Shown here one piece after another: positions 1-64,000 of a DNA stretch of 64,000 nucleotides. This stretch comes from Alphaproteobacteria bacterium (GTDB lineage Bacteria; Pseudomonadota; Alphaproteobacteria; JASGCL01). Location: positions 1,105,416-1,169,415 of the forward strand of contig CBDHFN010000003.1 of assembly GCA_965262605.1 (NCBI GenBank), given 5' to 3'. The number at the start of each line of letters is the position of its first letter. Position 1 is the first letter of the stretch. The notes under the pieces are model-generated. The model saw nothing but the letters and a program-made list of their open reading frames with translations, was not told the DNA's origin and did not search any database. The position numbers were made by a program, and so were the translations under genes.

Positions 1-245
1 AGCTCTAATTTATGCTGAGCATTAATTAAATTATTAAAATACTTTTGATTGGGTGTTGGCATAAAATTCTCCAAATAATTAAAGTAAATAATATATTTTT
101 AATAAATTTTGTCAAGGTTAAATGTATATTTACCCAAATTTATTTGCGATTTTTGCGCGCAATATGGTATTAAAATGGTAAATTAAGCGAAATTATTCAT
201 AAGACGGACGCGATGGCGATAAAGACGGCGACGGCAATTAAGCGG

Positions 246-1379
246 TTAAATGACCGATTTACTTAAAACTTCGCAATTATTTTCATGAACGATGCTTGAC
301 CTGCCAAGGCATACGGCAGTTTTACTATCGGAATCCATGATAATCATATGCAGGAAAAACACCATATTTTCGTGTAAAATGATGGGATTATCTTCATAAA
401 ACATTGGGTAATCCATCCAATTTGGTTGAAATAACGCCCCCATCGCATAACCGCACGCATTTAAGCGGTGTTTGGACAAGCCGTGCTTATCCATAACTTC
501 ACAATGTTTGGCAAAAACTTCGCCCATGGTTTTGCCTGATTGCAAGCTAGCCTCGCAGGCTAACAAAGCCTCTTTAGCAATGTTGTAATAGCGCGTAAAT
601 TGGTTTGAAGCCCTGCCAATCGGAAGTGTTCGCATCATCGCCGCATGATACATTCGGTAAGCACCCGCCCATTCCAAAGTTAACCCTGTGCCGTCTTGCA
701 ATTTATGGCGTCCTGATTTAGTGCGGCATAATAACGCGTAATCGCCCGAACCAATAATAAAGGGATTGCCTGAATAATCGCCGCCACCATTGAAAATCTC
801 GCCCTGCATCGCGGCAAGAATTGCGCCCTCGTCCTGTCCGACTACCGCCATTTTTTGCGCAATTTCAAGCGCATTATCGGCAAGTTCGGCGGCTTTTTTA
901 ATATAAATTAATTCCTGCGCTGATTTTACTAAGCGTAATTTTGAAATTATTAAACTGCCGTCTTTTAAATCAATAAAATTTGCGCATTCGGCTTCAAGCA
1001 ACTTGCAATTCTTACCAGTTAAACCATATGAATCATATTCAACGGCAAATTTTTTACCCTTTAAGCCTTTGTTTTTCATAATATTAACTAAATCTTGGGC
1101 GGGATTCGCGGTTGCGCTATCCTTCCAAATATGAATTTCTTTAATATCCGAAGTCAACTGGGCTTGCCGTAAGTCCGCTGACCTTGTCAGTAAAAAATAA
1201 TTGCCATCATTCATGAAGACTAGACATTGAAAAAAAACAAAGCCAAATGTATCATAACCCGTTAAATAATATGATGATTCTTGCTTAAAAATCAAAATGC
1301 CGTCAAAATTTTGCCGAATTAATTCGGCGCGTAATTTATCGCGTCTTGCTTGAAATTCTTCGGCAGAAAAATGCAACAT
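246..1379 (-). CDS. Xaa-Pro aminopeptidase / creatinase-prolidase family (M24) hydrolase
   Basis: 377-aa ORF; creatinase-like N-domain plus M24 pita-bread C-domain pattern in the translation. Confidence 0.7.
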   Translation of the reverse strand: MLHFSAEEFQARRDKLRAELIRQNFDGILIFKQESSYYLTGYDTFGFVFFQCLVFMNDGNYFLLTRSADLRQAQLTSDIKEIHIWKDSATANPAQDLVNIMKNKGLKGKKFAVEYDSYGLTGKNCKLLEAECANFIDLKDGSLIISKLRLVKSAQELIYIKKAAELADNALEIAQKMAVVGQDEGAILAAMQGEIFNGGGDYSGNPFIIGSGDYALLCRTKSGRHKLQDGTGLTLEWAGAYRMYHAAMMRTLPIGRASNQFTRYYNIAKEALLACEASLQSGKTMGEVFAKHCEVMDKHGLSKHRLNACGYAMGALFQPNWMDYPMFYEDNPIILHENMVFFLHMIIMDSDSKTAVCLGRSSIVHENNCEVLSKSVI

Positions 1380-1383
1380 TTCG

Positions 1384-2784
1384 TTACAATAATTCTTTGG
1401 CGGATTCGTCCAATGATTTAGCGAATCGTTTGAATAATTCGCGCAATTCCTTTTCTGAAATAATTAAGGGCGGACAAAAAGCCACCGAATCAAAGGGCAG
1501 GGGGCGCACAATTAAGCCATTTGCTTCGCATTTATTCGTCATTTTCATGCCTGCGTAATCCTTGGGGTCAAAGAAAATCTTTTTAGCCTTGTCTTTCACT
1601 AATTCAACCGCACCGATTAAGCCAGCCCCGCGGGCATTACCTACCAAGGGGTGCTTGCGAAATTGCTCTAAATTTTCTTGGACAATTTTCCCCATTTTCT
1701 TGACATGGTCAAAAATTTTGCGCTCTTCATATATATTCAAGGTTTCCAGCGCAACGGCTGCGGCAACTGGGTGCCCTGAATAAGTATAACCTGTGCCAAA
1801 AGTGCCTAAAATCCCAGCATTTTTTACAACGGCTGCGGCGATTTTTTCGTTAATCATCACGCCCGAAATGGGAATATAAGCCGAAGATAAAGCCTTTGCC
1901 ATTGTCATCATGTCGGGTTTAATGTTATAAAATTCTGACCCCCAATATTCGCCTGTGCGCCCAAAACCACAAATTACTTCATCAGCAATTAATAAAATAT
2001 CGTGTTTTTTCAAAATTGGTTGTAATTTTTTGAAATAATCAACGGGTGGCATGATGACTCCGCCCGCGCCCATAATGGGTTCGGCAATTAACGCGCCAAT
2101 TTTATCGGCACCAATTTTTTCAATAGTTTCATTTAATTCGGTGATTAGCCTGTCGGTAAATTGGCTTTCAGTTTCGCCATCTTTGCCATTGCGGTAATAA
2201 TGCGGGCAAGTCAAATGATGCACGGGAATTATTGGCAAATCAAAATCTTTATGGAGCGTGGGTAAACCCGTCAAAGACGCACCCGCCACAGTGACGCCAT
2301 GATAGCCATTATGGCGCGATAATATAATTTTCTTGTCCCGTTTACCAATGGCATTATGATAATAATAAACAATTTTTATCGCTGTATCAACGGCTTCGGA
2401 ACCTGAATTGGCAAAGAAAACTTTTTGCATCGGTGAATCTAAACCCTTTGGGGCATTTTCAATTAATTTGGTTGCTAAATCAATGGCGGGACCATGTGAT
2501 TTATGGGCAAATAAATGGCTATAAGGCAATTCGCGCATTTGTTTGACGGCGGCGTCTATCAATCGTTCCTCGCTATACCCAAGCGCGGTGCACCACAAAC
2601 CCGCCATGCCTTCAATATATTCTTTACCTTCATCGTCTTTGACCCAAACGCCTTGTCCGCTATTTATAATCAAGGGACCCTTAGTTTCATGCGCGGTTAA
2701 ATTTGTGTATGGATGCAAAACATGGGCAATATCATTATCGCGCCGTGAATTTTTGGTGGTTTGTTTCGTCATAATTACCCTCAA
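1384..2784 (-). CDS. class-III PLP-dependent aminotransferase (omega-amino acid / aspartate aminotransferase family)
   Basis: 466-aa ORF with class-III aminotransferase hallmarks (GxGSEAV...DEV..GFGRTG, PLP-lysine region MTMAKAL). Confidence 0.8.
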   Translation of the reverse strand: MRVIMTKQTTKNSRRDNDIAHVLHPYTNLTAHETKGPLIINSGQGVWVKDDEGKEYIEGMAGLWCTALGYSEERLIDAAVKQMRELPYSHLFAHKSHGPAIDLATKLIENAPKGLDSPMQKVFFANSGSEAVDTAIKIVYYYHNAIGKRDKKIILSRHNGYHGVTVAGASLTGLPTLHKDFDLPIIPVHHLTCPHYYRNGKDGETESQFTDRLITELNETIEKIGADKIGALIAEPIMGAGGVIMPPVDYFKKLQPILKKHDILLIADEVICGFGRTGEYWGSEFYNIKPDMMTMAKALSSAYIPISGVMINEKIAAAVVKNAGILGTFGTGYTYSGHPVAAAVALETLNIYEERKIFDHVKKMGKIVQENLEQFRKHPLVGNARGAGLIGAVELVKDKAKKIFFDPKDYAGMKMTNKCEANGLIVRPLPFDSVAFCPPLIISEKELRELFKRFAKSLDESAKELL

Positions 2785-2842
2785 TAATAAATTTGTTTAT
2801 CGTATATTATCAAAATTAATTCCATTAAGCAATATTTTTTAA

Positions 2843-2871
2843 TTGCAAGGTTAAAATTATTATGATAATAA
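2843..2871 (+). promoter_or_regulatory. sigma70-like promoter upstream of tRNA (TTGCAA-17-TAATAA with TG extension)
   Basis: -35 TTGCAA at 2843-2848, TG at 2863-2864, -10 TAATAA at 2866-2871, about 28 nt upstream of the tRNA 5' end. Confidence 0.35.
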
Positions 2872-2899
2872 CCAGCCCGTAAATCATTTTTTGATTTAT

Positions 2900-2975
2900 G
2901 GGGCAGTAGCTCAGGGGTTAGAGCGGTCCGCTCATAACGGATTGGTCGAGGGTTCAATTCCTTCCTGCCCCACCA
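2900..2975 (+). tRNA. tRNA-Met (anticodon CAU), elongator type, encoded CCA end
   Basis: 76-nt cloverleaf. 7-bp acceptor stem GGGGCAG/CTGCCCC; anticodon stem GTCCG/CGGAT with loop CTCATAA; T-arm GAGGG-TTCAATT-CCTTC; discriminator A plus CCA. G1-C72 is paired, so it is not an initiator tRNA; a lysidine tRNA-Ile2 cannot be excluded. Confidence 0.8.
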
Positions 2976-2996
2976 TTTATGGTGGCTTTATTTTTT
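2970..2996 (+). terminator. intrinsic terminator-like hairpin overlapping the tRNA 3' end
   Basis: CCACCA(2970-2975) TTTA TGGTGG(2980-2985) followed by CTTTATTTTTT. Confidence 0.45.
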
Positions 2997-3021
2997 GCTG
3001 GTGTTTACACTAATATTTATC

Positions 3022-3050
3022 TTGACAATTTATGGGTTTTTGTGTTTAAT
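3022..3050 (+). promoter_or_regulatory. sigma70-like promoter for dps
   Basis: TTGACA at 3022-3027, 17-bp spacer, TTTAAT at 3045-3050; strong SD AAGGAG before the ATG at 3085. Confidence 0.35.
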
Positions 3051-3084
3051 TAATTGATAATTAAAATAAAAAAAAGGAGTTATC

Positions 3085-3552
3085 ATGGTGAATTTAGGCA
3101 TTAATGATGCGCATCGCACGCAAATTGCCAATGGTTTAAGTAAATTATTAGCAGATACATATACTTTATATTTAACAACGCATAATTTTCATTGGAATGT
3201 CGTTGGACCAAAATTTAACGATTATCATAATATGTTTATGACGCAATATACGGAATTATGGAACGCGGTTGACCCGATTGCCGAACGAATTCGTTCTTTG
3301 GGTTTTAATGCGCCGGGTTCATATTGCGAATTTCAAAAATTATCTTCGTTGCCAGACGCGCCAGCAACCCCGCCTCAAGCCGATAAAATGGTGGCAATTC
3401 TTAAAAATGGGCATGAAGCCGTGGCACGCACAGCGCGGGCGGTTTTTGTGATGGCTGATGAAGCAAACGACCAGCCAACCGCTGATTTATTGACGCAACG
3501 GCTAAATATTCATGAAAAAACTGCATGGATGTTAAGGGCAATTTTATCATGA
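3085..3552 (+). CDS. dps: DNA-binding ferritin-like protein Dps
   Basis: 155-aa ORF with the Dps/ferritin-like four-helix signature (HWNVVGP.F...H..FDE); canonical RBS. Confidence 0.85.
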   Translation: MVNLGINDAHRTQIANGLSKLLADTYTLYLTTHNFHWNVVGPKFNDYHNMFMTQYTELWNAVDPIAERIRSLGFNAPGSYCEFQKLSSLPDAPATPPQADKMVAILKNGHEAVARTARAVFVMADEANDQPTADLLTQRLNIHEKTAWMLRAILS

Positions 3553-4136
3553 AAATAACCCACTTATTGCCGTTTATTTTGGCGTTAAGTTTTATTGTCG
3601 TGATTAGCAATTATTTAGTTGTTTTTCCCATTAATGATTATATTACATGGGGGACATTGACTTACCCGTTCGCATTTTTAATTTCCGATTTAACGGTGCG
3701 TAAATTGGGCGCAAACCAAGCCCGAATCAGCGCATCATTTGGTTTTGTCGTGGGATTTATTCTTTCGTATATTCTGGCGGATATTGCGATAGCGACCGCT
3801 TCGTGCTTGGCATTTATTATTGGGCAATTGCTGGATATTTCGGTATTTTCAAGATTGCGCAAAAGCCAATGGTGGCAAGCACCTTTGGCTTCGGGTTTTT
3901 TTGCCGCCGCGCTTGATACTATCTTATTTTATTCGCTCGCATTTTATTACTTGCCCCCTTTAATGACAAATTGGGGCTTGGTAATTGGCGATTATAGCGA
4001 TTTACCTTGGGTAAGTCTTGCATTTGGCGATTATGCCACAAAATTATTAATTATTATTATTGGGTTAATTCCATATGGTTATTTATTAACGATTCTGGCA
4101 ATAAAAAATCCGTCAACTTCGTCTGATAAAGTTTGA
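3549..4136 (+). CDS. queuosine-precursor transporter, YhhQ/VUT family membrane protein
   Basis: Multi-TM protein matching the COG1738 (YhhQ) pattern; ATG at 3549 overlaps the dps stop (ATGA). The ORF-track start at 3525 is probably too early. Confidence 0.6.
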   Translation: MKITHLLPFILALSFIVVISNYLVVFPINDYITWGTLTYPFAFLISDLTVRKLGANQARISASFGFVVGFILSYILADIAIATASCLAFIIGQLLDISVFSRLRKSQWWQAPLASGFFAAALDTILFYSLAFYYLPPLMTNWGLVIGDYSDLPWVSLAFGDYATKLLIIIIGLIPYGYLLTILAIKNPSTSSDKV

Positions 4137-5344
4137 TAAACACCTTTGAAACTTTGGCTATCTAAATTATTGGCGTGTATATGGGATTGCGCATAATTTT
4201 TTAGATTGGCGGGAATGAGTTTTTTATCAATATCATCAAGGCGAAAATCATTATTTGCGTCTAAAAATTGCAAAATAACATCAATAGATTCTTCGGGAAA
4301 TACCGAACATACCGAATAAATTATCTCGCCGCCCGGTTTAAGCATAGACTTAGCGTGATTTAGCAGCTTTAATTGGGTTTTTTGGTAATTGGCAAAGTCA
4401 AATATTTTGAATAAAATATCAGGATTTTTGCGCGCCGTGCCCGAAGCAGTGCAGGGCGCATCAACCAATACCGCGTCAAATTCCGCCGATTTCGGCAATT
4501 TAAAAGCGTCCATTATTTTTAATTGGGCTTTTAATTGGCATCGGCTTAAATTATCTTCAATCATTTTGGCGCGATAAGGGTTGATTTCCAATGCGACAAC
4601 TTCCGCCCCCAAGCTTGCCAATTGCATGGTTTTGCCACCCGGTGCGGCGCATAAATCTAAAATTCTTTTGTCTTTGGGGTTGGTGATAAACCTTGCGGGT
4701 AAGCTTGCGGCTATATCTTGCACCCAGCATTCGCCGCTTAAAAATTCAGAATTTTTGGTAATTTGCACGCCTTGGGGGATAACTTGATTCTTGCCATTTT
4801 TATATTGAAAATAATATGAAACTTCGCGCCGATGGGCGCGCATAATGATTTTCATAATATCTTCGGAATAATAATTTGCCATTTGTTGTTCCAAAGGCGT
4901 TTGGCGCGATTTAATTTTATCGCTTGGCGTTTGAATAATTTTTTGCATAATAGCATAAAAATTATTATGTTTTGAAATATCAAGTTTTTTAATAATTTCC
5001 ATATATTGCGACAAAACCGCGTGGCTTGGCGTTTTTAAAAAATGAAATTCAATGGCACCGCCAATTAGCGTTGCGGTTAAGAAAGATATTTTTTTATCAT
5101 CAAGCTTTTCTTTGCTAAGGCTTTCAATAAGTGGCATAACATCGGCATAATATTTCATGAAACTATGCACTAAACGGCGCAAATACGCCGATTCGCCCCC
5201 CTTGAATTGTTGATGATATTTATTTTCGGGTGATTCATCATGGTTGATAAAATTCACCAAAAGCGAAACTGCCTTTGCCCGAATCAATATGCTGGATTGA
5301 TGAAGTTTGCTCAAATTCTTAAAGGCATTACGACAAAAAGACAA
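4079..5344 (-). CDS. rsmB: 16S rRNA (cytosine967-C5)-methyltransferase RsmB/Sun
   Basis: NusB-like N-domain plus SAM-MTase core with DLCAAPGGKT and DAPCTASG...PDI motifs. Confidence 0.8.
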   Translation of the reverse strand: MSFCRNAFKNLSKLHQSSILIRAKAVSLLVNFINHDESPENKYHQQFKGGESAYLRRLVHSFMKYYADVMPLIESLSKEKLDDKKISFLTATLIGGAIEFHFLKTPSHAVLSQYMEIIKKLDISKHNNFYAIMQKIIQTPSDKIKSRQTPLEQQMANYYSEDIMKIIMRAHRREVSYYFQYKNGKNQVIPQGVQITKNSEFLSGECWVQDIAASLPARFITNPKDKRILDLCAAPGGKTMQLASLGAEVVALEINPYRAKMIEDNLSRCQLKAQLKIMDAFKLPKSAEFDAVLVDAPCTASGTARKNPDILFKIFDFANYQKTQLKLLNHAKSMLKPGGEIIYSVCSVFPEESIDVILQFLDANNDFRLDDIDKKLIPANLKNYAQSHIHANNLDSQSFKGVYQTLSDEVDGFFIARIVNK

Positions 5345-6438
5345 GAATCATCGCCCGCGTCATTGATGATGACAGGTGAAGAAACATCACTAAGCAATAA
5401 TTCCATTTTGCCCGATTCAATATGTTTGGTAATATCCAAAAGATATTTGAAATTAAAGCTTATCGTTAAGGGTTCGCTTTTATATTCCGCATAAATTTCT
5501 TCTTCTGCCATGCCATTATCCGATGAATTAACCGAAAAATGCAAGGCATTTTTACTGATTGAAATTTTTACAGCGCGCATTTTTTCCGAAGAAATAGTAG
5601 ACACCCTGTCAACCGCATCGCCAAATTCTTGACGACTTACTAATAATGATTTATCGTTATTTTTTGGAATCACGCGGGTATAATCTGGAAATTTACCATC
5701 AATTAATTTTGAAGTAAGGCGGGTATTACCGAATTCAAAGCGGATTTTTGTTTCGCTTACGCCAATTTCAATGGATTCTTCGGCATTCTCAATTAATTTT
5801 AATACTTCACCGACTGCTTTTTTCGGAATAATAATACCATTAAGATTTTCAGACCCTGCGGGTGCAGGCACTTGGCATTTTGCCAACCTGTGCCCATCAG
5901 TTGCCACGGCAATAAGATAATTTTGCCCATCAATCTCAGCAACATGGATGTAGATGCCGTTTAAATAATAACGGGTTTCTTCGTTTGAAATTGCAAATTG
6001 CGTGCGGTCAATTAATTTTTTTAAATCAGATTTATTGATGGTGAATTGCACGGGCATATCATCATCGTGAACTTGGGGAAATTCTTCCGCCGAAATTGTT
6101 TGCAATGAAAATTTACTTCTGTCCGATTGAATGTCTAATTTGCCATCAGATTCTTTAAGATTTAAGGCAATTTCAGCCCCTTCGGGTAATTTGCGCACAA
6201 TATCAGCTAACATATGGGCGGGCGCGGTAATATCGCCGTCTTGATTAATCATTGCGGGCACTTTGGCAATAATAGAAATATCCATATCGGTGCCTGCTAA
6301 AATCAACTGCGAATCCTTGCCACGCATGGCTTGAATTTTTACATTAGACAAGATTTGAATGGAATGTTTCCGTTCAATCACATTTTGCACTTGGCTTAAA
6401 GCGCGCTGTAAATCGCTTTTGTTAATTGTTAAACGCAT
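5311..6438 (-). CDS. dnaN: DNA polymerase III beta sliding clamp
   Basis: 375 aa with a three-domain beta-clamp pattern; N-terminus MRLTINKSDLQRAL. dnaA is not adjacent. Confidence 0.9.
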   Translation of the reverse strand: MRLTINKSDLQRALSQVQNVIERKHSIQILSNVKIQAMRGKDSQLILAGTDMDISIIAKVPAMINQDGDITAPAHMLADIVRKLPEGAEIALNLKESDGKLDIQSDRSKFSLQTISAEEFPQVHDDDMPVQFTINKSDLKKLIDRTQFAISNEETRYYLNGIYIHVAEIDGQNYLIAVATDGHRLAKCQVPAPAGSENLNGIIIPKKAVGEVLKLIENAEESIEIGVSETKIRFEFGNTRLTSKLIDGKFPDYTRVIPKNNDKSLLVSRQEFGDAVDRVSTISSEKMRAVKISISKNALHFSVNSSDNGMAEEEIYAEYKSEPLTISFNFKYLLDITKHIESGKMELLLSDVSSPVIINDAGDDSCLFVVMPLRI

Positions 6439-6555
6439 ATTTTACCTCATTTTTTTTAAATTATACAATAACAAACCACGATTCCTATCTAAAAAGCTAG
6501 TATTTTATTCATAAAAGGTAATTTTCTTGTGGATAAGTTTTTTTTCAAAAATCTC

Positions 6556-6583
6556 TTGACAAAAAAAACATATCTAATATAAT
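6556..6583 (+). promoter_or_regulatory. near-consensus sigma70 promoter (TTGACA-16-TATAAT), transcript probably leaderless
   Basis: TTGACA at 6556-6561 and TATAAT at 6578-6583. The ATG of the downstream gene is at 6590, only 7 nt after the -10. Confidence 0.55.
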
Positions 6584-6589
6584 TTAAGT

Positions 6590-7228
6590 ATGATTAAAAA
6601 ATTGATATTACCCATTGTTTTTTTAGGCTTGCTAAGTGCTTGTGGCACGAAAACAATTAATAAAAACATCACTGACCCGTCTTACACAACAAAATCAACG
6701 GCAACTGATGGGGCAACTTCGGTTGCGCTTGATTATCGTGATTTTGAATTTGCGGCGTCAAAGGCGATTGAATCGTTCTTAAAAAGCCCAGTTTCTACAA
6801 AACCAAATTCCAATCAGCCTTGGGTTATGGCGATAAGTCGCATAAAAAATGACACGACGATAAGTCTTGATACCGACCAATTAGTTAAAAAAATCCGAAT
6901 CGCCTTGCTTAACAGCGGTAAAGTTATAACGACTACGGCGGTTGGCGCGGGCGGTGCCGAAGACGAATTAAGCAAGCAAATTAGGGATTTACAAAAATCA
7001 CAATTATTTGACCAAACCACGGTTGCGAAAAATAATGGTTTAATTGCCCCTGATTTAAGCTTGTCTGGCAAGATTATTCAGCGCACGAATCTGGTTGGTT
7101 CTTCGCAACAAAATGATTATTACATTCAACTTAGCATAACTAACATTAATACGGGTTTGGCTTTTTGGGAATTTGAACAAATTATTTCAAAATTAACCTC
7201 CAAAAACAGCTTTACATGGAATCCATAA
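6590..7228 (+). CDS. LpoB-like (COG3417) outer-membrane lipoprotein
   Basis: Lipobox LLSAC at residues 14-18; C-domain pattern resembling the PBP-activator LpoB fold (D..A..S..L.....V.....ND....L..........R.AL.NSGK). Confidence 0.5.
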   Translation: MIKKLILPIVFLGLLSACGTKTINKNITDPSYTTKSTATDGATSVALDYRDFEFAASKAIESFLKSPVSTKPNSNQPWVMAISRIKNDTTISLDTDQLVKKIRIALLNSGKVITTTAVGAGGAEDELSKQIRDLQKSQLFDQTTVAKNNGLIAPDLSLSGKIIQRTNLVGSSQQNDYYIQLSITNINTGLAFWEFEQIISKLTSKNSFTWNP

Positions 7229-7231
7229 TTT

Positions 7232-8569
7232 ATGTTTAACAAATTATTTTGCGCATTTTTTATATTGATATTATGGTATATAACAAATCAATCTTTTGCC
7301 GCAGAATTAAAAAATAAAATCGTGATTGGTAAGGGCGAAACCCGACAACAAGCAATTTATAATGGTTTATTAAATGCTACCACGCAAATTTATGGCTTGT
7401 CAATTCAACAAATGGGCGAATTAACGCAAAAAAATACGCAAATTTTGTCGTTTGATGCGAATGGCAAGCCGAATATTCACGAAATGACGCAAAATTTAAA
7501 TTCCATTGGCACGATAATTAAATCGCAAACTGGTTTAGCCCCTTCGGCAAATTTAATTGCAAGCTGGAACATTAACGAAGAAAATAGCACTGACAAACAA
7601 GTTGAGTTAAGCGTAAGTTATTACGAATATTCCAAAGCTGACCCGCAAAATATTAAGAATCAAGGTAAAATCAGGCTGGTAATTGCGCCATTAAATACAA
7701 CAGATTCGCAAATTGAAACAGATATAAAATATAATTTTGCTGATTTTATTCACAAGCAATTAACCAATTATCTTATTAAATCCAACCGATTTACAATTTT
7801 GGAACGCAAAGACTTAGATTACGCGAATATTGAGCGAAATTTGATTCAAAGCAATATTGTTGCCAATCAATATCATCAAAACTATGCCCAAGTCATTGGC
7901 GCAAGCTGGATTTTCATTCCCAAAATTGATAAAATTATTTGGAAATCAAGTAAAAAAACTTCGGAAATAAGCGGGGAAGAAACAAAACGGGCGCAGGGAT
8001 TAATGCAATTTAGTTATACCATTATTGATTCGGCATCATATGAAATAATTAAAAGCGATACGATAAAATATGAAGTTCATGTTAAAAATAACCAAGTAAA
8101 CAACGATGATGAATTAATAAATACGACTGATTCGGTGGGTGTTCAAAAATTTATTGGCGAATCGGTGGCGGAATTTGCCAATGAAGTGATTGATGAAATT
8201 TACCCACCCTTAGTGATTAAGGTGAAAAATCAGGGTTTAGTGTTAAACCGCGGGCAAAAATTTACCCAAGTCAACGATGTTTGGGAATTATTCACGCCAT
8301 CTGAAGTGATTATTGACCCACAAACGAACCAAGAATTAGGCAGTGATTTAACCTCCATCGGCATTATGCAGATAAATAATATTTCGGCGAATTACGCTAA
8401 CGGCAAGCTTTTAAGCGGTGAATTGCCCAGCGAAATGCCGACTTATTTTATTGCCAAACGCAAAAAAATACAAGATGAAGATAAAATAAGTGATAATTCT
8501 AAAAATAAAGCAACTGGCACGGGATTGCCGTCATTTCTAACCCGTGATTATTTAAAGACAACGCCATGA
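7232..8569 (+). CDS. hypothetical secreted protein (signal peptide), co-operonic with the LpoB-like gene
   Basis: 445-aa ORF; N-terminal signal ...TNQSFA/AEL; 3-nt gap to the upstream gene and a 4-nt overlap with the downstream gene. Confidence 0.5.
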   Translation: MFNKLFCAFFILILWYITNQSFAAELKNKIVIGKGETRQQAIYNGLLNATTQIYGLSIQQMGELTQKNTQILSFDANGKPNIHEMTQNLNSIGTIIKSQTGLAPSANLIASWNINEENSTDKQVELSVSYYEYSKADPQNIKNQGKIRLVIAPLNTTDSQIETDIKYNFADFIHKQLTNYLIKSNRFTILERKDLDYANIERNLIQSNIVANQYHQNYAQVIGASWIFIPKIDKIIWKSSKKTSEISGEETKRAQGLMQFSYTIIDSASYEIIKSDTIKYEVHVKNNQVNNDDELINTTDSVGVQKFIGESVAEFANEVIDEIYPPLVIKVKNQGLVLNRGQKFTQVNDVWELFTPSEVIIDPQTNQELGSDLTSIGIMQINNISANYANGKLLSGELPSEMPTYFIAKRKKIQDEDKISDNSKNKATGTGLPSFLTRDYLKTTP

Positions 8570-9030
8570 AGCCAAGGATAAGTTTAGTTTTTCTTAGTTT
8601 ATTAGCGATTTTTAGTCAAGCATCGCCCGTTGCAGCGGACCCAAAAAATACAATTCAAGGCGCATTAAAAGGTAGTATTACCGGATTGGTTTTAGGAAAA
8701 ATTTTAGGAAATGGCGATAAAGCCGCCGCGGTGGGGGCGATTGGTGGTGCGCTGGCTGGTGCAGCTTTGGCAACGGGCACTAAGGATACGCCCACGCCAG
8801 CGAAATCAAGTAAGCAACCCGCGCAACCTGCGCAATATTCGGTTTTTGTGCAAAATGATTATACCGCGCCCGCACCTTTTGTTAAAATTGAAAATACCCC
8901 AATTGCGAATGGTAATTTATCGCCGATTAAGGCGCAACAAACCATACCTAAATTTACGAAATGCTTGCGCAATGAAAATAATGGTTATGATTGCCAAACG
9001 CAAAATGGCGATAAATATTTTTTAAAATAA
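8566..9030 (+). CDS. glycine-zipper (17 kDa-antigen-like) outer-membrane lipoprotein family protein
   Basis: Signal peptide, then GxxxGxxxG glycine zipper (GAIGGALAGAALATG), a PAQ-rich linker and a C-terminal Cys pair. Confidence 0.5.
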   Translation: MKPRISLVFLSLLAIFSQASPVAADPKNTIQGALKGSITGLVLGKILGNGDKAAAVGAIGGALAGAALATGTKDTPTPAKSSKQPAQPAQYSVFVQNDYTAPAPFVKIENTPIANGNLSPIKAQQTIPKFTKCLRNENNGYDCQTQNGDKYFLK

Positions 9031-9046
9031 AATTAAGATAATTTTG

Positions 9047-9811
9047 TCACTTAAAGCTTTGGACAAGCGAACCACAAATTAGCACCCAGCCATCAACCAT
9101 CACAAAAAATATTATCTTAAACGGCAAAGAAATGGCGGCGGGTGGTAATAATTGCATGCCCATGGACACTAAAATTGAGGCAATCGCCATATCTATCACT
9201 AAAAAAGGCACAAAAATCAAAAAACCAATTTCAAATGCTCGTTTTACTTCGGAAATCATGAAGGCGGGCAATAAAACCCGCAAAGGCACGGTATCTATGG
9301 TGGTGGCTTTGTCAATATTTGCCAAATTAAGAAAAAGCCCAATCTCTTTTTCGCCGACATTGCGCGACATAAACGCGTGCATGGGTTTAATGGCTCGTTC
9401 CAAGGCAACTTCTTCGGTGATTTTTTGGGCAATTAAAGGGATTACTGCATCATTGTAAATTTTGGTAAAAGTTGGCTCCATCACAAAAAAAGTTAAAAAT
9501 ACCGCCAAGGCAATAATTACCATATTGGGCGGCGCGGTTTGCGTGCCAATGGCTTGACGCAAAAATGAAAGCACAACGACAATGCGCGTAAAGCTTGTCA
9601 TCATCACTAAAATACTGGGCGCAATGGAAAGCACGGTTACCACGACAATTAATTGGAATAACCTTGCGGTTACTGAACCGCCGCCTTGCCCAAAATTAAG
9701 TGATAGGGTTTGCGCCATTATCGGTTCGGCAAATAATGCCAAAATAGCAATGGGTATTATCCAGAAAATCCGATATTTTTTAATCGTATCAATGGTGATT
9801 TTATTTCTCAT
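9047..9811 (-). CDS. fliP: flagellar type III export apparatus protein FliP
   Basis: 254 aa, a signal peptide followed by the conserved FliP TM core (…MGMQLLPP…). Confidence 0.9.
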   Translation of the reverse strand: MRNKITIDTIKKYRIFWIIPIAILALFAEPIMAQTLSLNFGQGGGSVTARLFQLIVVVTVLSIAPSILVMMTSFTRIVVVLSFLRQAIGTQTAPPNMVIIALAVFLTFFVMEPTFTKIYNDAVIPLIAQKITEEVALERAIKPMHAFMSRNVGEKEIGLFLNLANIDKATTIDTVPLRVLLPAFMISEVKRAFEIGFLIFVPFLVIDMAIASILVSMGMQLLPPAAISLPFKIIFFVMVDGWVLICGSLVQSFK

Positions 9812-10139
9812 TTTCTAAGATTTTCTTGAAATTTTTGACGGGTTTTATGGTTTTTTTCTCGTAATTATGGGTTGAAATTGGCATGATTGTGTCGCCTTGA
9901 GGCGATATTAAAATGAAGAATTCTTCGCCTTCTTTGTCAATGACTATTAATTTTCGCTTGGCATCAAGCATAATTTGGTCGGTGATTTGCAATTTTCCAC
10001 TAAATTTATTGCCAAAAAGCGGATTTTTATATTTTTTTAACAATAAACCCATGCCGTAAATAACCGACAAAACTAAGCCTAGCATTAAAAACATATTAAT
10101 ATATGCGGAATAATCCATGATTGTCTCTCTCTTAATCAA
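9801..10139 (-). CDS. fliO: FliO-like small single-TM protein preceding fliP
   Basis: 112 aa, one N-terminal TM helix, 11-nt overlap with the fliP start. Assignment is by position and architecture only. Confidence 0.5.
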   Translation of the reverse strand: MIKRETIMDYSAYINMFLMLGLVLSVIYGMGLLLKKYKNPLFGNKFSGKLQITDQIMLDAKRKLIVIDKEGEEFFILISPQGDTIMPISTHNYEKKTIKPVKNFKKILENEK

Positions 10140-10219
10140 GCAATACCAATTTTGTATTGCAGTGCGCCCGATTAGTCAAGTAAAAAATTTTAATGTTATA
10201 AATTAACGCGGCGATTTTA

Positions 10220-10405
10220 TTATCGGTATTTTTTAAGCATTTTTTCAATGCTTGGCGCGATTTTCGGCGATTCGCCCAATTGGACTTGGGAATTATAAAA
10301 ATCTGGGTCGTTTTTCATTTTTTGTTCATATGCAATATATGATGGCGATTTTGAAAAATTATCGCGCAAATTTTCATGAATTTTTTTTAATATTTTTAAA
10401 ATCAT
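10220..10405 (-). CDS. hypothetical small basic protein (61 aa)
   Basis: ORF overlaps the stop of the upstream 281-aa gene by 4 nt; no recognisable family. Confidence 0.3.
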   Translation of the reverse strand: MILKILKKIHENLRDNFSKSPSYIAYEQKMKNDPDFYNSQVQLGESPKIAPSIEKMLKKYR

Positions 10406-11247
10406 GGGTTATCCTTTGTATTATTATTTTTGTATATTTTTTCAAAAGCGGTTTTAAAAAAATCTGGGTTTTGTGGAAAATTAGCTTCTGTGTATAAATA
10501 ATATGGCGGATATAATTCCCAAGCTTGAATTTCTGATAATTTAATGACTAGTAAACCTGAATTTACGCCTAAACCATTGTTGCCAAAAAATTTATCATTA
10601 AATAAATCATATAGTTTTTGTGCATCCTTGCTAGTTTTTTTCAATTCAAGATTTGTTTTATCGGCTTCAACTAAAAGATTCTCAATATCTTGATTTGATA
10701 CTATTCCGCCTTCAATCAATATCAAAGTCTGATATTTAATGTTATATTCTGCTAACGCTCCTGTATAAGCTTGATTATCATGATTTTTAAGTTTTATTTT
10801 TAAAAAGGGTAATTTGCGATATGGTGCATTTTTAATTAAATTTATTAAATATTTTTCTTCAATAGTCATTTTTTGCGATGGCAATAAATTATCCCAAATA
10901 TTCATTTTAGTAAAAAACAACATATAAATCAAATAAATGAATATTATAATTAATGGCGCGCCAAACAAATGGGTGAATGTTAACAATATAAAATTAAAGT
11001 TAAAATGAATATCATTATGGCTTAATATTAATTTGTAAATTTCTTTAAATGTCGTAATATCAAAAACTATGACAAAAAACATTATTAAAATATGAATAAA
11101 TACGGAATATACAATTGAATAAATTAGAAATTCATTTAATTCACGATTAAACCAAGACCTTATATATCTGGTAGCACGAAAAGTTATAAAACCCGGCACC
11201 GACAATAAAATTAATAAAAGCATTGTATTGGACGAAAATATTGGCAT
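10402..11247 (-). CDS. hypothetical membrane protein (4 TM plus soluble C-domain), very AT-rich
   Basis: 281 aa, hydrophobic N-half, K/N/I/Y-rich composition; first gene of the ...-fliO-fliP unit. Confidence 0.5.
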   Translation of the reverse strand: MPIFSSNTMLLLILLSVPGFITFRATRYIRSWFNRELNEFLIYSIVYSVFIHILIMFFVIVFDITTFKEIYKLILSHNDIHFNFNFILLTFTHLFGAPLIIIFIYLIYMLFFTKMNIWDNLLPSQKMTIEEKYLINLIKNAPYRKLPFLKIKLKNHDNQAYTGALAEYNIKYQTLILIEGGIVSNQDIENLLVEADKTNLELKKTSKDAQKLYDLFNDKFFGNNGLGVNSGLLVIKLSEIQAWELYPPYYLYTEANFPQNPDFFKTAFEKIYKNNNTKDNP

Positions 11248-11634
11248 AATTATATTATAACAAAAAACTGCGAAAATTGCAAGCGAATTGAATGTGGATA
11301 TTATCCAATTTTAAAATAAACTTTCTTCGTAAAAAGATTTAAAAGCAATTTAGGTAAACGATTCTGCATGCTTATTACTTTGTAGGCAACGGAATAATAG
11401 AGTTTTAAACCAAGCCATTAAATAATCTACGCGACACAAAGCAACTCACCAAGTTCCATGGTTTCAAGGGTGCTGTTAAGAATTATTTTTGCCCCCGCAA
11501 AAGGTTCGCACCAGACGGAATTATAGGCTTGATGGTCAAAATTGCGCAGTAATTCAACCCAATGTTTAAATGGTTCAAGCATAAAGCAATTTTGTTTGGT
11601 ATAAAATTGCCCAAGTTCAATTTTTTCCATAATT

Positions 11635-13191
11635 TCACCAAGTGCTTTGATTTTTAAGAATAATGGGTAATTCATTGGCGATTCGCTGGGTGACAATATC
11701 CCAATTATCCGTGATTTTATCTTGGCGAAATAATTTTAATGAATGATAAAATGGGCTTCTGTTTGAAGTTCCCCAACGCCAATCAGACGAATGACAAACG
11801 GCAATTAAACCCGGCTTGCCAAGCGCGCCCGCAATATGCCCGTTAATATTCGCAATGGACACAACCGCATCCATTGCGTCAATCATTGCGGTTAAGCCAT
11901 CAACATTTTCCCAAATATCAATTTCTTTGATACTATATAAAGTTAAACCTAATTCTTTTTGAATTTCAACGACTTCTTTGTTATTCATCAAATATTGCAC
12001 CGCAATTGGCACGCCCCCCGCATCATAAACAAGCTTGATTAAATCGCGAAGCGACATGTTGCGCCGATAAGCATTAGGTCCAATAGTAGACCAGCTTAAC
12101 CCAACCAAAGGCTTACCGCCACTGGCTTTAAGCATTGCATCGCGAATCGCATTTTTAAGCACAGGGTCTGATTTTAACCATGCTTTGCGTGGGTATATGA
12201 CATTATGCGGGGCTTGGCGCATTAAATCACCCATGGGAACATGGTGCAGGATATTTCGTTCTTTGAGCCAGCTGGCTGGGGGCATGGAATTAAGAACTTC
12301 AATTTGTGGGTAAGTGCGCTTGAAAATTGGTGCCATTTTTAAGCTTGGGGCTAGATAAAGGGGGGTTTTTGCTTTTAGCAATCGGTCAAGATGCGAACAG
12401 AAAATAATCTCATCGCCCAAACCTTGTTCGCGCCAAACAATAAGGGGAGGGCGCGCCTCGTCTGGTTCGTCTTGCGGATACCAATATGCAATATCTTCGT
12501 AAAAATCGGGCGGAGTTTCATGAAAATCAGGGGAACGCCATCGGCATGTATATTGCGCCCAACCTAAATCAAAATCACCACGAAACAAATGCAACATGGA
12601 CATATTGCCCAAAGTACGCCCTTCAAAGGGATTTAATGCCAAAGCCCGCGCGTAAGTTTTTTCAGAATCATCATACCGCAAAAAATCACGATATAATAAC
12701 CCCAAATTGCAACAAGTTGAAAAGCTGTTCGGACCAAATTTTAAGGCATTTTCATAGGCAACTAAGGCTTCGTCATACATTAAATTATTGCGTAATGATA
12801 ACGCATAATGAAACCAAATATCAGGATTCGTGGGAAATCGTTCTACGGCGATTTTGCCCACGGTGATGGCTTCTGATTCTTTTTTATTTTCCCGCAAAAC
12901 ATGAATATAAAACATCAACATTTCAATGGTCATGTTTTGCAACGGCATGAAATTTGACATTACTTCCAATGCTTTTTTTGACTCTTTCTTCGTCATATAT
13001 AATTGCGCAAGATTAGTGCGCGTGGCGTGCGAATCAAATCGCCGTTTTAAAATATCTTCGTATACTGCTTGGGCTTCTTCAAATTTATTTTCCATATGAA
13101 ACCGCACACCGCGTTCATGGTCCTTTACCACATCAGGTGGTATAGGATACGAAGTTGCTGCTTGTAATTTTTTTTCGGTTTTTCCATACAT
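11635..13191 (-). CDS. TPR-repeat plus GT9-like (heptosyltransferase-fold) glycosyltransferase
   Basis: N-terminal TPR repeats; C-half with a G-L-G-D motif (WREQGLGDEIIF) and a GT-B C-lobe pattern (NINGHIAGALGKPGLIAV). Confidence 0.6.
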   Translation of the reverse strand: MYGKTEKKLQAATSYPIPPDVVKDHERGVRFHMENKFEEAQAVYEDILKRRFDSHATRTNLAQLYMTKKESKKALEVMSNFMPLQNMTIEMLMFYIHVLRENKKESEAITVGKIAVERFPTNPDIWFHYALSLRNNLMYDEALVAYENALKFGPNSFSTCCNLGLLYRDFLRYDDSEKTYARALALNPFEGRTLGNMSMLHLFRGDFDLGWAQYTCRWRSPDFHETPPDFYEDIAYWYPQDEPDEARPPLIVWREQGLGDEIIFCSHLDRLLKAKTPLYLAPSLKMAPIFKRTYPQIEVLNSMPPASWLKERNILHHVPMGDLMRQAPHNVIYPRKAWLKSDPVLKNAIRDAMLKASGGKPLVGLSWSTIGPNAYRRNMSLRDLIKLVYDAGGVPIAVQYLMNNKEVVEIQKELGLTLYSIKEIDIWENVDGLTAMIDAMDAVVSIANINGHIAGALGKPGLIAVCHSSDWRWGTSNRSPFYHSLKLFRQDKITDNWDIVTQRIANELPIILKNQSTW

Positions 13192-13256
13192 AATATCAGA
13201 TTAATTTCATAATTCGCAATAAGTGTCAATAGTATTAATAAAATTTACTTTAAATA

Positions 13257-14423
13257 TTATGTTCTTTGAATCGTATAATTGCTTCTGAACGGCAACATGG
13301 TAATATTATCGGCAAATTTGTCAGAAATGTTATTTTGGCAATCTTGATATTGAGGTTTTGATTGAATTGCAAGATGCCAAAAATGTTGAGCAAGAATATC
13401 ATTGCCTTGCCATTGCTTGGCAATCGCGTAGTTATTGTATAAAGCAGCATCAATTTCGTTAGTTAATATCATGTTAAGTTTTTCATTGGCTAAAATCGGC
13501 AATCCCAAATTCAAGTAATTAACACCCATCGCGAAATGCGATAAATAAAATAAATCGCGCTGATAGCCTTGATGCACAAGCTTATCAATATCAGGTATTT
13601 TAGATAATTCATGCAAAATTTCGTTTGATTCGTGAAAATACCCGCAAAACTGCTTAAATGAACTTAAAATCCATAATTGCATCGGTTTAGGAATCATTGA
13701 TTGGCTTAATGTGTTTTTAACTTTATCAAAAGGTAATAATCGGTAATTATGGGTTAAATTACGCTTAATTAACGGAAATTTTGATGAAATTGAGCCGGGT
13801 TGATTGCGATATTCGTATAAAAAATCATCGCAATATGAAATTTTTGCATGATTTAAAATTGCTTGCAATTTAAAAAAATAATCCTCGCCAGAAAGAGAAT
13901 AGGGTGAAAATGGATATTTTCTGGCAAATTCCGTATTAAATCCATGGCAAATGGCGGTCGGTTGCCAATGGCGTTCAAATTCAAAATAAATACCATGGGG
14001 TTGTTTTATAAAATCCGCAATTTTAAAAGCCGAAATTGATTGATTGGCAATATCATTAATGGTAAAATTAGGGTAAATTAAATCGCATTCTTGTTCGGCA
14101 AAGATTTGCAAATAAGTTTCAGCCGCATGGGCGGGTAAAATATCATCACTATCAAGCCACATACCATATTTAGTTTGAATTTGATTAATCGCATATTGCC
14201 GCAAATGCCCCAATGAAACCCGTGTTGGAATTTTTTCAATGGTGCAATTGTGAAAATTACAATCGCGCACGATTTTCAATGTATCATCGGAACTTTGGTC
14301 GTCAATGATTAATATTTTTGCGACATTATTAGCAAAAGCCGATAATATGCTTTCTTTGATGGTTTTTTCGGCATTGCGCGCCACCATACATATCGTCATA
14401 TCATGGTGAATATTTTTCGTCAT
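13257..14423 (-). CDS. family-2 glycosyltransferase with C-terminal extension
   Basis: GT2 N-domain (ICMVARNAEKTI...ILIIDDQSSDDT...DSDD) followed by about 150 aa of helical repeat-like sequence. Confidence 0.7.
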   Translation of the reverse strand: MTKNIHHDMTICMVARNAEKTIKESILSAFANNVAKILIIDDQSSDDTLKIVRDCNFHNCTIEKIPTRVSLGHLRQYAINQIQTKYGMWLDSDDILPAHAAETYLQIFAEQECDLIYPNFTINDIANQSISAFKIADFIKQPHGIYFEFERHWQPTAICHGFNTEFARKYPFSPYSLSGEDYFFKLQAILNHAKISYCDDFLYEYRNQPGSISSKFPLIKRNLTHNYRLLPFDKVKNTLSQSMIPKPMQLWILSSFKQFCGYFHESNEILHELSKIPDIDKLVHQGYQRDLFYLSHFAMGVNYLNLGLPILANEKLNMILTNEIDAALYNNYAIAKQWQGNDILAQHFWHLAIQSKPQYQDCQNNISDKFADNITMLPFRSNYTIQRT

Positions 14424-16504
14424 TCTTTCAAATGCACAAACATGGCGGTAATATCATCGCTTTGGTCGTGTCCATTTACAAATTCTTCAATGGCGTGCAT
14501 CATAAAATTCATATTTTCGGCAACACCTTTGTTAAAATCAGTATTGTTTAGCACATTAAGCACGCGCGCTTCCCCAAATAATTCTTCGTTTTTGTTAAAT
14601 GCCTCGGTTACCCCATCAGTGAATAAGAATAATCGGTCGCCTTTATTAAATGGAATAGTAATTTGGCTATATTCAATGTCTGGCATGATAGCCGTCACTA
14701 AGTCACCCGTTGATTGCAAAAATTCAATATCCTTGCCGTTATTGCGGATAATTGCAGGCGGGTTATGCCCGGCATTACAATATTCAAATGTGCCATTTTT
14801 AAAATCTATAATGCCATAAAATAAGGTGACAAAAAAGTTATCTTGGTTATTCGCGGCTAATAAATTGTTGGATTTTTGCACGGTTTCTGCGGCAGTCGCG
14901 CAATTTTGCGCAAAAACTTGCAGCACGGTTTTAGAAACCATCATAAATAATGCCGATGGCACACCTTTGTCCGAGACATCGCCAACTAAGAATCCTAGGC
15001 GATTATCATCAATCATAAAATAATCATAAAAATCACCACCCACGGCTTTTGAAGGCTTTAACAGAGCTTGTAATTCAATTTTTTCATGGTTAAAGCTTGC
15101 GGCAGGAACATAAGAGAGCTGCACTCTTCTTGCTATATCAAGCTCCTTTTGTATAGCCATAAATCGCGTTTGCGTGGCAAGTGCCTCTTTTAATTCGTCA
15201 ATCACTTCATTTAATTTTGATTGTTTTGATATTAAGCTTGTGCCTAATTTGCGCAAAGTCAAAGCAAGCGAGCCAAGTTCGTTGTTTTTTTGATGGTCAT
15301 CAGGCGAATTAATGTTTTTTTCGTTTAAGTTATGAAAATGAAAACTTAACTCCATTTTATCAGTTTGGTCTAAAACATCGCTTAGCTTGAAAATTTCTTC
15401 CTTAATAATTTTTTCGGTTCTTAATCGTTGCTTGACGCGCGAACGGCGCACTAACCAAAGATCTAAAAGCTGCTCACGCAGAATTTCAATGGCATTAAGC
15501 ATTTTATTAATTTCTGGAGTTTTAATATTACTGGTAATAACATGCGACGCATCGCCCCTTGAAAGATTTTCCAATACATTTGTGCAAATTTCCAAAGGTT
15601 GCAATGATTTATACATAATATATCGGACAAACCAAAGGCATAAAAACATAATTAAGATAAAACTACCAGCATATGTATATTGCAAATATAAAATGTCTTT
15701 GCTATTTTCAGTAGTGTCTTTTAATAAAACTAAATATGTTTTTTGATTGTTAAATACCTTGTCCATGGGAATTGTCGTGGCTGTATAAGTATAATTGCCG
15801 TCTTTTAGGTCAATCAATCGGTGGTCGTTGTCAATTATAATGGAATTGGCAATGTTTTTCCATACTTGCGTATCAATGCCTTCAATAATTCCACCATTGC
15901 GATTAACAATATAAACATGAGATTGCGTTTGATTCGCCAGCAATTCCAAAATGCTAACGACTGATTCCGCAATAACACCAACCCCAACAACTTCATAATT
16001 TTTTTCATTAATTATGGGAAATATATAAGTTAAAAATAAATGGCGGTTTTCATTATAGCCAAAACCATATTCCGCGCTTTTTTGATTGAGAACTTTTTCA
16101 ATTAATTTCTCGCTTACCGGGCTTATCGGGTTAAGATTGGACGAAGAACGATATTCAATTTTTCGTTCCAAATTAAAAATTTCAATGAATTTCTTGCCAT
16201 GGTTCAAATCATTTTCTAATATAGATTTAGAAAATAATTCATTGATTTTTATGCTTTTATTGGTATCAGTATCATTGGTTAGAATTTTAGCAACTTCTTT
16301 ACCTAATTTATTAATAATTTGAATGTTAGCGTCAAGCTTGTTATTGGTAATTCTTCGCCATATTTGATTTTTATCCGAAACTATAGTTTCAGTGAATTTA
16401 TTTTTAAATAAATTTTCTTGGTAATTAAACATCAGATGATTTGCACCACTAAGGCTTATAATCATGAACATAAATACGATAGTGATTTTATTCGTAATGG
16501 TCAT
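14420..16504 (-). CDS. membrane sensor with periplasmic domain, HAMP and C-terminal PP2C (SpoIIE/RsbU-type) serine phosphatase
   Basis: Two TM helices flank a roughly 250-aa periplasmic domain; HAMP-like segment; C-terminal PPM motifs (GDFYDY...VGDVSDKGVPSALFM...FTDGVTEA...DDIT). Confidence 0.75.
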   Translation of the reverse strand: MTITNKITIVFMFMIISLSGANHLMFNYQENLFKNKFTETIVSDKNQIWRRITNNKLDANIQIINKLGKEVAKILTNDTDTNKSIKINELFSKSILENDLNHGKKFIEIFNLERKIEYRSSSNLNPISPVSEKLIEKVLNQKSAEYGFGYNENRHLFLTYIFPIINEKNYEVVGVGVIAESVVSILELLANQTQSHVYIVNRNGGIIEGIDTQVWKNIANSIIIDNDHRLIDLKDGNYTYTATTIPMDKVFNNQKTYLVLLKDTTENSKDILYLQYTYAGSFILIMFLCLWFVRYIMYKSLQPLEICTNVLENLSRGDASHVITSNIKTPEINKMLNAIEILREQLLDLWLVRRSRVKQRLRTEKIIKEEIFKLSDVLDQTDKMELSFHFHNLNEKNINSPDDHQKNNELGSLALTLRKLGTSLISKQSKLNEVIDELKEALATQTRFMAIQKELDIARRVQLSYVPAASFNHEKIELQALLKPSKAVGGDFYDYFMIDDNRLGFLVGDVSDKGVPSALFMMVSKTVLQVFAQNCATAAETVQKSNNLLAANNQDNFFVTLFYGIIDFKNGTFEYCNAGHNPPAIIRNNGKDIEFLQSTGDLVTAIMPDIEYSQITIPFNKGDRLFLFTDGVTEAFNKNEELFGEARVLNVLNNTDFNKGVAENMNFMMHAIEEFVNGHDQSDDITAMFVHLKE

Positions 16505-17514
16505 GGCAAATATCCAACTATCTTAAATTGCTTTAATTGCGTGTATGAAGGATATTCATTCAATGCTTTAACAGCTTTAATATTTAGGGTGGCGAAATAT
16601 TCACTTGGGTTATAAAATTTAATGCTTTGGGGCGGGATTTGCCGAAATAAAATATCTTCGGTAAGTTTGCCCGCCGATTTACCAATACCCGTTAAATTGG
16701 AAACAATGCCAAATAAAGCTTTGCCTTCAAGCAACGGCGTTTCATAGGTGCTGAATACTGGAATTTTTTGTAATGTCGCAAAATGTGTAAATTTTGCTTG
16801 ATTATCAATGATGAATTTATCGGTGCCTAAATAAATTACATCAACATTATTTATTTTTAACTCCTCAAAAATTTGCTCCATTGAAAATAAAGATGGTTTG
16901 CCGTTAATGTCTTGCCCAATTTTTGCCTCATGAAAATTAATATTTTGTTGCCGAAGTTTTGTGATTAATTCGGTTTTATTAAAAACTGAAATAGGGTCAT
17001 TGGGGTTATAAACTACGCCGACTTTGGTAAATTTTTTAAAATCAAATAAACTGCTTAATTGCAAATCAATGGGGGCAAAATTGCTAATTCCAACGATGTT
17101 TCGTTCGGAACTTAAATATGACGCAATAATGCCATACTCCACCGAATAAGGTAAATTTACAAAAATACCGGGAATATTGGTGATAAATTTGTCCGATTGA
17201 TTTTTGTAATCACTAATTGTGCCAAAAATTAATTTAGTCGCCTCCGCACCATTTGTATAAACAAAATCAGGGTTTAAAGATTTGATAATATTAACTAAAT
17301 TTGATGGGTTTTGTTGATAATCTCTTAACGAATATTGCGTAATTTTAGTCGCAATTCTTCGTAAATTTAAGTAATTTTCAAATCCCTTTTCAATATGCGT
17401 GGGTAAGTCTGGAATGACTTGGACGATGATAAATGGATCGTTAATATCGCCTTTTTTTGCCCAAGATAAATTAGGCAAATATACTAACGCAAGAATTAAT
17501 ATAAATTTAAACAT
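16501..17514 (-). CDS. periplasmic binding protein of the ABC_sub_bind/COG2984 family (no cognate permease or ATPase adjacent)
   Basis: Signal peptide MFKFILILALVYLPNLSWA; two-lobed binding-protein pattern. Confidence 0.55.
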   Translation of the reverse strand: MFKFILILALVYLPNLSWAKKGDINDPFIIVQVIPDLPTHIEKGFENYLNLRRIATKITQYSLRDYQQNPSNLVNIIKSLNPDFVYTNGAEATKLIFGTISDYKNQSDKFITNIPGIFVNLPYSVEYGIIASYLSSERNIVGISNFAPIDLQLSSLFDFKKFTKVGVVYNPNDPISVFNKTELITKLRQQNINFHEAKIGQDINGKPSLFSMEQIFEELKINNVDVIYLGTDKFIIDNQAKFTHFATLQKIPVFSTYETPLLEGKALFGIVSNLTGIGKSAGKLTEDILFRQIPPQSIKFYNPSEYFATLNIKAVKALNEYPSYTQLKQFKIVGYLP

Positions 17515-19582
17515 GAGCCACCTTGAAATGCCGATTGGTAAATAATAACCAAATTATCATCATACTTAAACAAATTAATAGGGTAATTAAGAAATTATTA
17601 ATTGTTGCAAAATCATAAAACAGCCCGCTTATTAAAACACAAATGATGGACATGCTATAAAAAGTTTTGGATTTTATGATGACGCATGCTTGGATTTTTT
17701 CTGGATTATCTTTGCATATTTTCATGATGGTTTTATTAAAATCATTGCTTAAAATCGTATAGCTTACGCCCCATAAAAATACAGCATAATAAATATACGA
17801 ATTGTGAAATAAAATTAAAATAATACCAATCATAATTGCCAAAATGCCGATAATAAATCGGTTGGCGTTTTGCAATTTATTCCATGAATTTAAATTTTGT
17901 ATATTTTTGAAACAAGCAAATCCTAAGGCGTATAAGCAAAAACATAAACCGATTTGCGTAAAACTTTGGCTGGTTTTGAATAAATATAACGGCATAAAAA
18001 ACAACATTAATGAATAGCTTATCATCTTAATAGGCATTTCTACGCTTAACAACATAGAATAAATTTGGAATTTTTCATATTTGCTTAAAATATTTTTGGT
18101 GCGCAAAAATATGTTGATATTATTGATTTTGATGGTTGGCAAATCAATAAAAATTAAATAAATAATTGCAAATAAAAATATTCCGCTCATAATAATAAAA
18201 ACACTATTCATGGATATATTATCGGCAATAATTCCCCCCAATAATGGCGAAATAGAAAATGCCATAATAATGTATTTTTTATATGAAAAATTATGGTTAT
18301 ATGGATTAATTTCTGAATTATTAATATATTGCATTATTGTTGAAATAATGATTCCAAAGCTTAAACCCATAAAAACTCTAATCAAGATAATATAAAATAA
18401 ATTATTTGCATAATAAAGAATTACACAAGAAGCAAGCAAGGCGAACAAGGAGCATATTAATATAGATTTTGGCGAATATCGCGCATATAAAATTTGCGTG
18501 TATTGTTGCCCAATAGTTTTCATGATTATGAAACCGATAAACATGATTGCGATTGCGCTGCCTTCATGAATTTGCCAATTTAATTGGCTGGGATTAATTA
18601 TAAATGTTGGCAATATACCAGCCATTAAACCAAAACCTGCAAAAATTAAAAACAATGGAATAATGAAAGTTTCTAATGAAAATAATTTTTCGGGTATTTC
18701 ATGACCAAGCTTGCTTGTTTTAATTTTTTCATTCATCTCGTCAAGTAAATTTGTTAAGGCAATACCCTTTTCGGGATCAATTTGCGATTCAACCGCTTCG
18801 TTAGTTTCTTGAATTATATCAATAAAATATTCATTCTTGTTTTTAACAAATTGATTAATTTGCTGGCTAAATTTACCAATTTCATCGGTTTGATTAATAA
18901 ATAAATATCGCGAATAATTGCCATTTTTTAATCGTTCAATAAAATTCAAAATAAACGAGATATTATTAATAATTTTGGAATTAATTGCCCAAAATGTAAA
19001 GCAAACTGAAAGCCACACGCTGATGAATATAATAAAAATTAACTCAAAACCTATTTGTTCTAAAATATAACTGAAAAAATTATCTTTTAAATAAATTTTA
19101 ACTTCGCCTTCTTTATTTTCGGTGGAATAATAATCAAAAACAAAATTTGGTTTATTTTGAAAATTAAATTGTTCGTTTTTTTGCACGAATTGTTTGATGA
19201 TTTCATCGTCAGCATTCGTGATGGCGATGGCATAAAATGTTGGATTTTTTGCAAAATAATTGATGATTTCTTGGTCAAATCCCTTGATTTTACTGATGTC
19301 AAGCCCGTAATAAGCATATTTTGATATATCATTGGAGATAGCAACCCCAGTAATTTGGGCATTATTTTTGATGGTTGTTTCAATTTGATTGACCACAATT
19401 GTGTATGAAAATAAAAAAACAAGAAATATTAACAGCGTGCAAATTACGGCTAATAAAATCTTGATTTTTTTATATGCGATTGCCAATATATCCCGTGACT
19501 TATCGTCTTTTAAAAAATCAATATCATTTTTGGCAAGCGGTAATAAATTTAAGCCATTTAAAAAAGCATGGAATTTTATCAT
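17507..19582 (-). CDS. membrane protein: sensor-like N-terminus (TM-periplasmic-TM-HAMP) fused to a roughly 12-TM MFS-like transporter domain
   Basis: 691 aa; HAMP-like helix pair after the second TM; C-terminal 400 aa of repeated TM helices with MFS-like loops. Confidence 0.5.
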   Translation of the reverse strand: MIKFHAFLNGLNLLPLAKNDIDFLKDDKSRDILAIAYKKIKILLAVICTLLIFLVFLFSYTIVVNQIETTIKNNAQITGVAISNDISKYAYYGLDISKIKGFDQEIINYFAKNPTFYAIAITNADDEIIKQFVQKNEQFNFQNKPNFVFDYYSTENKEGEVKIYLKDNFFSYILEQIGFELIFIIFISVWLSVCFTFWAINSKIINNISFILNFIERLKNGNYSRYLFINQTDEIGKFSQQINQFVKNKNEYFIDIIQETNEAVESQIDPEKGIALTNLLDEMNEKIKTSKLGHEIPEKLFSLETFIIPLFLIFAGFGLMAGILPTFIINPSQLNWQIHEGSAIAIMFIGFIIMKTIGQQYTQILYARYSPKSILICSLFALLASCVILYYANNLFYIILIRVFMGLSFGIIISTIMQYINNSEINPYNHNFSYKKYIIMAFSISPLLGGIIADNISMNSVFIIMSGIFLFAIIYLIFIDLPTIKINNINIFLRTKNILSKYEKFQIYSMLLSVEMPIKMISYSLMLFFMPLYLFKTSQSFTQIGLCFCLYALGFACFKNIQNLNSWNKLQNANRFIIGILAIMIGIILILFHNSYIYYAVFLWGVSYTILSNDFNKTIMKICKDNPEKIQACVIIKSKTFYSMSIICVLISGLFYDFATINNFLITLLICLSMMIIWLLFTNRHFKVAHV

Positions 19583-20349
19583 GATGAATTATCCGCAAAA
19601 TCTATGGCAAGCATTTTGTTGCGCCTATCCTTCATAAAAATTTCATGCGCCTCAAGTTTTTTATTAGTTTCTTCGTTAAATTCATGATATTCGCGGTTTA
19701 ATTTTTTATTATTGAGCAAATAAAAGCTGTTCGCCTGTTTGTTAATGCGTTGGATAGCGCCCGCAAAAAAATTATTGGAAAAATAAAAACTTAACATCAC
19801 AATAAAGATGATGATAATCATAAGAAAGATCGTTATTTTGTAAGTAATTTCCATAATTTTACCATTGTAAATATTTTGCGGATAAGACGCAAGAAGCACA
19901 CCAGCAAAATTCCCAGTATCGTCCTTTAATGTAATGCCAACATAATTCGTTGTATTGTTAGAAAATTTTGGAGTAATTTCATATTTAATTTTTGCAAGCC
20001 ATTCTTCTGGAATTTTTTCATTGATAAATGAAGTGTCGGTTGAATATATTGTGATTCCTTCGTTATTGATAATATCTATAGTTTGCACATCAACTAATTG
20101 CACTGATAAAGCATCAATCATATTGGCGATATTCGGGGTTTTATCCAATGATCCACCCGTGTTAAGCCATATTTGAAAATTATTATGGATTGATGATAAA
20201 TATACTAAATAATTTTCTTCAACGAATTTTTGTTCTAATTTTTCGTATTTTTTGGTCAAAACAACACCATAAATCATTAACCCAAAAATTAATGGCAAAG
20301 CAATAATAATTGCGATTTTATGGCTTATTTTATCAAAAATTTTATTCAT
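19579..20349 (-). CDS. membrane sensor-like protein lacking an output domain (TM, 150-aa periplasmic domain, TM, short coiled-coil tail)
   Basis: 256 aa, topology inferred from hydrophobic segments; first gene of the four-gene unit. Confidence 0.45.
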   Translation of the reverse strand: MNKIFDKISHKIAIIIALPLIFGLMIYGVVLTKKYEKLEQKFVEENYLVYLSSIHNNFQIWLNTGGSLDKTPNIANMIDALSVQLVDVQTIDIINNEGITIYSTDTSFINEKIPEEWLAKIKYEITPKFSNNTTNYVGITLKDDTGNFAGVLLASYPQNIYNGKIMEITYKITIFLMIIIIFIVMLSFYFSNNFFAGAIQRINKQANSFYLLNNKKLNREYHEFNEETNKKLEAHEIFMKDRRNKMLAIDFADNSS

Positions 20350-20434
20350 TATATAAATGGTTTCCTGCGGATATTACCAACCGCTAATAGTATATTTTAT
20401 TTATATATCAATGTCAAGAATGATTTAATTAAGT

Positions 20435-20463
20435 TTGCATATTGCGTTATTTTGTAGTATATT
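20435..20463 (+). promoter_or_regulatory. sigma70-like promoter for sseA (TTGCAT-17-TATATT)
   Basis: TTGCAT at 20435-20440 and TATATT at 20458-20463; RBS AAGGAG at 20484-20489. Confidence 0.4.
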
Positions 20464-20494
20464 AACGGCTTTGATAATGATGCAAGGAGACACC

Positions 20495-21304
20495 ATGAAA
20501 AATACCATAACCGCATTTGAATTAAATGAAATATTAAACCAAGAAAATTTAATTATTATTGATTCCAGTTGGCATTTGCCCCAAGCAAAGCGCAATGCTT
20601 ATCAAGAATATTGCGAATCGCATATTAAAGGCGCGATTTTTTATGACATTGACGCACATTCGCGCCAAGATACACCATTGCCACATATGCTTTTGCCGTT
20701 TGAAGAATTGCAAATTAATATTCAAGAAATCGGCATTCAAGCTGATTCGCGCGTGGTAATTTATGATTCTGTCGGTATTTTTTCATGCGCAAGATTATGG
20801 TATATTTTAAAATCGCATGGGTTTAAAAGCGTTCAAGTTTTAAATGGCGGTTTGCCTGCTTGGGTTGCGGGGGGATTTGCGATGGAAAAAACAATAAATA
20901 ATCCCAAAGCCACAATGGAGAAAATTCTGAAAAAATCAAATTATATCAAAGATAAAAAATTCATTGATGATGCTAAAAATCATGATAATTGGTTGATAAT
21001 TGATGCAAGGTCAAGCGATAGATTCCATAGCCGAGTGCCCGAACCGCGCCCCAATACCCGAAGTGGCCATGTAGATGGCGCGATAAATATTCCGTATAAT
21101 CAAGTGCTTAATGCCGATGGGTGCTTAAAAAATCCAGACGAATTACATAAAATTTTTGCGGGCAAGGAATTTGACAAAGAAATTATCGTTTATTGTGGCT
21201 CTGGTATAACGGCTGCTGTTATATTGCTCGCGCTTGAATCAATTGGCAAACAAGCTTATTTATACGATGGCTCTTGGTCGGAATATGGTTTAATCACTGC
21301 TTGA
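20495..21304 (+). CDS. sseA: 3-mercaptopyruvate/thiosulfate sulfurtransferase (tandem rhodanese domains)
   Basis: Two rhodanese domains, active-site loop CGSGITAAV. Start taken at the ATG at 20495 after AAGGAG; the ORF-track start at 20435 is probably too early. Confidence 0.8.
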   Translation: MKNTITAFELNEILNQENLIIIDSSWHLPQAKRNAYQEYCESHIKGAIFYDIDAHSRQDTPLPHMLLPFEELQINIQEIGIQADSRVVIYDSVGIFSCARLWYILKSHGFKSVQVLNGGLPAWVAGGFAMEKTINNPKATMEKILKKSNYIKDKKFIDDAKNHDNWLIIDARSSDRFHSRVPEPRPNTRSGHVDGAINIPYNQVLNADGCLKNPDELHKIFAGKEFDKEIIVYCGSGITAAVILLALESIGKQAYLYDGSWSEYGLITA

Positions 21305-22058
21305 CGCGCCAGCCGATTTTTAATAAATAATATCCAAAAATCATGCAAATAAGGGTAATTGGCAGGAAAATATATAAAATGCTGAAATCAAATTGATTGA
21401 AAAACCACGCATTTTTGACATTGGTAAGTAATAAATAAATGGGATTATAATCCAATAAGAATTGATATTCTGTTAAAACGGCTTCTTTGGTAAAAAAAGT
21501 TCCCGATAATAAAAATAAAGGGGTCATTAAAATCATGTCAATGCGGGCTAAATGGTCCCATTTATCCGCCCAGAACATTGAAAAAATTGCGATGCTGGAA
21601 AACGCGCCGATTAAAATAACAATCAAAAAATAAATATATAAAATAGCAAGCAAGCTGGGCATGGGCATGCCCAATATTAAAATCAAAATAATGACCGGCG
21701 TCGCTGTAAACAGCGCGCTGATAAGCCCATCATAATAAATAGTTAGCAACCATATAAAAGGGTGCATGGGTGATGCTAAATAATCGTCAATTACTTTTTC
21801 TAATTTATAATAAAACATGGTGTAAGCAACATGTTCATAGGCGCGCTGGCAATGTAAAATTGTCCATAAATTTAGCCCAATAATTAAAGATAATGGTTGC
21901 AAATATAAGGGGTCTTGGGTATCGCCGATATAACGAAACACAAAAATAAATAATATGGCATTTATTAAATTTACTAAGCCCCAAGTAGGAGCTTCTAATA
22001 ATTCCAAAGTTTTAGCCCAGCAAATTGCTTTGAAAGTAATGAATTGTTTGCTAAGCAT
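21294..22058 (-). CDS. ABC-2 type transporter permease
   Basis: Six-TM ABC-2 pattern; start taken at the Met 3 nt after the upstream stop (22056-22058). Confidence 0.5.
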   Translation of the reverse strand: MLSKQFITFKAICWAKTLELLEAPTWGLVNLINAILFIFVFRYIGDTQDPLYLQPLSLIIGLNLWTILHCQRAYEHVAYTMFYYKLEKVIDDYLASPMHPFIWLLTIYYDGLISALFTATPVIILILILGMPMPSLLAILYIYFLIVILIGAFSSIAIFSMFWADKWDHLARIDMILMTPLFLLSGTFFTKEAVLTEYQFLLDYNPIYLLLTNVKNAWFFNQFDFSILYIFLPITLICMIFGYYLLKIGWRVKQ

Positions 22059-22060
22059 GC

Positions 22061-22858
22061 TTAATTTTTTAATTTCCAACCTGAATTTAATACTAAGATA
22101 ATAATGGTGATTAAAATTAAATCTAAACTGCTTAAAACGGCGATGCCAATCCATGGGTTAGTATCGCTTGTCCCCAAAAAACCATAACGAAACCCATCAA
22201 TCATAAAGAAAAACGGATTAACATGGCTGATGACTTGCATATAATCAGGTAAGTTTTTAATGGAATAAAATGTGCCGCTTAAAAAAATCAAGGGCGTGAT
22301 GAGAAAATTGACAAAAGCATTTAAATGGTCAAATTTTTGCGCCCATATCGCGCCAAATAAACCCAAAGAGCCCATCCAAAGCGAACCTAAAACGGCAAAA
22401 GCCAAGACAAAACCAATTTTTTGTGGATATATTGGCGCAAGAAATAATAAAGGAATCCAGCAAGAAATGCCAACAAATATTCCCCGTGTGATGCCTGAAA
22501 GCAACAATCCCCCCGCCATTTCCGCCGAATTAATCGGTGGCATTAAAAAATCAACAATATTGCCTTGCACTTTGGATACCATAATCGCCGAAGATACTGA
22601 TACAAAAGAGTTATTGGCGATGGTCATAATTAAAATGCCCGGTGCTAAAAATAACTGCACTGCATTAAAATCTTCGCTTGTGCCTGTATGCTTTAACGCC
22701 AAAGAAAAAACGATAAAATATAATAAATTTGTAACCGAAGGTCCCAATAAAGTTTGCGTCCAAATATTTGTAAATCGCCTTACTTCCTTGAAATAAAGCG
22801 TGCGAAAGCCAATAAAGTTGAAGTTTTTAAATTTTAATGGTTCGTTATAGCCGTTCAT
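22061..22858 (-). CDS. ABC-2 type transporter permease (NodJ/YadH-like)
   Basis: 265 aa with an ABC-2 membrane-domain pattern. Confidence 0.6.
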   Translation of the reverse strand: MNGYNEPLKFKNFNFIGFRTLYFKEVRRFTNIWTQTLLGPSVTNLLYFIVFSLALKHTGTSEDFNAVQLFLAPGILIMTIANNSFVSVSSAIMVSKVQGNIVDFLMPPINSAEMAGGLLLSGITRGIFVGISCWIPLLFLAPIYPQKIGFVLAFAVLGSLWMGSLGLFGAIWAQKFDHLNAFVNFLITPLIFLSGTFYSIKNLPDYMQVISHVNPFFFMIDGFRYGFLGTSDTNPWIGIAVLSSLDLILITIIILVLNSGWKLKN

Positions 22859-22932
22859 GGTGCACCTTTTTAATATATATGGCGTATTAATACTATATTT
22901 TCATCATTATGCAAGAATTATTTGAAAATAAC

Positions 22933-23643
22933 TTAATGCCCGCCTTCAAGATAAGCAGCTTTAATGGCTGGATTGCTCAATAATTCTTCGCCAGTGCCAG
23001 TAAGGGTAATTTCGCCATTCACAAGCACATAGCCGCGGTGGGCTAATTTTAAAGCGTGATGGGCATTTTGTTCAACCAAAAGCACCGTCATTTTTTTGCG
23101 TTCATTAATTTCCTTGATGGCTTGAAAAATTTGCCTGACAATAATTGGTGCTAAGCCAAGCGATGGTTCGTCAAGCAATAAAATTTTTGGCTCACTCATT
23201 AACGCGCGGGCAATGGCAAGCATTTGCTGTTCCCCGCCTGATAAAGTGCCACCACGCTGGGATTGGCGTTCTTTTAATCTTGGGAATAAATGATAAATTT
23301 CATCAAGTTTTGCGTTGAAATTTTTGGGGTCGGCGAATAACGCGCCAAGCTGTAAATTCTCATATACCGTGAGTTTAGAGAATATCCTTCTGCCTTCGGG
23401 GGATATTGCCAAACCTTGCTTAACAATTTCATTGGGTTTTTGGGTTGTAATATCTTTGTCATATAATTTAATTGAACCATTGCGCGCATGAACTACTCCG
23501 CAAATCGTCATTAATAATGTTGATTTTCCCGCACCATTTGCACCGATAAGCGAGACAATTTCGCCTTCGTTAACTTGGCAAGAAACATTCTTCAGTGCTT
23601 GAATTGAACCATAAAATGAATCTATATTGGCGATATTAAGCAT
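22933..23643 (-). CDS. livF: branched-chain amino acid (HAAT family) ABC transporter ATP-binding protein LivF
   Basis: Walker A GANGAGKST, signature LSGGEQQM, Walker B LLLDEPS. Start set at MLNIANI, 2 nt after the livG stop. Confidence 0.85.
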   Translation of the reverse strand: MLNIANIDSFYGSIQALKNVSCQVNEGEIVSLIGANGAGKSTLLMTICGVVHARNGSIKLYDKDITTQKPNEIVKQGLAISPEGRRIFSKLTVYENLQLGALFADPKNFNAKLDEIYHLFPRLKERQSQRGGTLSGGEQQMLAIARALMSEPKILLLDEPSLGLAPIIVRQIFQAIKEINERKKMTVLLVEQNAHHALKLAHRGYVLVNGEITLTGTGEELLSNPAIKAAYLEGGH

Positions 23644-23644
23644 G

Positions 23645-24430
23645 TTATTCCTCTTCCCCCAAATAAGCAGCAATGACTTTGGGGTTATTTTTGACAGAAT
23701 CAGCATCACCTTCGGCAATTTTTTTGCCATAATCCAAAACAATAATGCGGTCTGAAATTTTCATAACCACGGACATATCATGCTCAATTAACAAAATGCT
23801 TACTTTATAATCATTTTTAATTTTAATTAAATATTCGTTTAATTCTAAGGATTCCTTGGGGTTTAGCCCCGCCGCAGGTTCATCAAGGCAGAGGATTTTT
23901 GGCTTAGTCGCCAAGGCGCGGGCAATTTCTAATCTTCTTTGGTCGCCATATGGTAATGAACCCGCTTCATCATCAGCGCGGTCATATAAACCGATTAATT
24001 TTAAAGACTCCATCGCTTCATCAACGGCATTTTTTTCGGCTTTTTTCCATGATTTTAAGCCTAATAAGCCCAAAATGCTAAAACCTGACGCGCGCATTAA
24101 TTCATTATGCCTTGCGACTAAAATATTTTCCAGCACCGTCATTTTGTTAAATAAACGAATATTTTGAAAAGTCCGCGCCACTTTTGCCTTTGATGCAACC
24201 ATATAAGACGGCATTTGTTCAAGATAATGTTTTTTATCGCCATGCAGCGTGATTCTGCCAATCGTGGGGGAATAAAACCCGGTAATGCAGTTAAATAAAG
24301 TTGTTTTGCCCGCACCATTTGGTCCAATTATCGCGGTAATTTCCCCCGCCATTGCTTGAAATGATACATCATCAACTGCCGTAATACCGCCAAATTTCAT
24401 GGTTAAATGTTCGGTTTCAAGGATAATCAT
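23645..24430 (-). CDS. livG: HAAT-family ABC transporter ATP-binding protein LivG
   Basis: Walker A GPNGAGKTT, an LivG-specific insertion, Walker B LCLDEPAAG. Confidence 0.85.
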   Translation of the reverse strand: MIILETEHLTMKFGGITAVDDVSFQAMAGEITAIIGPNGAGKTTLFNCITGFYSPTIGRITLHGDKKHYLEQMPSYMVASKAKVARTFQNIRLFNKMTVLENILVARHNELMRASGFSILGLLGLKSWKKAEKNAVDEAMESLKLIGLYDRADDEAGSLPYGDQRRLEIARALATKPKILCLDEPAAGLNPKESLELNEYLIKIKNDYKVSILLIEHDMSVVMKISDRIIVLDYGKKIAEGDADSVKNNPKVIAAYLGEEE

Positions 24431-25902
24431 GATTTTTTCCCCAATAATTTACCAATCAAGGGTAATGAATTTTTTGGGGTAAAAAAGCTTACCGATGGTT
24501 CGCGGTGCGAAATTAACCCTTGGGGTCTGAAAATCATAATAACGACAAGCCCTAAACCAAAACTTACCATGCGGTATTCGGCTAAGTCGCGAAAAACTTC
24601 GGGCAGTCCGATTAAGGCAATCGCCGCCAACGCAACCCCTGTAAGCGAGCCCATGCCGCCCATTACGACAATCGCTAAGATAATTGCTGATTCAATGTAA
24701 GCAAAGCTTTCTGGGCTAACAAATCCTTGTCTTGTCGCAAAAAATGCGCCCGCAAATCCGCCCCACATTGCCGAAATTGCGAATGCCGCCAATTTGATAT
24801 TCGTGCGGTTAATTCCCAATGAAGCCGATGCTAAATCATCTTCGCGAAGTGCCTCCCATGCGCGTCCAATAGGTAATTTACGAATCCGCACGGTGAAAAT
24901 CGCCACCAGCATTGCCATCGTGAAAATTAAATAATATAAGAAAATTATCCGTTGGTCTGATGAATATTCAATGCCAAAAAATTCGGCGAAACTTGGTAAA
25001 CCATTTTTACCTTGGGGCGCAAACACAGCTAAGCCAAAGAAATCTGGACGCGCGATGGAGCTTATACCACCTGCACCATGTGTAAATGAAGTCCAATTAA
25101 TGATAATAACCCTGATAATTTCACCAAAACCCAAGGTGACAATGGCGAAATAATCGCCCCTTAACTTTAACACGGGAAAGCCTAAAATTAAGCCACCCAA
25201 TGCCGCAAATAACCCTGATAATGGCAAGCATAACCAAAAACTTAACCCCAATGTTGTTGATAAAATCGCGTAAGTATATGCCCCAATCGCGTAAAACGCA
25301 ACATAGCCTAAATCTAATAAACCTGCATAACCAACGATAATATTTAAGCCCCAAGCCAACATGACATATGTAAATATTAAGGTGCTGACATCCAAAACAT
25401 ACCGATTCGCAAACGGCATAAAAGGAAGAAATAATGCAAAAATTACCACAAATATAGAAATAAATTGCGTATATTTACGCAATTTTGCTTCACGAATTTC
25501 CTTTGATTTGTCTAATTGTGCTTGGGTTATATGTCTTGAAGCCCTTGACAAGCCAATTGCCGACTTAATCGCCAATAATATTGACCCGCCAATTAAAATT
25601 ACTCGCAATAATTCAAATGGAATTGGAAACAAGAACCCCGCAACACCAATTATTATGCTTGCGCTTAAAACAGATTTATGATAGGCGTGCCTATCTAAAA
25701 TTAATCCCAACCTGCCAATAACCACAAATACCAACGCCCATAATGCTTGAATATAGCGTGGTTCAATTTCAATGCCAGTTACTTTATCAACCGCTTTAAG
25801 CGCAAGAATCGGGTATAATAAAAGACAAGAAATACCAGCAATCGCGCCCAACTCACGCAATACTTCGCCCCAATTTAATTTGCCGTTTGCCGTATTATTC
25901 AT
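24427..25902 (-). CDS. livM: HAAT-family ABC transporter permease LivM (with N-terminal extension)
   Basis: LivM-type permease core with extra N-terminal TM helices. Confidence 0.8.
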   Translation of the reverse strand: MNNTANGKLNWGEVLRELGAIAGISCLLLYPILALKAVDKVTGIEIEPRYIQALWALVFVVIGRLGLILDRHAYHKSVLSASIIIGVAGFLFPIPFELLRVILIGGSILLAIKSAIGLSRASRHITQAQLDKSKEIREAKLRKYTQFISIFVVIFALFLPFMPFANRYVLDVSTLIFTYVMLAWGLNIIVGYAGLLDLGYVAFYAIGAYTYAILSTTLGLSFWLCLPLSGLFAALGGLILGFPVLKLRGDYFAIVTLGFGEIIRVIIINWTSFTHGAGGISSIARPDFFGLAVFAPQGKNGLPSFAEFFGIEYSSDQRIIFLYYLIFTMAMLVAIFTVRIRKLPIGRAWEALREDDLASASLGINRTNIKLAAFAISAMWGGFAGAFFATRQGFVSPESFAYIESAIILAIVVMGGMGSLTGVALAAIALIGLPEVFRDLAEYRMVSFGLGLVVIMIFRPQGLISHREPSVSFFTPKNSLPLIGKLLGKKS

Positions 25903-26807
25903 TATACTTTTTCAACCTCGGGTCTGCCCAAAATGCCAGAAGGGCGGAAAATTAAGACAATGACTAAAATTGTAAAAGCCGCAACATCCTTCCATTCTGC
26001 TGAAAAATATCCCGCCCAAAACGCTTCAATCAAGCCAATAATAATCCCGCCAAGCATGGCACCGGGTAATGAACCAATTCCACCCAAAACCGCAGCAGTG
26101 AAGGCTTTTAAACCAGCCAAAAAACCAATGTAAAAATTAATCACGCCATAATATGCGCTTACTAAAATTCCTGCAATTGCCGCCAAAGCCGCACCCATAA
26201 TGAAAGTCAAGCTTACCGTGCGGTCAACATTCACGCCCAATAAAGCCGCCATTGTTTTATCTTGTTCGCAGGCGCGTTGTTGCCGTCCAATTGTTGTGCT
26301 GTTGATAAATTTGTTAAATATCACCATGATAATAATGGTAAAAACAATGATAAATAATTGAATATACGAAATTTTCGCGACAAAATCGCCATCTTCCCAA
26401 ATATCAAATCCGCCCAAAAACAAGGGGGGAATGGCTTTATTTCTTGCACCTTGGGCTAATTGCATATAATTTTGCAAGAAAATTGACATGCCAATTGCCG
26501 AAATTAACGGCGCAAGCTTAAATGAATTACGCAAAGGACGATAAGCCAATCGCTCCACCGTCCAGCCATAAACCGAAGTAATAATCACGCTAAATAATAA
26601 AACCAAAAGAATCGCCACAACAATTGGTAATCCTTGAAACGCCGTGAAAATAATTACCGCAACGAATGCGCCAATCATGTAAATCTCGCCGTGGGCAAAA
26701 TTTATCATGCCAATAATGCCATACACCATGGTATAGCCAATGGCTATCAGTCCGTAAACTGAACCCAAAGTTAATCCGTTAACTAATTGTTGTAGAAAAT
26801 ATGCCAT
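25902..26807 (-). CDS. livH: HAAT-family ABC transporter permease LivH
   Basis: 301 aa matching the LivH pattern (MAYFLQQLVNGL...). Confidence 0.85.
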   Translation of the reverse strand: MAYFLQQLVNGLTLGSVYGLIAIGYTMVYGIIGMINFAHGEIYMIGAFVAVIIFTAFQGLPIVVAILLVLLFSVIITSVYGWTVERLAYRPLRNSFKLAPLISAIGMSIFLQNYMQLAQGARNKAIPPLFLGGFDIWEDGDFVAKISYIQLFIIVFTIIIMVIFNKFINSTTIGRQQRACEQDKTMAALLGVNVDRTVSLTFIMGAALAAIAGILVSAYYGVINFYIGFLAGLKAFTAAVLGGIGSLPGAMLGGIIIGLIEAFWAGYFSAEWKDVAAFTILVIVLIFRPSGILGRPEVEKV

Positions 26808-27074
26808 CCCTGCCTACTTTATTTTATGCCATAATACATATATCAAATCATAATGCAAGATTTTTTTTTGTTTCAATTTTTTTAATAATGCAAATGGTGT
26901 GAATAATTATTATAAACCCTGATTCTTCAAATAATATTAAAAATTATCTGCGCATTCGGAAAGTAATATTTTAAGTTTAAGGGGGGATTTTTCTCTGTGC
27001 TAGCTCTAACATCATGGCTTGAAATAGTCTTTTGACTATAAATGATTTAATTTATGATTTAATTATATATTTAT

Positions 27075-27104
27075 TTGACTTATGATGAAGATTAAACTAT
27101 TATA
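27075..27104 (+). promoter_or_regulatory. possible promoter for the RTX-like lipoprotein gene (TTGACT-18-TATTAT)
   Basis: Hexamers at 27075-27080 and 27099-27104 inside a 380-bp AT-rich intergenic region. Confidence 0.25.
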
Positions 27105-27295
27105 AATTGAGTGTATGGTTTATTTTAATGTTATTTTTCGTAAGTTTAATTTTATATATAAACATATATATAAAATTAGAGTGGAAATAAATGTTTAGGT
27201 ATTATTTTTTGCCAAAATTCCAACGATTAATAAAAAAAGTCGCTGAATGGGATAATTTTTGGTATAAGGCGCAACGCAACCAGATAAGAAAAATT

Positions 27296-29503
27296 ATGGT
27301 ATCAAACAATCTCAATTTTAGCTTGTCTGTTATATCTTTAAGTTTTTTGCTGGCTTGTTCTAATTCAAAAAAATCAGAAAATATCACATTAATTGAAGAA
27401 TTATCAACTTTTGCGACAAATAATCAAGCCACAATAATTAAAGATTTTACCACTATTAAAGAGGGGCAAGCGGATGCCGTGGGTATTTCTAATAATCAAA
27501 TTGCATCTGGTGTTAAATTAAATGCCGCCGAATTAAAAAATGGTGTGATTTTCACGGGAACTATTTCAAAATCACTTAATTCTGGCGAAAATGTCAAGGT
27601 AACGCTGGGCGGTGTAAGTGTCATTGCGGTGGTTTCAGGCACAATTTGGAGTGCCGTTTTTGATTCGGATATGGTTAATATACCGAATAATTTAAATGCA
27701 GATTTAACTGCCGAAATTGTCAATATATCAGGACAGCAAGGAGTCATATTAAGCGCAACCACAATTAATAAAATTATTATTGATCAAATTGCACCAAATG
27801 CCCCAAGCCTAAAATTAAGCGCAGGTATTTCAGACGGCGCAACCCAAAGTGAAGCAATAGCCCAAACTGGTGTCGTTTTGGTTGCGGGTGAATCGGGCGC
27901 AACAATTGTCATTACGATTACGAATAATACTCAAATCATCACAAAAACTATATTATCAGCGGGCAATAATGAAACGCCCATAGTTTTAACCCAATCCGAT
28001 ATAACCACGCTTGGAATTGGTTTAATATCGGTAACTGCTGTGGCAACTGATGTATCTGGCAATCCGAGTTTACCTGCGAGCATAAGTTTTAATTTGACTA
28101 GTATTGTCCCGTTAAGTGCGAATCCCCCGATTATAAATGCTGTAAACATTAATGCGAATGGAAATTTAGACATAATTTTTGATGAAGCGACAATTGGCGA
28201 ACTAAGCGCGGCTCTGCCCAATGATATTGTTGCCCAAAATCCGACTATGACAACAGCAACCATCAAAATTGCGGGTTTAATAACAAATAATATTAACGGA
28301 TTTAATTTAACCGATTCTACGGGTAATGAAACGCATTATTTGAAACAATCCACGGCAACCGCCGATAATGATATTATAATTGGCACTTCGGGCAATGATA
28401 ATTCATTATTGGGTGGTGCTGGACGGGATATTATTTTGGGCGGTGCGGGCAATGATACTATTGATGGTGGTGCAGGGGTTGATTTTGTATTTGGGCAATC
28501 CGGGAATGATATTTTAGTATTTGATGCAACTGATGCTAAAATTGATGGCGGCGTGGGTGATGATACATTAAAAGTAAATAATGCAGCGACTTTAACCATA
28601 AATAGTGGTAATTTAATAAATATAGAGGATGTTGATGCGTCAGCGTCAAATGCTATCGTTAATATTACCGGTGATAATGGGGCAAATATTATTATTGGTG
28701 GTCATAATAATGATATTTTAAATGGTGCTGATGGCGCCGATCAATTATCAGGTGGCGATGGAAATGATAGTATTAACGGGGGGAATGATGCGGATAATAT
28801 TTCGGGCGGCGGCGGCGATGATATATTAAATGGCGGTAATGGTGGAGATAATTTAATCGCCGAAGATGGCAATGATACGATAAATGGCGGTAATGGCGGT
28901 GATAATTTAAATGGTGGCTTGGGTATGGATATTTTAACGGGTGGCGCGGGTGATGATAATTTAAATGGCGGTAATGGTAATGATATATTTAATCTTGATT
29001 TATCGCTCGGCATTGATACTATCGCCGATTTTGGTGGGTCAAGCGGATTAGAAACTGATATTATGCAAATATCAGGTTTATCACCATCAAGTGCCCCCAT
29101 AGTTGCGCAAAATTCAGGGGTTATTGGCAATATTTCCCAAGCATTTACAGAAAATGATACGGATAATATAAGCATCGCCAATGCAAAATTTTATATTATT
29201 GATGTTGCGGGAGTTTTAGATTTTGATGGTATTGGCAATAATGGCGGAAATTTTGTCAATATGGACGGGGCGGGGATTATGGCGAATTTTGTGGCATCTA
29301 ATGGTAAGGCGTTTAATGCAAATGTTATTGCCAATGACAAAGCCGTGTTTTTATTCGCCAATGGTTCGGGTGAAGCGCAATTATGGTTATTTAACTCGGG
29401 TGATTCATCGGTTGATGCAACTGATTTTACTAAAATTGCGAGTTTATTAGATTCATCATTTGACTTTCGTGCATTTAATCATCAGCATATTGAATTTATT
29501 TGA
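27296..29503 (+). CDS. large surface lipoprotein with Ig-like repeats and RTX-type (hemolysin-type) calcium-binding nonapeptide repeats
   Basis: Start at the ATG at 27296 gives the lipobox LLAC. Central repeated beta-rich modules. C-terminal run of GGxGxDx[LIF] repeats (GGAGNDTIDGGAGVD..., GGNGGDNL..., GGAGDDNLNGGNGNDIF). Confidence 0.7.
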   Translation: MVSNNLNFSLSVISLSFLLACSNSKKSENITLIEELSTFATNNQATIIKDFTTIKEGQADAVGISNNQIASGVKLNAAELKNGVIFTGTISKSLNSGENVKVTLGGVSVIAVVSGTIWSAVFDSDMVNIPNNLNADLTAEIVNISGQQGVILSATTINKIIIDQIAPNAPSLKLSAGISDGATQSEAIAQTGVVLVAGESGATIVITITNNTQIITKTILSAGNNETPIVLTQSDITTLGIGLISVTAVATDVSGNPSLPASISFNLTSIVPLSANPPIINAVNINANGNLDIIFDEATIGELSAALPNDIVAQNPTMTTATIKIAGLITNNINGFNLTDSTGNETHYLKQSTATADNDIIIGTSGNDNSLLGGAGRDIILGGAGNDTIDGGAGVDFVFGQSGNDILVFDATDAKIDGGVGDDTLKVNNAATLTINSGNLINIEDVDASASNAIVNITGDNGANIIIGGHNNDILNGADGADQLSGGDGNDSINGGNDADNISGGGGDDILNGGNGGDNLIAEDGNDTINGGNGGDNLNGGLGMDILTGGAGDDNLNGGNGNDIFNLDLSLGIDTIADFGGSSGLETDIMQISGLSPSSAPIVAQNSGVIGNISQAFTENDTDNISIANAKFYIIDVAGVLDFDGIGNNGGNFVNMDGAGIMANFVASNGKAFNANVIANDKAVFLFANGSGEAQLWLFNSGDSSVDATDFTKIASLLDSSFDFRAFNHQHIEFI
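28330..29010 (+). repeat. array of RTX nonapeptide (GGxGxDxUx) coding repeats
   Basis: More than 20 degenerate 27-bp coding repeats; this also creates a spurious proline-rich ORF on the minus strand. Confidence 0.6.
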
Positions 29504-29624
29504 TAAATTTTAGCATAAATTTTGCATGAATAATTATGCACATAAAATTTTCAAAATACCAAAATTTTATTTGCAATATGTCAAGAATCAGCAGAAGCTT
29601 TAATTATAATTTTAGGAAAAAATC

Positions 29625-30584
29625 ATGTCATTATTAGATGCAAAACCGATATATAAACCTTTTCATTACCCATGGGCATATGAAGCATGGTTGATGCAAC
29701 AAAAATTACATTGGCTTCCCGAAGAAGTTTCTTTGGGTGAGGATATTAAAGATTGGAATAAAAAACTCACGAAGGGTGAGATTAACTTGTTAACGCAAAT
29801 TTTCAGATTTTTTACCCAAGCGGATGTAGAGGTGAATAATTGCTATATGCGCCATTATTCAAGAATTTTTAAGCCAACCGAAGTTTGCATGATGTTAGCG
29901 GCTTTTTCGTCCATGGAAACCGTGCATATCGCCGCTTATTCTTATTTATTAGACACAATCGGCATGCCCGAATCGGAATATTCGGCGTTTTTGTCTTATC
30001 AAGAAATGAAGGCAAAATATGAATATATGCAAAAATGGGGTGGCAAGACAAATCGTGATATTGCGCGCACGATGGCGGTTTTTGGTGCCTTTACCGAAGG
30101 GTTGCAATTATTCGCGTCTTTTGCGATTTTGATGAATTTTCCGCGCAAAAATAAAATGAAAGGCATGGGGCAGATTGTTACTTGGTCGGTGCGCGATGAA
30201 ACGCTGCATACAATTTCAATTATTCGCCTGCATAATACTTTTATTGAAGAAAATCCAGAAATTTGGGACGCGGAATATCGTGCCGAATTATTGACAATTT
30301 GCCATGAAATTATTGAACATGAAGACGCTTTCATTGATTTAGCCTTTGCTATGGGCGATGTTGATGGTTTAAGTGCCGATGAAGTTAAATTATATATTAG
30401 ATATATCGCCGACCGAAGATTGCGGCAATTAAATCTTGAGCCATATTATATGATTGAGAAAAATCCATTACCATGGATGGATTCCATGTTAAATGGCTTG
30501 GAACATACGAATTTTTTTGAAAATCGTGCGACCGAATATTCAAAAGCGGCAACTCTTGGCACTTGGGACGAAGCATTTGAATAA
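29625..30584 (+). CDS. nrdB: class Ia ribonucleotide reductase small (beta, R2) subunit
   Basis: Di-iron ligand motifs and the radical-Tyr region (SSMETVHIAAYSY). nrdA is not adjacent. Confidence 0.85.
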   Translation: MSLLDAKPIYKPFHYPWAYEAWLMQQKLHWLPEEVSLGEDIKDWNKKLTKGEINLLTQIFRFFTQADVEVNNCYMRHYSRIFKPTEVCMMLAAFSSMETVHIAAYSYLLDTIGMPESEYSAFLSYQEMKAKYEYMQKWGGKTNRDIARTMAVFGAFTEGLQLFASFAILMNFPRKNKMKGMGQIVTWSVRDETLHTISIIRLHNTFIEENPEIWDAEYRAELLTICHEIIEHEDAFIDLAFAMGDVDGLSADEVKLYIRYIADRRLRQLNLEPYYMIEKNPLPWMDSMLNGLEHTNFFENRATEYSKAATLGTWDEAFE

Positions 30585-30636
30585 TCTTTCATTATATTGG
30601 CTGTTGCCTTTTGCAAGCCTGCTTGGCTTAATTGCG

Positions 30637-31902
30637 ATGGGTCCGATTTTATTTTCTAAATTATGGGAAAAATATTATGGGTTTGCTTCGGCTTTTTGTG
30701 CCTTATTAGTCATTTTGCCGATGGCAATTTTTTATGGGTTTGATTTTACAGCGCATCAAATTCTGCATGTGATGTTATTGGAATTTATACCATTTATTAT
30801 TTTGCTAACCGCTTTATTTACGATTTGCGGGGGCATCGTGATTCGCGGGGATATTGCGCCTTCGCCATTAAATAACAGCTTAGTTTTGTTGGCGGGTGCA
30901 TTTTTGGCAAGCATTATGGGCACAACGGGCGCGGCGATGGTTTTGATTCGTCCGCTGATTCGCATTAATTTAGGGCGGAAATTTCAACAACATATTATAA
31001 TATTTTTTATTTTTATCGTGGCAAATATTGGGGGTGCTTTGACGCCATTGGGCGACCCACCGCTATTTTTAGGCTATCTTAAAGGCGTAAATTTCTTTTG
31101 GACAACCACCCATTTATTGCCGCAATTTTTATTGATGATTGGCTGTTTACTGGTTATTTTTTATGCGATTGATACATATTTTTTCAAAAAAGACAAAAAT
31201 TTTCATCATAATAAAGATAAATATGAAGATATTCATTATGCTGGTGGGGTGAATGTGTTTTTATTGATTTTACTATTGGTGGCGGTCGTGTTTTTCGGGT
31301 CAATCCCATCATTAGGAAATTGGCAAATATTTGGTATAAATTACGGAATTAATGAATTTGCCCGCAATATATTTTTATTGGGTTTGATTATTGCTTCTAA
31401 ATTACTTACGCATGAATCTTATCACCGCGAAAATGGTTTTAATTTTCACCCAATTATTGAAGTTGCCAAGCTGTTTTTCGGTATTTTTATTTGCTTATTG
31501 CCGATAATTGCGATTTTATCAGAACGCGAAAATGGCGCGTTGCGCGGGCTTTTTCAAATAATTTTAGATGAAAATGGTCAAGCAATCCCCAGCGCGTATT
31601 ATTGGCTGACGGGTTTATTATCAAGCTTTTTGGATAATGCCCCGACTTATTTAGTGTTTTTTAACGCCGCTGGTGGAAACCCAGAATATCTTATGGGCGA
31701 GGGGGCAAATATTTTAGCCGCAATATCCGCGGGCGCGGTATTTATGGGCGCGAATAGCTATATCGGCAATGCACCAAATTTAATGGTAAAATCCATTGCC
31801 GAACATCGCCATATTAAGATGCCAAGCTTTTTTGGTTATTGCTTATGGGCTTTATGTATTTTAGGGCCATTATTATGGCTTAATGCTTGGGTGTTTTATT
31901 GA
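30637..31902 (+). CDS. ArsB/NhaD-superfamily ion transporter permease
   Basis: About 420-aa polytopic protein with an internal repeat. The ORF-track start at 30493 overlaps nrdB, so the in-frame ATG at 30637 is preferred. Confidence 0.5.
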   Translation: MGPILFSKLWEKYYGFASAFCALLVILPMAIFYGFDFTAHQILHVMLLEFIPFIILLTALFTICGGIVIRGDIAPSPLNNSLVLLAGAFLASIMGTTGAAMVLIRPLIRINLGRKFQQHIIIFFIFIVANIGGALTPLGDPPLFLGYLKGVNFFWTTTHLLPQFLLMIGCLLVIFYAIDTYFFKKDKNFHHNKDKYEDIHYAGGVNVFLLILLLVAVVFFGSIPSLGNWQIFGINYGINEFARNIFLLGLIIASKLLTHESYHRENGFNFHPIIEVAKLFFGIFICLLPIIAILSERENGALRGLFQIILDENGQAIPSAYYWLTGLLSSFLDNAPTYLVFFNAAGGNPEYLMGEGANILAAISAGAVFMGANSYIGNAPNLMVKSIAEHRHIKMPSFFGYCLWALCILGPLLWLNAWVFY

Positions 31903-32876
31903 TGAAAGCTTCAATTTTATTAGCAAATTATTTGGCAAATCCATTACGCGAAGTTAACCAATTAATTGAGCAAGAATTATATTGCGAAGTGCCGCTTGTA
32001 TCGCAGGTTGCAAGCCACTTAGTCAATGCGGGTGGCAAGCGAATTCGTCCGCTTTTATGCTTGGCAAGCGCAGAATTATGCGGGCTTGATTCGCCCAAAA
32101 CAAAATATCTTGCAACAGCGGTGGAATTTATTCATTCGGCAACTTTACTGCATGATGATGTCGTGGATTTTTCATTGCAACGCCGTTCAAAACCAACCGC
32201 TAACGCAATTTATGGCAATAAAATGGCGATTTTAGTCGGCGATTATTTATTTTCTAAATCTTTTCAATTAATGGTGAAATCTGAAAATATTAATTGTTTA
32301 AATATGTTGTCGCACGCGTCAAGCAAGCTTGCACAAGGCGAAGTTTTGCAATTAATCAATGCGCAAAATCTTAATATTAAATGGCAAGATTATATTATGA
32401 TTCTAGAATCTAAAACGGCTGTTTTATTTGAAAGCGCGATGGCAGTTATTGGCATTTTAGCAAACAACCCTAAATCGCAAGCGATTTTAGCCGCATTCGG
32501 TAAAAATTTTGGTATTGCATTTCAAATGGCAGACGATATTTTAGATTATTTTGGTAATGCTAAAATAATGGGTAAAAATATCGGCGATGATTTTAACGAA
32601 GGCAAAATTTCATTGCCGTTGATTTTATTATATCAAAATGCCACAGATACTGAAAAATCGCAATTAAGCGCAATGATTCAAGCGAAAAAACGCAATAAAT
32701 CTGAATTTCATATGGTTATTGCCATGATGAAAAAATATAAAATTGCCGATAAATGTCAAGAAATGGTGGATATTTATGTCAATTACGCGTTGCAAGATTG
32801 GCAATATTTTGGCGATTCGCCGATAAGCGCGATATTAAGAAACCTTGCGCTTGAAGCGGGGCAACGGCAGATATGA
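31902..32876 (+). CDS. ispB: all-trans polyprenyl-diphosphate (octaprenyl-type) synthase
   Basis: Both DDxxD motifs are present (LHDDVVD and MADDILDY). The ATG at 31902 overlaps the transporter stop (ATGA). Confidence 0.8.
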   Translation: MKASILLANYLANPLREVNQLIEQELYCEVPLVSQVASHLVNAGGKRIRPLLCLASAELCGLDSPKTKYLATAVEFIHSATLLHDDVVDFSLQRRSKPTANAIYGNKMAILVGDYLFSKSFQLMVKSENINCLNMLSHASSKLAQGEVLQLINAQNLNIKWQDYIMILESKTAVLFESAMAVIGILANNPKSQAILAAFGKNFGIAFQMADDILDYFGNAKIMGKNIGDDFNEGKISLPLILLYQNATDTEKSQLSAMIQAKKRNKSEFHMVIAMMKKYKIADKCQEMVDIYVNYALQDWQYFGDSPISAILRNLALEAGQRQI

Positions 32877-33157
32877 TTCACGATAAAGCACCAGACGAAA
32901 TCAAAAAAACTGCTGACGAAATCTTAACGGAAGTTGCCGTTCATAATAAAAAACCTGAAAAATCTGAATCTTTGGGTAGTTCATATAGTTTGGGAATAAA
33001 AATCGCAATTGAGTTTTTTAGCATGGTTATGGTTGCTGGGGTAATGGGATATTTTATTGATGGATTTTTGCAAACGCGCCCAATATTTATGATAATTATG
33101 GGATTTTTTGGCGTGGCGGCTGGAATTTATAAAATTTATGCCAATAATAAAATTTAA
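32873..33157 (+). CDS. small two-TM membrane protein, possibly AtpI/AtpZ-like
   Basis: 94 aa, translationally coupled to ispB. A glycine-rich TM pair (GVMGYFIDGFLQTRPIFMIIMGFFGVAAG) is reminiscent of the ATP synthase protein I family. Confidence 0.35.
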   Translation: MIHDKAPDEIKKTADEILTEVAVHNKKPEKSESLGSSYSLGIKIAIEFFSMVMVAGVMGYFIDGFLQTRPIFMIIMGFFGVAAGIYKIYANNKI

Positions 33158-33203
33158 AAAGTTAAGTGTTGATTTTTGATTTAATACATGCTATTATTTT
33201 GTG

Positions 33204-33260
33204 TATACTCAAAATACCCGAGTGATTTAAAATAAATCACTCGGTCAAATTTTGAGTATA
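33204..33260. repeat. 57-nt composite inverted repeat (12-bp outer arms plus 11-bp inner arms)
   Basis: TATACTCAAAAT(33204-33215)...ATTTTGAGTATA(33249-33260) enclosing CCGAGTGATTT(33218-33228)/AAATCACTCGG(33234-33244). Confidence 0.6.
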
Positions 33261-33372
33261 AGGGTGATTTTGAGCTGTTGCGTTAGCGCAGAGAAAAAAA
33301 TCCCACTTAAACTTAAAATATTTAATCCCGTTAGTGATGATAATTTTTAACACTATTGGGGAGTCAGGGTAT

Positions 33373-34005
33373 ATGAGAAAAATATTAACAATAATACCAG
33401 CTTTTATTTTGGCAATGGGGATTTTATTCGCGCCAGTAATGGCGCAAAATACAGATAAATCAAAAAAAACAGAGACGAAAACTGAACAAAAAGCCACAAC
33501 AACCAAAAAAACTGAAAAAACTGAAAAAACTGAAAAAACTGAAAAAAAGCAAGAATCAAAACCAGCCGAAGATATTAAGGAAAAGAATCTTGGAGTTTTT
33601 GGTCCTTGGAGTGCCAAAGTTTATTACGAAAATCAGCAAAAAATCTGTCATATTTGGAATCGTAGCGTGAACAAAAACGGCTTAACAGGCTTTAGCTTCA
33701 TTACCCATCGTCCCAATTGGAAACGCCGTAATGAAGTAAGTTTTTCATTTGGGCAAGCTTTAAATCCAGACCAAGCCGTGGTATTAACGCTTAATAAAGA
33801 TAATAAATTTGAATTTTTTGCCCATGGCGAATCAGCATTTTTCAAAGAAAATGATTATACAAAATTAATAACTGATATGAAAAAAGCCAAAAAAATGAGT
33901 ATTGAAGCAATGTCAGCCAAAGGGAAGGAAAAATTAATATTTGAATTTTCCTTGAATGATATTGGCAAGGCTTTAGATGCAATTGATAAAGAATGCCCGA
34001 AATAA
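33373..34005 (+). CDS. secreted invasion-associated-locus-B (IalB)-like protein with an N-terminal KTE-rich repeat
   Basis: Signal peptide, (TEK)n low-complexity segment, then a domain ending ...ALDAIDKECPK, which resembles the IalB family C-terminus. Confidence 0.45.
   Translation: MRKILTIIPAFILAMGILFAPVMAQNTDKSKKTETKTEQKATTTKKTEKTEKTEKTEKKQESKPAEDIKEKNLGVFGPWSAKVYYENQQKICHIWNRSVNKNGLTGFSFITHRPNWKRRNEVSFSFGQALNPDQAVVLTLNKDNKFEFFAHGESAFFKENDYTKLITDMKKAKKMSIEAMSAKGKEKLIFEFSLNDIGKALDAIDKECPK
33511..33546 (+). repeat. perfect 9-bp tandem repeat (ACTGAAAAA)x4, in-frame (TEKTEKTEKTEK)
   Basis: Read directly from the sequence; degenerate copies lie upstream. Confidence 0.9.
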
Positions 34006-34517
34006 TGACTAATTTTTTTGTTCACGAATCAGCCTTTATTGATGAAAATGTAAAAATCGGCAAGGGCACTAAAATTTGGCATTTTTGCCATGTTTTGCCC
34101 GATGCAATTATTGGTGAAAATTGCAATATTGGGCAAAATGTTATGATTGATAAAGGCGTCATCATTGGTAATAAATGTAAAATTCAAAATAATGTCAGCG
34201 TATATGCGGGGGTGGAGTGCGAGGAGGGGGTTTTTTTAGGACCTTCATGTGTTTTTACAAATGTTATAAATCCCCGCGCCATGATTGAAAAAAAATCGGA
34301 ATTTAAGAAAACTTTAATCGGCAAGGGGGCAACCATCGGTGCGAATGCGACAATTATTTGCGGTATCACGATTGGCAAATTTGCGTTGATTGGTGCGGGG
34401 GCGGTTGTTAATCGCGATGTTCCCGATTTTGGTTTGGTAGTTGGCAATCCAGCGCGCTTAATTGGCAAAGTTGATGAACACGGCAATACTATTGAAAAAT
34501 ACCCTGCAAAAAAATAA
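34005..34517 (+). CDS. hexapeptide-repeat (LbH) sugar N-acetyltransferase (WbpD/PglD-like size class)
   Basis: 170-aa left-handed beta-helix repeats (IGKGTKIWHFCHV...IGENCNIGQNV...); TAATG overlap with the upstream gene. Confidence 0.7.
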   Translation: MTNFFVHESAFIDENVKIGKGTKIWHFCHVLPDAIIGENCNIGQNVMIDKGVIIGNKCKIQNNVSVYAGVECEEGVFLGPSCVFTNVINPRAMIEKKSEFKKTLIGKGATIGANATIICGITIGKFALIGAGAVVNRDVPDFGLVVGNPARLIGKVDEHGNTIEKYPAKK

Positions 34518-34578
34518 TTTAATGCTTGATTTTAATCGCGAATATCCTTAATGCTTATTTAGCATTAAAAAAGGATAA

Positions 34579-35775
34579 ATGATGATTGCCGACCAAAATC
34601 CCCAACCAACTGCGGTTTTAATATTTGCTGATGGGACTTATTTTTTTGGGATTGGGCATGGCGCAAGCACAACAAAAAATGGCGAAGTCGTTTTTAATAC
34701 GGCAATGACGGGTTATCAAGAATGCTTAACAGACCCTTCATATGATGGACAAATTTTATGTTTTACCTTCCCGCATATCGGTATAGTCGGCTGTAATGAA
34801 ATTGATACCGAAACAATGGGACATTTGCCGATAAAGATTAGTGGCGCGATTTTTCGCGAACCAATTACCGAATCGTCCAATTGGCGTGCCAAAGAAAATT
34901 TGCACCAATGGCTAATGAAACATGATATTCCCGCAATTTCTGGGATAGATACGCGGGCTTTAACTGCTTATATTCGTGATAATGGTGCGCCGCTTGGCAT
35001 GATTCATGTTAATTATAATGGTGAATTTGATTTAGCTGCTTTAATTTTACAAGCGAAAAAAACGCGCGATTTAACGAATTTAGACCTTGCGATTGAAGTT
35101 TCAGTTGTGAAAAATTTTAATGATTGGCAAGAAGGCTTATGGCAATTAAAATCCAATGAATTTCAAACATTTGGTCCGTTATCGGCTAAATTTCATATTG
35201 TTGCCATTGATTATGGTTCAAAAAAACAAATTTACCGCATTTTAACGCAATTAGGGTGCCGAATTACGATTGTGCCAGCGAATTGTGATGCAAAAACTAT
35301 TATGAGTTTAAATCCAGACGGGATATTTTTGTCAAATGGACCGGGCGACCCTGCGGCGACTGGGGAATATGCTGTTCCCGTTATTAAGCAATTAATTGCC
35401 GCAAATTATCCAATATTTGGTATTTGTTTGGGGCATCAATTATTGGGGCTTGCTTTGGGGGCAAAAACACGCAAAATGGCGTTGGGGCATCATGGAGCCA
35501 ATCACCCAATTTGGGATTATCAATCACAAAAAGTAATTATTACTAGCCAGAATCATGGCTTTGTCGTTGACGAAGAAAGCTTGCCCGAAGATATAAATAT
35601 CACGCATAAGTCACTTTTTGATGATTCTATTGCGGGCATTCAAGCCAAAAACAAACCAATTTATTCCGTGCAATTTCACCCCGAGGCTTCACCCGGTCCC
35701 GAAGATAATTATTATTTATTTGCGAAATTTATGCAATATTTAGCGCATGATTTTAAGCAATATCCCCTTAATTAA
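34579..35775 (+). CDS. carA: carbamoyl-phosphate synthase small (glutaminase) subunit
   Basis: CarA N-domain plus class-I GATase with active site ICLGHQLL. carB is not adjacent. Confidence 0.9.
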   Translation: MMIADQNPQPTAVLIFADGTYFFGIGHGASTTKNGEVVFNTAMTGYQECLTDPSYDGQILCFTFPHIGIVGCNEIDTETMGHLPIKISGAIFREPITESSNWRAKENLHQWLMKHDIPAISGIDTRALTAYIRDNGAPLGMIHVNYNGEFDLAALILQAKKTRDLTNLDLAIEVSVVKNFNDWQEGLWQLKSNEFQTFGPLSAKFHIVAIDYGSKKQIYRILTQLGCRITIVPANCDAKTIMSLNPDGIFLSNGPGDPAATGEYAVPVIKQLIAANYPIFGICLGHQLLGLALGAKTRKMALGHHGANHPIWDYQSQKVIITSQNHGFVVDEESLPEDINITHKSLFDDSIAGIQAKNKPIYSVQFHPEASPGPEDNYYLFAKFMQYLAHDFKQYPLN

Positions 35776-35776
35776 T

Positions 35777-36802
35777 ATGCACAAAATATTATTTAAATTT
35801 GACCCTGAATTTGCGCATAAATTAGCTTTATGGGCGATAAGACTTAATTTTGTGCCAGAATATATTCAAGAAAATACAATTTTAAATCAAAATATCTGGC
35901 AATGCCATTTTAATCACCCCGTTGGCTTGGCGGGTGGGTTTGATAAAAATGGCTTTGCGGCGAATGGTTTGGTGCGCATGGGTTTTGGCTTTATGGAAGC
36001 GGGAACAATTACGCCAAAACCCCAAATTGGTAATCCCAAACCGCGAATTTTTCGCCTTGAATCATATCAAGCAATCATTAACCGCATGGGGTTTCCTAAT
36101 CTTGGAATGAACGCTTTGCATGATAATCTTTTGAAATATAAATATTTTCATAAAACACCTTTGTTTGTTAATATTGGTTGCAACAAAGATTCCGATAATC
36201 AAATTGATGATTATGCCCAATGTGCGGATAAATTGCATAAGTTAGCGGATATTTTAGTGGTTAATGTCAGTTCCCCCAATACGCCCGGTTTGCGTGATAA
36301 ACAAAAACCTGAATATATAAGCCAAATTCTTACAAAAATTCGTGATATTACCAATAAGCCGATTTTGGTAAAATTATCGCCAGATATGACATTTGCCCAA
36401 GCGGTTGAAACAACGGAATCTGTAATTCGCCATCAAGGTAATGGCTTGATTTTAACAAATACTACGCTGACGCGCCATGATATTGAACATACCCATGCCA
36501 ATGAATCGGGGGGCTTGTCTGGCAAGCCTTTGTTTGAAAAATCAACCCGTATGGTGGCATTAATGTATGCGGCTTCGTCTGGAAAAATTCCCATCATTGG
36601 GGTGGGTGGCATTATGACCCCCCAAGATGCCGTGCAAAAAATTTGTGCTGGCGCGTCTTTGGTGCAAATTTATTCGGGATTAATTTATTACGGACCCAAG
36701 CTTATTGGCGATATAAATCAAGCCTTAATCAAGGAATGTAGCGATAGAAAAATTGACCATATAAGCAAGTTAATTGGGCTTGATGCTGATAAATGGCGAT
36801 AA
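35777..36802 (+). CDS. pyrD: dihydroorotate dehydrogenase (quinone), class 2
   Basis: N-terminal membrane-association helix plus TIM-barrel motifs (GFMEAGTITP, NVSSPNTPGLR). The ATG lies 1 nt after the carA stop. Confidence 0.85.
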   Translation: MHKILFKFDPEFAHKLALWAIRLNFVPEYIQENTILNQNIWQCHFNHPVGLAGGFDKNGFAANGLVRMGFGFMEAGTITPKPQIGNPKPRIFRLESYQAIINRMGFPNLGMNALHDNLLKYKYFHKTPLFVNIGCNKDSDNQIDDYAQCADKLHKLADILVVNVSSPNTPGLRDKQKPEYISQILTKIRDITNKPILVKLSPDMTFAQAVETTESVIRHQGNGLILTNTTLTRHDIEHTHANESGGLSGKPLFEKSTRMVALMYAASSGKIPIIGVGGIMTPQDAVQKICAGASLVQIYSGLIYYGPKLIGDINQALIKECSDRKIDHISKLIGLDADKWR

Positions 36803-36887
36803 TTTATTTTATTTAAATTTTTATTCAAATGTTGCGTTTATTGCGAATATATGTATTATTGATTTAAATTAAGTTTTAGGGGAATTT

Positions 36888-38408
36888 ATGGCAAAGAAAA
36901 AAATTGATTTTTTATTTGTAAATCCAAATAGCTCGCATCAGTCATATCAAGTTCTTGCAAATAAATTTAATGCAATTGAACCGCCGACTTGGGCGGTTTT
37001 ACTGGCGACAAGCCTTAATTCTAAGGGTTTTAAGTCAGAAATTTTAGATTGCGATGCTTTAAGACTTTCTTTGAATCAATCTTTAGAAGAAATAATCGCT
37101 TATAATCCGCGTATGGTTGTTATGATGCTTTATGGGCAAAACCCCAATGCAGGCACAAGCTCAATGATTCAAGCAATACCATTAGCTGAATTAATAAAAT
37201 CGCAAAATGCCGATATTAAAATTGTGATGGGTGGTTCGCATTCACAGGCTTTGCCGCGTCAAGTTATTGCGTTTCCATGTGTTGATTTTGTCTTGATAAA
37301 CGAAGGGGTGCAATCGTTATTTGCCCTTGGATTAAGCAATTTAAAAGATAATTTAGAAAATATTCCCAGTATTTTTTATAAATCAGATGGTAAAATTTGC
37401 CATTCTAACCATGCGAGCATTGTGTCATCAAGCGATTTAGATAAAGAATTACCGGGCTATGATTGGTCGCTTTTACCCGATTTAAATACCTATCGCGCGC
37501 ATTATTGGCATAATTTCTTTTCTGATGAAGGGCGTTCGCCTTTTACCGCGATTTATACTTCGCTTGGTTGCCAGTTTGCTTGCAGTTTTTGTATGATAAA
37601 TATTATTAACCGAACAAGTTTTGATGATACCGCCCATGCTGGACATTCATCAGGAATGCGATATTTTTCCCCAGAATTAATGTTGGCTGAATTTGATAAA
37701 TTAGCAAAATTAGGTGTAAAAAACATTCGCTTGTCCGATGAAATGTTTTTTCTTAACCGCAAGCATTATATTCCAATTTTAGAAGCAATTATTCAAAGAA
37801 AATATGATTTTAATATGTGGGCATATGCAAGAGTTGATTCGGTGCGCGAAGACCAATTAGCTTTATTTAGAAAGGCTGGCGTGCGCTGGATTGCGCTTGG
37901 CATTGAAACGGCTAATCAAAATGTCAGGCATGAGATTGAACGCGGAAAATTTAAACAAGTCAATGTGCGTGATATTGTTAAGTTAATTGAATCATATGAT
38001 ATTCATATTGTCAGTAATTTTATTTTTGGCTTGCCGAATGATTCCCTTCAAACAATGCGTGAAACCCTTGATTTAGCCAAGGAATTAAATACCGCGCATG
38101 CAAATTTTTATCCTGCTATGCCATTACCGGGTTCCCCGCTTTATATGCAGGCGTTGCAATCAGGCTGGCAACCATATGAAGATTTAGCAAAATATTCATT
38201 TTTATCCTATGAATCTTTACCTTTGGCAACTGAATTTTGCACGCCCCAAGAAATTTTAACATTTCGCGATAATGCTTGGCATGAATATTTTACTAACCCA
38301 ATTTTTTTAGATAAAATCGGAAAAAGCTTTGGTATGAAAAATAGAAGTAATATTGAAGAAATGACCAAATTAAAATTAAGAAGAAAAATTTTGGAAAATA
38401 ACGCATGA
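36888..38408 (+). CDS. B12-binding-domain radical SAM protein (class B rSAM)
   Basis: N-terminal cobalamin-binding Rossmann-like domain, then CQFACSFC (CxxxCxxC) about 220 aa in. Confidence 0.75.
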   Translation: MAKKKIDFLFVNPNSSHQSYQVLANKFNAIEPPTWAVLLATSLNSKGFKSEILDCDALRLSLNQSLEEIIAYNPRMVVMMLYGQNPNAGTSSMIQAIPLAELIKSQNADIKIVMGGSHSQALPRQVIAFPCVDFVLINEGVQSLFALGLSNLKDNLENIPSIFYKSDGKICHSNHASIVSSSDLDKELPGYDWSLLPDLNTYRAHYWHNFFSDEGRSPFTAIYTSLGCQFACSFCMINIINRTSFDDTAHAGHSSGMRYFSPELMLAEFDKLAKLGVKNIRLSDEMFFLNRKHYIPILEAIIQRKYDFNMWAYARVDSVREDQLALFRKAGVRWIALGIETANQNVRHEIERGKFKQVNVRDIVKLIESYDIHIVSNFIFGLPNDSLQTMRETLDLAKELNTAHANFYPAMPLPGSPLYMQALQSGWQPYEDLAKYSFLSYESLPLATEFCTPQEILTFRDNAWHEYFTNPIFLDKIGKSFGMKNRSNIEEMTKLKLRRKILENNA

Positions 38409-39301
38409 CAAATGATAATTATCATCTTGATAATATTAAAAAATTTGAAAGCAATCAAGCAAAATTAAATTTTTTAAAGGATGTTGCGCTTGGCGAATCG
38501 GGGGTTTTCAATAAATTTGGCAATCATTTTAATATTATAAAATTTGATGAATTTAAATGTAATTTAAAAGAAGTTTTTATCAATGAATTGATAGAGACAA
38601 ATTTGGTTAATGCCACAAATTTAGCCAAAATTAATTTTGATTTGGGCAAATTACACCAAATAATCGCCCAAAATGATCAAATTTTTGACCCTTCGGGCAG
38701 AAATAATTTTATGTCCCAAATTTTTCAATTGACAAAAATCAAAAATGCTTATGCTGATTTTGTTAAAACCACGATTGCGCCGTTAATTGGTGAATTTTTT
38801 TATTTTCAAGACCAGCCAACTATCCGCGTTAATTTTCCATTTCCGGCAAATTATAATAAACGGGCAAATTACCACATTGATTTAATGTTAGGGCATTTGC
38901 CAATTATTTATAATTTTTGGTGGTCGTTAAATAATGTTTATGGTTCAAATAGCCTCTCAGTTGCCGATTATGATTTTTCCATTAATTTATTGAAAAAATA
39001 TGATTGGAATTTTGCTAAATTAGTTTATGACATTGAATTTAATGACGATTTATATAATGAAATTCGCCACCATAGCATTGATTTAAAGCTTAATTTTGGT
39101 GATATTGCTGTATTTAGTCCATTATGTTTGCATGCAACCCAATATAATACAACTGATACGACAAGGGTAAGTTTTGATTGCCGATTTATTTTAAAATCAA
39201 AATATGAACAATTAAATTTAACATATAAAGGGCTTGGTAATAAACAAATGCCGATGCAGCCCGGATATTATTACAATTTAAATCCGATATATACGCCTTA
39301 G
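38405..39301 (+). CDS. PhyH-like Fe(II)/2-oxoglutarate dioxygenase family protein
   Basis: HxD (YHIDLM), a distal His (CLHATQ) and RxS (TRVSFD) in PhyH-like spacing; 4-nt overlap with the rSAM gene. Confidence 0.45.
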   Translation: MTNDNYHLDNIKKFESNQAKLNFLKDVALGESGVFNKFGNHFNIIKFDEFKCNLKEVFINELIETNLVNATNLAKINFDLGKLHQIIAQNDQIFDPSGRNNFMSQIFQLTKIKNAYADFVKTTIAPLIGEFFYFQDQPTIRVNFPFPANYNKRANYHIDLMLGHLPIIYNFWWSLNNVYGSNSLSVADYDFSINLLKKYDWNFAKLVYDIEFNDDLYNEIRHHSIDLKLNFGDIAVFSPLCLHATQYNTTDTTRVSFDCRFILKSKYEQLNLTYKGLGNKQMPMQPGYYYNLNPIYTP

Positions 39302-39427
39302 ATTTTGGGGGTTTTTATTATAATTTTAAAAAAATCAGGGAATCATGAAGTTTTTCATAAAAACAATTTGAATTTGCAAAAAAATTCTGATAAAGTTGAT
39401 GTTATTATTGGAAATTAGGAAAAAATT

Positions 39428-39898
39428 ATGCAAAAATATCCGGTTACCCGCCGTGGTTATGAAGCCATGTTGGCTGAAATGAAACAACTTAAATCGCACG
39501 ACAGACCCGCGGTAATACAAGCGATTGCAACCGCGCGCGAACATGGCGATTTGTCAGAAAATGCCGAATATTCTGCGGCACGGGAAAAGCAAAGCTTTAT
39601 TGAAGGGCGAATCGCCGAATTAGAAGATAAAATAAGCCGTGCCGAGATAGTTGACCCAGAAAAATTATCGGGAAATACCGTGCAATTTGGCGCGACCTTA
39701 AAATTAGCCGACCAAGACGACAAAGAGGTAATATATCAATTAGTTGGCGAAATTGAAGCCGATATTAGCAAAGGTAGATTATCGGTATCTTCACCGCTTG
39801 GACGGGCATTATTGGGCAAGAAAAAAGGGGCAAATTTCACTTTTTCAACACCCGGTGGCGCGAAAGATTACGAAATTTTAGAAATATCATATAAATAA
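39428..39898 (+). CDS. greA: transcription elongation factor GreA
   Basis: 156 aa with a GreA coiled-coil N-domain and FKBP-like C-domain. Confidence 0.9.
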   Translation: MQKYPVTRRGYEAMLAEMKQLKSHDRPAVIQAIATAREHGDLSENAEYSAAREKQSFIEGRIAELEDKISRAEIVDPEKLSGNTVQFGATLKLADQDDKEVIYQLVGEIEADISKGRLSVSSPLGRALLGKKKGANFTFSTPGGAKDYEILEISYK

Positions 39899-39918
39899 TT
39901 AAAAAACTAAGGAATATA

Positions 39919-42231
39919 ATGGCGAACACAAAATTTGGAATCGGGCAATCACTTACCCCAGTTGAAAATACCAATTTAGTGCAAGGCAAGGGAATTTATA
40001 CCGAAGATTTTAACTGCCCAAATGCCTTACATTTATTTGTTTTTCGGGCGAATATTGCCCATGGTATCATTAAAAAATGTGATGTTTCAATGGCGGAGCA
40101 AGCCGATGGCGTGCGCTTAATTATCACGCCAGAATTGCTTAAATCCCATAAAATCAAGGATATTCCTTGCGAAACGCCCGTAAGAAATATTGATGATTCC
40201 CAGCATATTATGATTCATCACCCGATTTTAGCGAAAAATTTCATCAAACATACGGGCGAAGCCATCGTTGGCATTATTGCCGATTCGCTCAATCAAGCGC
40301 GCGATGCCGCTGAATTAATCGTCTTAGAAGTTGACGAACTGCCCGCGCTTGCGACAATTTATCAAGCCATCGCCAAAGATGCGCCGTCAATTTGGCAAGA
40401 ATGCCCTGATAATATTAATTTTACTTGGGGGCGTGGTAATGGCGCAAGCACTGATGCGGCGATAAATTCCGCCGATAAAGTTTTGGAATTCGCAATTGTT
40501 AATAACCGAGTTTCGGCAAATCCCATGGAAAATCGCAATTGTCTTGCTTTTTTTGACGAAGATAATAAGCTTACCCTGCATGTGCCATCGCAAGGCGTGC
40601 ACCGATTACACCGAAGCATCGCCGAATTAATGCACCTAAATATTCAAGAATTTCGCGTGATAACGGGTGATGTTGGTGGTGGCTTTGGTATGAAAATTTT
40701 TGTTTATGGCGAATATATTTTAGCCTTATTGGCAAGCAAATTATTAAATAAACCGATAAGATGGGTAGCGACAAGGGGCGAATCCCATTTATCTGATGCC
40801 CATGGGCGCGATCATTTAACAAAAATTAAAGTTGCGCTTGATAAAAACAAGCAAATTATTGCCATGCGCGCCGATACTTACGCGAATATGGGCGCGTATT
40901 TAAGCACTTTTGCGCCGTATATTCCCACAGATTGCGGTTCGTTAATGTTGGGCTTATTATATGATATTCCCAATATTTACGCCCAAGTGCAAGGCGTTTT
41001 TACTAATTCCGTGCCTGTTGATGCTTATCGCGGTGCCGGTCGCCCCGAGGCTTGCTACGCCACTGACAGGGCAATGGAATTAACTGCCCGCGCCATTGGC
41101 GAAGACCCCATTAAATTTCGCTTGCGCCATTTGATTAAGGGCGATAAAATCCCCATGACTAATCCGATGCGCAATTATTATGATTCGGGAAATTTCCCTG
41201 AAACTTATCAAAAAGGCTTAGATTTAGCGGATATTGCTAATTTTGAAACCCGCAAACAAGCATCGCTTAAAAATAATAAATACCGCGGAATTGGCGTTTG
41301 TTATTATTCGGAATCTTGCGGGGCGGGTGGGGGCGAATCGGCGAAAATTGTGCCGCAACAAGATGGTTCGGTGCATTTAATGATTGGTTCGCAAAATAAT
41401 GGGCAAGGGCATAACACGACTTTTACGCAAATTATCAGCACGCTTTTGCAAATCCCTAATGATAAAATTTTGATTATTCAAGGCGATACAAATTCGGTTG
41501 CAACAGGTAATGGCACGGGGGGGTCGCGCATGTCTTCCGAAGCGGGTTCGGCAACGAAGAAAGCATCAGAAGATTTAATTACAAATGCTAAAAAATTTAT
41601 GGGTAATGAACTTAATATTAATGATATTGACATTAATTACCAAGATGGTATTTTTACCGCGCCTGCAACAAATATTTCATGGGATTTAGGCGAATTAACC
41701 CAAAAAGCCATGGATAAAAATATCACGATTCAAGGCGAAGGGCAATTTAAAGGCATAAGCAAAACTTTCCCCAATGGCATTCATATTTGCGAAGTTGAAG
41801 TTGATAAAGACACGGGCGAAATTGCGGTTATTTCCTATATAATTCACGATGATTTTGGCAATGTGATTAACCCCATCACGCTTGAAGCCCAAGTGCATGG
41901 CGGTGTCGCCCAAGGCTTAGGGCAAGCTTTAATGGAACAAATTATTTATGATGAAAATGGGCAATTATTGACGGCTTCGTTCATGGATTACGCGATTCCC
42001 CGCGCCGACCAAATGCCGCAAATGACATTTCATTATACCACGAAATATCCCACGAAAAATAATATTTTAGGCGTCAAAGGTGCAGGCGAAGCAGGGGCGA
42101 TTGCTGCGCCATCGGCGATTGTGAATGCCGTTGAAAATGCAATTTTTGCCGATAAGAAATTTGATAATTTGCCAGTATTGCAAATGCCATTAACCAGTGA
42201 ATCTGTCTGGCGCGCAATGAAGTTTGGTTGA
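39919..42231 (+). CDS. xanthine dehydrogenase-family molybdopterin-binding large subunit, form-II CoxL-like
   Basis: 770 aa; a/b-hammerhead plus MoCo domains; active-site loop AYRGAGR (41023-41043). No FeS or FAD subunit genes adjacent. Confidence 0.8.
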   Translation: MANTKFGIGQSLTPVENTNLVQGKGIYTEDFNCPNALHLFVFRANIAHGIIKKCDVSMAEQADGVRLIITPELLKSHKIKDIPCETPVRNIDDSQHIMIHHPILAKNFIKHTGEAIVGIIADSLNQARDAAELIVLEVDELPALATIYQAIAKDAPSIWQECPDNINFTWGRGNGASTDAAINSADKVLEFAIVNNRVSANPMENRNCLAFFDEDNKLTLHVPSQGVHRLHRSIAELMHLNIQEFRVITGDVGGGFGMKIFVYGEYILALLASKLLNKPIRWVATRGESHLSDAHGRDHLTKIKVALDKNKQIIAMRADTYANMGAYLSTFAPYIPTDCGSLMLGLLYDIPNIYAQVQGVFTNSVPVDAYRGAGRPEACYATDRAMELTARAIGEDPIKFRLRHLIKGDKIPMTNPMRNYYDSGNFPETYQKGLDLADIANFETRKQASLKNNKYRGIGVCYYSESCGAGGGESAKIVPQQDGSVHLMIGSQNNGQGHNTTFTQIISTLLQIPNDKILIIQGDTNSVATGNGTGGSRMSSEAGSATKKASEDLITNAKKFMGNELNINDIDINYQDGIFTAPATNISWDLGELTQKAMDKNITIQGEGQFKGISKTFPNGIHICEVEVDKDTGEIAVISYIIHDDFGNVINPITLEAQVHGGVAQGLGQALMEQIIYDENGQLLTASFMDYAIPRADQMPQMTFHYTTKYPTKNNILGVKGAGEAGAIAAPSAIVNAVENAIFADKKFDNLPVLQMPLTSESVWRAMKFG

Positions 42232-43032
42232 TTGCAAATGAGCTTGCCATTTAATCATAGCCTTGCCATTGCTTTAAGACCCGTATTAAGAGAGGCAAGC
42301 AAAGCCATAATGAATCATTATCAAGCGGCAAAAATTTGGTATGAAACTAAACCAGACGGCAGTTTAATTACCAAGGCGGATACTGATTCCAATGAAATTT
42401 TAATTAATCGCATCAGCGGCTTATTCCCCGATATTCCGATAGTAAGCGAAGAGAATTTTCAACCTAAAAAATACCCGCTTAGCAAAGAAAAAGCGCAAAA
42501 CGGCTATTTTTTAATTGACCCCTTAGATGGCACGCAAGGTTTTTTGCAAAAAAATGGACAATTTGCGATAAATATTGCGCTAATATATCAAAATACCCCT
42601 GTTTTTGGCTATATTTGGTCGCCAACTTCGGATAAAGGCTATTTCGGTGCCAAGGATTTTGGCGCATATATCGCCGATGGTGCGTTTTATACGAATTTAA
42701 TTACCCCAAAGAAAAATCATTTTGGACCCTGTAATTTAATCATTTCATCGCATGAAAATAATATTGAGCGCATAAAATTATTGGTTAAAACCAAGGAAAA
42801 ACGGGAAATTTCTAAAATTACCCAATATAGCAGTTCCTTAAAATTCGGCATGTTATGCGAAGGAATCGCCGATATTTACCCTAGAATGCAAGGTTGTTCG
42901 GAATGGGATATTGCGGCGGGACATGCGATTATTTTAGGCGCATTGGGCAAAATGACTAATTTAATTGACGATTCGCCCATTATTTATGGACGCCCAGATG
43001 CACGGGTAAGCCCGTTTATTTGTGTTATTTAG
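42232..43032 (+). CDS. cysQ: 3'(2'),5'-bisphosphate nucleotidase / inositol monophosphatase family (CysQ-like)
   Basis: Motifs DPLDGT and WDIAAG. Confidence 0.7.
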   Translation: MQMSLPFNHSLAIALRPVLREASKAIMNHYQAAKIWYETKPDGSLITKADTDSNEILINRISGLFPDIPIVSEENFQPKKYPLSKEKAQNGYFLIDPLDGTQGFLQKNGQFAINIALIYQNTPVFGYIWSPTSDKGYFGAKDFGAYIADGAFYTNLITPKKNHFGPCNLIISSHENNIERIKLLVKTKEKREISKITQYSSSLKFGMLCEGIADIYPRMQGCSEWDIAAGHAIILGALGKMTNLIDDSPIIYGRPDARVSPFICVI

Positions 43033-43081
43033 CGATTTAATAACCAAATTTAAAATACCGCAAATGGGGGTAAATGATGAT

Positions 43082-43861
43082 TTATTGCGCCGTCCAACCA
43101 CCATCAACGGGCAATGAAATTCCCGTGATGCTGGAACTTGCAACCCCTAAAAAAACTAATATCGCATTACCGATATGTTCAGAAGGAATCGCGCGTTTAT
43201 TTGGTTGTTTTTGCAAAAACATTTCTTCCAGCGCATCCGCAACCGAAATAGATTTTTCCCGTGCGCGGTCATTAATTTGCTTTTCCACCAACGGAGTCAT
43301 AACCACGCCCGGACAAATCGCATTGCAAGTAATATTTTGCTTGGCATTTTCCAAAGCCGTTGCCTTGGTCAAGCCGATAATGCCGTGTTTGGCGGCAATA
43401 TAAGCCGATTTATCAGGCGAAGCAACTAACCCATGCACCGAAGCCACATTAATAATCCGTCCAAAATTATTTTTTTGCATTGATGGCAAAATCGCTTTTG
43501 TCGCATGAAAAGCTGCCGATAAATTTATCGCAATCACCCAATCCCATTTATTTTCTGGAAATTCTTCAATGCGGTTAACATGTTGCACGCCCGCATTATT
43601 GATTAAAATATCAATTTTACCGAATTTAGCTAAGGAACTTGCAACCATATCTTGAATTTCATGCGGTTTTGTCATGTCGGCACCGTGATAAATCGCTTTG
43701 ATTTTATATTGTTTTTCAAGTGATTGGCGAATTTTCTCAATTTCTTCGCTGTTGCCTAAGCCATTTAAAACTAAATTTACGCCGTGCGAAGCCAAAACTT
43801 GCGCCATGGCTAAACCAATACCGCTTGTTGAACCTGTAATTATTGCATTTTGATTTTTCAT
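43082..43861 (-). CDS. bdhA: 3-hydroxybutyrate dehydrogenase (SDR family)
   Basis: TGSTSGIG Rossmann motif and the YxxxK catalytic pair; overall pattern matches BdhA. Confidence 0.75.
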   Translation of the reverse strand: MKNQNAIITGSTSGIGLAMAQVLASHGVNLVLNGLGNSEEIEKIRQSLEKQYKIKAIYHGADMTKPHEIQDMVASSLAKFGKIDILINNAGVQHVNRIEEFPENKWDWVIAINLSAAFHATKAILPSMQKNNFGRIINVASVHGLVASPDKSAYIAAKHGIIGLTKATALENAKQNITCNAICPGVVMTPLVEKQINDRAREKSISVADALEEMFLQKQPNKRAIPSEHIGNAILVFLGVASSSITGISLPVDGGWTAQ

Positions 43862-44000
43862 TATTATACCTTTGTTGTTATCTCGCTATTATACAATACA
43901 CCAAGATAAACTTCAAGCGGTTTGAATCATGGTATAGAATAAAAAAAAATTATGCAATCGCCCCTAATTAAAGCTTGATTATAATAAGAATCTGATTAAA

Positions 44001-44324
44001 ATGTTAATTATGGCGATGGAACAAAATAAATTTTCAACAAATTCGCAAGTATTGGAACGCACCAAACTTGATAAACCGCCTTTATACCAAGTTTTTTTAC
44101 TTAATGACGATTATACACCCATGGATTTTGTTGTGGAGGTATTAATTAGCGTATTTTTCAAAACACCCGAAGAAGCAACGAAAATCATGCTTAATGTCCA
44201 TGTAAGTGGCAAGGGATTATGCGGTAAATTCCCCAAAGAAATTGCGCAAATTAAGGTGAATCAAGTAATGTCAAGCGCACGGCAGAATCAGCATCCCTTG
44301 CAATGTATTTATGAAAAGGAATAA
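44001..44324 (+). CDS. clpS: ATP-dependent Clp protease adaptor ClpS
   Basis: Conserved ClpS core ([23 protein letters not shown]). Confidence 0.85.
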
Positions 44325-44325
44325 C

Positions 44326-45069
44326 ATGAGCGAAAAACCAAGAAAAATGATGACAAGAGCGCAAATTCATAAGCGCAATGCCCCGCAACAAAACCATGGT
44401 AATTCAAATGAAATATTGCAACAATTGCAAAAGATTTTTGGACAAAATTCAGGGCAGGGCGCAACGAATAATTCTTTGCCAAGCCCAATGCCCAAAACGA
44501 TGTTGGGGCATAATAACCCCCCCGAAGATTATAATTCGGATTTGCCCGAAACTATCAGCAATCTTTCGGTTTCATATGAATCGCGTGAAGATAGGCTTAT
44601 GCTAAGGGCGGGCACAACGCAATATCGCGAATTTCGTTATTGGATTACTTATCGTTTATATCGGTTGTTATTGGGTTTATTTAATCAAATTGAAGATGCG
44701 GGGCTTGACCCCAATATTCCCGAAGTATCCAAGCAAGCTGTGCGCGAATTTCAACGCGAAAGAAACCTGCAAGGCACGAATTTTAACGAAGAAATTGCCA
44801 AAGACCGCCCATATCTGCCGATTTTTGGCGAAAACCCGCTGTTAATTGATAAAATTGAAGCAAAAGTTAGCAAAAAAATCATTCAATTTGTCTTTACCAG
44901 TGATAAGCAAGTTACTTCGTTACCTTTGCCACGCGAAACGGCGATTGCCCTTCGCCATATGATGAATCAAGCGGCAAGTCGCGCCGAATGGGATAATCAA
45001 CCAATATATCAAAAATCTTCCAAAGATGAACCAGATAATACCAAACCAACCCCCGTGATATTAAATTAA
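44326..45069 (+). CDS. hypothetical protein occupying the position usually held by clpA
   Basis: RBS AAGGAA, ATG at 44326 directly after the clpS stop; Q/N/P-rich disordered N-half; no family recognised. Confidence 0.5.
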   Translation: MSEKPRKMMTRAQIHKRNAPQQNHGNSNEILQQLQKIFGQNSGQGATNNSLPSPMPKTMLGHNNPPEDYNSDLPETISNLSVSYESREDRLMLRAGTTQYREFRYWITYRLYRLLLGLFNQIEDAGLDPNIPEVSKQAVREFQRERNLQGTNFNEEIAKDRPYLPIFGENPLLIDKIEAKVSKKIIQFVFTSDKQVTSLPLPRETAIALRHMMNQAASRAEWDNQPIYQKSSKDEPDNTKPTPVILN

Positions 45070-45070
45070 C

Positions 45071-46207
45071 ATGAACCAAAAATCATTAGACGAATATTTA
45101 AGATTAGGGCAGATTTATTATGCCAAAGGGCATTATTTTGAAGCTTTAAACGAATTTGAAGGGGCATATCGCATCAACCCCGAAGATTGCGAAATTTTGG
45201 AATGGCGCGGGGAAATTGCGATAAGGCTTGATGATTATGACACTGCTGCGCAAGTATTAACCATGGCGCGCGATAATTTTTCGGAAAAATTTAATGATTG
45301 GTCGCAATTGGGTTTGGCTTTATATGAGTGCAGGCGCGCAACCGAAGCGGTATCGGCACTTACCCGTGCGATTGAACGGGACACCAATGATATTATTGCC
45401 CATGCAAATTTAGGGCGGGCATTGTATGAAATGTTTTTGAGCGAAGATAAAGACGAAGCCATCACTATCGCCAAAAAATGGATGCGGCAATTTCCCGAAA
45501 ATCCCGATGCTAAACATATGGGGGCGGCGATTGCGAACGAAGCATTACCTGATAGGGCGAATCCAGAATTTATTGGCGGGTTATTTGACGATTTTGCCGA
45601 AAATTTTGATTATAGCCTGTCGCAACTTGGCTATCAAGTGCCCAAGAAATTAATTAATCTTTTGCATCATCATATTAACCCAAAATCTGAAGGCTTAAAA
45701 ATTCTAGATTTAGGGTGCGGGACGGGGGCTTTGGGCGCAGAATTTGTTAAGCAATTTCCATTAAAGATTGATAAATTAATCGGCATTGACTTGTCGTATA
45801 AAATGCTGAACAAAGCCGAAAATCATGGAATTTATACGCAATTAATCCGCACGGATATAGTTGATTATTTAAATATTGAAAATCAATCATTTGATTTAAT
45901 TTTGGCGGGCGATGTTTTATGTTATTTTGGCTTATTGGATAATATTATGCCTGCGATTAAATACGCCCTGAAACCTTCGGGATTATTGGCTTTTTCTTTG
46001 GAATTATTGCCCCCAGCGGTTGGCATGTATCAATTACATGCTTCGGGACGATATAGGCATCAAGAAAATTATATTAATGCCTTGATGATTGCCCATAATA
46101 TGCCCCAAATTACCGAAGAAAAATGTATTTTGCGGTATGAATATCAACAACCAGTAAATGGTGTGGTGAAATTATGGCAAAAAACACAAATGGGGTTTAA
46201 TGTCTGA
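45071..46207 (+). CDS. TPR-repeat SAM-dependent methyltransferase (COG4976-like)
   Basis: N-terminal TPRs and a class-I MTase motif (ILDLGCGTG). Confidence 0.7.
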   Translation: MNQKSLDEYLRLGQIYYAKGHYFEALNEFEGAYRINPEDCEILEWRGEIAIRLDDYDTAAQVLTMARDNFSEKFNDWSQLGLALYECRRATEAVSALTRAIERDTNDIIAHANLGRALYEMFLSEDKDEAITIAKKWMRQFPENPDAKHMGAAIANEALPDRANPEFIGGLFDDFAENFDYSLSQLGYQVPKKLINLLHHHINPKSEGLKILDLGCGTGALGAEFVKQFPLKIDKLIGIDLSYKMLNKAENHGIYTQLIRTDIVDYLNIENQSFDLILAGDVLCYFGLLDNIMPAIKYALKPSGLLAFSLELLPPAVGMYQLHASGRYRHQENYINALMIAHNMPQITEEKCILRYEYQQPVNGVVKLWQKTQMGFNV

Positions 46208-47144
46208 TTTTCTTTTTGATAAAATTTGCTTGGTGGGGGTTGGTTTAATCGGCTCGTCCATTGGTCATGCAGTGCAAAAACATGGTGGTTTGGCGCGCGA
46301 AGTCATGGGATTGGAAATTAATCAAGATTTAGTTGGGCGCGCCTTAAAATCAGGGGCGGTTCATAAAGCGACTGATGATATTAAAACAGCATTGGACGGG
46401 GCAAATTGCATTATCTTATGCGTGCCCGTTGGCGCGATAGCTAGCGTATTGCAACGGCTTGCCGATTTTATGTCGCCCGATATGATTTTATCGGATGTTG
46501 GTTCGGTGAAAAAATCTGTCATGAAGGATATGCAGCAAATTGCCCCAAAATTTGTGCGCATAATTCCGTGTCATCCTTTGGCGGGCACGGAACATTCGGG
46601 TCCAGAATCGGGTTATGCAACTTTATTTGTGAACCGATATTGCATTATTACCCCGCCCGATAATGTTCATGAGAAATCTTTGGACAAGATGAAATTATTT
46701 TGGCAATCCATGGGGGCGATTGTTGAAACCATGTCCGCCGACCATCACGATAAAGTATTGGCAATTACTTCGCATTTGCCGCATTTAATCGCATATACAA
46801 TTGTTGGCACGGCATCAGAACTTGAAGATAGGCTTAAAAACGAAGGCTTAAAAGATGATTCGCAAATTCATAGCGGCGAAATTATTAAATATTCCGCCAC
46901 GGGCTTTCGTGATTTTACGCGTATAGCTGCTTCGGACCCGACAATGTGGCGTGATGTATTTTTAAATAATGGTCCCGCGGTGCTAGATTTTTTAGGAAGA
47001 TTGCAGGAGGATTTGGCATTAATGTCAAGGGCAATTCGCGATAAAGATGGCGAAAAGCTTTTTAATTGGTTTACGAAAACGCGGGCGATTCGCCGTTCAA
47101 TCACCGAAATGAAACAAGATTTTAAAGATGATGTTAAAAAATAA
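46200..47144 (+). CDS. tyrC: prephenate/arogenate (cyclohexadienyl) dehydrogenase
   Basis: TyrA-family Rossmann motif (CLVGVGLIGSS) and catalytic His region. Confidence 0.8.
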   Translation: MSDFLFDKICLVGVGLIGSSIGHAVQKHGGLAREVMGLEINQDLVGRALKSGAVHKATDDIKTALDGANCIILCVPVGAIASVLQRLADFMSPDMILSDVGSVKKSVMKDMQQIAPKFVRIIPCHPLAGTEHSGPESGYATLFVNRYCIITPPDNVHEKSLDKMKLFWQSMGAIVETMSADHHDKVLAITSHLPHLIAYTIVGTASELEDRLKNEGLKDDSQIHSGEIIKYSATGFRDFTRIAASDPTMWRDVFLNNGPAVLDFLGRLQEDLALMSRAIRDKDGEKLFNWFTKTRAIRRSITEMKQDFKDDVKK

Positions 47145-48198
47145 TCACCAAATTAAACCAATTTTTTCCAATGAATTTGTGAAATTTTCAATCATTGATT
47201 CAACGGGTTTGATTTTTTTAACATATAGCGCAAAATTAAATGTGCTAAATTATGATATGGTGATGGCGATATTAAGCCAGCTTAAAATCTGGCGTGATGA
47301 TACGGATATTACCCAAGTTATCATTAATGCCGAAGGGGATAAGGCGTTTTGTGCGGGCGGTGATATATCGCAAATTTACCACGCGTTTGGCAAAGAAATA
47401 AATTTTCCAAGATTTTATTTATATAATGAATATTTATTAAATACGATTATCAAGGAATATCCCAAACCGATTATTTCGCTGATGTTTGGTATAACCATGG
47501 GCGGTGGGGTTGGAATCGGCGGGCATTGTTCGCACCGCTTAGTTTTTGCGTCAAGTAAGGTTGCTATGCCAGAATGTAATATTGGTTTTATTCCCGATGT
47601 TGGCGGATCATATTTATTAAAATCTGCTCCAAATACCAGCGGAATATATTATGGCTTGACGGGCAGTATAATGAATCCTGCTGATGCAATTTATTGTGGG
47701 TTTGCCGATTATTATGCCGATGAAATGCCCCGCGAAGAAATTATCAAGCATGTCATTAAAGATGGCACAAATTATCTTGATAAGAATTTCCCCAAAAAAC
47801 TTGCCGACCAAGAAAATAATATATTGCAAGGCGAATTAATGGCGCATTTATTTAATCATGATGATTTGCAAATAATCATCGCCAAATGCCAAGCTGATTC
47901 CAGTGAAATTGCCAAACAAGCGTTGTGCGCTATGAATAAAAATTCGCATTTATCAAAAAATATCACGCTTAGGCACTTGCGCGATATTAAAAATGATAAT
48001 TTTCGGCAAGTTATTCGTAAAGAATACCGAATTGCAGAACGCCTCGGAAGGAATCTTGAATGCAAGGAAGGCATAAGGGCGCAAATTATTGATAAAGACC
48101 GCAACCCAAAATGGCACGGCACAATTAATGATAAATTTGATATAAATAGTTTTTTTGCGCCCCTTGATGATGAATTAAAATTTGAACTTATTTCTTAA
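47128..48198 (+). CDS. enoyl-CoA hydratase/isomerase family protein (3-hydroxyisobutyryl-CoA hydrolase-like)
   Basis: Crotonase-fold motif FCAGGDI and a HIBCH-like C-extension. Confidence 0.7.
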   Translation: MMLKNNHQIKPIFSNEFVKFSIIDSTGLIFLTYSAKLNVLNYDMVMAILSQLKIWRDDTDITQVIINAEGDKAFCAGGDISQIYHAFGKEINFPRFYLYNEYLLNTIIKEYPKPIISLMFGITMGGGVGIGGHCSHRLVFASSKVAMPECNIGFIPDVGGSYLLKSAPNTSGIYYGLTGSIMNPADAIYCGFADYYADEMPREEIIKHVIKDGTNYLDKNFPKKLADQENNILQGELMAHLFNHDDLQIIIAKCQADSSEIAKQALCAMNKNSHLSKNITLRHLRDIKNDNFRQVIRKEYRIAERLGRNLECKEGIRAQIIDKDRNPKWHGTINDKFDINSFFAPLDDELKFELIS

Positions 48199-48212
48199 AA
48201 TTTGGTTTATTC

Positions 48213-49613
48213 ATGCGGTTACAAGATTTTTTTGATAGTTTGCAATACAGAAATTATATTTTTTCTGAGATAATAATTAATGAAAAAATTGAAATATTTT
48301 ATGATTTATTGCCCGCATTGGAATTATTTGAATCGCAATCATATATTCGTGCATTTAACGAGTTTAATAAGCTTGAAAATCGTTCCAAACTTTATAATCG
48401 CATTAAATATTTTTATTTATTATTATGTAAATCGCAACTTATTATTAATGAAAATGAAATTAATAATATTGTCGCAAATTTTAATAAATTGCACCAAAAT
48501 TATGGCTGTATGGCTTCGTTATTTGAAATTGGGCAATTATTAGCGGCAAGTAATCCAGATGAAGCACTGAAATATTTCGCGTTATATTATGATAATAATT
48601 TAAACATGTTAAGAAATCTTGATTTTAGTGGCACATATCAGCAAACATTGGTTTTTATTGAATGTTATAGTAAATTTGTTGCAGAAAAACCTGATTTTAT
48701 TGACCCACAAAAAATTGGCATCAATGACATATCGGCACAAGAATCTCATTTTGATTTTAGTGATTATTTAATGTTTAACCCATACCCGCACGATAATAAA
48801 GTCGGCGATAGTTATATTTTGGCTTCGTTGTTAAAATATATTAAGGATAAATTCCAAAAGAAAATTATTGTTTTTACGCAAACGAATAAAATCCCAATAT
48901 TTAAATTTTATGATTATATTGATGCGGTTTTGCCGATGGAATCATATCAAAATATTGTATGGCAATTGCCAAAATCCAATAAATTCAAAATTGGGTCTGT
49001 GTTTCATTATCATTATGGATTCGCCCATATTTCCAATACGCCTTCGCCATATTTAAGTGATTTTTTAGCGCGAAAATTAGGCTTAAAAGATATTAACTTC
49101 GTTGCACCATATCAATCCAATTTGGCAATGAAAATTAATGCCTGTAAAATGCTTCATCAGCTTAATTTAACGAAGAATAAAACAATAATTTTTAATAAAT
49201 ATTCCAATACCATAAAGCTTAAAATATTGGGTGATGATTTTTGGATTAATCTTGCTATACAATGCCAAAATCTTGGTTATGAAGTGGTATTTAATGATTC
49301 GCAAGCTTTTCTTGATTTTAAAACTTGTTTTGTGCCATATCAATATTTAGCCGAATTTGCAGAGCTTTGCGGGTGTTTAATAACCGTGCGCACAGGAATT
49401 TGCGATATAATTGCCAATCAGAATCCTGATGGCAAGATGATTATTATCATGAATAATCAACAACAATTCCCAATGGGTTATTTTTCATTAAAATTAATGT
49501 ATAATAATCAAAATATTCTTGAATGCCATGAAAATAATATTGATGAATTGCATCAACAAATTTTTGAATATCTTGACAATAATTTCGCTTTGGGTAATAA
49601 GAAAAACACTTGA
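48213..49613 (+). CDS. hypothetical protein with a helical-repeat N-half and a GT9-like C-half (third paralog of the TPR-GT9 family)
   Basis: V-G-D-S motif (NKVGDSYILASLLKYI) aligned to the G[LF]GD motif of the ORFs at 11635-13191 and 54772-56094. Confidence 0.4.
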   Translation: MRLQDFFDSLQYRNYIFSEIIINEKIEIFYDLLPALELFESQSYIRAFNEFNKLENRSKLYNRIKYFYLLLCKSQLIINENEINNIVANFNKLHQNYGCMASLFEIGQLLAASNPDEALKYFALYYDNNLNMLRNLDFSGTYQQTLVFIECYSKFVAEKPDFIDPQKIGINDISAQESHFDFSDYLMFNPYPHDNKVGDSYILASLLKYIKDKFQKKIIVFTQTNKIPIFKFYDYIDAVLPMESYQNIVWQLPKSNKFKIGSVFHYHYGFAHISNTPSPYLSDFLARKLGLKDINFVAPYQSNLAMKINACKMLHQLNLTKNKTIIFNKYSNTIKLKILGDDFWINLAIQCQNLGYEVVFNDSQAFLDFKTCFVPYQYLAEFAELCGCLITVRTGICDIIANQNPDGKMIIIMNNQQQFPMGYFSLKLMYNNQNILECHENNIDELHQQIFEYLDNNFALGNKKNT

Positions 49614-49645
49614 TTATTGCGGGTAAATATCATAAAAGAGCAAAT

Positions 49646-50881
49646 ATGAAAATAAAATCAGAATTTTGTCAAATTATAACAGAACGCGGATTGGGGCATC
49701 AATTCACGAATCTTGAAGCCTTAGATAATTTATTGGCGCGCGAAAAAAATATACCTTGTTATATTGGGTTTGATGCCACGGCAAGCTCATTGCATGTTGG
49801 CAGTCTTTTGCCGATAATGATTCTTCGGCATTTTCAAAAATCAGGGCATAAACCCATTGTTTTAATGGGTGGTGGCACGACAATGGTGGGCGACCCATCA
49901 GGCAAAGACGAAGCGCGTAAAATAATTACGCCCGAAATTATTCATGAAAATATCCAAGGAATCCAAAAAATATTCGCTAAATTCCTTACATTTGGTGATT
50001 CGGGCAATGATGCCATGATGGCGAATAACGCTGAATGGTTATTACCGCTAAATTATATTGAATTTTTACGCGATATTGGGCAATTCGTATCCGTCAACCG
50101 CATGTTGCAAATGGATTCGGTGAAATCGCGACTTGAACGCGAAAGTCATCTTAGCTTTTTGGAATTTAATTATATGGTTTTGCAAGCTTATGATTTTATG
50201 GAATTGCACCGAAGATATAAATGCCGTTTGCAAATGGGCGGTTCTGACCAATGGGGCAATATCGTCAGTGGTATTGAGCTTGCCCATAAGATAGATGGTG
50301 CAGAGCTTTTTGGTCTAACCACGCCATTATTAACGACTTCTTCGGGGGCGAAAATGGGCAAATCCGCCAAAGGCGCGGTCTGGCTTAACGAAGATTTATT
50401 AAGTTCATATGATTATTGGCAATTTTGGCGCAATACCGAAGATGCCGATGTTGTTAGATTCCTTAAAATCTTTACCGAAATTCCATTGCCTGAAATTGAA
50501 AAATTAAGCAAATTACAAGGGCAAGAAATTAATGAAGCGAAAATTATCCTTGCCAATCACGCAACTACTATGGTGCATGGTGCAGAAAAATCAAAATCTG
50601 CGTTTGAAACTGCGCAAAATCTTTATAGCGCGGGTGTTATGGGCGGCGATATTGCGCAATATAAATTGTCAAATTACCCTATAAATATCGTTAATTTATT
50701 GGTTGATTGCGGTTTTTGTTCGTCAAATTCTGATGCCAGACGCAATATCCAAGGTGGCGCAATCCGCCTTAATGATAGGGTAATAAGCGATGCTAATTTT
50801 CAAATTACCAATAATGAAATGATAAATAATACGGCAAAATTATCCTTTGGCAAGAAAAAACACCTGCAAATAATTTTGTAA
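49646..50881 (+). CDS. tyrS: tyrosyl-tRNA synthetase
   Basis: HIGS-type motif (LHVGSL), KMSKS motif (KMGKS), C-terminal S4 domain; ATG at 49646. Confidence 0.9.
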   Translation: MKIKSEFCQIITERGLGHQFTNLEALDNLLAREKNIPCYIGFDATASSLHVGSLLPIMILRHFQKSGHKPIVLMGGGTTMVGDPSGKDEARKIITPEIIHENIQGIQKIFAKFLTFGDSGNDAMMANNAEWLLPLNYIEFLRDIGQFVSVNRMLQMDSVKSRLERESHLSFLEFNYMVLQAYDFMELHRRYKCRLQMGGSDQWGNIVSGIELAHKIDGAELFGLTTPLLTTSSGAKMGKSAKGAVWLNEDLLSSYDYWQFWRNTEDADVVRFLKIFTEIPLPEIEKLSKLQGQEINEAKIILANHATTMVHGAEKSKSAFETAQNLYSAGVMGGDIAQYKLSNYPINIVNLLVDCGFCSSNSDARRNIQGGAIRLNDRVISDANFQITNNEMINNTAKLSFGKKKHLQIIL

Positions 50882-50900
50882 ATTCAAATTTGAATTTTTT
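50881..50900 (+). terminator. AT-rich perfect 16-bp palindrome followed by a T-run, 3' of tyrS
   Basis: AATTCAAATTTGAATT (50881-50896) then TTTT. Confidence 0.4.
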
Positions 50901-50965
50901 GTAAAAAAATATTTGACAGATATAAAAAATTATGATAAGCTAACATTAAAATAGTGAGGTATTTT

Positions 50966-51136
50966 ATGAGTAAAATTGAACCAATTACTAGTGGCTCTAG
51001 AATTTTAAGTCGGGAGGCTACGCCAATTTTAAAGAATTTAAATGAAATTCAACCAAGTAGAGGCGATATTGCGAAGCCTAGATTCGTGCAGGATAAAGTT
51101 TCTGTAAGTGAAGATGCGGCTAAAAAACAACAATAA
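50966..51136 (+). CDS. small hypothetical protein (56 aa) with strong RBS
   Basis: GAGG 7 nt upstream of the ATG; its stop abuts the dapB stop (convergent); N-terminus MSKIEPITSGSR. Confidence 0.3.
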   Translation: MSKIEPITSGSRILSREATPILKNLNEIQPSRGDIAKPRFVQDKVSVSEDAAKKQQ

Positions 51137-51913
51137 TTATCTTAAAAAATCAGCAACTACATATAGCCCATTTTGCTGTTTTGCAAGCCAGCTTGCAAGT
51201 TTAATTGCGCCATCAGCGAATAATGCCCTATCATTTGCGCGATGCGAAAGGGTAATCATATCATTTTTACCCGCAAAAATAACGCTATGGTCGCCAATGA
51301 CTTGTCCGCCACGCAATGATGCAAAGCCAATTTTACTTTCTTCGCGCCCTTGATTGTTAAAGCCAAGATGATGGGTATGAATCTGGGAATTATATTCTTT
51401 GCCTAAACCCTTGGCAACAGATTCTGCCAATAAAATTGCGGTGCCAGATGGGGAATCTTTTTTTTGCCGATGGTGCATTTCAAGAATTTCAATATCATAG
51501 TCGGCTAATTGTTGCGCAGCCTTTTCAACAAGTTGTGATAGAATATGCACGCCTAAGCTTGTATTATTTGCATGAAGGCACGCAATTTTTGCAGAAGCCT
51601 GCTTGATAGTCGCAAAATGCGATTCGGACAATCCCGTAATACAGCATAAATACGCAGTTTTATTTTTAATGGCATGGGTGATGTTGGAATTAATCGCATC
51701 AGCATTGCTGAAATCTATAACAACATCTGTATTTGCCCAATCGGCATGAACAATATCAGTATAATGAATATCGCCAATTTTTTGCCCAATTAATGGGTGA
51801 TTTTCACGAATAATTGCGCAAGTAATATTTTGATTATATAAATTACAAGCCGAAATTACAGCATTTCCCATTCTTCCATTTGCACCAATAACTCCAATAT
51901 TAACCTTGTTCAT
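51137..51913 (-). CDS. dapB: 4-hydroxy-tetrahydrodipicolinate reductase
   Basis: N-terminal NAD(P) motif VGANGRMG and the DapB catalytic region. Confidence 0.85.
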   Translation of the reverse strand: MNKVNIGVIGANGRMGNAVISACNLYNQNITCAIIRENHPLIGQKIGDIHYTDIVHADWANTDVVIDFSNADAINSNITHAIKNKTAYLCCITGLSESHFATIKQASAKIACLHANNTSLGVHILSQLVEKAAQQLADYDIEILEMHHRQKKDSPSGTAILLAESVAKGLGKEYNSQIHTHHLGFNNQGREESKIGFASLRGGQVIGDHSVIFAGKNDMITLSHRANDRALFADGAIKLASWLAKQQNGLYVVADFLR

Positions 51914-51918
51914 AATGG

Positions 51919-52359
51919 TTATTTTACGGTTATTTTGCGTTGCTCAGTAAAAAGGGCAGGAAAATATGAAATATGATTTTGGTCGGTAATTAATAATTGC
52001 AATATATGCGAACCGGGCGGTAAATCTAACTCATATTCTATTTCGCCATTTCCCAAGTGAATATCTTTTGGAATAAGTTGCGGACCGGGTTTGAACGCAT
52101 CATCATTTTTTATCATGGTTACTATATCTTGCCTGTCATATAAAATATGAAAATGCGACGAACCTTTTTTCTTGGTTGATGCAATATCAAGATTTGTTGC
52201 GGACATTTTGAATTTTACAGGATTCGCAACAACTGAATTTGCCTTAGGTTCGTCCCAAGTAATTGTCGCACCAGCAGGTAATTTTGTGCGTTGCGCATAT
52301 AATGGGCTTAAATTAACTAAAATAAAGCCAATTAGCGATAATATTAAATATTTTTTCAT
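51919..52359 (-). CDS. secreted DUF4399-like protein, tandem paralog A
   Basis: Signal peptide; shared motifs HFHIL, IHLGNG, LPPG and NHI with the adjacent paralog. Confidence 0.55.
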   Translation of the reverse strand: MKKYLILSLIGFILVNLSPLYAQRTKLPAGATITWDEPKANSVVANPVKFKMSATNLDIASTKKKGSSHFHILYDRQDIVTMIKNDDAFKPGPQLIPKDIHLGNGEIEYELDLPPGSHILQLLITDQNHISYFPALFTEQRKITVK

Positions 52360-52826
52360 TTGATTGTTAATTTAATTCTGTCTGATGCAACGATAGGGTA
52401 ATGCGCAATATGATTTAAGTCGCCCAATACTAATTGTAAAAAATATTCACCGGGGGGCAATCGTAAAGAATATTTAAATGACCCGTCGCCTAAATGTATA
52501 TCATCAACATCAAAAATAGGAGGCTGTGATTTTGCAGAATCTTTTTTCACACGGCTTAAATAATCTGGTTTATTGATTAAAATATGAAAATGCGCTTTGT
52601 TTTTAACTTCCTTGGGTCCAATTTCAATGCCCTCAGAATTAAACTGCAACTTAATTTCGGCGCCAGTTAGTAAATTTTCTGAATCTATTACAGCACCATT
52701 AGAAGGAAATTCCCAATAGATTTTTGCGCCCTTTGGCGATAAAGTTCTGTTATATTCTTGGGTATTGGCATAGCCAACAAGTAGTGCTAAACCCATAACA
52801 ATTGCTGTAATTTTCATTATACACAC
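52356..52826 (-). CDS. secreted DUF4399-like protein, tandem paralog B
   Basis: Same motif set (HFHIL, IHLGDG, LPPG, NHI); 4-nt overlap with paralog A. Confidence 0.55.
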   Translation of the reverse strand: MCIMKITAIVMGLALLVGYANTQEYNRTLSPKGAKIYWEFPSNGAVIDSENLLTGAEIKLQFNSEGIEIGPKEVKNKAHFHILINKPDYLSRVKKDSAKSQPPIFDVDDIHLGDGSFKYSLRLPPGEYFLQLVLGDLNHIAHYPIVASDRIKLTIK

Positions 52827-52906
52827 CTTAATTGTAAATCATCATTAAAACATAACAAAATTATAATCGCATGTCAAGAAAATATCTATTTTTTTATAAA
52901 ATTAAA

Positions 52907-54070
52907 TCATGACTTGCGAATCACGCATTCAATTTGTTTTTTCTTCAAGTTTAAGCAAGCTGCTTGGGCATTTTTTTGCGTAAGACTGCTTATCATTGCC
53001 CTAAAAAAAACTTTTTTATTATTTTGAATTTTTGAAACTTCATAATCAGCATCGCGTTTGATGCTTGTCGGTAAGAAGTTAAGTGCGTGCTTGATTCGTT
53101 CATTCGCATCTTGTTTTTTGGAAAATGAGCCAACTTGAATCATAAAATCATCATTTGCCTTAGCTTTTTGCATGTTTTTAACGGGTTTTGTGTTATTGAC
53201 CATAGTTATTGGTTTAGAATTTTTACTTAAATTAGCTTCATTAGTATAATCATCAGCCCGTTTAGTATATTTACTTAGCAAATCAACCATTATTCTGTCG
53301 CGAATCGCCCCAGTTTGCCCGCCTAAAACAACCGCAACTACGCGTTTATTATCAATTTCTGCGGAAGTTAAAAGATTATAACCGCTTAAATTAATATACC
53401 CTGTTTTCATGCCGTCCGCACCAGCAAACATATCTAAAACTCGGTTATGTCCGCCGTAAGTATTGCCTTCAAATTCAAAACTCCGCAGTGAAAAATAATG
53501 ATAATATTGCGGAAAATCTTGAATCATTCTTCTGCCTAATTGCGCAAGGTCAAATGCAGTCGTAATTTGCTGATTATCGGGCAATCCAGACGCATTTTGG
53601 AATGTAGTTTTTGCCATGCCAATTTGACGGGCTTTACGGGTCATGAGTCTTGCAAATTCCTCTTCGTCGCCGCCACCTAAATATTCACCAACGGCGGTTG
53701 CAACATCATTGGCGGAACGAACAACCATCGCGCGAATCGCTGTATCAACGGGAATTACATCGCCCTGACGCAAATTTAGCTTTGTCGGCGAAGCCATTGA
53801 TGCTTGTTTAGAAACTGGAATTAAGGTATCCATGGTAATTTTACCCTCCGACAAGCGTTCAAACAACATATATAATGTCATAACTTTGGTAATGGAAGCG
53901 GGATAAGCTAATTCTTGCTCTTCGGTTGCTTGTAATATTTTACCACTTTGTTGTTCTACAACTATTGTGGAAAATTGCCCGCGTTGTGCGTGCGAATTAT
54001 TAGTGGTAATTAATGTTGCCAAAAAAAACACAGCACAATACGCAATATTGCTTAAAAATTTCTTCTTCAT
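52907..54070 (-). CDS. D-alanyl-D-alanine carboxypeptidase (PBP5/6 class) with C-terminal SPOR domain
   Basis: SxxK (ASITK), SxN and KTG motifs; C-terminal roughly 75-aa SPOR-like segment. Confidence 0.8.
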   Translation of the reverse strand: MKKKFLSNIAYCAVFFLATLITTNNSHAQRGQFSTIVVEQQSGKILQATEEQELAYPASITKVMTLYMLFERLSEGKITMDTLIPVSKQASMASPTKLNLRQGDVIPVDTAIRAMVVRSANDVATAVGEYLGGGDEEEFARLMTRKARQIGMAKTTFQNASGLPDNQQITTAFDLAQLGRRMIQDFPQYYHYFSLRSFEFEGNTYGGHNRVLDMFAGADGMKTGYINLSGYNLLTSAEIDNKRVVAVVLGGQTGAIRDRIMVDLLSKYTKRADDYTNEANLSKNSKPITMVNNTKPVKNMQKAKANDDFMIQVGSFSKKQDANERIKHALNFLPTSIKRDADYEVSKIQNNKKVFFRAMISSLTQKNAQAACLNLKKKQIECVIRKS

Positions 54071-54269
54071 TAGGTTTCACCTTAATTTGTTGCTTTACGA
54101 CACTCTTTGAGGTGTCTTGGGAATATTATATTTAATTTTATTATTAAATCAAGTTATTTTTTTACTTAATGTTATAATTTTTTTTGAAATAATTGTAAAT
54201 ATTACTTGCAATATTAATTAATATTTGATATTCTTGATTTAAGAATAAAAATATCATGGAAAACATGAA

Positions 54270-54581
54270 ATGAAGAATCATCAACGCGATACTAATTCAA
54301 TAATTAAACAAGCCGTAATTATATTTATTGGCTTCGGTTTACCATTTTACCTGTTTTTTCACATTTTAACGGGCGAGAGGTCGTGGGCTTCCTTGGACAG
54401 AAAAACTAATATTTTAAATCAAAAAATTGATTATTTATCGCAATTAGAGGAAAATAATAAAATCACAGAAAAAAAATTGATTTTATTGCAAGATAAAAAA
54501 ATTGACCAAGATTTATTGGAAGAGCTTGCCCGCAAGAATCTTGGCTTGATTTACCAAAATGAAATTCGGATAAAAGAGTAA
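54270..54581 (+). CDS. ftsB: septum formation initiator family protein (FtsB/DivIC-like)
   Basis: 103 aa, single TM plus coiled coil. Confidence 0.5.
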   Translation: MKNHQRDTNSIIKQAVIIFIGFGLPFYLFFHILTGERSWASLDRKTNILNQKIDYLSQLEENNKITEKKLILLQDKKIDQDLLEELARKNLGLIYQNEIRIKE

Positions 54582-54682
54582 ATTATTTCTTGCTTTAATG
54601 GTAATTTTAGCCTATAAATGAATAAATTGTTATTATTGCATAGTTTATAATAACGATAAAATATTTTTTTGTGTTTATTTAT

Positions 54683-54700
54683 GCCAATAAGCTTATTGGC
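54683..54700. repeat. perfect 18-bp palindrome GCCAATAAGCTTATTGGC between convergent genes
   Basis: Read directly; a weaker IR (GTTATTAT...ATAATAAC) lies about 35 bp upstream. Confidence 0.7.
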
Positions 54701-54771
54701 GCACGAGTATCCACAAGCATAAAAACAGGCGACAGAATTTATTTTGATTTAATTTCGGTTAAAGGCAATAA

Positions 54772-56094
54772 TTAATTCATCAGCGATTGATTAATATTGC
54801 GCATGGCTTCATGCCAATCATGACGGGTTTTTTGTTGCGATATGTTTAAATTCGGATACCAATAAGATGGCTGGTTAAGCGGATACCATCGCCAACAACT
54901 ATCGGCTCTGTTCGGCATATAACAGGGCAAATCCATGCTTGCCCCCAAATGAATTAACGCCGAATCAACGCTTATTAAGGCATCGCAATTTTTTAAAATT
55001 GCACAAGCGGTTGCAAAATCGCCCAAGCGATTTCCTAAATCATGGACAAATAATTCTTGATAAATTTGCTTGACTAATGGCGGGAAGGGGGGCGGTTGCA
55101 AGCCAATAATATAATATTTATGGTGTAAATTTTTTAATTCGCGCCATGCTTCAATTGGTGGAACTCTGCGGGCATGAATAAATCCAAATTGCCCATCATG
55201 GCGTCCAGCGCAAACAAGCGCAAGAATATTTTTGCCCCCCGCAAGCTTTTTTAATTCGTGATACCAATTTTTAATCTCGGCTTCATCGGCTTGCCAATTT
55301 GGAGCTTTGCCAACGGCGTGATTCATTTTTGACCCCATAAAATTATGGATTAACCACAGACCTTGAATGAAATTATGTTCAATTTCTAAGCCATTTTTTG
55401 TGTGAATCGCCCCAAAAGCATCAGAAAATTCCTTGATTTTAAGATGCTTGAAGTTAATTTGCATTAAGCGCAATAATGCTTGCGGTGCGCGAATAGAAAT
55501 GGCGCGGGCTTTGTTAAAATATGGCATGTCGTAAATATTTTCTAAATATCGGCTTGCCATGAACGAATCACCAAAACCAAGATTTGCCGCCAAGACAATA
55601 TCTTGATTCGTTAAATCTTGCCCCCAAAATTCGGGGATTTTGCCTTGTAATTTTGGTATATAATCAATTTGCCCTTGTTTAAGATAATCAAAACCAATGT
55701 CCCATTGCCCTTGCCGCAAGTAGAATTCTCCGCTAAAATGGCAAAAATATGCCGATTTTATGCCTAATTCATTGGCTTGAGCGATAATTTCAAGGGCAAG
55801 TTCATCGTGAGAAAGCCAATCGCATAATGGCACTAAGAAATCAAACAAATTTTCAGTAATTACGCCAGATTGGCGGGCATATAATAAATGTTCAAGGGAA
55901 TCTTGGCACTTTCCCAAGAAAAATTCACAAATTCCAAGCGTGTAATTTAATATGGCATGGGTTGCATTATTATGGTATTCGGGGTATAATTCCGTAGTAA
56001 TTTGCAAAAAATTTTGACGCGATAATAAGGTTAAACACCTTACTGACAAGGCGTCTTGGAAATTCATAAGGTTTGATTTATGCGGGTTGTGCAT
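54772..56094 (-). CDS. TPR-repeat plus GT9-like glycosyltransferase (paralog of 11635-13191)
   Basis: G-F-G-D motif (NLGFGDSFMASRYL) and a C-lobe pattern (DALISVDSALIHLGASMDLP). Confidence 0.6.
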   Translation of the reverse strand: MHNPHKSNLMNFQDALSVRCLTLLSRQNFLQITTELYPEYHNNATHAILNYTLGICEFFLGKCQDSLEHLLYARQSGVITENLFDFLVPLCDWLSHDELALEIIAQANELGIKSAYFCHFSGEFYLRQGQWDIGFDYLKQGQIDYIPKLQGKIPEFWGQDLTNQDIVLAANLGFGDSFMASRYLENIYDMPYFNKARAISIRAPQALLRLMQINFKHLKIKEFSDAFGAIHTKNGLEIEHNFIQGLWLIHNFMGSKMNHAVGKAPNWQADEAEIKNWYHELKKLAGGKNILALVCAGRHDGQFGFIHARRVPPIEAWRELKNLHHKYYIIGLQPPPFPPLVKQIYQELFVHDLGNRLGDFATACAILKNCDALISVDSALIHLGASMDLPCYMPNRADSCWRWYPLNQPSYWYPNLNISQQKTRHDWHEAMRNINQSLMN

Positions 56095-56188
56095 TTTTTT
56101 CTTGATTTTTGTTTTAATCTGTATATATTGTGGTTAATGGATTTCATAAGCCATTACAATAATTATTTAACAATTAAAAGGAAAAATC

Positions 56189-56425
56189 ATGAGCAATGTT
56201 GCAGAGCGCGTAAAGAAAATTGTCGTCGACCACTTAGGCGTTGATGAAGCGAAAGTTACCGAAAATGCAAGTTTTATAGATGATTTAGGAGCCGATTCTT
56301 TGGATACCGTTGAATTAGTCATGGCGTTTGAAGAAGAATTTGGTTGTGAAATTTCGGATGATGCAGCGGAAAAAATCACCACGGTTGCCGATGCTATCAA
56401 ATATATTACTGAAAACACAAAATAA
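56189..56425 (+). CDS. acpP: acyl carrier protein
   Basis: [15 protein letters not shown] phosphopantetheine attachment site motif. Confidence 0.9.
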
Positions 56426-56431
56426 TTAAAA

Positions 56432-57694
56432 ATGCGGCGCGTAGTTGTCACTGGCTTGGGGATAGTGAGTCCTTTGGGCATTGGCATTTCTAAGGTCTGG
56501 CATAATCTTATTAATGGTAAATCTGGAATAAGTAAAATAACGCAATTTGATGTGTCGGATTTGGCTTGTCAAATTGCGGGTTTTGCCGTTGATACAGATG
56601 ACGAAGATAAAAAAATTAATTTAGATAAATATATAAACCCCAAAGAACAAAAGAAAATGGGGCGATTTATCCAAATGGCGTGTATTGCCGCCGCCGAAGC
56701 AGTTAATGATGCGGGCATTACAAGCTTAACCGAAGAAGAATCATGGCGCGCGGGCGTGATGATGGGTTCGGGTATTGGTGGCTTGCAGGGCATTGAAGAA
56801 ACAACGCAAACCCTTCTTGAAAAAGGGGTGCGCCGTGTAAGCCCGTTTTTCGTGCCAGCGAATTTGATTAATTTAACTTCTGGATTTATTTCAATTTTTC
56901 ATGGATTGCGCGGTCCGAACAGCGCGGTTGCGACTGCGTGTGCATCTGGAACGCATGCGATTGGCGATTCCGCGCGAATGATTCAATACGGGTCGGCGGA
57001 TATTATGGTTTGTGGTGGCGCCGAATCACCGATTAGCCGATTAGGCATTGCCGGATTTATCGCGACAAGGGCTTTGGCAACTTCGTTTAACGACAATCCA
57101 ACCGAAGCATCGCGCCCATATGATTCGCGCCGTGAAGGTTTTGTCATGGGTGAGGGGTCAGGGGTTTTAGTCTTAGAAGAATATGAACATGCAAAAAAAC
57201 GCGGGGCGAAAATTTACGCCGAAGTCATTGGTTATGGCATGTCCGGTGATGGTTATCACTTAACCGCCCCCCCCGAAGACGGCAATGGCGGATTTCGTGC
57301 AATGCAAACAGCCGTGCAAGATGCTAAAATTAGCACGGATAAAATTGGCTATATTAATGCGCATGGCACTTCAACCCCTTTGGGTGATGAAATTGAATTA
57401 AGGGCAATTCATCGGTTGTTTGGCGATAATAATTGCGCAAATTTAGCCGTTTCTTCGACAAAATCGGCAACGGGGCATTTATTGGGTGCGGCGGGTGCAA
57501 TTGAAGCGATTTTCAGTATAATGGCATTGCAAGAACAAATTTTGCCCCCGACTTTAAATCTTCATGACCCTTGCCCGCATTTTGGGTTGAATTTAGTGCC
57601 GCTTATTGCGCAAGAAAAGAAAATTGATAAGGTTTTATCAAACAGCTTTGGGTTTGGTGGCACTAATGCGTCAATAATATTTCAAAAATCGTGA
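56432..57694 (+). CDS. fabF: 3-oxoacyl-ACP synthase II
   Basis: KAS-II motifs with the Cys-His-His triad (ATACASGTH, HGTST, GHLLGAAG). Confidence 0.9.
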   Translation: MRRVVVTGLGIVSPLGIGISKVWHNLINGKSGISKITQFDVSDLACQIAGFAVDTDDEDKKINLDKYINPKEQKKMGRFIQMACIAAAEAVNDAGITSLTEEESWRAGVMMGSGIGGLQGIEETTQTLLEKGVRRVSPFFVPANLINLTSGFISIFHGLRGPNSAVATACASGTHAIGDSARMIQYGSADIMVCGGAESPISRLGIAGFIATRALATSFNDNPTEASRPYDSRREGFVMGEGSGVLVLEEYEHAKKRGAKIYAEVIGYGMSGDGYHLTAPPEDGNGGFRAMQTAVQDAKISTDKIGYINAHGTSTPLGDEIELRAIHRLFGDNNCANLAVSSTKSATGHLLGAAGAIEAIFSIMALQEQILPPTLNLHDPCPHFGLNLVPLIAQEKKIDKVLSNSFGFGGTNASIIFQKS

Positions 57695-58647
57695 AAATAT
57701 CATTAATTATTTCAATATTTGTTGCTTTGGTTTTGGGCATTGGCTTTGGCTATTATCATTATAGCGATTTTTATGCAAAACGAAATATTGATTCGGTCGT
57801 TGTTGATATTGAAAAAGGGGCAACATATAATGATGTTGGCGATATTTTGGCAAAAAATAAAGTAATTGATAATCCAATTGCCTTTAATTATTTGGCGCGA
57901 ATTATTTTTTTTGGTAAAACATTCAAGGCTGGTGAATATGAATTTGGCGGCGAATTATCGCCATTTGAAATTGCATTGAAAATCATCAAGCATCAAGTTA
58001 TTCAATATAATATCACTATCCCTGAGGGGTTTACAGCCAAACAAATCGTTGAAATTCTTTATAAATTACCAAAATTACAAGGCGAAATAGACAAAATTCC
58101 AGACGAAGGCTCGCTTTTTCCAGATACTTGGGTTTATATCAAGGGCGATTCAAGAATGACATTATTAACGCTTATGCAAAAAAAAATGGATAAAGAATTA
58201 GATAAAATTTGGCAAAATAAAGGCGATATTAACCCGATTAAATCCAAAGTAGAGTTGCTTATCTTGGCTTCGTTAATTGAAAAAGAAACTGGCATTGCGT
58301 CAGAACGCCCAATAGTTTCAGGGGTATTTTATAACCGATTGCGCATGAATATGAAATTGCAATCTGACCCAACCACAATTTACCCATTATCAAATTTTAC
58401 GGGCGATTTAAATCGTTATTTAACCAAAAAAGATTTGGAATCAATCAATGAATGGAATACATATACCCGTGAAGGCTTGCCGAAAACTCCTATATGCAAC
58501 CCGTCCTTAGCCGCGATTCAAGCTGCCGCCGACCCAGCAACCCATAAATATTTATTTTTTGTGGCGAACGGCAACCGCGGGCACAGCTTTGCCGAAACTT
58601 ACGCACAACATAAACGAAATGTTGAAGCGTATAGGTTGTTGAATTAA
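57691..58647 (+). CDS. mltG: endolytic murein transglycosylase MltG (YceG-like)
   Basis: N-terminal TM plus YceG domain; follows acpP-fabF in the conserved order. Confidence 0.8.
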   Translation: MKISLIISIFVALVLGIGFGYYHYSDFYAKRNIDSVVVDIEKGATYNDVGDILAKNKVIDNPIAFNYLARIIFFGKTFKAGEYEFGGELSPFEIALKIIKHQVIQYNITIPEGFTAKQIVEILYKLPKLQGEIDKIPDEGSLFPDTWVYIKGDSRMTLLTLMQKKMDKELDKIWQNKGDINPIKSKVELLILASLIEKETGIASERPIVSGVFYNRLRMNMKLQSDPTTIYPLSNFTGDLNRYLTKKDLESINEWNTYTREGLPKTPICNPSLAAIQAAADPATHKYLFFVANGNRGHSFAETYAQHKRNVEAYRLLN

Positions 58648-59441
58648 TATTCAGCGCGGTTTATATATCGCGCATTATAATATTCAGACGCAAATGTTTT
58701 TAATGCTCTTTTATATTCATTGACATCTTTTGTTAATAATACACGCACTAGATAATTTTTTAAAATTTTATATTGCTTCGCAATGTCAATTATAAATTGT
58801 TCAATTAATTTAGAATCATCATATTTGTTAATTGAATTTTTCATTGTTTCAATTAAATATAATGGGCAAATCAGTTCATAACACAATATCAAGGCTGCAT
58901 CTTCTTGTATTTGTAAATGGGTATGTTTTTTGCCTTGAATGAATTTAATCGCTAAATCTGTAATATCCTCTGGGTTTTTCTTATAATTTTCTTCTTCTGC
59001 TATGGCATTAGAAAATTCCTTTACTTCAGTTTTTCCGCTCCATTCTAAATATTTTAACTTATTATCTTTAGATTTGTAATTAATTGCTAAAGCTAAATGC
59101 AATAATTCTTTGAATATAACCATTCGGTATTTGCATATACCTTCGCCATCTTTAATATCTGTTAAACTAGAATTAAAGCAAATTTTTTCGTCATATAAAA
59201 TATATACATCGTAAGTATCATTTTCTTCATTATCGTAGATAAATATATGTCCAGCAACGCCAATATTAACTTTTTTTGTATAAATTTTTGCATTGCAAAT
59301 TTTTGCAAAAATATTTAAAGTGTCCTCGGTATTTAATGGTTTAAATTCATCAATTGATTTATATTTTTCATGATTTAATATGTCAAACTTACCGCTTTTC
59401 GGCGTGAGCAACATACCAAATATCTGTGAAACTTTATTCAT
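58644..59441 (-). CDS. hypothetical protein (265 aa), very AT-rich
   Basis: No family recognised; composition K/N/I/Y-rich, differing from the flanking genes. Confidence 0.5.
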   Translation of the reverse strand: MNKVSQIFGMLLTPKSGKFDILNHEKYKSIDEFKPLNTEDTLNIFAKICNAKIYTKKVNIGVAGHIFIYDNEENDTYDVYILYDEKICFNSSLTDIKDGEGICKYRMVIFKELLHLALAINYKSKDNKLKYLEWSGKTEVKEFSNAIAEEENYKKNPEDITDLAIKFIQGKKHTHLQIQEDAALILCYELICPLYLIETMKNSINKYDDSKLIEQFIIDIAKQYKILKNYLVRVLLTKDVNEYKRALKTFASEYYNARYINRAEY

Positions 59442-59457
59442 AAACTATTCCAGAATA

Positions 59458-59664
59458 TTATTTATCGTGGAATTCTTGTTTAAATGTGCCATTTTCAATG
59501 TCATCAAAAAGTCCATTTAAAGCATTTGCTAGTTTTTGTTCTAATTCTTTGTCGGGTATCTTATTTTCATAGCCATCAGTGTCGCTGAAAATGCCCAAAA
59601 GTCTATAGCCGGGTTTTATACCCCGTTCAACTGCTTTTAAATATTCTGATTTTTCACCTGACAT
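59458..59664 (-). CDS. hypothetical small acidic protein (68 aa) upstream of the 265-aa ORF
   Basis: 16-nt spacing to the next gene; no family recognised. Confidence 0.4.
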   Translation of the reverse strand: MSGEKSEYLKAVERGIKPGYRLLGIFSDTDGYENKIPDKELEQKLANALNGLFDDIENGTFKQEFHDK

Positions 59665-59774
59665 GTAATCCCTTACTGCAATATTAATGCCTAATTAATG
59701 AAAATATAACATATTTTTCTGATAAATCAAGAGAAAAATAACTTAAATGATAAATTATATAAAAAGCAAAAAAC

Positions 59775-59966
59775 TCATATCGGGCAACCGCTTTGCTTGC
59801 ATTTTTCCATCGCATAAGCCTTGCATTTTGGGCATTGCACTAAATCTGTCGGAATTTGGCTTTTCGCATGATTTTTTTTGGCTTTTTTGCGATCATGCGC
59901 AAAATAAAAGAAAAATAATGCGACCGCAGCACCAATAATAATTAAGAATCTTGTTATCCAACCCAT
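59775..59966 (-). CDS. small membrane-anchored zinc-ribbon-like protein (63 aa)
   Basis: One N-terminal TM helix, then CPKC...C..GC; overlaps the 3' end of the methyltransferase gene by 13 nt. Confidence 0.35.
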   Translation of the reverse strand: MGWITRFLIIIGAAVALFFFYFAHDRKKAKKNHAKSQIPTDLVQCPKCKAYAMEKCKQSGCPI

Positions 59967-60673
59967 GGGTTTATGACCTTTGCGTGATGTAATATTGCCA
60001 ATGCTTCTTCTGTAAAGACATGTTCTTCATTATGCAAGCAAATTTTAGGTAAAATTTGAAAATTTGCGGGTTTATTTGGCGAATATCGCCCAATAATTTT
60101 CTTGATAGGTTTGGAATCACCAACAGACAAAGGCAAAATTTGCAAATCACCTTGATTATAAATAGCTTTGATGGCTTGAATATTTTGCATATCATGGTTA
60201 AAATAAATCACGCCATTGGGGTTTAAGCATTGCAAGCATTGATTAAGCCATTCTTGAAATGTAAAGCCAACCGCAAATTTTGCCACCCGCTTTAATTGAT
60301 TGGGCGAAGGAAATGAATCATTATAATAAGGCGGATTAGTCATTATTATGTCGTATTTTTTCTCGCATTTAAAAATATCAGATTGAATTATATTGATAAT
60401 TTTATGTAATTTATTGTCGTGAATATTTTCATGCAATAATTTTGCGTATTGTTCATTAATTTCCCAAGCGTCAATTTTGGCATGAATTTCAAGGTTGTTA
60501 TAAGCAAATGCCAGCGATATTGCACCAACGCCCGCCCCAAAATCAGCTATATTGCCATTTATGGCGGGAATTGTCGCGGCTAAAATTACGGATTCGCTGG
60601 AAATGCGGTATGAATCTTTCCATTGTTTGACAGAGATTCTGCCGCCCAAAATTGAATCAATTGTTATAGACAT
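59954..60673 (-). CDS. tRNA (adenine37-N6)-methyltransferase TrmN6/YfiC-like
   Basis: NPPY motif (MTNPPYY) and SAM motif (DFGAGVGAISL); start set 13 nt after the upstream stop. Confidence 0.7.
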   Translation of the reverse strand: MSITIDSILGGRISVKQWKDSYRISSESVILAATIPAINGNIADFGAGVGAISLAFAYNNLEIHAKIDAWEINEQYAKLLHENIHDNKLHKIINIIQSDIFKCEKKYDIIMTNPPYYNDSFPSPNQLKRVAKFAVGFTFQEWLNQCLQCLNPNGVIYFNHDMQNIQAIKAIYNQGDLQILPLSVGDSKPIKKIIGRYSPNKPANFQILPKICLHNEEHVFTEEALAILHHAKVINPWVG

Positions 60674-61325
60674 TATGGATAAATTGCCCAATATTATCGC
60701 TGATATTGTTAATTTTTGGCACAAGATTCATATCAAGATAACCCGAAGACTTAATTAAAATCGTGTGCATACCAATTTCATGGGGATATTGCAAATTAAG
60801 CGCAATATCTTCAACCATTACTGATTTTTTTGGGTCAAATTTCATTTTTGCAAATATTCTGTCAAAGGCTTCGGGTGCGGGTTTTGGCGTGTATAAAGCA
60901 TCGCAAACATCGTAAATCCCATCAAAAACTTCCAATGGAATTAGCAATTGTTTTAAGACACTTTTGGCGTGGCTTACCGAACCATTGGTAAAAATAATCT
61001 TGCGGGCATTCATATTTTCCAACGCTGATTTCAGTAATAAATCAGGCTTAATGTAAGAATAATCAATATTATGCACAAAATCCATATAATCAGTCGGATT
61101 AACTTCATGATTCGCCATTAATCCAGCTAAGGTTGTGCCGTATTTAGCATAATATTCTTTTTGGAATTTTTTGGCTTGATAAGCATCAACGGATAATTGC
61201 GTCATGATAAATTCCCCCATTAATTTTTCAATTTGGGGGAATAAATCGCATGATTCGGGGTAAAGAGTATTATCTAAATCAAAAACCCATAATTCCTTTT
61301 GGCGCAAATTTTCATTCATTAACAA
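60657..61325 (-). CDS. HAD-superfamily hydrolase (pyrimidine 5'-nucleotidase-like, subfamily IA)
   Basis: Motif I DLDNTLY and a C-terminal HAD pattern. Confidence 0.7.
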   Translation of the reverse strand: MLMNENLRQKELWVFDLDNTLYPESCDLFPQIEKLMGEFIMTQLSVDAYQAKKFQKEYYAKYGTTLAGLMANHEVNPTDYMDFVHNIDYSYIKPDLLLKSALENMNARKIIFTNGSVSHAKSVLKQLLIPLEVFDGIYDVCDALYTPKPAPEAFDRIFAKMKFDPKKSVMVEDIALNLQYPHEIGMHTILIKSSGYLDMNLVPKINNISDNIGQFIHNVYNN

Positions 61326-62716
61326 TGCCGAAAATATCGCGTAAAATCAGAAGGCTGCATGGAAGATTCATAAGCGTCAAATTCACTTAAATGAAATAAA
61401 TGTAATTTTTCGTGCATCATCTTGCCGAATACTTCTTTGGCAAAAGCAGATTTTTTGAACGCCAATATGGCTTCCAGCCATCGGGTCGGAAATTTCGGCG
61501 GGTAATCAAACCCCGTGCCGCGTTCGGCGCGTTCGGGCGGGGTAATTTTATCCATTAAACCCTTGCGCACTGATGCTAAAATTGCGGTTGCCACAAAATA
61601 TGGATTCGCATCAGCCCCAGCCACGCGGTGCTCAAGGCGTGTATTACGCGCATCAGACAAAGGCACGCGATAAGCAACAGACCTGTCATTAACATTCCAT
61701 GCGCTGTTCACGGGTGAATAAGCGGTTGCCTTGGAATATCGGCGATATGAATTAGCGTTTGGTGCTAATAACATCATAAAATCCTTGGTATATTTCATTG
61801 ACCCGCCAATTGCGTGCAATAAATTATCGTTAACTTTTGGTTCGCCTTCGTCATCAATGCCTTCTTCAAAAATATTTTTACCATTTTCGTCTAAGATTGA
61901 CAAATGCGTATGCAAGCCTGAACCCGCCCATTCGCCAAAAGGTTTCGCCATAAAAGTTGCTTCAAGCCCATGTTTGCGGGCGATGGCTTTAATTGCGCGC
62001 CGATACATCATTGCTTGGTCGCAAAGCACTAAGGGATCCTCGTAATAACTTAAATTAACTTCATATTGGCATGGCGCGTATTCCTTGGAAGTGGAACATG
62101 GCTCCATTCCTTGTGTTTCAAGGGCTTCGTTGACTTCGTTAAGCACGGTGTCAAATGCTTCAAGCTCCTGCATACCAAGGCATTGAATGTCGTTTTGCTC
62201 AATTTCATCTTCCTCTTCGGAAGCTAAAATTGGCGCGCCATCGGCTCCTAAATCTGATTTGCAAAGGTAAAATTCAAATTCAAACGCCATAATAGGCTTT
62301 AATCCCATGGCGCGAAATCGGCGCACTTCGCGGTTTAATAATCGGCGCGGGTCGCCATAAAACGGCATACCATGGCGCATGGTTTGATAGCCTAAAATTT
62401 GGGCGCGGGGTTCTTCAACCCATGGCACACGGCAAATTGTGCCCGCAACGGGCATGACGCGAAAATCAGGGTCGCCATCTTCGCCACCTTCGGGCAAGTG
62501 AAAGCAATTAGCACCGCTTAAATCTAATAAAGGTATGGAACTTGGTAATTGAACGCCGCCTTTGATAATTTTATCGGCGTCACGGATGGGAATTCTTTTT
62601 CCCCTTAAATGCCCCGAGAATGTCGGGATTAAGACATCAATTGATATAATGTCGGGATTTTGTTTTAAAAAATTTTCAATTTCACTTTTTGTTGAATTAT
62701 TTTGTGATATTACCAT
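61319..62716 (-). CDS. glutamine synthetase family protein (GlnT/PuuA-like, type III-like)
   Basis: GS catalytic-domain motifs (FEFEFYL, HTHLS, NDRSVAYRVP); start moved to the internal Met at 62716. Confidence 0.75.
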   Translation of the reverse strand: MVISQNNSTKSEIENFLKQNPDIISIDVLIPTFSGHLRGKRIPIRDADKIIKGGVQLPSSIPLLDLSGANCFHLPEGGEDGDPDFRVMPVAGTICRVPWVEEPRAQILGYQTMRHGMPFYGDPRRLLNREVRRFRAMGLKPIMAFEFEFYLCKSDLGADGAPILASEEEDEIEQNDIQCLGMQELEAFDTVLNEVNEALETQGMEPCSTSKEYAPCQYEVNLSYYEDPLVLCDQAMMYRRAIKAIARKHGLEATFMAKPFGEWAGSGLHTHLSILDENGKNIFEEGIDDEGEPKVNDNLLHAIGGSMKYTKDFMMLLAPNANSYRRYSKATAYSPVNSAWNVNDRSVAYRVPLSDARNTRLEHRVAGADANPYFVATAILASVRKGLMDKITPPERAERGTGFDYPPKFPTRWLEAILAFKKSAFAKEVFGKMMHEKLHLFHLSEFDAYESSMQPSDFTRYFRHC

Positions 62717-62839
62717 GATTAAAATAGGCTTTCTTAGCGAAAGTCTAAAATTTTCTCCTATTGTTGTTGAATTAATTTTTATATCATAGTATATATTATG
62801 GTAATATTCAACTAAATTCAATGTTGCGGCGCACAAAAT

Positions 62840-63505
62840 ATGACTAATTGTATAATTAACGACTTAAAATTCCAAAAATTACCCCATATTGATTGGAAAA
62901 TTGATACGAATTTGATTCAATATACCCAAGCCATTGATTTTATGGCGAATCGCGTGGAAGCCATCAAGAATCAAGAAAAATCCAGCATGATTTGGCTTTT
63001 GCAACACCCAAAAACTTATACCGCGGGCACTTCGGCGAATATCGCCCGCGATTGCTTGGACAAAGAAATTGAAATTATTCCAACGGGCAGGGGGGGTAAA
63101 TTAACTTATCATGGACCGGGGCAACAAATTATTTACGCCATGCTTGATTTACGAATCATCGGCAAAGATGTGCATTGTTTCGTGCGGGCTTTGGAACATT
63201 GGACAGCGAAAATCTTAGCAGAATTTGGTATAATCGCCCAAATTCGTGAGGGGCGCGTCGGGTTATGGGTGGATATGAACAATGGCAAAGAAGCCAAAAT
63301 TGCCGCCATCGGCGTGCGTATTTCGCATTGGATAGCCTATCACGGCATCGCGATTAATATTAACCCAAACCTTGAAGATTTTCAAAAAATCGTGCCGTGC
63401 GGGCTTAACCCCCATGAATTTGGCATTACATCGCTTAGTGATTTAGGAATATCGTGTGATATTGCTAAACTTCACGATATAATCAAAAAAACTTGCCCGT
63501 TTTAG
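62840..63505 (+). CDS. lipB: lipoyl(octanoyl) transferase
   Basis: LipB motifs (HPKTYTAG, RGGKLTYHGPGQ). Confidence 0.85.
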   Translation: MTNCIINDLKFQKLPHIDWKIDTNLIQYTQAIDFMANRVEAIKNQEKSSMIWLLQHPKTYTAGTSANIARDCLDKEIEIIPTGRGGKLTYHGPGQQIIYAMLDLRIIGKDVHCFVRALEHWTAKILAEFGIIAQIREGRVGLWVDMNNGKEAKIAAIGVRISHWIAYHGIAININPNLEDFQKIVPCGLNPHEFGITSLSDLGISCDIAKLHDIIKKTCPF

Positions 63506-63607
63506 CATTGAAATGCTTTTTAAAGATTTTAAGAAATTTACCATTTCTCTTAGTATTGGAGGTAAATAACTGAGATTGTGTGTCGCAAACAGATGTGTGT
63601 TTATTAA

Positions 63608-64000
63608 TTACAATTTCGTTATTCTTGCAAAAAATTTATTGATAAAATTAAAAAATACAAAAATCCGTTATTAAATGTAAATTTTGGCTCGTTTGACCAA
63701 GTTATTCCCAATCACGCGCAAGATTTTTTATATCTTGACCCGCCGTATTTTTTGGAAAAAGATGCTGATAATAAAATGTTCAAGGGTATATACCCAAATG
63801 CAAATTTTGATGTGCATCATTCGGGTTTTGACCACGAAAAATTGCGCGATTTGTTGTATAATCACAAGGGCAGTTTTATTTTATCTTATAATAATTGTGC
63901 AACTATCCGCGAATATTACCGCGACTTTCAACAATTTTTTCCTAAATGGCATTATTCATATGCTTTGGGGGAAACGCGCATTGGCAAAAACAAAGCCGAA
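63608..64000 (+). pseudogene. N-terminally truncated Dam-family N6-adenine DNA methyltransferase remnant (runs off the window)
   Basis: The frame opens after a stop at 63605-63607 with no ATG. Motif IV DPPY lies at 63737-63748, about 40 codons in, where Dam enzymes have about 180. The downstream sequence matches the Dam C-terminal pattern. The SAM-binding N-half is absent. Confidence 0.45.

What the first reader, a model, noticed from the sequence alone, without database searches (positions are those of the whole stretch)
27296..29503. RTX-repeat calcium-binding protein with a lipoprotein signal and no adjacent type I secretion genes
The C-terminal third is a long run of GGxGxDx[LIF]x nonapeptides (hemolysin-type Ca-binding). 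The N-terminus from the ATG at 27296 has a lipobox (LLAC) rather than the uncleaved N-terminus typical of T1SS substrates. The protein ends in ...HQHIEFI rather than an obvious T1SS C-signal. No hlyB/hlyD/tolC genes flank it. This looks like a surface-anchored adhesin-like lipoprotein that uses RTX beta-roll repeats, which is an uncommon combination.
Basis: partly seen in the sequence, partly recalled or inferred. Interest (0 to 1): 0.5.

Follow-up and report, generated by a model that had tools for sequence, protein, structure and literature searches.

The report
Small RTX adhesin-like protein with lipobox
This gene encodes a small calcium-binding surface protein built from the same parts as giant bacterial "RTX adhesins", but it carries two conflicting export signals: a lipoprotein-type signal at its start and a typical type I secretion ending at its tail.

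Summary
The ORF (27191/27296..29503, +) is real. It encodes an acidic protein (pI 4.05) with 20 RTX nonapeptides in two blocks (Pfam HemolysinCabind E 2.6e-24). The repeats cover 51-78% of the length and are followed by 169 non-repeat residues, so they are not the C-terminal third.

An exhaustive HMMER search showed that the "orphan" N-terminal half contains Ig-like extender domains of giant T1SS RTX adhesins. The profile matches PDB 6xi3 (Lap) at E 2.4e-22, and the AF2 model has pLDDT 92.

The lipobox is not a chance feature. The only Cys in 770 residues directly follows the most hydrophobic 11-mer of the protein. That segment must be translated whichever start is used. None of 216 homologues has such an N-terminus.

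The ending ...HIEFI fits the typical RTX/T1SS end: an acidic residue followed by hydrophobics, and [FLI][VAI] as the last two residues.

No T1SS gene lies in the 64-kb window. Unlinked substrates are known, so this says little, and the rest of the genome could not be searched.

Best reading: an RTX-adhesin module set in which a lipid anchor replaces the retention module. The export route is unresolved. It is a moderately interesting variant seen in one genome only.

The parts
26808..27190 (.). AT-rich (about 23% GC) 383-bp intergenic region between the divergent livH-like gene and the RTX gene. It holds a sigma70-like site TTGACT-17-TATTAT at 27075-27103.
   Evidence: an in-frame TAA lies immediately before 27191
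27191..27295 (+). Optional 35-codon N-terminal extension (MFRYYFLPKFQRLIKKVAEWDNFWYKAQRNQIRKI, pI 10.45). This is the start of the database gene model (P0001, 770 aa), but its codon usage looks non-coding.
   Evidence: Codon log-odds is -0.083 per codon; only 2 of 44 gene starts score that low. A weak SD-like GAGTGGA lies upstream.
27296..27358 (+). Lipoprotein-type signal MVSNNLNFSLSVISLSFLLA|C. It comprises the h-region, the LLAC lipobox, and the only Cys of the protein (27356-27358).
   Evidence: It must be translated: 27359-27478 is strongly coding and no ATG/GTG/TTG lies between 27348 and 27478.
27359..27475 (+). Ser/Asn/Lys-rich tether and linker (aa 57-95). It is too short to hold a retention module.
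27476..27757 (+). Ig-like domain 1 (aa about 96-189). The match to adhesin Ig repeats is weak.
   Evidence: NCBIfam Ig_like_ice E 9e-4 and Ca_tandemer E 1.6e-3, both below cutoff. It matches tandem ~100-aa repeats of P0194, and several giant proteins align across both domains.
27758..28123 (+). BIg extender-type Ig-like domain 2 (aa 190-311). The match is strong.
   Evidence: A profile of 890 repeat copies scores E 1.3e-45. Homologues hit Pfam Big_13. Profile A1 hits PDB 6xi3 (Lap) at E 2.4e-22. The AF2 model has pLDDT 92 and a beta-sandwich fold. The Foldseek top hit is 6xi3, followed by Bap, MpIBP and SiiE.
28124..28357 (+). Unassigned segment (aa 312-389).
   Evidence: No significant match. 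The single-sequence AF2 model has low confidence here.
28358..28573 (+). RTX block 1: 8 nonapeptide units in register (aa 390-461).
28574..28669 (+). 32-aa spacer between the RTX blocks. It contains an ...INIEDVDAS... linker motif.
28670..28993 (+). RTX block 2: 12 nonapeptide units in register (aa 494-601). This is the only part of the full-length AF2 model with pLDDT above 70, and it shows regular short strands.
   Evidence: It aligns to CyaA RTX blocks and to lipase and serralysin beta-rolls in the PDB.
28994..29500 (+). 169-aa non-repeat C-terminal region (aa 602-770). It starts with a cap-like motif (LGIDTIADFGG), which aligns with the post-repeat segment of CyaA, and ends ...HIEFI. The stop codon is at 29501-29503.
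   Evidence: No family match.

Best explanation
The gene encodes a roughly 75-kDa, very acidic, Ca2+-dependent cell-envelope protein. It is assembled from the modules of giant type-I-secreted RTX adhesins, with a lipoprotein signal where those adhesins carry their N-terminal retention module.

Anatomy (shown):
- SPII-like signal with an LLAC lipobox
- short S/N/K-rich tether
- two Ig-like (BIg extender-type) domains
- about 80 unassigned residues
- 20 RTX nonapeptides in two blocks
- a 169-residue cap region ending E-F-I

Mechanism (inferred):
- The unfolded, Ca2+-free chain is exported through Sec.
- Cys56 (Cys21 from the 27296 start) is lipidated and the signal is cut by Lgt/LspA.
- Ser at +2 would send it by the Lol pathway to the outer membrane.
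- Outside the cytoplasm, Ca2+ folds the RTX beta-roll and stiffens the Ig-like domains. This gives a short lipid-tethered stalk that acts as an adhesin or surface-matrix protein.
- The T1SS-like C-terminus is then either an inherited relic and folding cap, or still functional.
For: - RTX repeats: Pfam E 2.6e-24; 20 units in register; beta-roll alignments to CyaA, lipase and serralysin.
- BIg extender domain: the exhaustive HMMER search found 304 hits, mostly 2-7.7-kaa proteins with up to 56 tandem copies. Supporting results: local profile E 1.3e-45; Big_13 in homologues; PDB 6xi3 Lap at E 2.4e-22; AF2 pLDDT 92 with Foldseek top hits among RTX adhesins.
- Signal and lipobox: PS00013 core pattern. 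The sole Cys of 770 aa sits at the lipobox, where only 5 positions in the first 60 residues and 23 of 760 overall have a compatible context. The single most hydrophobic 11-mer of 760 windows directly precedes that Cys.
- The segment must be translated.
- A genuine lipoprotein in the window (LpoB-like, MIKKLILPIVFLGLLSAC) shows that the organism uses this pathway.
- No retention-module match, and only about 40 residues lie between the lipobox and the first Ig-like domain.
- 0 of 216 homologues have a comparable N-terminus, so the feature was newly acquired here.
Against: - From the 27296 start, the n-region has no Lys/Arg. From the 27191 start, Cys is at position 56. Each start therefore fails one accessory PROSITE rule.
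- Leu at -2 of the lipobox is uncommon in the E. coli consensus (own knowledge).
- The h-region hydrophobicity (2.37) is at the low end of the signal peptides in this window.
- Everything else about the protein is typical of Sec-independent T1SS substrates, including a T1SS-type C-terminal ending (PMC3034196, PMC8861453).
- No orthologue exists to test conservation: the protein is a singleton cluster and the genome and metagenome scans found nothing.
- SignalP and LipoP could not be run.
- Surface exposure is pure inference.
Confidence: 0.5

Rival explanations
1. It is an ordinary T1SS substrate. The protein is secreted C-terminus first by an ABC/MFP/TolC system encoded elsewhere in the 1.72-Mb genome. 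It is then released, or loosely held on the surface, as a small Ca2+-dependent adhesin or S-layer-like protein. The N-terminal hydrophobic segment and Cys are not processed by Lgt/LspA.
For: - The architecture (functional body, then RTX, then non-repeat tail) is canonical (PMC3034196).
- The last RTX unit lies 169 aa from the end, against a published median of 110 aa (PMC8861453).
- The terminal ...IEFI fits the acidic-plus-hydrophobic ending: 39/119 RTX homologues against 1/53 window proteins, p 1.2e-6. It also fits the [FLI][VAI] signature.
- P0101 ends ...ASIEFI.
- All relatives of the Ig-like domain are T1SS-type adhesins.
- Unlinked substrates are documented (PMC2275737).
- The lipobox is suboptimal.
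Against: - The coincidence of the only Cys, the most hydrophobic segment and the N-terminal position is hard to explain by chance.
- A Sec-type signal emerges from the ribosome long before the C-terminal signal does (inference).
- None of 216 relatives has such an N-terminus.
- No T1SS gene lies within 27 kb upstream or 34 kb downstream.
- There is no match to the NCBIfam T1SS C-terminal target domain.
Confidence: 0.3
2. It is Sec-exported but not lipidated. The hydrophobic segment acts as an SPase I signal or as an uncleaved N-terminal membrane anchor. The RTX/Ig part then sits in the periplasm or is tethered to the inner membrane.
For: - The hydrophobic N-terminal segment is present.
- From the 27191 start, the 35-residue basic n-region followed by the h-region resembles a signal anchor.
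- The lipobox deviates from the consensus.
Against: - A Cys exactly at +1 after L-L-A, as the sole Cys of the protein, points to SPII rather than SPI.
- Leu at -3 is poor for SPase I (own knowledge).
- Adhesin-type extender domains have no known periplasmic role.
Confidence: 0.1
3. It is a decaying remnant of a giant RTX adhesin gene (a C-terminal fragment), and the present N-terminus is fortuitous.
For: - It has only one or two extender domains, where relatives have up to 56.
- It lies at a synteny break: the relative L001 has an unrelated 873-aa ORF at this position.
- It is a singleton.
Against: - The 2.3-kb reading frame is intact, with strong codon usage from 27359 onward.
- There is no upstream adhesin-like ORF or frame-shifted continuation, and a stop codon lies immediately before 27191.
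- The RTX register is perfectly kept over 20 units.
Confidence: 0.07

Closest known systems
Giant T1SS RTX adhesins (LapA of Pseudomonas, MhLap of Marinobacter [PDB 6xi3], MpIBP of Marinomonas, SiiE, Bap)
   Same: It shares the BIg extender-type Ig-like domain: sequence profile E 2.4e-22 to 6xi3, with Foldseek top hits 6xi3, 7dm0, 5irb, 4p99 and 2yn3. It also shares the C-terminal RTX beta-roll followed by a non-repeat tail with a hydrophobic end, the very acidic composition, and the near absence of Cys.
   Different: It is 735-770 aa, not 1,500 to over 7,000. It has one strong and one weak Ig-like domain rather than a long tandem array. It has no N-terminal retention module and carries a lipoprotein-type signal in its place. 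No identifiable ligand-binding domain was found.
Small unlinked T1SS substrates of Rhizobium PrsDE (Rap and cadherin-like proteins, NodO)
   Same: These are small Ca2+-binding, adhesion-related proteins with RTX or cadherin-like repeats. Their genes lie far from the secretion genes (PMC2275737).
   Different: Those proteins have no N-terminal signal peptide (SignalP probability 0.000 in PMC2275737). This one has an SPII-like signal.
Serralysin/lipase-type RTX proteins (PrtC, AprA, LipA)
   Same: The RTX beta-roll aligns. The extreme C-terminus, an acidic residue followed by hydrophobic residues, resembles their terminal motif (own knowledge).
   Different: There is no catalytic domain. The 169-aa tail has no detectable similarity to Peptidase_M10_C.
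Surface lipoproteins exported after Sec/Lgt/LspA (e.g. pullulanase PulA via T2SS, Slam-dependent lipoproteins)
   Same: The proposed route is the same: an N-terminal lipid anchor with the functional part displayed outside. This comparison rests on own knowledge and is an analogy only.
   Different: None of these is built from RTX and BIg modules. No T2SS or Slam gene was seen in the window.

Membership tests
RTX protein family (Pfam PF00353; Linhartova et al. 2010, PMC3034196) | Tandem Gly/Asp-rich nonapeptides GGxGxDxUx | tested here: met
   HemolysinCabind E 2.6e-24, 85 bits against a cutoff of 23. Twenty units lie in register.
RTX protein family | Repeats lie in the C-terminal part and separate the protein body from an unprocessed non-repeat C-terminal signal of about 60 aa or more | tested here: met
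   Repeats occupy aa 390-601 and the tail is aa 602-770. The ending fits the acidic-plus-hydrophobic and [FLI][VAI] signatures (PMC8861453).
RTX protein family | Sec-independent: no N-terminal signal peptide | tested here: not met
   A hydrophobic h-region plus lipobox is present and must be translated. SignalP itself was not available.
RTX protein family | Export by a dedicated T1SS (ABC, MFP, TolC-like), usually in the same locus | not testable with these tools
   None is present in the 64-kb window.
RTX adhesins (LapA/MpIBP type; minimum criteria in bioRxiv 10.1101/2025.09.30.679566) | N-terminal retention module | tested here: not met
   There is no NCBIfam or Pfam retention-module hit. 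Only about 40 residues lie between the lipobox and the first Ig-like domain.
RTX adhesins | Tandem array of Ig-like extender domains | tested here: inconclusive
   There is one strong domain (E 1.3e-45) and one weak domain. Two domains are not an array.
RTX adhesins | C-terminal beta-roll with T1SS signal | tested here: met
   The function of the signal was not tested.
Bacterial lipoproteins (SPII; PROSITE PS00013/PS51257) | Lipobox pattern {DERK}(6)-[LIVMFWSTAG](2)-[LIVMFYSTAGCQ]-[AGS]-C after a hydrophobic h-region | tested here: met
   SVISLSFLLAC matches. The h-region is the most hydrophobic 11-mer of the protein.
Bacterial lipoproteins | Accessory rules: Cys at position 15-35 and at least one K/R in the first 7 residues | tested here: inconclusive
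   The 27296 start gives Cys21 but no K/R. The 27191 start gives K/R but Cys56. Codon usage mildly favours 27296.
Bacterial lipoproteins | Actual diacylglyceryl modification and LspA cleavage | not testable with these tools
   This needs palmitate labelling or a globomycin assay.
Pfam Big_13 (PF19077) bacterial Ig-like domain | Direct match above the gathering score | tested here: not met
   There is no Big_13 hit on the protein itself at E<=1. Its repeat-domain homologues do hit Big_13, and the fold and profile agree. It is therefore a divergent relative rather than a direct member.

The most novel reading that the evidence does not exclude
Both signals are functional. In that case the protein is a type-I-secretion-style RTX/BIg adhesin held on the cell by an N-terminal lipid or membrane anchor instead of a retention module. 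Equivalently, an RTX adhesin module set has been wholesale re-routed from T1SS to the Sec/lipoprotein pathway. Either way it would be a previously undescribed solution to surface retention of RTX adhesins.
Probability: 0.12. Interest if true: 0.7.

Novelty: new variant of a known kind. Interest (0 to 1): 0.38.

Why it matters
RTX proteins are textbook Sec-independent T1SS substrates. RTX adhesins are held on the cell by a dedicated N-terminal retention module that plugs the outer-membrane channel. A member of this module family with a credible lipoprotein signal in place of the retention module points to one of two things. Either the RTX beta-roll and BIg extenders can be deployed through the Sec/Lol route, or there is a different retention mechanism. 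If confirmed, genome-wide secretome predictions that equate RTX with T1SS would need adjusting. It would also provide a compact, roughly 75-kDa model of Ca2+-dependent adhesin extension. As it stands, this is a single unconserved gene in one genome with no experimental data.

Tried and rejected
1. Word-indexed homology searches with the N-terminal 400 aa and the C-terminal 172 aa found nothing. They also failed to return the source protein itself, so I treated them as artefacts. The exhaustive HMMER search then found 304 relatives of the N-terminal part.
2. Exact look-ups of the protein and of NrdB for genomic context returned nothing on record.
3. Two genome-contig scans, with the N-terminal domain and with CarA, gave no relatives. 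The source genome is not among the species representatives, so the taxon and a genome-wide T1SS search were not obtainable.
4. A metagenome scan with the N-terminal half found no orthologue.
5. A metagenome scan with NrdB found a relative at 87% identity (L001) with the same right flank. An unrelated ORF sits in place of the RTX gene, so conservation of the lipobox could not be tested.
6. Single-sequence AF2 of the whole protein gave pLDDT 37.5. Only RTX block 2 was confident, so the model was unusable for the C-terminal tail.
7. No family or PDB sequence match was found for the 169-aa tail beyond the cap motif.
8. Cluster look-ups of ten neighbouring proteins to name the organism failed. Four are singletons at 90% identity with no names, and six are not in the collection.
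9. Literature searches for RTX proteins with a lipobox or lipoprotein signal found no described case. This is a weak negative, because only open-access text is searched.
10. Promoter and terminator scans were not discriminating in this AT-rich region.
11. A search for the WGS prefix of L001 in papers found nothing.
Full report
**The object**

A single ORF runs from ATG 27191 to the stop at 29501-29503 on the + strand (770 aa). An in-frame ATG lies at 27296, giving 735 aa. The 770-aa product is identical to a database protein (P0001) from a 1,718,193-bp contig. It forms a singleton cluster without a name. The window is 36.3% GC. The protein is very acidic (pI 4.05; 83 D+E against 30 K+R). It is rich in G, N, I, A, S and D, and has a single Cys.

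**RTX repeats**

- Pfam reports only HemolysinCabind (E 2.6e-24, 85 bits against a cutoff of 23, six stretches).
- NCBIfam gives sub-threshold partial matches to RTX toxins, serralysins and an SMc04171-type repeat protein. All are confined to the repeat region.
- In 9-residue register there are 8 units at aa 390-461, a 32-aa spacer containing an '...INIEDVDAS...' linker, and 12 units at aa 494-601.
- The repeats align with CyaA RTX blocks and with lipase, AlgE and serralysin beta-rolls in the PDB.
- Block 2 is the only confident part of a single-sequence AlphaFold model, and it shows regular short strands.
- The repeats are therefore real. However, they occupy 51-78% of the chain rather than the C-terminal third, and 169 non-repeat residues follow.

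**The N-terminal half**

- Word-indexed searches reported no homologues. They also failed to recover the source protein, so I discounted them.
- Local BLAST showed that all 119 hits from the first search match only the RTX block.
- An exhaustive HMMER search of 1.84 billion representatives with aa 57-400 gave 304 hits at E<=1e-3, of which 58 were at E<=1e-30. Most are proteins of 2,000-7,700 aa carrying up to 56 tandem copies of a ~110-aa unit that matches aa 190-311.
- A profile built from 890 such copies scores that segment at E 1.3e-45.
- The homologues hit Pfam Big_13.
- A 21-sequence profile (A1) hits PDB 6xi3, 'Large adhesion protein (Lap)', at E 2.4e-22 across its four tandem repeats. 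It also hits Bap entries.
- With that alignment, AlphaFold gives a beta-sandwich at pLDDT 92.
- The best Foldseek match of that model is again 6xi3, followed by Bap, MpIBP and SiiE, all of them giant adhesins; Lap, MpIBP and SiiE are RTX/T1SS adhesins.
- The preceding segment (aa ~96-189) is a weaker Ig-like domain. NCBIfam gives Ig_like_ice at E 9e-4 and Ca_tandemer at E 1.6e-3, and there are tandem-repeat matches in P0194.
- Residues 312-389 remain unassigned.
- No retention module is detected.

**The N-terminus**

- From 27296 the sequence is MVSNNLNFSLSVISLSFLLAC|SNSKKSEN. It matches the PROSITE PS00013 core pattern.
- Three coincidences make chance unlikely:
  - The Cys is the only one in 770 residues, and only 23 of 760 positions (5 in the first 60) have a lipobox-compatible context.
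  - The 11-mer directly before it is the single most hydrophobic of 760 windows.
  - It is followed by a Ser/Asn/Lys-rich tether.
- A bona fide lipoprotein in the window (LpoB-like...LLSAC) shows that the pathway is in use.
- The start codon is unresolved.
  - 27296 gives Cys21 but no Lys/Arg in the n-region. 27191 gives a basic 35-residue n-region but Cys56. Each start therefore fails one accessory rule.
  - Codon usage of 27191-27295 is -0.083 per codon, against a gene mean of 0.20. Only 2 of 44 gene starts score that low, which mildly favours 27296.
  - The low GC (23-25%) of the intergenic region continues to about 27450.
- The segment 27359-27478 is strongly coding (0.336 per codon), and no ATG/GTG/TTG lies between 27348 and 27478. 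The hydrophobic and lipobox segment is therefore translated under any start.
- None of 216 Met-start homologues (104 RTX hits, 112 Ig-domain hits) has a lipobox. Only 3 have an equally hydrophobic 11-mer in their first 45 residues, and none of those resembles a signal peptide.

**The C-terminus**

- The tail begins with a cap-like motif, 'GNDIFNLDLSLGIDTIADFGG', which aligns with the post-repeat segment of CyaA.
- The tail ends '...SSFDFRAFNHQHIEFI'.
- Among 119 RTX homologues, 39 end with an acidic residue followed by 2-4 hydrophobic residues. Examples are ...SDFIL, ...NIDFI and ...ASIEFI. Only 1 of 53 other proteins of this window ends this way (Fisher p 1.2e-6).
- 18 of the 119 homologues, against 0 of 53 window proteins, end with [FLI][VAI]. 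This protein fits both patterns.
- [FLI][VAI] at the last two positions is the published hallmark of RTX-type T1SS substrates. The published median distance from the last RTX motif to the C-terminus is 110 aa, compared with 169 here (PMC8861453).
- No curated T1SS C-terminal domain model matches.

**Surroundings**

- Upstream, on the opposite strand, is a LivHMGF-type ABC importer.
- Downstream are nrdB, a CitMHS_2 transporter, polyprenyl synthase, carA and pyrD.
- Elsewhere in the window are dnaN, fliP, a SpoIIE-type phosphatase and a CoxL-like molybdoenzyme.
- No ORF long enough to encode a T1SS ABC exporter, MFP or TolC matches any such family. Three ORFs of 440-466 aa have no family at all.
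- The absence of linked secretion genes is uninformative. [quoted passage not shown]
- The rest of the genome could not be reached.
- The conserved neighbours found in the protein collection (NrdB, GreA, FabF, Dps-like) are singletons at 90% identity, so the lineage has no close sequenced relative.
- A metagenomic contig with NrdB at 87% identity (L001) keeps nrdB, CitMHS_2 and polyprenyl synthase. To the left of nrdB, however, it has an unrelated 873-aa orphan ORF and then bamA/ompH. The RTX gene therefore sits at a synteny break and has no orthologue there.

**Interpretation**

The protein combines the body and tail of a T1SS RTX adhesin with an N-terminus that looks like a lipoprotein signal. 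The two imply different export routes.

I favour the following (confidence 0.5): the lipobox is functional, and a lipid anchor substitutes for the missing retention module. RTX regions are unfolded without Ca2+ (PMC3034196), which would make them compatible with Sec. Ser at +2 would direct Lol sorting to the outer membrane under the E. coli rule (own knowledge). Ca2+ would then fold the beta-roll and stiffen the Ig-like domains.

The main rival (0.3) is ordinary T1SS export by an unlinked system, with an unprocessed N-terminus. Minor rivals are a non-lipidated Sec product (0.1) and a decaying fragment of a giant adhesin (0.07).

**Novelty and score**

Open-text literature searches found no described RTX protein with a lipobox. 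The RTX review treats Sec-independence as a family feature (PMC3034196).

This is best filed as a new variant of a known kind. It fails the retention-module and extender-array criteria for RTX adhesins (bioRxiv 10.1101/2025.09.30.679566), and it fails the 'no signal peptide' feature of RTX proteins, while sharing their modules.

The evidence is purely computational, from one unconserved gene. Interest is moderate (0.38).

Noticed in passing
L001:5288-7909 (+), compared with window 27191-29503: A metagenomic relative (NrdB 87% identical) keeps the nrdB-CitMHS_2-polyprenyl synthase order. Where this window has the RTX gene and the liv operon, the relative has an unrelated 873-aa ORF with no Pfam family, followed by bamA/ompH. 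The slot upstream of nrdB is a variable synteny break.
   Followed up: partly
whole window (e.g. 29625-30584, 39428-39898, 56432-57694, 3085-3552): The conserved housekeeping proteins found in the collection (NrdB, GreA, FabF, Dps-like ferritin) are singleton clusters at 90% identity without names. Six other neighbours were not found in the 15-billion-protein collection at all. The source is a 1.72-Mb, ~36% GC genome with no close sequenced relative, and its taxon could not be determined.
   Followed up: partly
(queries window:27191-28390 and window:28985-29500): The word-indexed protein search returned no hits and did not even recover the source protein P0001. The exhaustive HMMER search later found 304 relatives of the same N-terminal region. 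Negative results from that tool on low-complexity, N/I/S-rich queries are unreliable.
   Followed up: yes
window 6590-9030 (+): A three-gene cluster next to fliP/fliO-like genes (9047-10139, -). It comprises an LpoB-domain lipoprotein (MIKKLILPIVFLGLLSAC), a 445-aa signal-peptide protein with no family, and a 154-aa YMGG Gly-zipper protein.
   Followed up: no
window 14420-19582 (-): An apparent operon of a 691-aa MFS-domain protein, an ABC_sub_bind periplasmic binding protein and a 694-aa protein with a C-terminal SpoIIE (PP2C) phosphatase domain. This looks like an unusual sensor-phosphatase arrangement.
   Followed up: no
window 48213-49613 (+) and 54772-56094 (-): Two ORFs of 466 and 440 aa have no Pfam or NCBIfam match.
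   Followed up: partly
window 30493-30584: The longest ORF of the CitMHS_2 transporter overlaps the end of nrdB by 92 nt. The Pfam match begins at residue 31, so the true start is probably a later codon.
   Followed up: no
window 36888-39301 (+): A B12-binding radical SAM protein is followed by a protein with a sub-threshold match to the 'sporadic carbohydrate cluster 2OG-Fe(II) oxygenase' family (TIGR04324, E 2.8e-21, below cutoff).
   Followed up: no
window 2900-2975 (+): A single tRNA-Met (CAT) gene is the only Rfam or ARAGORN hit in the 64 kb.
   Followed up: yes

Follow-up and report, generated by a model that had tools for sequence, protein, structure and literature searches.

Two TPR-fused GT9-fold proteins of a family that probably includes FlmG, and a third protein from a separate GT9-fold family, in an alphaproteobacterial locus

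Three predicted proteins encoded in this 64-kb stretch of alphaproteobacterial DNA (the window) join an N-terminal repeat domain of the TPR type to a heptosyltransferase-like domain of GT9 fold. These are protein A (518 amino acids [aa]; positions 11635-13191, minus strand), protein B (440 aa; 54772-56094, minus strand), and protein C (466 aa; 48213-49613, plus strand). The window also encodes protein D (378 aa; 45071-46207, plus strand), which combines TPRs with a class I SAM methyltransferase; protein E, a hexapeptide acyltransferase; and a GT2 glycosyltransferase (13257-14423, minus strand) directly upstream of A. An initial annotation had described A, B, and C as three paralogues that share a G-[LFV]-G-D-S/E motif. 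The open reading frames that it gave for A to D and the domain fusions in A, B, and C are all confirmed, and A and B are homologous; C, however, belongs to a different family and is their kin only at the level of fold and profile. Exact database look-ups of the window proteins and of P0030, a paralogue of C, returned no record.

In protein A, the Pfam families TPR_2, TPR_1, and TPR_14 match residues ~28 to 190 (12622-13110, minus strand), with E values down to 8.5e-13. We presume that this module binds the acceptor, since the TPR domain of the flagellin glycosyltransferase FlmG binds flagellin (PMC7591256). The GT-B catalytic domain follows at residues 201 to 515 (domain-HMM envelope; 11647-12591, minus strand) and carries the motif G-L-G-D-E at residues 257 to 261 (12409-12423, minus strand), whose Asp is the presumed catalytic base. 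All 22 relatives of A have this one TPR-plus-domain architecture. Protein B is a divergent member of the same family: its N-terminal helical-repeat (TPR-like) domain is short and degenerate (residues ~6 to 140; 55675-56079, minus strand), and its motif, G-F-G-D-S (residues 173 to 177; 55564-55578, minus strand), is placed by a structure model between a strand (residues 165 to 169) and a helix (residues 174 to 183). A and B are ~15% identical, and BLASTP detects only a 75-residue match in the C-lobe (E = 5e-4). Pairwise BLASTP is too insensitive here, so profiles and structure models were required. With hhalign, the profiles of A relatives and B relatives align over 400 columns with a probability of 100% (E = 3.3e-40); A and B are homologous and form one family, hereafter the A/B family.

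The strict motif G[LFV]GD[SE] is present in exactly two open reading frames of the window, those of A and B, where 0.08 would be expected. C reads K-V-G-D-S at this position and therefore fails the strict form; the relaxed four-residue form [LFVIM]GD[SE] occurs eight times in the window and has no diagnostic value. Structure models place the motif at the β1-α1 turn of the transferase N-lobe, and in profile-to-PDB alignments GLGDE of A, GFGDS of B, and VGDS of C align with V-G-D of RfaF, which rules out a generic TPR artefact. Because full-length profiles were swamped by TPR matches in PDB searches, the catalytic domains were excised before searching. The A/B catalytic profile matches RfaF (1psw) at an E value of 5.5e-4, 3tov at 0.017, and WaaC at 0.067, and the profile of the C family matches RfaF at 0.008. 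The closest structures to the transferase domains are lipopolysaccharide (LPS) heptosyltransferases, and the GT-B fold is nearest to solved GT9 structures. Against the PF01075 gathering threshold of 22 bits, B scores 18.3 bits and A and C have no match; none of the 11 A/B family members (out of 20) that match at E ≤ 1, nor of the 5 relatives of C (out of 43) that match at E ≤ 0.01, exceeds the cutoff.

Four positions never vary in the combined A/B family: both glycines and the Asp of the N-lobe motif, and an Asp in the C-lobe. The last residue of the motif is an invariant E in the A branch only, and B has S. At the C-lobe position of the GT9 D-S/T-G, which binds sugar and phosphate, B keeps V-D-S-A, A has I-A-N-I, and the family as a whole varies (S, D, A, or T). 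In WaaC, the catalytic base in the N-lobe G-D motif is Asp13. For the autotransporter heptosyltransferase TibC, superposition on WaaC revealed Asp-110 as the catalytic base (PMC4358343).

Protein C shares the two-module architecture of A and B, with a helical-repeat (TPR-like) domain at residues ~16 to 158 (48258-48686, plus strand) and a GT-B domain at residues 181 to 458 (48753-49586, plus strand; relatives match residues ~180 to 455) that contains V-G-D-S (48801-48812, plus strand). Where GT9 enzymes have D-S/T-G, C has R-T-G and its family a conserved R-S-G; the family motifs are xGD/E, FW..LA, GY.VVFN, and RSG..D. C does not match A or B by BLASTP, nor, as a single sequence, either of their profiles, and the domain HMM of the A/B family and that of C show no cross-match. 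A profile built from 43 C relatives aligns with the A/B catalytic profile weakly but in register (hhalign probability 57%, E = 1e-4, 215 columns). The three C-terminal domains can therefore be aligned, strongly for A and B, but for C only weakly and at the profile level. By its transferase domain, C falls in a separate, unnamed family of GT9 fold, with Arg in place of the GT9 Asp. No relatives of C were found in the metagenome scan.

These conserved positions bear on whether the domains are enzymes at all, because A, B, and C might also be catalytically inactive scaffolds or adaptors with a GT9-like fold, like the chloroplast NDH subunit PnsB1. The invariance of G-x-G-D and the C-lobe Asp in the A/B family, together with the conservation of xGD/E and R-S-G in the C family, is the pattern expected from selection on an active site and makes a scaffold distinctly improbable.

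On a Phenylobacterium contig, flagellin, FlaF, and FlbT genes lie divergent from a gene for a 587-aa TPR protein, which is followed by a 193-aa open reading frame. We used the 587-aa gene as a proxy for FlmG on grounds of synteny and size; it presumably occupies the FlmG position, in part by comparison with the Caulobacter gene map. The encoded protein scores 270 bits (E = 3e-81) on an A/B domain HMM built without it. FlmG itself has 596 aa, with TPRs in residues 1 to 313 and a glycosyltransferase domain in residues 309 to 596, and its gene opens the flmGH operon (PMC7591256); when reported in 2020, it founded a class unknown until then. From this proxy, the A/B family probably includes FlmG, and the catalytic fold of the FlmG class is probably that of GT9 (heptosyltransferase-like). 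Since A and B belong to a widespread family that is probably FlmG's, their presence here is real but fairly ordinary.

In a set of genomes with one per species, the A/B family has at least 554 relatives. We listed related loci by a scan with a narrower A-type alignment; the loci listed do not include the window's own genome, and 78 of them, each from a different species, were considered. Genes for type IVa pilins or flagellins adjoin family genes in 23 of these listed loci (pilin in 17, flagellin in 6), usually at a distance of less than 350 bp; in 12 of the 17 pilin loci the gap is no wider than 350 bp, and the genes share a strand in most cases. Most loci with pilin genes are betaproteobacterial and hence are not independent observations. 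FliS and T2SS-F genes are also found among the neighbors, and the listed loci include tandem arrays of up to at least seven genes per 17 kb in environmental genome assemblies. The analysis points to an FlmG class that is very widespread and whose links to type IV pilin genes are as frequent as those to flagellin genes. These associations make surface decoration by protein modification, one of two functions suggested in the initial annotation, the best-supported reading. Its picture of an expanded family in a reduced genome did not hold, as the window has two A/B-type copies compared with arrays of up to seven per 17 kb elsewhere. Nor is a candidate substrate gene found beside each transferase: none adjoins B or C, which both lie amid housekeeping genes, and the neighborhood of B is not conserved in a sister genome. 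The 64-kb window contains no flagellin, pilin, neuB, pse/leg, or heptose synthesis genes.

Host interaction was the other suggested function; A, B, and C would then act as secreted effectors and glycosylate proteins of a host. Other intracellular bacteria have glycosyltransferase effectors with repeat domains, the chromosome, at 1.72 Mb, is small and AT rich, and a single, very fragmented assembly with its read sets supplies the closest relatives; moreover, C has a foreign base composition (28% GC), and its paralogue P0030 is lineage restricted. However, no sign of secretion or of host targets was found: the N termini, read by eye, have no obvious signal peptide, no secretion system or chaperone genes are adjacent, and B, C, and D are encoded amid housekeeping genes. 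In addition, the A/B family is found in numerous metagenome-assembled genomes from the environment, and in these it has expanded much further. We consider an effector role very unlikely.

The fliO and fliP genes lie 1.5 to 2.6 kb downstream of A. In locus L081 of the sister genome, the gene of the A orthologue P0009 (81% overall identity) lies next to, and diverges from, hldE, which encodes PfkB and cytidylyltransferase-like domains, and a gene for an hldD-type epimerase. Only that one genome shows the adjacency, which is absent from the window; no hldE or hldD homologues were found in the window or in 80 other loci. The GT2 protein upstream of A matches PF00535 at residues 10 to 136 (E = 3.9e-14) and has a possible TPR-like C-terminal region, weakly supported by a match at residues 297 to 365. 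The gene order GT2-A is retained in locus L083, and the GT2 protein may be a partner enzyme of A. This open reading frame had been overlooked in the initial annotation. An assignment as a GmaR-like protein (the Listeria flagellin O-GlcNAc transferase) was rejected, as the matches obtained, TarS among them, were generic to GT2.

Some of these neighbors would also suit enzymes directed at glycans, with A, B, and C acting as unusual heptosyltransferases or related transferases for the LPS core or another envelope glycopolymer and the repeats serving in assembly or localization. Consistent with such a role, the nearest structures are LPS heptosyltransferases, the hldE-hldD pair beside the A orthologue normally feeds the LPS core, and a GT2 enzyme adjoins A. 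FkbM methyltransferase, epimerase, and GT2 genes are frequent neighbors of the A/B family, and a Butyrivibrio member of the C family is encoded within a glycopolymer cluster with LicD, TylF methyltransferase, and cytidylyltransferase genes. We nevertheless regard a glycan acceptor as unlikely and favor protein modification, to which the pilin and flagellin genes beside family members point.

The initial annotation had also listed D and E. D is a genuine fusion by its Pfam matches (TPR_16 and TPR_2 on residues 4 to 160; Methyltransf_25/11/31 on residues 206 to 309). Its closest solved structures are small-molecule methyltransferases, its gene is placed in a string of housekeeping genes, and it is not of the FkbM type seen beside A/B family arrays. 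The reading frame of E extends from 33993 to 34517, and the start first given, 34005, is internal. E is a hexapeptide acyltransferase as described, and the more specific label of sugar N-acetyltransferase is plausible from its best match, to the NeuD/PglB/VioB sugar acetyltransferase subfamily (101 bits versus a cutoff of 160.8). We found no evidence to support a functional tie of D or E to the transferases A, B, and C.

We think it somewhat better than an even chance that A and B are soluble cytoplasmic protein O-glycosyltransferases of the Caulobacter FlmG class, built from a TPR or TPR-like superhelix and a GT-B domain. In such enzymes, the repeat domain would capture one particular protein as acceptor (flagellin or another filament subunit most likely) and would offer its Ser or Thr hydroxyls to the interlobe cleft. 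The nucleotide sugar would be bound by the C-lobe, and the invariant Asp of G-x-G-D, where the first N-lobe helix begins, would deprotonate the hydroxyl of the acceptor, as happens in GT9-type enzymes. A may cooperate with the GT2 protein encoded next to it. The fold does not reveal which donor an enzyme of this class takes, as FlmG itself uses CMP-pseudaminic acid; for A, the position of P0009 next to hldE-hldD makes ADP-heptose the most plausible candidate, and A may use this donor. A more ambitious proposal, which we offer as doubtful, is that A is a TPR-guided protein heptosyltransferase that transfers heptose from HldE/HldD-derived ADP-heptose to flagellin or another surface protein and that the FlmG class is a very large GT9-fold family whose tandem arrays glycosylate type IV pilins and flagellins combinatorially in the cytoplasm. 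If so, A would be the first enzyme to join the chemistry of the bacterial autotransporter heptosyltransferases (BAHT) to acceptor selection in the style of FlmG and OGT, and, should the ADP-heptose link prove true, TPR-directed heptosylation of proteins would have a simple soluble system. The O-glycosylation of bacterial surface proteins in the cytoplasm has been mapped only poorly. This small, AT-rich genome is predicted to keep at least two A/B enzymes and two copies of the second TPR-plus-GT9-fold type, represented by C, which makes glycosylated flagellin or other surface proteins worth seeking.

The closest known system is FlmG of Caulobacter crescentus and Brevundimonas, a flagellin O-glycosyltransferase (PMC7591256; bioRxiv 10.1101/2022.03.25.485807). 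Like FlmG, A and B unite N-terminal TPR-type repeats and a C-terminal GT-B domain in one soluble protein. Unlike FlmG, they have no flagellin, pseudaminic acid, or legionaminic acid genes nearby, and the A orthologue is tied to ADP-heptose genes rather than to a CMP-nonulosonate pathway; B further differs in its reduced repeats, and C stands outside the A/B family. The GT9/PF01075 heptosyltransferases (WaaC, RfaF/WaaF, and 3tov) are 320 to 344 residues long in their solved forms and have no repeat domain, whereas A, B, and C carry one, score below the PF01075 cutoff, and, in A and C, have an altered D-S/T-G; the GT9 acceptor is Kdo or heptose of the lipid A-core, and here it is probably a protein. 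The BAHT enzymes TibC and AAH recognize autotransporters through a dodecameric ring, an iron-finger, and a β-hairpin thumb and not through TPRs (PMC4358343), and the surroundings of A, B, and C showed no autotransporter gene. Membership in GT41 (OGT) was rejected on its catalytic domain, PF13844. OGT and SPINDLY, both of GT41, nonetheless follow a common logic, in which a TPR superhelix picks the protein acceptor for a GT-B domain, and a cyanobacterial Ogt, probably of GT41, modifies pilin, indicating that cytoplasmic TPR-glycosyltransferases can act on pilins (PMC9306852).

The open reading frames named in the initial annotation were all reproduced by our ORF list. These comprise A (11635-13191, minus strand, 518 aa) and B (54772-56094, minus strand, 440 aa), which combine TPR/helical repeats with a GT9-fold transferase domain; C (48213-49613, plus strand, 466 aa), which has the same layout; the TPR-methyltransferase protein D (45071-46207, plus strand, 378 aa); and the hexapeptide acyltransferase E (33993-34517), for which the start originally given, 34005, is internal. 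Fold comparison, tabulated as two value columns without headings, matched the GT9 protein 3tov (19.3 and 17.8), RfaF (1psw; 18.7 and 18.6), WaaC (17.0 and 16.7), the protein heptosyltransferase TibC (16.7 and 15.0), and PnsB1, a GT9-like NDH subunit (15.4 and 17.3); the next match scored 11.4 and 11.2. The description of three proteins with repeats and a heptosyltransferase-like domain therefore holds at the fold level, but they represent two families and not three paralogues.

Among all window ORFs of at least 80 aa, G[LFV]GD[SE] occurs in A and B only (0.08 expected); C carries KVGDS and fails this strict pattern, and a relaxed 4-mer, with eight occurrences in the window ORFs, is uninformative. 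In A and B the motif is not part of the TPR region: it occupies the turn joining strand 1 to helix 1 in the N-lobe of the transferase and aligns with V-G-D of RfaF in profile-to-PDB alignments; it is therefore not a generic TPR artefact, a concern raised initially. The aspartate of this motif is taken to be the catalytic base in GT9-type enzymes; in WaaC it is Asp13. In TibC, Asp-110 was assigned this role by superposition on WaaC (PMC4358343). A and B could instead be inactive scaffolds like PnsB1, itself one of the fold matches; both carry the motif aspartate, and we consider this reading quite improbable.

By BLASTP, the sole match between A and B was a 75-residue C-terminal stretch (E = 5e-4), and C matched neither. 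Among 5.8 billion proteins, B had just two relatives, an orthologue with 50% identity and a TPR protein of 578 aa; the 322 C-terminal residues of A had 22, every one a TPR protein of about 500-550 aa; and C was represented in this initial collection by itself alone. Because the family profiles of A and B align over 400 columns (probability 100%, E = 3.3e-40), spanning the helical region, the G-x-G-D motif, and the C-lobe, we judge these proteins, which are about 15% identical, to be true but distant relatives. As a single sequence, C aligned with neither the A nor the B profile. When 1.84 billion representatives were searched exhaustively with HMMER, 229 relatives of C were recovered, most of them 300-350 aa long and matching C residues about 180-455. 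A C profile built from 43 sequences gave a weak, though in-register, alignment with the A/B catalytic profile (probability 57%, E = 1e-4, 215 columns), pairing N-K-V-G-D-S of C with Q-G-L-G-D-E and L-I-T-V-R-T-G of C with V-V-S-I-A-N-I. The A/B and C domain HMMs gave no cross-matches, and none of the remaining window ORFs matched either. All-against-all alignment unites A with B, but draws in C weakly and at the profile level only.

The C family conserves xGD/E, FW..LA..L...GY.VVFN, and R-S-G..D in place of the GT9 D-S/T-G, and the N-terminal domain of C is common to just a handful of its relatives. One relative, P0030, is 37% identical to C over its full length and was absent from the window by domain HMM; because its contig and the contig carrying B and C are both 1,718,193 bp, it is very probably a paralogue encoded at another site on this chromosome. 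A Butyrivibrio member lies within a glycopolymer cluster encoding LicD, a TylF methyltransferase, and a cytidylyltransferase, and two other members have unremarkable surroundings. C shares the architecture of A and B but belongs to another GT9-fold family.

A, B, and D have an ordinary composition (39-41% GC; window mean, 36%), and C has a GC content of only 28% (GC3, 24%). C and D lie within a codirectional, partly overlapping string (clpS, orf252, D, tyrC, enoyl-CoA hydratase, C, tyrS); C looks lineage restricted, duplicated, and compositionally foreign (28% versus 36% GC) inside this housekeeping string. The 252-aa orf252 (44311-45069) matched nothing in Pfam or NCBIfam; it overlaps the end of clpS and terminates a single base ahead of the D start codon, a spacing that suggests cotranslation with D. 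As first described, D is a genuine fusion of TPRs to a class I SAM methyltransferase; its nearest solved structures are small-molecule methyltransferases, and it is not of the FkbM type found beside A/B family arrays. E, whose best match is to the NeuD/PglB/VioB subfamily, below cutoff, has carA and an unannotated ORF as its neighbors. No link of D or E to the three transferases was found. Also in the window are a B12-binding radical SAM enzyme followed by a 2OG-Fe(II) oxygenase (36888-39301), the latter scoring 76 bits against the "sporadic carbohydrate cluster" model TIGR04324 (cutoff, 150). B is flanked by a DD-carboxypeptidase, ftsB, fabF, and mltG, and its orthologue occupies a different neighborhood, three genes from another A/B family member. 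Two tandem paralogous DUF4399 proteins (51919-52826; 146 and 156 aa) have hydrophobic N termini and a 4-base overlap. The adjacent candidate substrate gene that had been sought was found beside none of B, C, and D.

A is directly preceded by a GT2 glycosyltransferase (13257-14423, minus strand) whose C-terminal region may, on weak support, be TPR-like; if so, this would be a further repeat-enzyme fusion, absent from the initial annotation. A SpoIIE-type phosphatase lies upstream, and a related contig (L083), at 82-88% nucleotide identity, retains the phosphatase-GT2-A order. Downstream of A is a variable stretch of 25-30% GC, followed by fliO and fliP. This stretch (10140-11696) holds a 281-aa membrane ORF without a family match and an 89-aa putative DNA methyltransferase fragment, identified by eye; the corresponding place in L083 holds an ORF of at least 477 aa, by eye a putative DNA methyltransferase, which matches nothing in the window. 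In a sister genome, the A orthologue (81% identical) divergently adjoins hldE and an hldD-type epimerase with an FNVYGP..HKG.MAS signature (L081:160-2510). hldE and hldD are ADP-heptose pathway genes; this adjacency, in one genome, is the sole donor clue for A, and the window contains no homologue of either. A 770-aa, possibly secreted protein with RTX calcium-binding nonapeptide repeats (27191-29503) might be a candidate target of glycosylation, although 14 kb separate it from A.

A scan with the peptide EQGLGDEI, in which each species was represented by a single genome, yielded at least 554 A/B relatives, those listed being mainly from Alpha- and Betaproteobacteria, with some from Gammaproteobacteria, Planctomycetes, Gemmatimonadota, and others. 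Copy number was examined in 80 loci, 78 of them drawn from these matches. Two or more family copies were present in 51 of the 80, with a maximum of seven per 17 kb, and 25 of 208 proteins carried two to four catalytic domains. Tandem arrays within L003-L080 reach seven genes (e.g., L080:2671-11750, L056:2477-13629, and L078:2109-13392), and giant fusions of up to 2484 aa carry three or four catalytic-domain copies (L033:1792-9246, L061:4461-11156, and L040:5172-11390); flagellin genes adjoin two of these three fusion loci (L033 and L040). In a Pfam census of 150 neighboring ORFs, the most frequent families were FkbM methyltransferases (10) and type IV pilins (9), with FliS, epimerases, and GT2 enzymes next. 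PilA-type pilin genes were present in 17/78 loci, in 12 of the 17 no more than 350 bp from a family gene and mostly in the same orientation, and flagellin genes in 6/78. In these 17 loci, mostly betaproteobacterial, the family genes are followed by type IVa pilin genes, one or two per locus. Since we roughly estimate that a few percent of random 17-kb stretches would contain a pilin or flagellin gene, 23/78 is a strong association, within which the pilin-linked loci are mostly betaproteobacterial and thus not mutually independent. We found no paper describing such a pilin link for this TPR-GT9-fold family. Noteworthy by-products of the analysis are the GT9-fold assignment, how large this FlmG-type family is, and how often it is linked to type IV pilin genes.

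A Phenylobacterium (Caulobacteraceae) contig encodes a 587-aa TPR protein, divergent from flagellin-FlaF-FlbT and followed by a 193-aa ORF, whose residues 263-583 score 270 bits on an A/B domain HMM built without it. On the Caulobacter map, flmGH presumably adjoins flbT-flaF. Because the Phenylobacterium gene matches that of the flagellin glycosyltransferase FlmG in size, domains, and operon and in this presumed adjacency, FlmG very probably belongs to the A/B family, as judged via this stand-in. C. crescentus FlmG has 596 aa, with TPRs at residues 1-313 and a GT-B domain at 309-596, and flmG heads the flmGH operon (PMC7591256; bioRxiv 10.1101/2022.03.25.485807).

On the reading with the best support, A and B are FlmG-class enzymes, predicted to be cytoplasmic. 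The TPR domain would select a protein acceptor and the GT9-fold domain would transfer the sugar, with the motif aspartate acting as base; A may use ADP-heptose as its donor, and its acceptor would most likely be flagellin or another surface protein. A glycan acceptor, LPS or a glycopolymer, appears unlikely. Less likely still, and lowest among the rivals, is a secreted host-directed effector, since the A/B family is widely distributed and shows its greatest expansion in environmental genome assemblies. The host-interaction role initially proposed finds no support; surface decoration is partly supported, by the FlmG-class reading and by the pilin and flagellin genes in related loci. A and B probably belong to a known, little-studied class, and the original observation is genuine but goes too far for C. 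In C. crescentus, FlmG places pseudaminic acid on all six flagellins, its TPR domain binding flagellin and its GT-B domain setting donor specificity (PMC7591256; bioRxiv 10.1101/2022.03.25.485807).

Follow-up and report, generated by a model that had tools for sequence, protein, structure and literature searches.

Two neighbouring genes of an alphaproteobacterial genome, orf68 and orf265, are real and under purifying selection, and a second organism has preserved their pairing. They lie in a 64,000-nucleotide stretch of DNA, referred to here as the window, and encode a small acidic protein and a larger neutral one. The hallmark residues of orf265 coincide colinearly with those of the M78 peptidases (PF06114, COG2856), and the resemblance of its sequence to these ImmA/IrrE-type zinc proteases is faint and unproven. 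Below, we describe the pair and its single homologous locus, weigh the proposal that it is an inserted defence system, and set out how it may work as a two-protein switch.

The gene pair and its single homologous locus

The original prediction placed two ORFs on the minus strand, separated by 16 nt, the first of which encodes a small acidic protein. Both ORFs are found exactly at the coordinates that it gave, and the isoelectric point of the first product confirms its acidic character (Table 1). The short spacer between the two genes suggests co-transcription. Upstream of orf68, the sigma-70-like match has a counterpart in the homologous locus described below, which carries a similar TTGACT/TATCTT pair; the number of promoter-like sites across the region is not above that expected from shuffled sequence. 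At the other end of the pair, no terminator-like site was found between mltG and orf265.

Table 1. Coordinates of the features of the orf68–orf265 locus, numbered along the window
Feature	Coordinates	Strand	Description
orf265	58644..59441	−	Second gene of the pair; 265 aa, 31 kDa, pI 7.0; AT-rich
orf68	59458..59664	−	First gene of the pair; 68 aa, pI 4.9, acidic
Spacer between orf68 and orf265, 16 nt	59442..59457	−	8 nt in the homologous locus
Sigma-70-like promoter match, 5′ of orf68	59703..59730	−	TTGATT, 16-nt spacer, TG-TATATT; consensus match only
Shine–Dalgarno-like AAGGGA, 5 nt 5′ of the orf68 ATG	59669..59674	−	Read from the sequence
Overlapping convergent 3′ ends of mltG (+) and orf265 (−)	58644..58647		Two TAA stop codons with two bases in common
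K111-E-L-L-H115 of orf265	59097..59111	−	Aligns with the HExxH zinc-binding motif; K-E-L-x-H invariant in both members
E180-D-A-A-L-I-L-C-Y-E-L-I-C-P193 of orf265	58863..58904	−	Aligns with the E-x-x-A-N-x-F-A-x-x-L-L-M-P helix

Both proteins look soluble, with no signal peptide or transmembrane segment found in either. The predicted order of elements in orf265 is a helix, three strands, a long helix and further helices, as taken from AF2 models that are of low confidence (pLDDT 42 and 36) and unusable as structures. Neither protein has a match in Pfam, NCBIfam, PHROGs, PADLOC or the PDB, which bears out the earlier impression that neither belongs to a recognisable family, and no housekeeping homologue of the 265-aa protein emerged. 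A helix-turn-helix (HTH) or other known domain was not found in orf68 or its homologue with Pfam at E ≤ 10, nor in orf68 by a PDB profile search.

Among 1.84 billion representative proteins, orf265 has one true homologue, P0004 (267 aa, 39% identity, E = 4e-41; pI values of the two fall between 6.3 and 7.0). P0004 is encoded on a metagenomic contig of 1.1 kb (locus L081). Its gene follows a 69-aa ORF at a distance of 8 nt, and this ORF is in turn 45% identical to orf68 (E = 2e-16), with the order of small acidic protein and then larger protein common to both organisms. Wider searches yielded little else. A 5.8-billion-protein index returned the self-match alone for both proteins, and a profile search added nothing; scans of metagenome and viral contigs with both family alignments gave no relatives; tblastn gave chance matches alone against phages (E = 4–7) and none against plasmids; and no paralogues of the pair occur within the window. 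The orf265 family numbers two members in ~15 billion proteins. A literature search on sample SRR25073304 found nothing. An apparent match to the Sushi-repeat protein P0005 (E = 3e-12) was rejected as an artefact, its score being summed over 9 repeats of which a single one gives 12 bits (E = 1e4). A cofilin/ADF-H match (PDB 9fp8, residues 66–139) went from E = 0.011 with the single sequence to E = 0.3 with the two-sequence profile and was treated as chance.

Comparison of the two loci supports selection on both genes. Differences at codon positions 1, 2 and 3 amount to 0.40, 0.33 and 0.52 in orf68 and to 0.44, 0.33 and 0.64 in orf265, following the order 3 > 1 > 2 in each, and synonymous changes are found in 43 of the 97 codons of orf265 that encode identical residues. 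Because there is one paired homologue and because the differences follow this codon pattern, we regard the pair as real, selected and extremely rare. The AT-rich DNA and the absence of a family assignment would also be expected of non-functional ORFs, either chance frames in AT-rich spacer DNA or decaying remnants, but this explanation is effectively refuted by the homologous pair and the codon pattern and retains a negligible probability: the second organism carries both ORFs uninterrupted and at equal length, with proteins 39–46% identical, saturated synonymous sites and blocks of conserved motifs.

Composition, neighbourhood and the question of insertion

Both ORFs had been described as much more AT-rich than their flanks, a description that fits one of them. 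The GC content of orf265 is 0.262, compared with a gene mean of 0.370 (s.d. 0.044; z = −2.5), and its GC3 is 0.207, compared with a mean of 0.335 (s.d. 0.051; z = −2.5); it has the second lowest GC among the 59 genes of the window, and only 1.2% of 800-bp windows have a GC as low. By contrast, orf68, with a GC of 0.338, lies less than 1 s.d. from the window mean. The fraction of FYMINK residues is 0.45 in orf265 and 0.35 in orf68. Nor is the pair compositionally unique: four further ORFs in the window (10402–11247, 19579–20349, 38405–39301 and 48213–49613) are equally AT-rich and have no Pfam match, and AT-rich orphans are therefore a general feature of the genome. Since P0004 is likewise encoded at low GC on its own contig (0.29), low GC is at least partly intrinsic to the orf265 family.

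The genes around the pair (acpP, fabF, mltG, a small methyltransferase, a pyrimidine 5′-nucleotidase, a GS-like gene, lipB, dapB and tyrS) are housekeeping genes, and there is no defence island at the locus. In PADLOC-DB 2.0, no family matches orf68 or orf265 at E ≤ 1 or P0004 at E ≤ 0.01. The only nearby PADLOC match, to 'mad2', falls on the generic N6-methyltransferase core of the neighbouring methyltransferase; it was set aside as defence context, since this catalytic core gets the same ~60 bits from the HemK and TrmN models.

The pair had further been called an insert that interrupts the usual synteny from the fab cluster to tmk/holB. Among the alphaproteobacterial loci listed from 80 fetched mltG loci, acpP–fabF–mltG is kept in all. 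A YicC-like gene lies 3′ of mltG in 6 of the 10 alphaproteobacterial loci inspected, 3 of which have a gmk-like gene too (both kinds being recognised by eye from the sequences, without a family search), so the supposed usual arrangement does not hold in this clade. The downstream genes of the window were found at none of the inspected alphaproteobacterial mltG loci, and the identity of MltG to its best match in the GTDB species representatives is 41–52%. The fetched loci are too distant, and an insertion therefore cannot be shown. The word 'insert' also sits poorly with the locus itself: no meaningful flanking repeats and no recombinase (integrase or transposase) were found around the pair, the sole tRNA in the window is at 2900–2972, and orf265 and mltG share bases of their stop codons.

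These observations bear on the earlier view that the two genes are a horizontally inserted anti-phage defence, abortive-infection or toxin–immunity pair. Such an origin would account for the two-gene layout with a small acidic protein first, the low GC and GC3 of orf265, the location at a synteny break after mltG and the conservation of the pairing in a second organism. We nevertheless consider it improbable, given the absence of PADLOC matches, the housekeeping neighbours, the lack of relatives in the phage, plasmid, viral-contig and metagenome searches, and the absence of repeats, tRNA and integrase beside a gene whose stop codon overlaps that of mltG. The homologue is low in GC on its own contig too, which makes the bias at least partly a trait of the family instead of a mark of recent import, and a family of two members at 39% identity is unlike a mobile defence gene. 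What survives of the argument from layout is that the pair is kept in a second organism, which fits functional coupling of the kind seen in a toxin–antitoxin (TA)-like module; the assignment to defence or abortive infection is unsupported, and the defence-island reading should not be passed on until there are experiments behind it.

Conserved residues of orf265 and the ImmA/IrrE family

Three observations on orf265 bear on a kinship with ImmA/IrrE proteins. First, the segment aligned with HExxH, KELLH in orf265 and KELIH in P0004, keeps the Glu and the second His, and has Lys in place of the first His. Second, a later segment aligns with the helix that in ImmA/IrrE proteins carries the third zinc ligand, Glu. 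This segment, EDAALILCYELICP and EDTALYLFLELLCP, gives the best local match in hhalign; it retains E, A, L, L/I and P and is missing N and F/A. The spacing from KExxH to the Glu helix is 65 residues, compared with about 30 in M78. Third, in a greedy hhalign alignment with 12 verified ImmA/IrrE proteins, all hallmark blocks fall in the same order. A statistic picked post hoc, with the motifs and alignment already seen, counts the (near-)invariant M78 columns at which both members have the invariant residue. It gives 7 of 12 (G, E, H, E, A, L and P); the highest count among 150 column shuffles was 4, among 120 block shuffles 6, and the reversed alignment gave 1. None of the 270 shuffles came to 7. 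The pattern E..A..h...L[LIVM].P, equally post hoc, occurs in 14 of 4,974 six-frame ORFs (1.12 M residues), namely the 12 true M78 proteins and both family members. The predicted order of secondary-structure elements also fits a zincin.

At the level of profiles, the similarity is not significant. PF06114 was unmatched even at E ≤ 10 by orf265, P0004 and core fragments. Comparison with hhalign against the 12 verified members gave a probability of 0.4% and P = 0.16, a score attained by 18 of 200 shuffles; adding four PDB M78 sequences lowered the score (15.1), core against core gave E = 0.029, and an HMM of the reference M78 proteins gave only 2.6 and −0.1 bits. The reference M78 profile is itself valid, retrieving CapP (E = 1e-16) and IrrE from the PDB at E values of 1e-16 to 1e-9, and an IrrE fragment used as a positive control scores a probability of 98%. 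Gene context differs as well: an HTH gene lies immediately upstream in 8 of the 9 reference M78 loci fetched, and here an XRE-type HTH partner is absent, both orf68 and its homologue being without an HTH.

The non-significant profile scores, which extend to every Pfam, NCBIfam, PHROGs, PADLOC and PDB family, are what would be expected if the pair were specific to its lineage and had a novel fold unrelated to M78, the motif coincidences being due to chance. This possibility is in keeping with several more ORFs in the window that are AT-rich, lack a Pfam match and fall in the same composition class, and with the 6% of block shuffles that attain 6 of the 12 hallmark matches. Any coupled role would then be conceivable: a small chaperone might serve a protein that is secreted or directed at a host, for example, or the pair might be an accessory to a particular niche of a streamlined, low-GC alphaproteobacterium. 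We give this explanation only slightly less weight than the switch proposed below. Against it, seven M78 invariants are colinear and invariant in both members, a count that no shuffle equalled. There is also no signal peptide, transmembrane segment or secretion-system neighbourhood, and the genome encodes CarA, DapB, prephenate dehydrogenase and a Mo-enzyme; with such broad biosynthesis the organism is therefore not an obligate, effector-rich endosymbiont.

H65, D84 and C103 of orf265 are also invariant in both members. They would be consistent with a CE-clan cysteine peptidase of the Ulp1/YopJ type, with His65 on a strand, Asp84 19 residues further on, and Cys103 at the N terminus of the long helix; the arrangement of strand, hairpin and strand followed by a helix presumably resembles the His-Asp...Cys order of that clan, as judged by eye. 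The spacing from Asp to Cys is about 45–50 residues in Ulp1, YopJ and adenain, but 19 in orf265; a Gln or Asn ~6 residues before Cys103 is absent; and the Pfam models for C48, C55, C5 and C57 are unmatched even at E ≤ 10. Because of the wrong spacing, the missing Gln and the lack of a Pfam match, we set the idea aside as very improbable.

A possible two-protein switch

We tentatively propose, at well below an even chance, that the pair is a partner-binding or partner-processing switch of the TA-like kind, a reading drawn by analogy, in which we infer the zincin fold, the interaction between orf68 and orf265 and the switch function. The pair would be an autonomous, co-transcribed two-gene module confined to a very poorly sampled lineage. 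In this module, orf68 would be a small acidic cytoplasmic protein and orf265 a 31-kDa α/β protein whose conserved residues may mirror the ImmA/IrrE zincin skeleton, comprising a G-containing strand, an I-x-x-N-S strand, R-x4-[K]ExxH on the long helix and, later, a helix E-x-x-A-x-x-L-x-x-x-L-[IL]-x-P and a final A-x-x-Y-x-I motif. On the model of ImmA/ImmR, IrrE/DdrO and Rir/Crh, the last of which is non-proteolytic, orf265 would bind the co-encoded orf68 and then process or sequester it. The outcome would be a two-protein switch of the toxin–antitoxin or anti-regulator type, possibly in a non-catalytic (pseudo-protease) version.

The closest points of comparison are ImmA/ImmR from ICEBs1 of Bacillus subtilis and IrrE/DdrO from Deinococcus, in which the gene of the small partner likewise precedes a larger gene next to it in the same orientation. 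[quoted passage not shown] The order of hallmarks is colinear with that in orf265: G-strand, I..NS, R-x4-[H/K]ExxH, E..A......L[LI].P and A..[FY].[VI]. The orf265 family differs from them in having Lys at the first zinc-ligand position and ~35 extra residues between the metal-binding helices. In both known systems the partner and substrate is an XRE repressor, whereas here it is a 68-aa acidic protein without an HTH, and their mobile-element or stress-regulon context is absent here.

Other relatives of ImmA suggest how a variant of this kind could act. In Rir/Crh of the Streptococcus thermophilus phage TP-J34, the COG2856 protein inactivates its partner by binding, without cleavage (PMC6868357), and by analogy binding without proteolysis would be the likely mode of the KExxH variant. 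Unlike orf265, Rir keeps HExxH, has an HTH repressor as its partner and is phage-encoded. TA-like modules of Xre and COG2856 proteins, for example the Brucella abortus zinc metalloprotease (ZnMP) BAB1_0270 with its HTH-Xre partner (PMC10538038), and CapP/CapH (PDB 7t5t, 'CapP toxin') share with the present pair a bicistronic layout and a second gene that is, or here may be, zincin-like; they are bona fide PF06114 proteins with HExxH and an HTH partner, whereas the proteins described here are not detectable members.

Type II toxin–antitoxin systems resemble the pair in that the first gene product is small and acidic and the second is larger, the spacer is short (16 and 8 nt in the two loci) and the pairing is conserved. 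In contrast to such systems, orf265 is neutral and large for a toxin, its family is neither multi-copy nor widespread, and no known toxin or antitoxin family in Pfam, NCBIfam or PADLOC is matched.

A more specific form of the switch proposal, which we consider unlikely but worth stating, is that the pair represents a new class in which a zincin-derived KExxH protein would act on a dedicated small acidic partner that does not bind DNA, rather than on an XRE repressor. With Lys at the position of the first metal ligand, the protein would possibly use the conserved His65 or Cys103/Cys192 in its stead, and the class would be a TA-like or stress/defence module limited to a barely sampled alphaproteobacterial lineage.

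If the link to M78 is real, ImmA/IrrE-type switches could do without an HTH repressor and without the canonical HExxH, both these regulators and TA-like modules could be sought more widely, and the pair would offer a natural KExxH variant in which to compare catalytic with binding-only modes. If the link is false, the locus is one more lineage-specific orphan pair, of use chiefly in illustrating that AT-rich orphans here are genuine genes under selection and no product of faulty annotation.

A two-gene unit conserved in a second locus

The acidic orf68 and the larger orf265 are minus-strand genes 16 nt apart in the window sequence, and the original prediction gave both ORFs exactly. Neither protein has a match in Pfam, NCBIfam, PHROGs, PADLOC or the PDB, and in a word-indexed search of 5.8 billion clusters both retrieve only themselves. 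When 1.84 billion representatives were scanned exhaustively with HMMER, orf265 had a single true homologue, P0004, a 267-aa protein with about 38–39% identity (E 4e-41) on a 1136-bp Logan contig from SRR25073304 (locus L081). A 69-aa ORF lies 8 nt upstream of it and is 45% identical to orf68 (E 2e-16); the conserved unit is the pair, not one gene alone.

Between the two loci, the fraction of differences at codon positions 1, 2 and 3 is 0.44, 0.33 and 0.64 in the large gene and 0.40, 0.33 and 0.52 in the small gene, and 43 of the 97 identical-residue codons of the large gene differ synonymously. This coding pattern, together with the paired conservation, shows that both genes are real, under selection and kept as a pair, effectively refuting the reading of the ORFs as non-functional, which we regard as barely credible. 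The predicted two-gene unit of an unrecognised family is therefore genuine. Metagenome and viral contig scans with both family alignments, and tblastn against phage and plasmid records, gave no further relatives, leaving two members among about 15 billion proteins. Both proteins look soluble. Two candidate relationships were rejected: the score of P0005, a Sushi-repeat protein, sums nine repeats (12 bits, E 1e4 for a single repeat), and a cofilin hint for orf265 weakens from E 0.011 to E 0.3 with a profile.

An AAGGGA Shine–Dalgarno-like sequence and a consensus match to a promoter, TTGATT-16-TATATT, precede orf68 on the minus strand; promoter-like sites around the pair are no more frequent than in shuffled sequence. 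A promoter-like TTGA(C/T)T ... TAT(A/C)TT pair stands before both gene pairs (L081 1–73, window 59665–59774). In L081 the predicted −10 element stops just 6 nt ahead of the ATG, so that the transcript may be leaderless, unlike the window copy, whose predicted promoter would leave a Shine–Dalgarno-containing leader of about 37 nt. No terminator-like site was found between orf68 and the 63-aa ORF 110 nt upstream on the same strand, so read-through into the pair is possible. At the other end, orf265 and the convergent mltG share overlapping stop codons (plus-strand TTAA, 58644–58647) and no terminator-like structure was found at this junction; transcripts from the opposite strands would collide.

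Comparison of orf265 with M78 proteins

The blocks invariant between orf265 and P0004 (AGH..IY.N, ILYD..ICF.S, GIC.YR.V.FKEL.HL..AI.Y, EDxALxLxxELxCPxYL and A..YKI) suggested a link to ImmA/IrrE zinc proteases (M78, COG2856), a starting lead that was then tested. As reference we aligned 12 proteins annotated as ImmA/IrrE, taken from phage and plasmid records; their profile was validated in the PDB, where it finds CapP (7t5t), IrrE (3dte) and two further M78 structures (E 1e-16 to 4e-9). Aligned with hhalign, the family does not match these references significantly (probability 0.4%, P 0.16): 18 of 200 column shuffles attain the real score, which drops to 15.1 when the four PDB M78 sequences are added. 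Locally, the best match falls precisely on the E..A..LL.P helix. Core against core gives E 0.029, with an IrrE fragment as positive control at 98%. Scored with an HMM built from the references, orf265 reaches 2.6 bits (as do 50 of 2000 shuffles) and P0004 −0.1 bits.

A greedy alignment of the two families is colinear across every hallmark block. Two statistics, suggestive and not proof because both were chosen after the motifs were seen, point to M78. First, residues shared by orf265 and P0004 coincide with 7 of 12 invariant or near-invariant M78 columns: a G, the HExxH residues E and H, and E, A, L and P in the Glu helix. Null trials peaked at 4 for 150 column shuffles, at 6 for 120 block shuffles (a value attained by 6% of them) and at 1 when the alignment was reversed. 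Second, when the Glu-helix pattern is relaxed to E..A..h...L[LIVM].P, a scan of 4974 six-frame ORFs (1.12 M residues) yields 14 carriers, namely the 12 references plus orf265 and P0004.

The HExxH position reads KExxH in both members, 65 residues separate it from the Glu helix versus about 30 in M78, and the partner orf68 has no HTH, the gene type immediately upstream in 8 of 9 reference loci. Given these features and the non-significant profile tests, the locus is not a PF06114 member by any accepted criterion; orf265 may be a very remote M78 derivative. Even between ImmA and IrrE, identity is <15% and lies mainly around HEXXH (PMC6868357).

Structure models reached pLDDT of only 42 and 36, and fold searches returned only generic helical bundles. 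The predicted order of a helix, three strands, a long helix and further helices is the sole structural feature compatible with a zincin. That orf265 instead has a novel fold unrelated to M78, with a lineage-specific role, is in our view only slightly less likely than the switch proposed below. A CE-clan-like cysteine protease with candidate residues H65/D84/C103, recognised by eye only, is very improbable, as neither the residue spacing nor the Gln fits and Pfam gives no match. C49, C88, C103, C192, H65 and H115 are invariant in both members (58866–59297, minus strand), despite an overall identity of only 38%; of these, C103 and C192 lie to either side of the two zincin-like motifs, where they might provide an alternative metal site.

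Genomic setting and composition

The pair is flanked by housekeeping genes: acpP, fabF and mltG (YceG, E 6e-79) on one side and, on the other, a small NPPY-motif methyltransferase and a 63-aa membrane/Cys-rich ORF, with a pyrimidine 5′-nucleotidase, a glutamine-synthetase-like gene and lipB also on this flank and dapB, tyrS and prephenate dehydrogenase farther away. Neither a tRNA nor a recombinase nor a flanking repeat was found at the locus, and its description as an insert is not demonstrated. The accompanying reading, a defence, Abi or toxin–immunity function, is likewise undemonstrated and in our view unlikely: the pair lacks a PADLOC match, a surrounding defence island and mobile-element relatives, and its family is minute.

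The fab to tmk/holB order that the pair was said to interrupt is a gammaproteobacterial pattern, and so the wrong clade for comparison. Among 80 loci fetched with MltG, acpP-fabF-mltG is kept in all alphaproteobacterial loci listed; in 6 of the 10 loci inspected, mltG is followed by a YicC-like gene, and in three of these a gmk-like gene comes next (both recognised by eye, without a family search). The window's downstream genes occur in none of the mltG loci compared, the best MltG identity to which is only 41–52%, with no close relative among them, so that these loci speak neither for nor against an insertion.

The methyltransferase scores alike, at ~60 bits, against HemK, TrmN (cut-off 350) and PADLOC mad2 (E 2e-17, catalytic core only), and is therefore not placed in one family. 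Read from its listed TTG start, the gene would overlap the nucleotidase gene upstream by 68 nt, which is why translation probably begins at the internal ATG instead. The 63-aa ORF overlaps the end of the methyltransferase gene by 13 nt and has a hydrophobic N-terminal segment, a Cys-rich C terminus (CPKC...C...C) and a weak PP0621-family match (25.6 bits, cut-off 45).

Features in the window
Feature	Position	Strand	Basis or remark
orf265	58644–59441	minus	ORF call
orf68	59458–59664	minus	ORF call
63-aa ORF	59775–59966	minus	upstream of orf68
'trmN6-like' methyltransferase	59954–60724	minus	NPPY motif; ORF and profile matches
SpoIIE-type phosphatase, 694 aa	14420–16504	minus	first-listed of overlapping run
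ABC substrate-binding-like protein	16501–17514	minus	same run
AT-rich 691-aa protein	17507–19582	minus	same run; MFS domain in C-terminal half
770-aa protein, RTX calcium-binding nonapeptide repeats	27191–29503	plus	E 4e-24
Tandem overlapping DUF4399 paralogues	51919–52359, 52356–52826	minus	adjoin dapB
AT-rich ORF, no Pfam match	10402–11247	minus	GC 0.25–0.29, FYMINK 0.44–0.48 (range over four ORFs)
AT-rich ORF, no Pfam match	19579–20349	minus	same range
AT-rich ORF, no Pfam match	38405–39301	plus	same range
AT-rich ORF, no Pfam match	48213–49613	plus	same range

Against 59 window genes (mean GC 0.370, s.d. 0.044; mean GC3 0.335, s.d. 0.051), the predicted AT-richness of the pair holds for orf265 (GC 0.262, GC3 0.207, z about −2.5 each; FYMINK fraction 0.45) and fails for orf68 (GC 0.338, FYMINK 0.35), which is unremarkable. 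The GC of orf265 is the second lowest among these genes, a level to which just 1.2% of 800-bp windows fall. Four other window ORFs share its compositional class. AT-rich orphans are therefore a general feature of this genome, and lineage-specific genes of this kind may be spread throughout it. On the L081 contig, too, the large gene has a low GC (0.29, against 0.41 for its small partner), so its AT bias is, in part at least, a family trait rather than a mark of recent import. Elsewhere the window encodes CarA, a molybdenum hydroxylase, transporters and the RTX protein, a repertoire that suggests a metabolically competent host, a low-GC alphaproteobacterium. The surroundings of the RTX protein are otherwise metabolic.

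A tentative two-protein switch

For this selected, pair-conserved module of soluble-looking proteins, with hallmarks colinear with M78, we tentatively propose a co-transcribed two-protein switch, in which a zincin-like, possibly non-catalytic orf265 would bind the small acidic orf68 and then process or sequester it; the orf265 fold, the interaction and the function are what we infer. ImmA/ImmR, IrrE/DdrO, Rir/Crh and Xre/COG2856 toxin–antitoxin-like modules have an analogous arrangement; unlike them, orf68–orf265 would have no DNA-binding partner. Rir belongs to COG2856 and inactivates its partner without cleaving it (PMC6868357). The pair would at most be a highly divergent form of the ImmA/IrrE–partner theme, and otherwise an ordinary lineage-specific orphan pair; the locus would be of interest only if a KExxH zincin truly acts here on a non-HTH partner.
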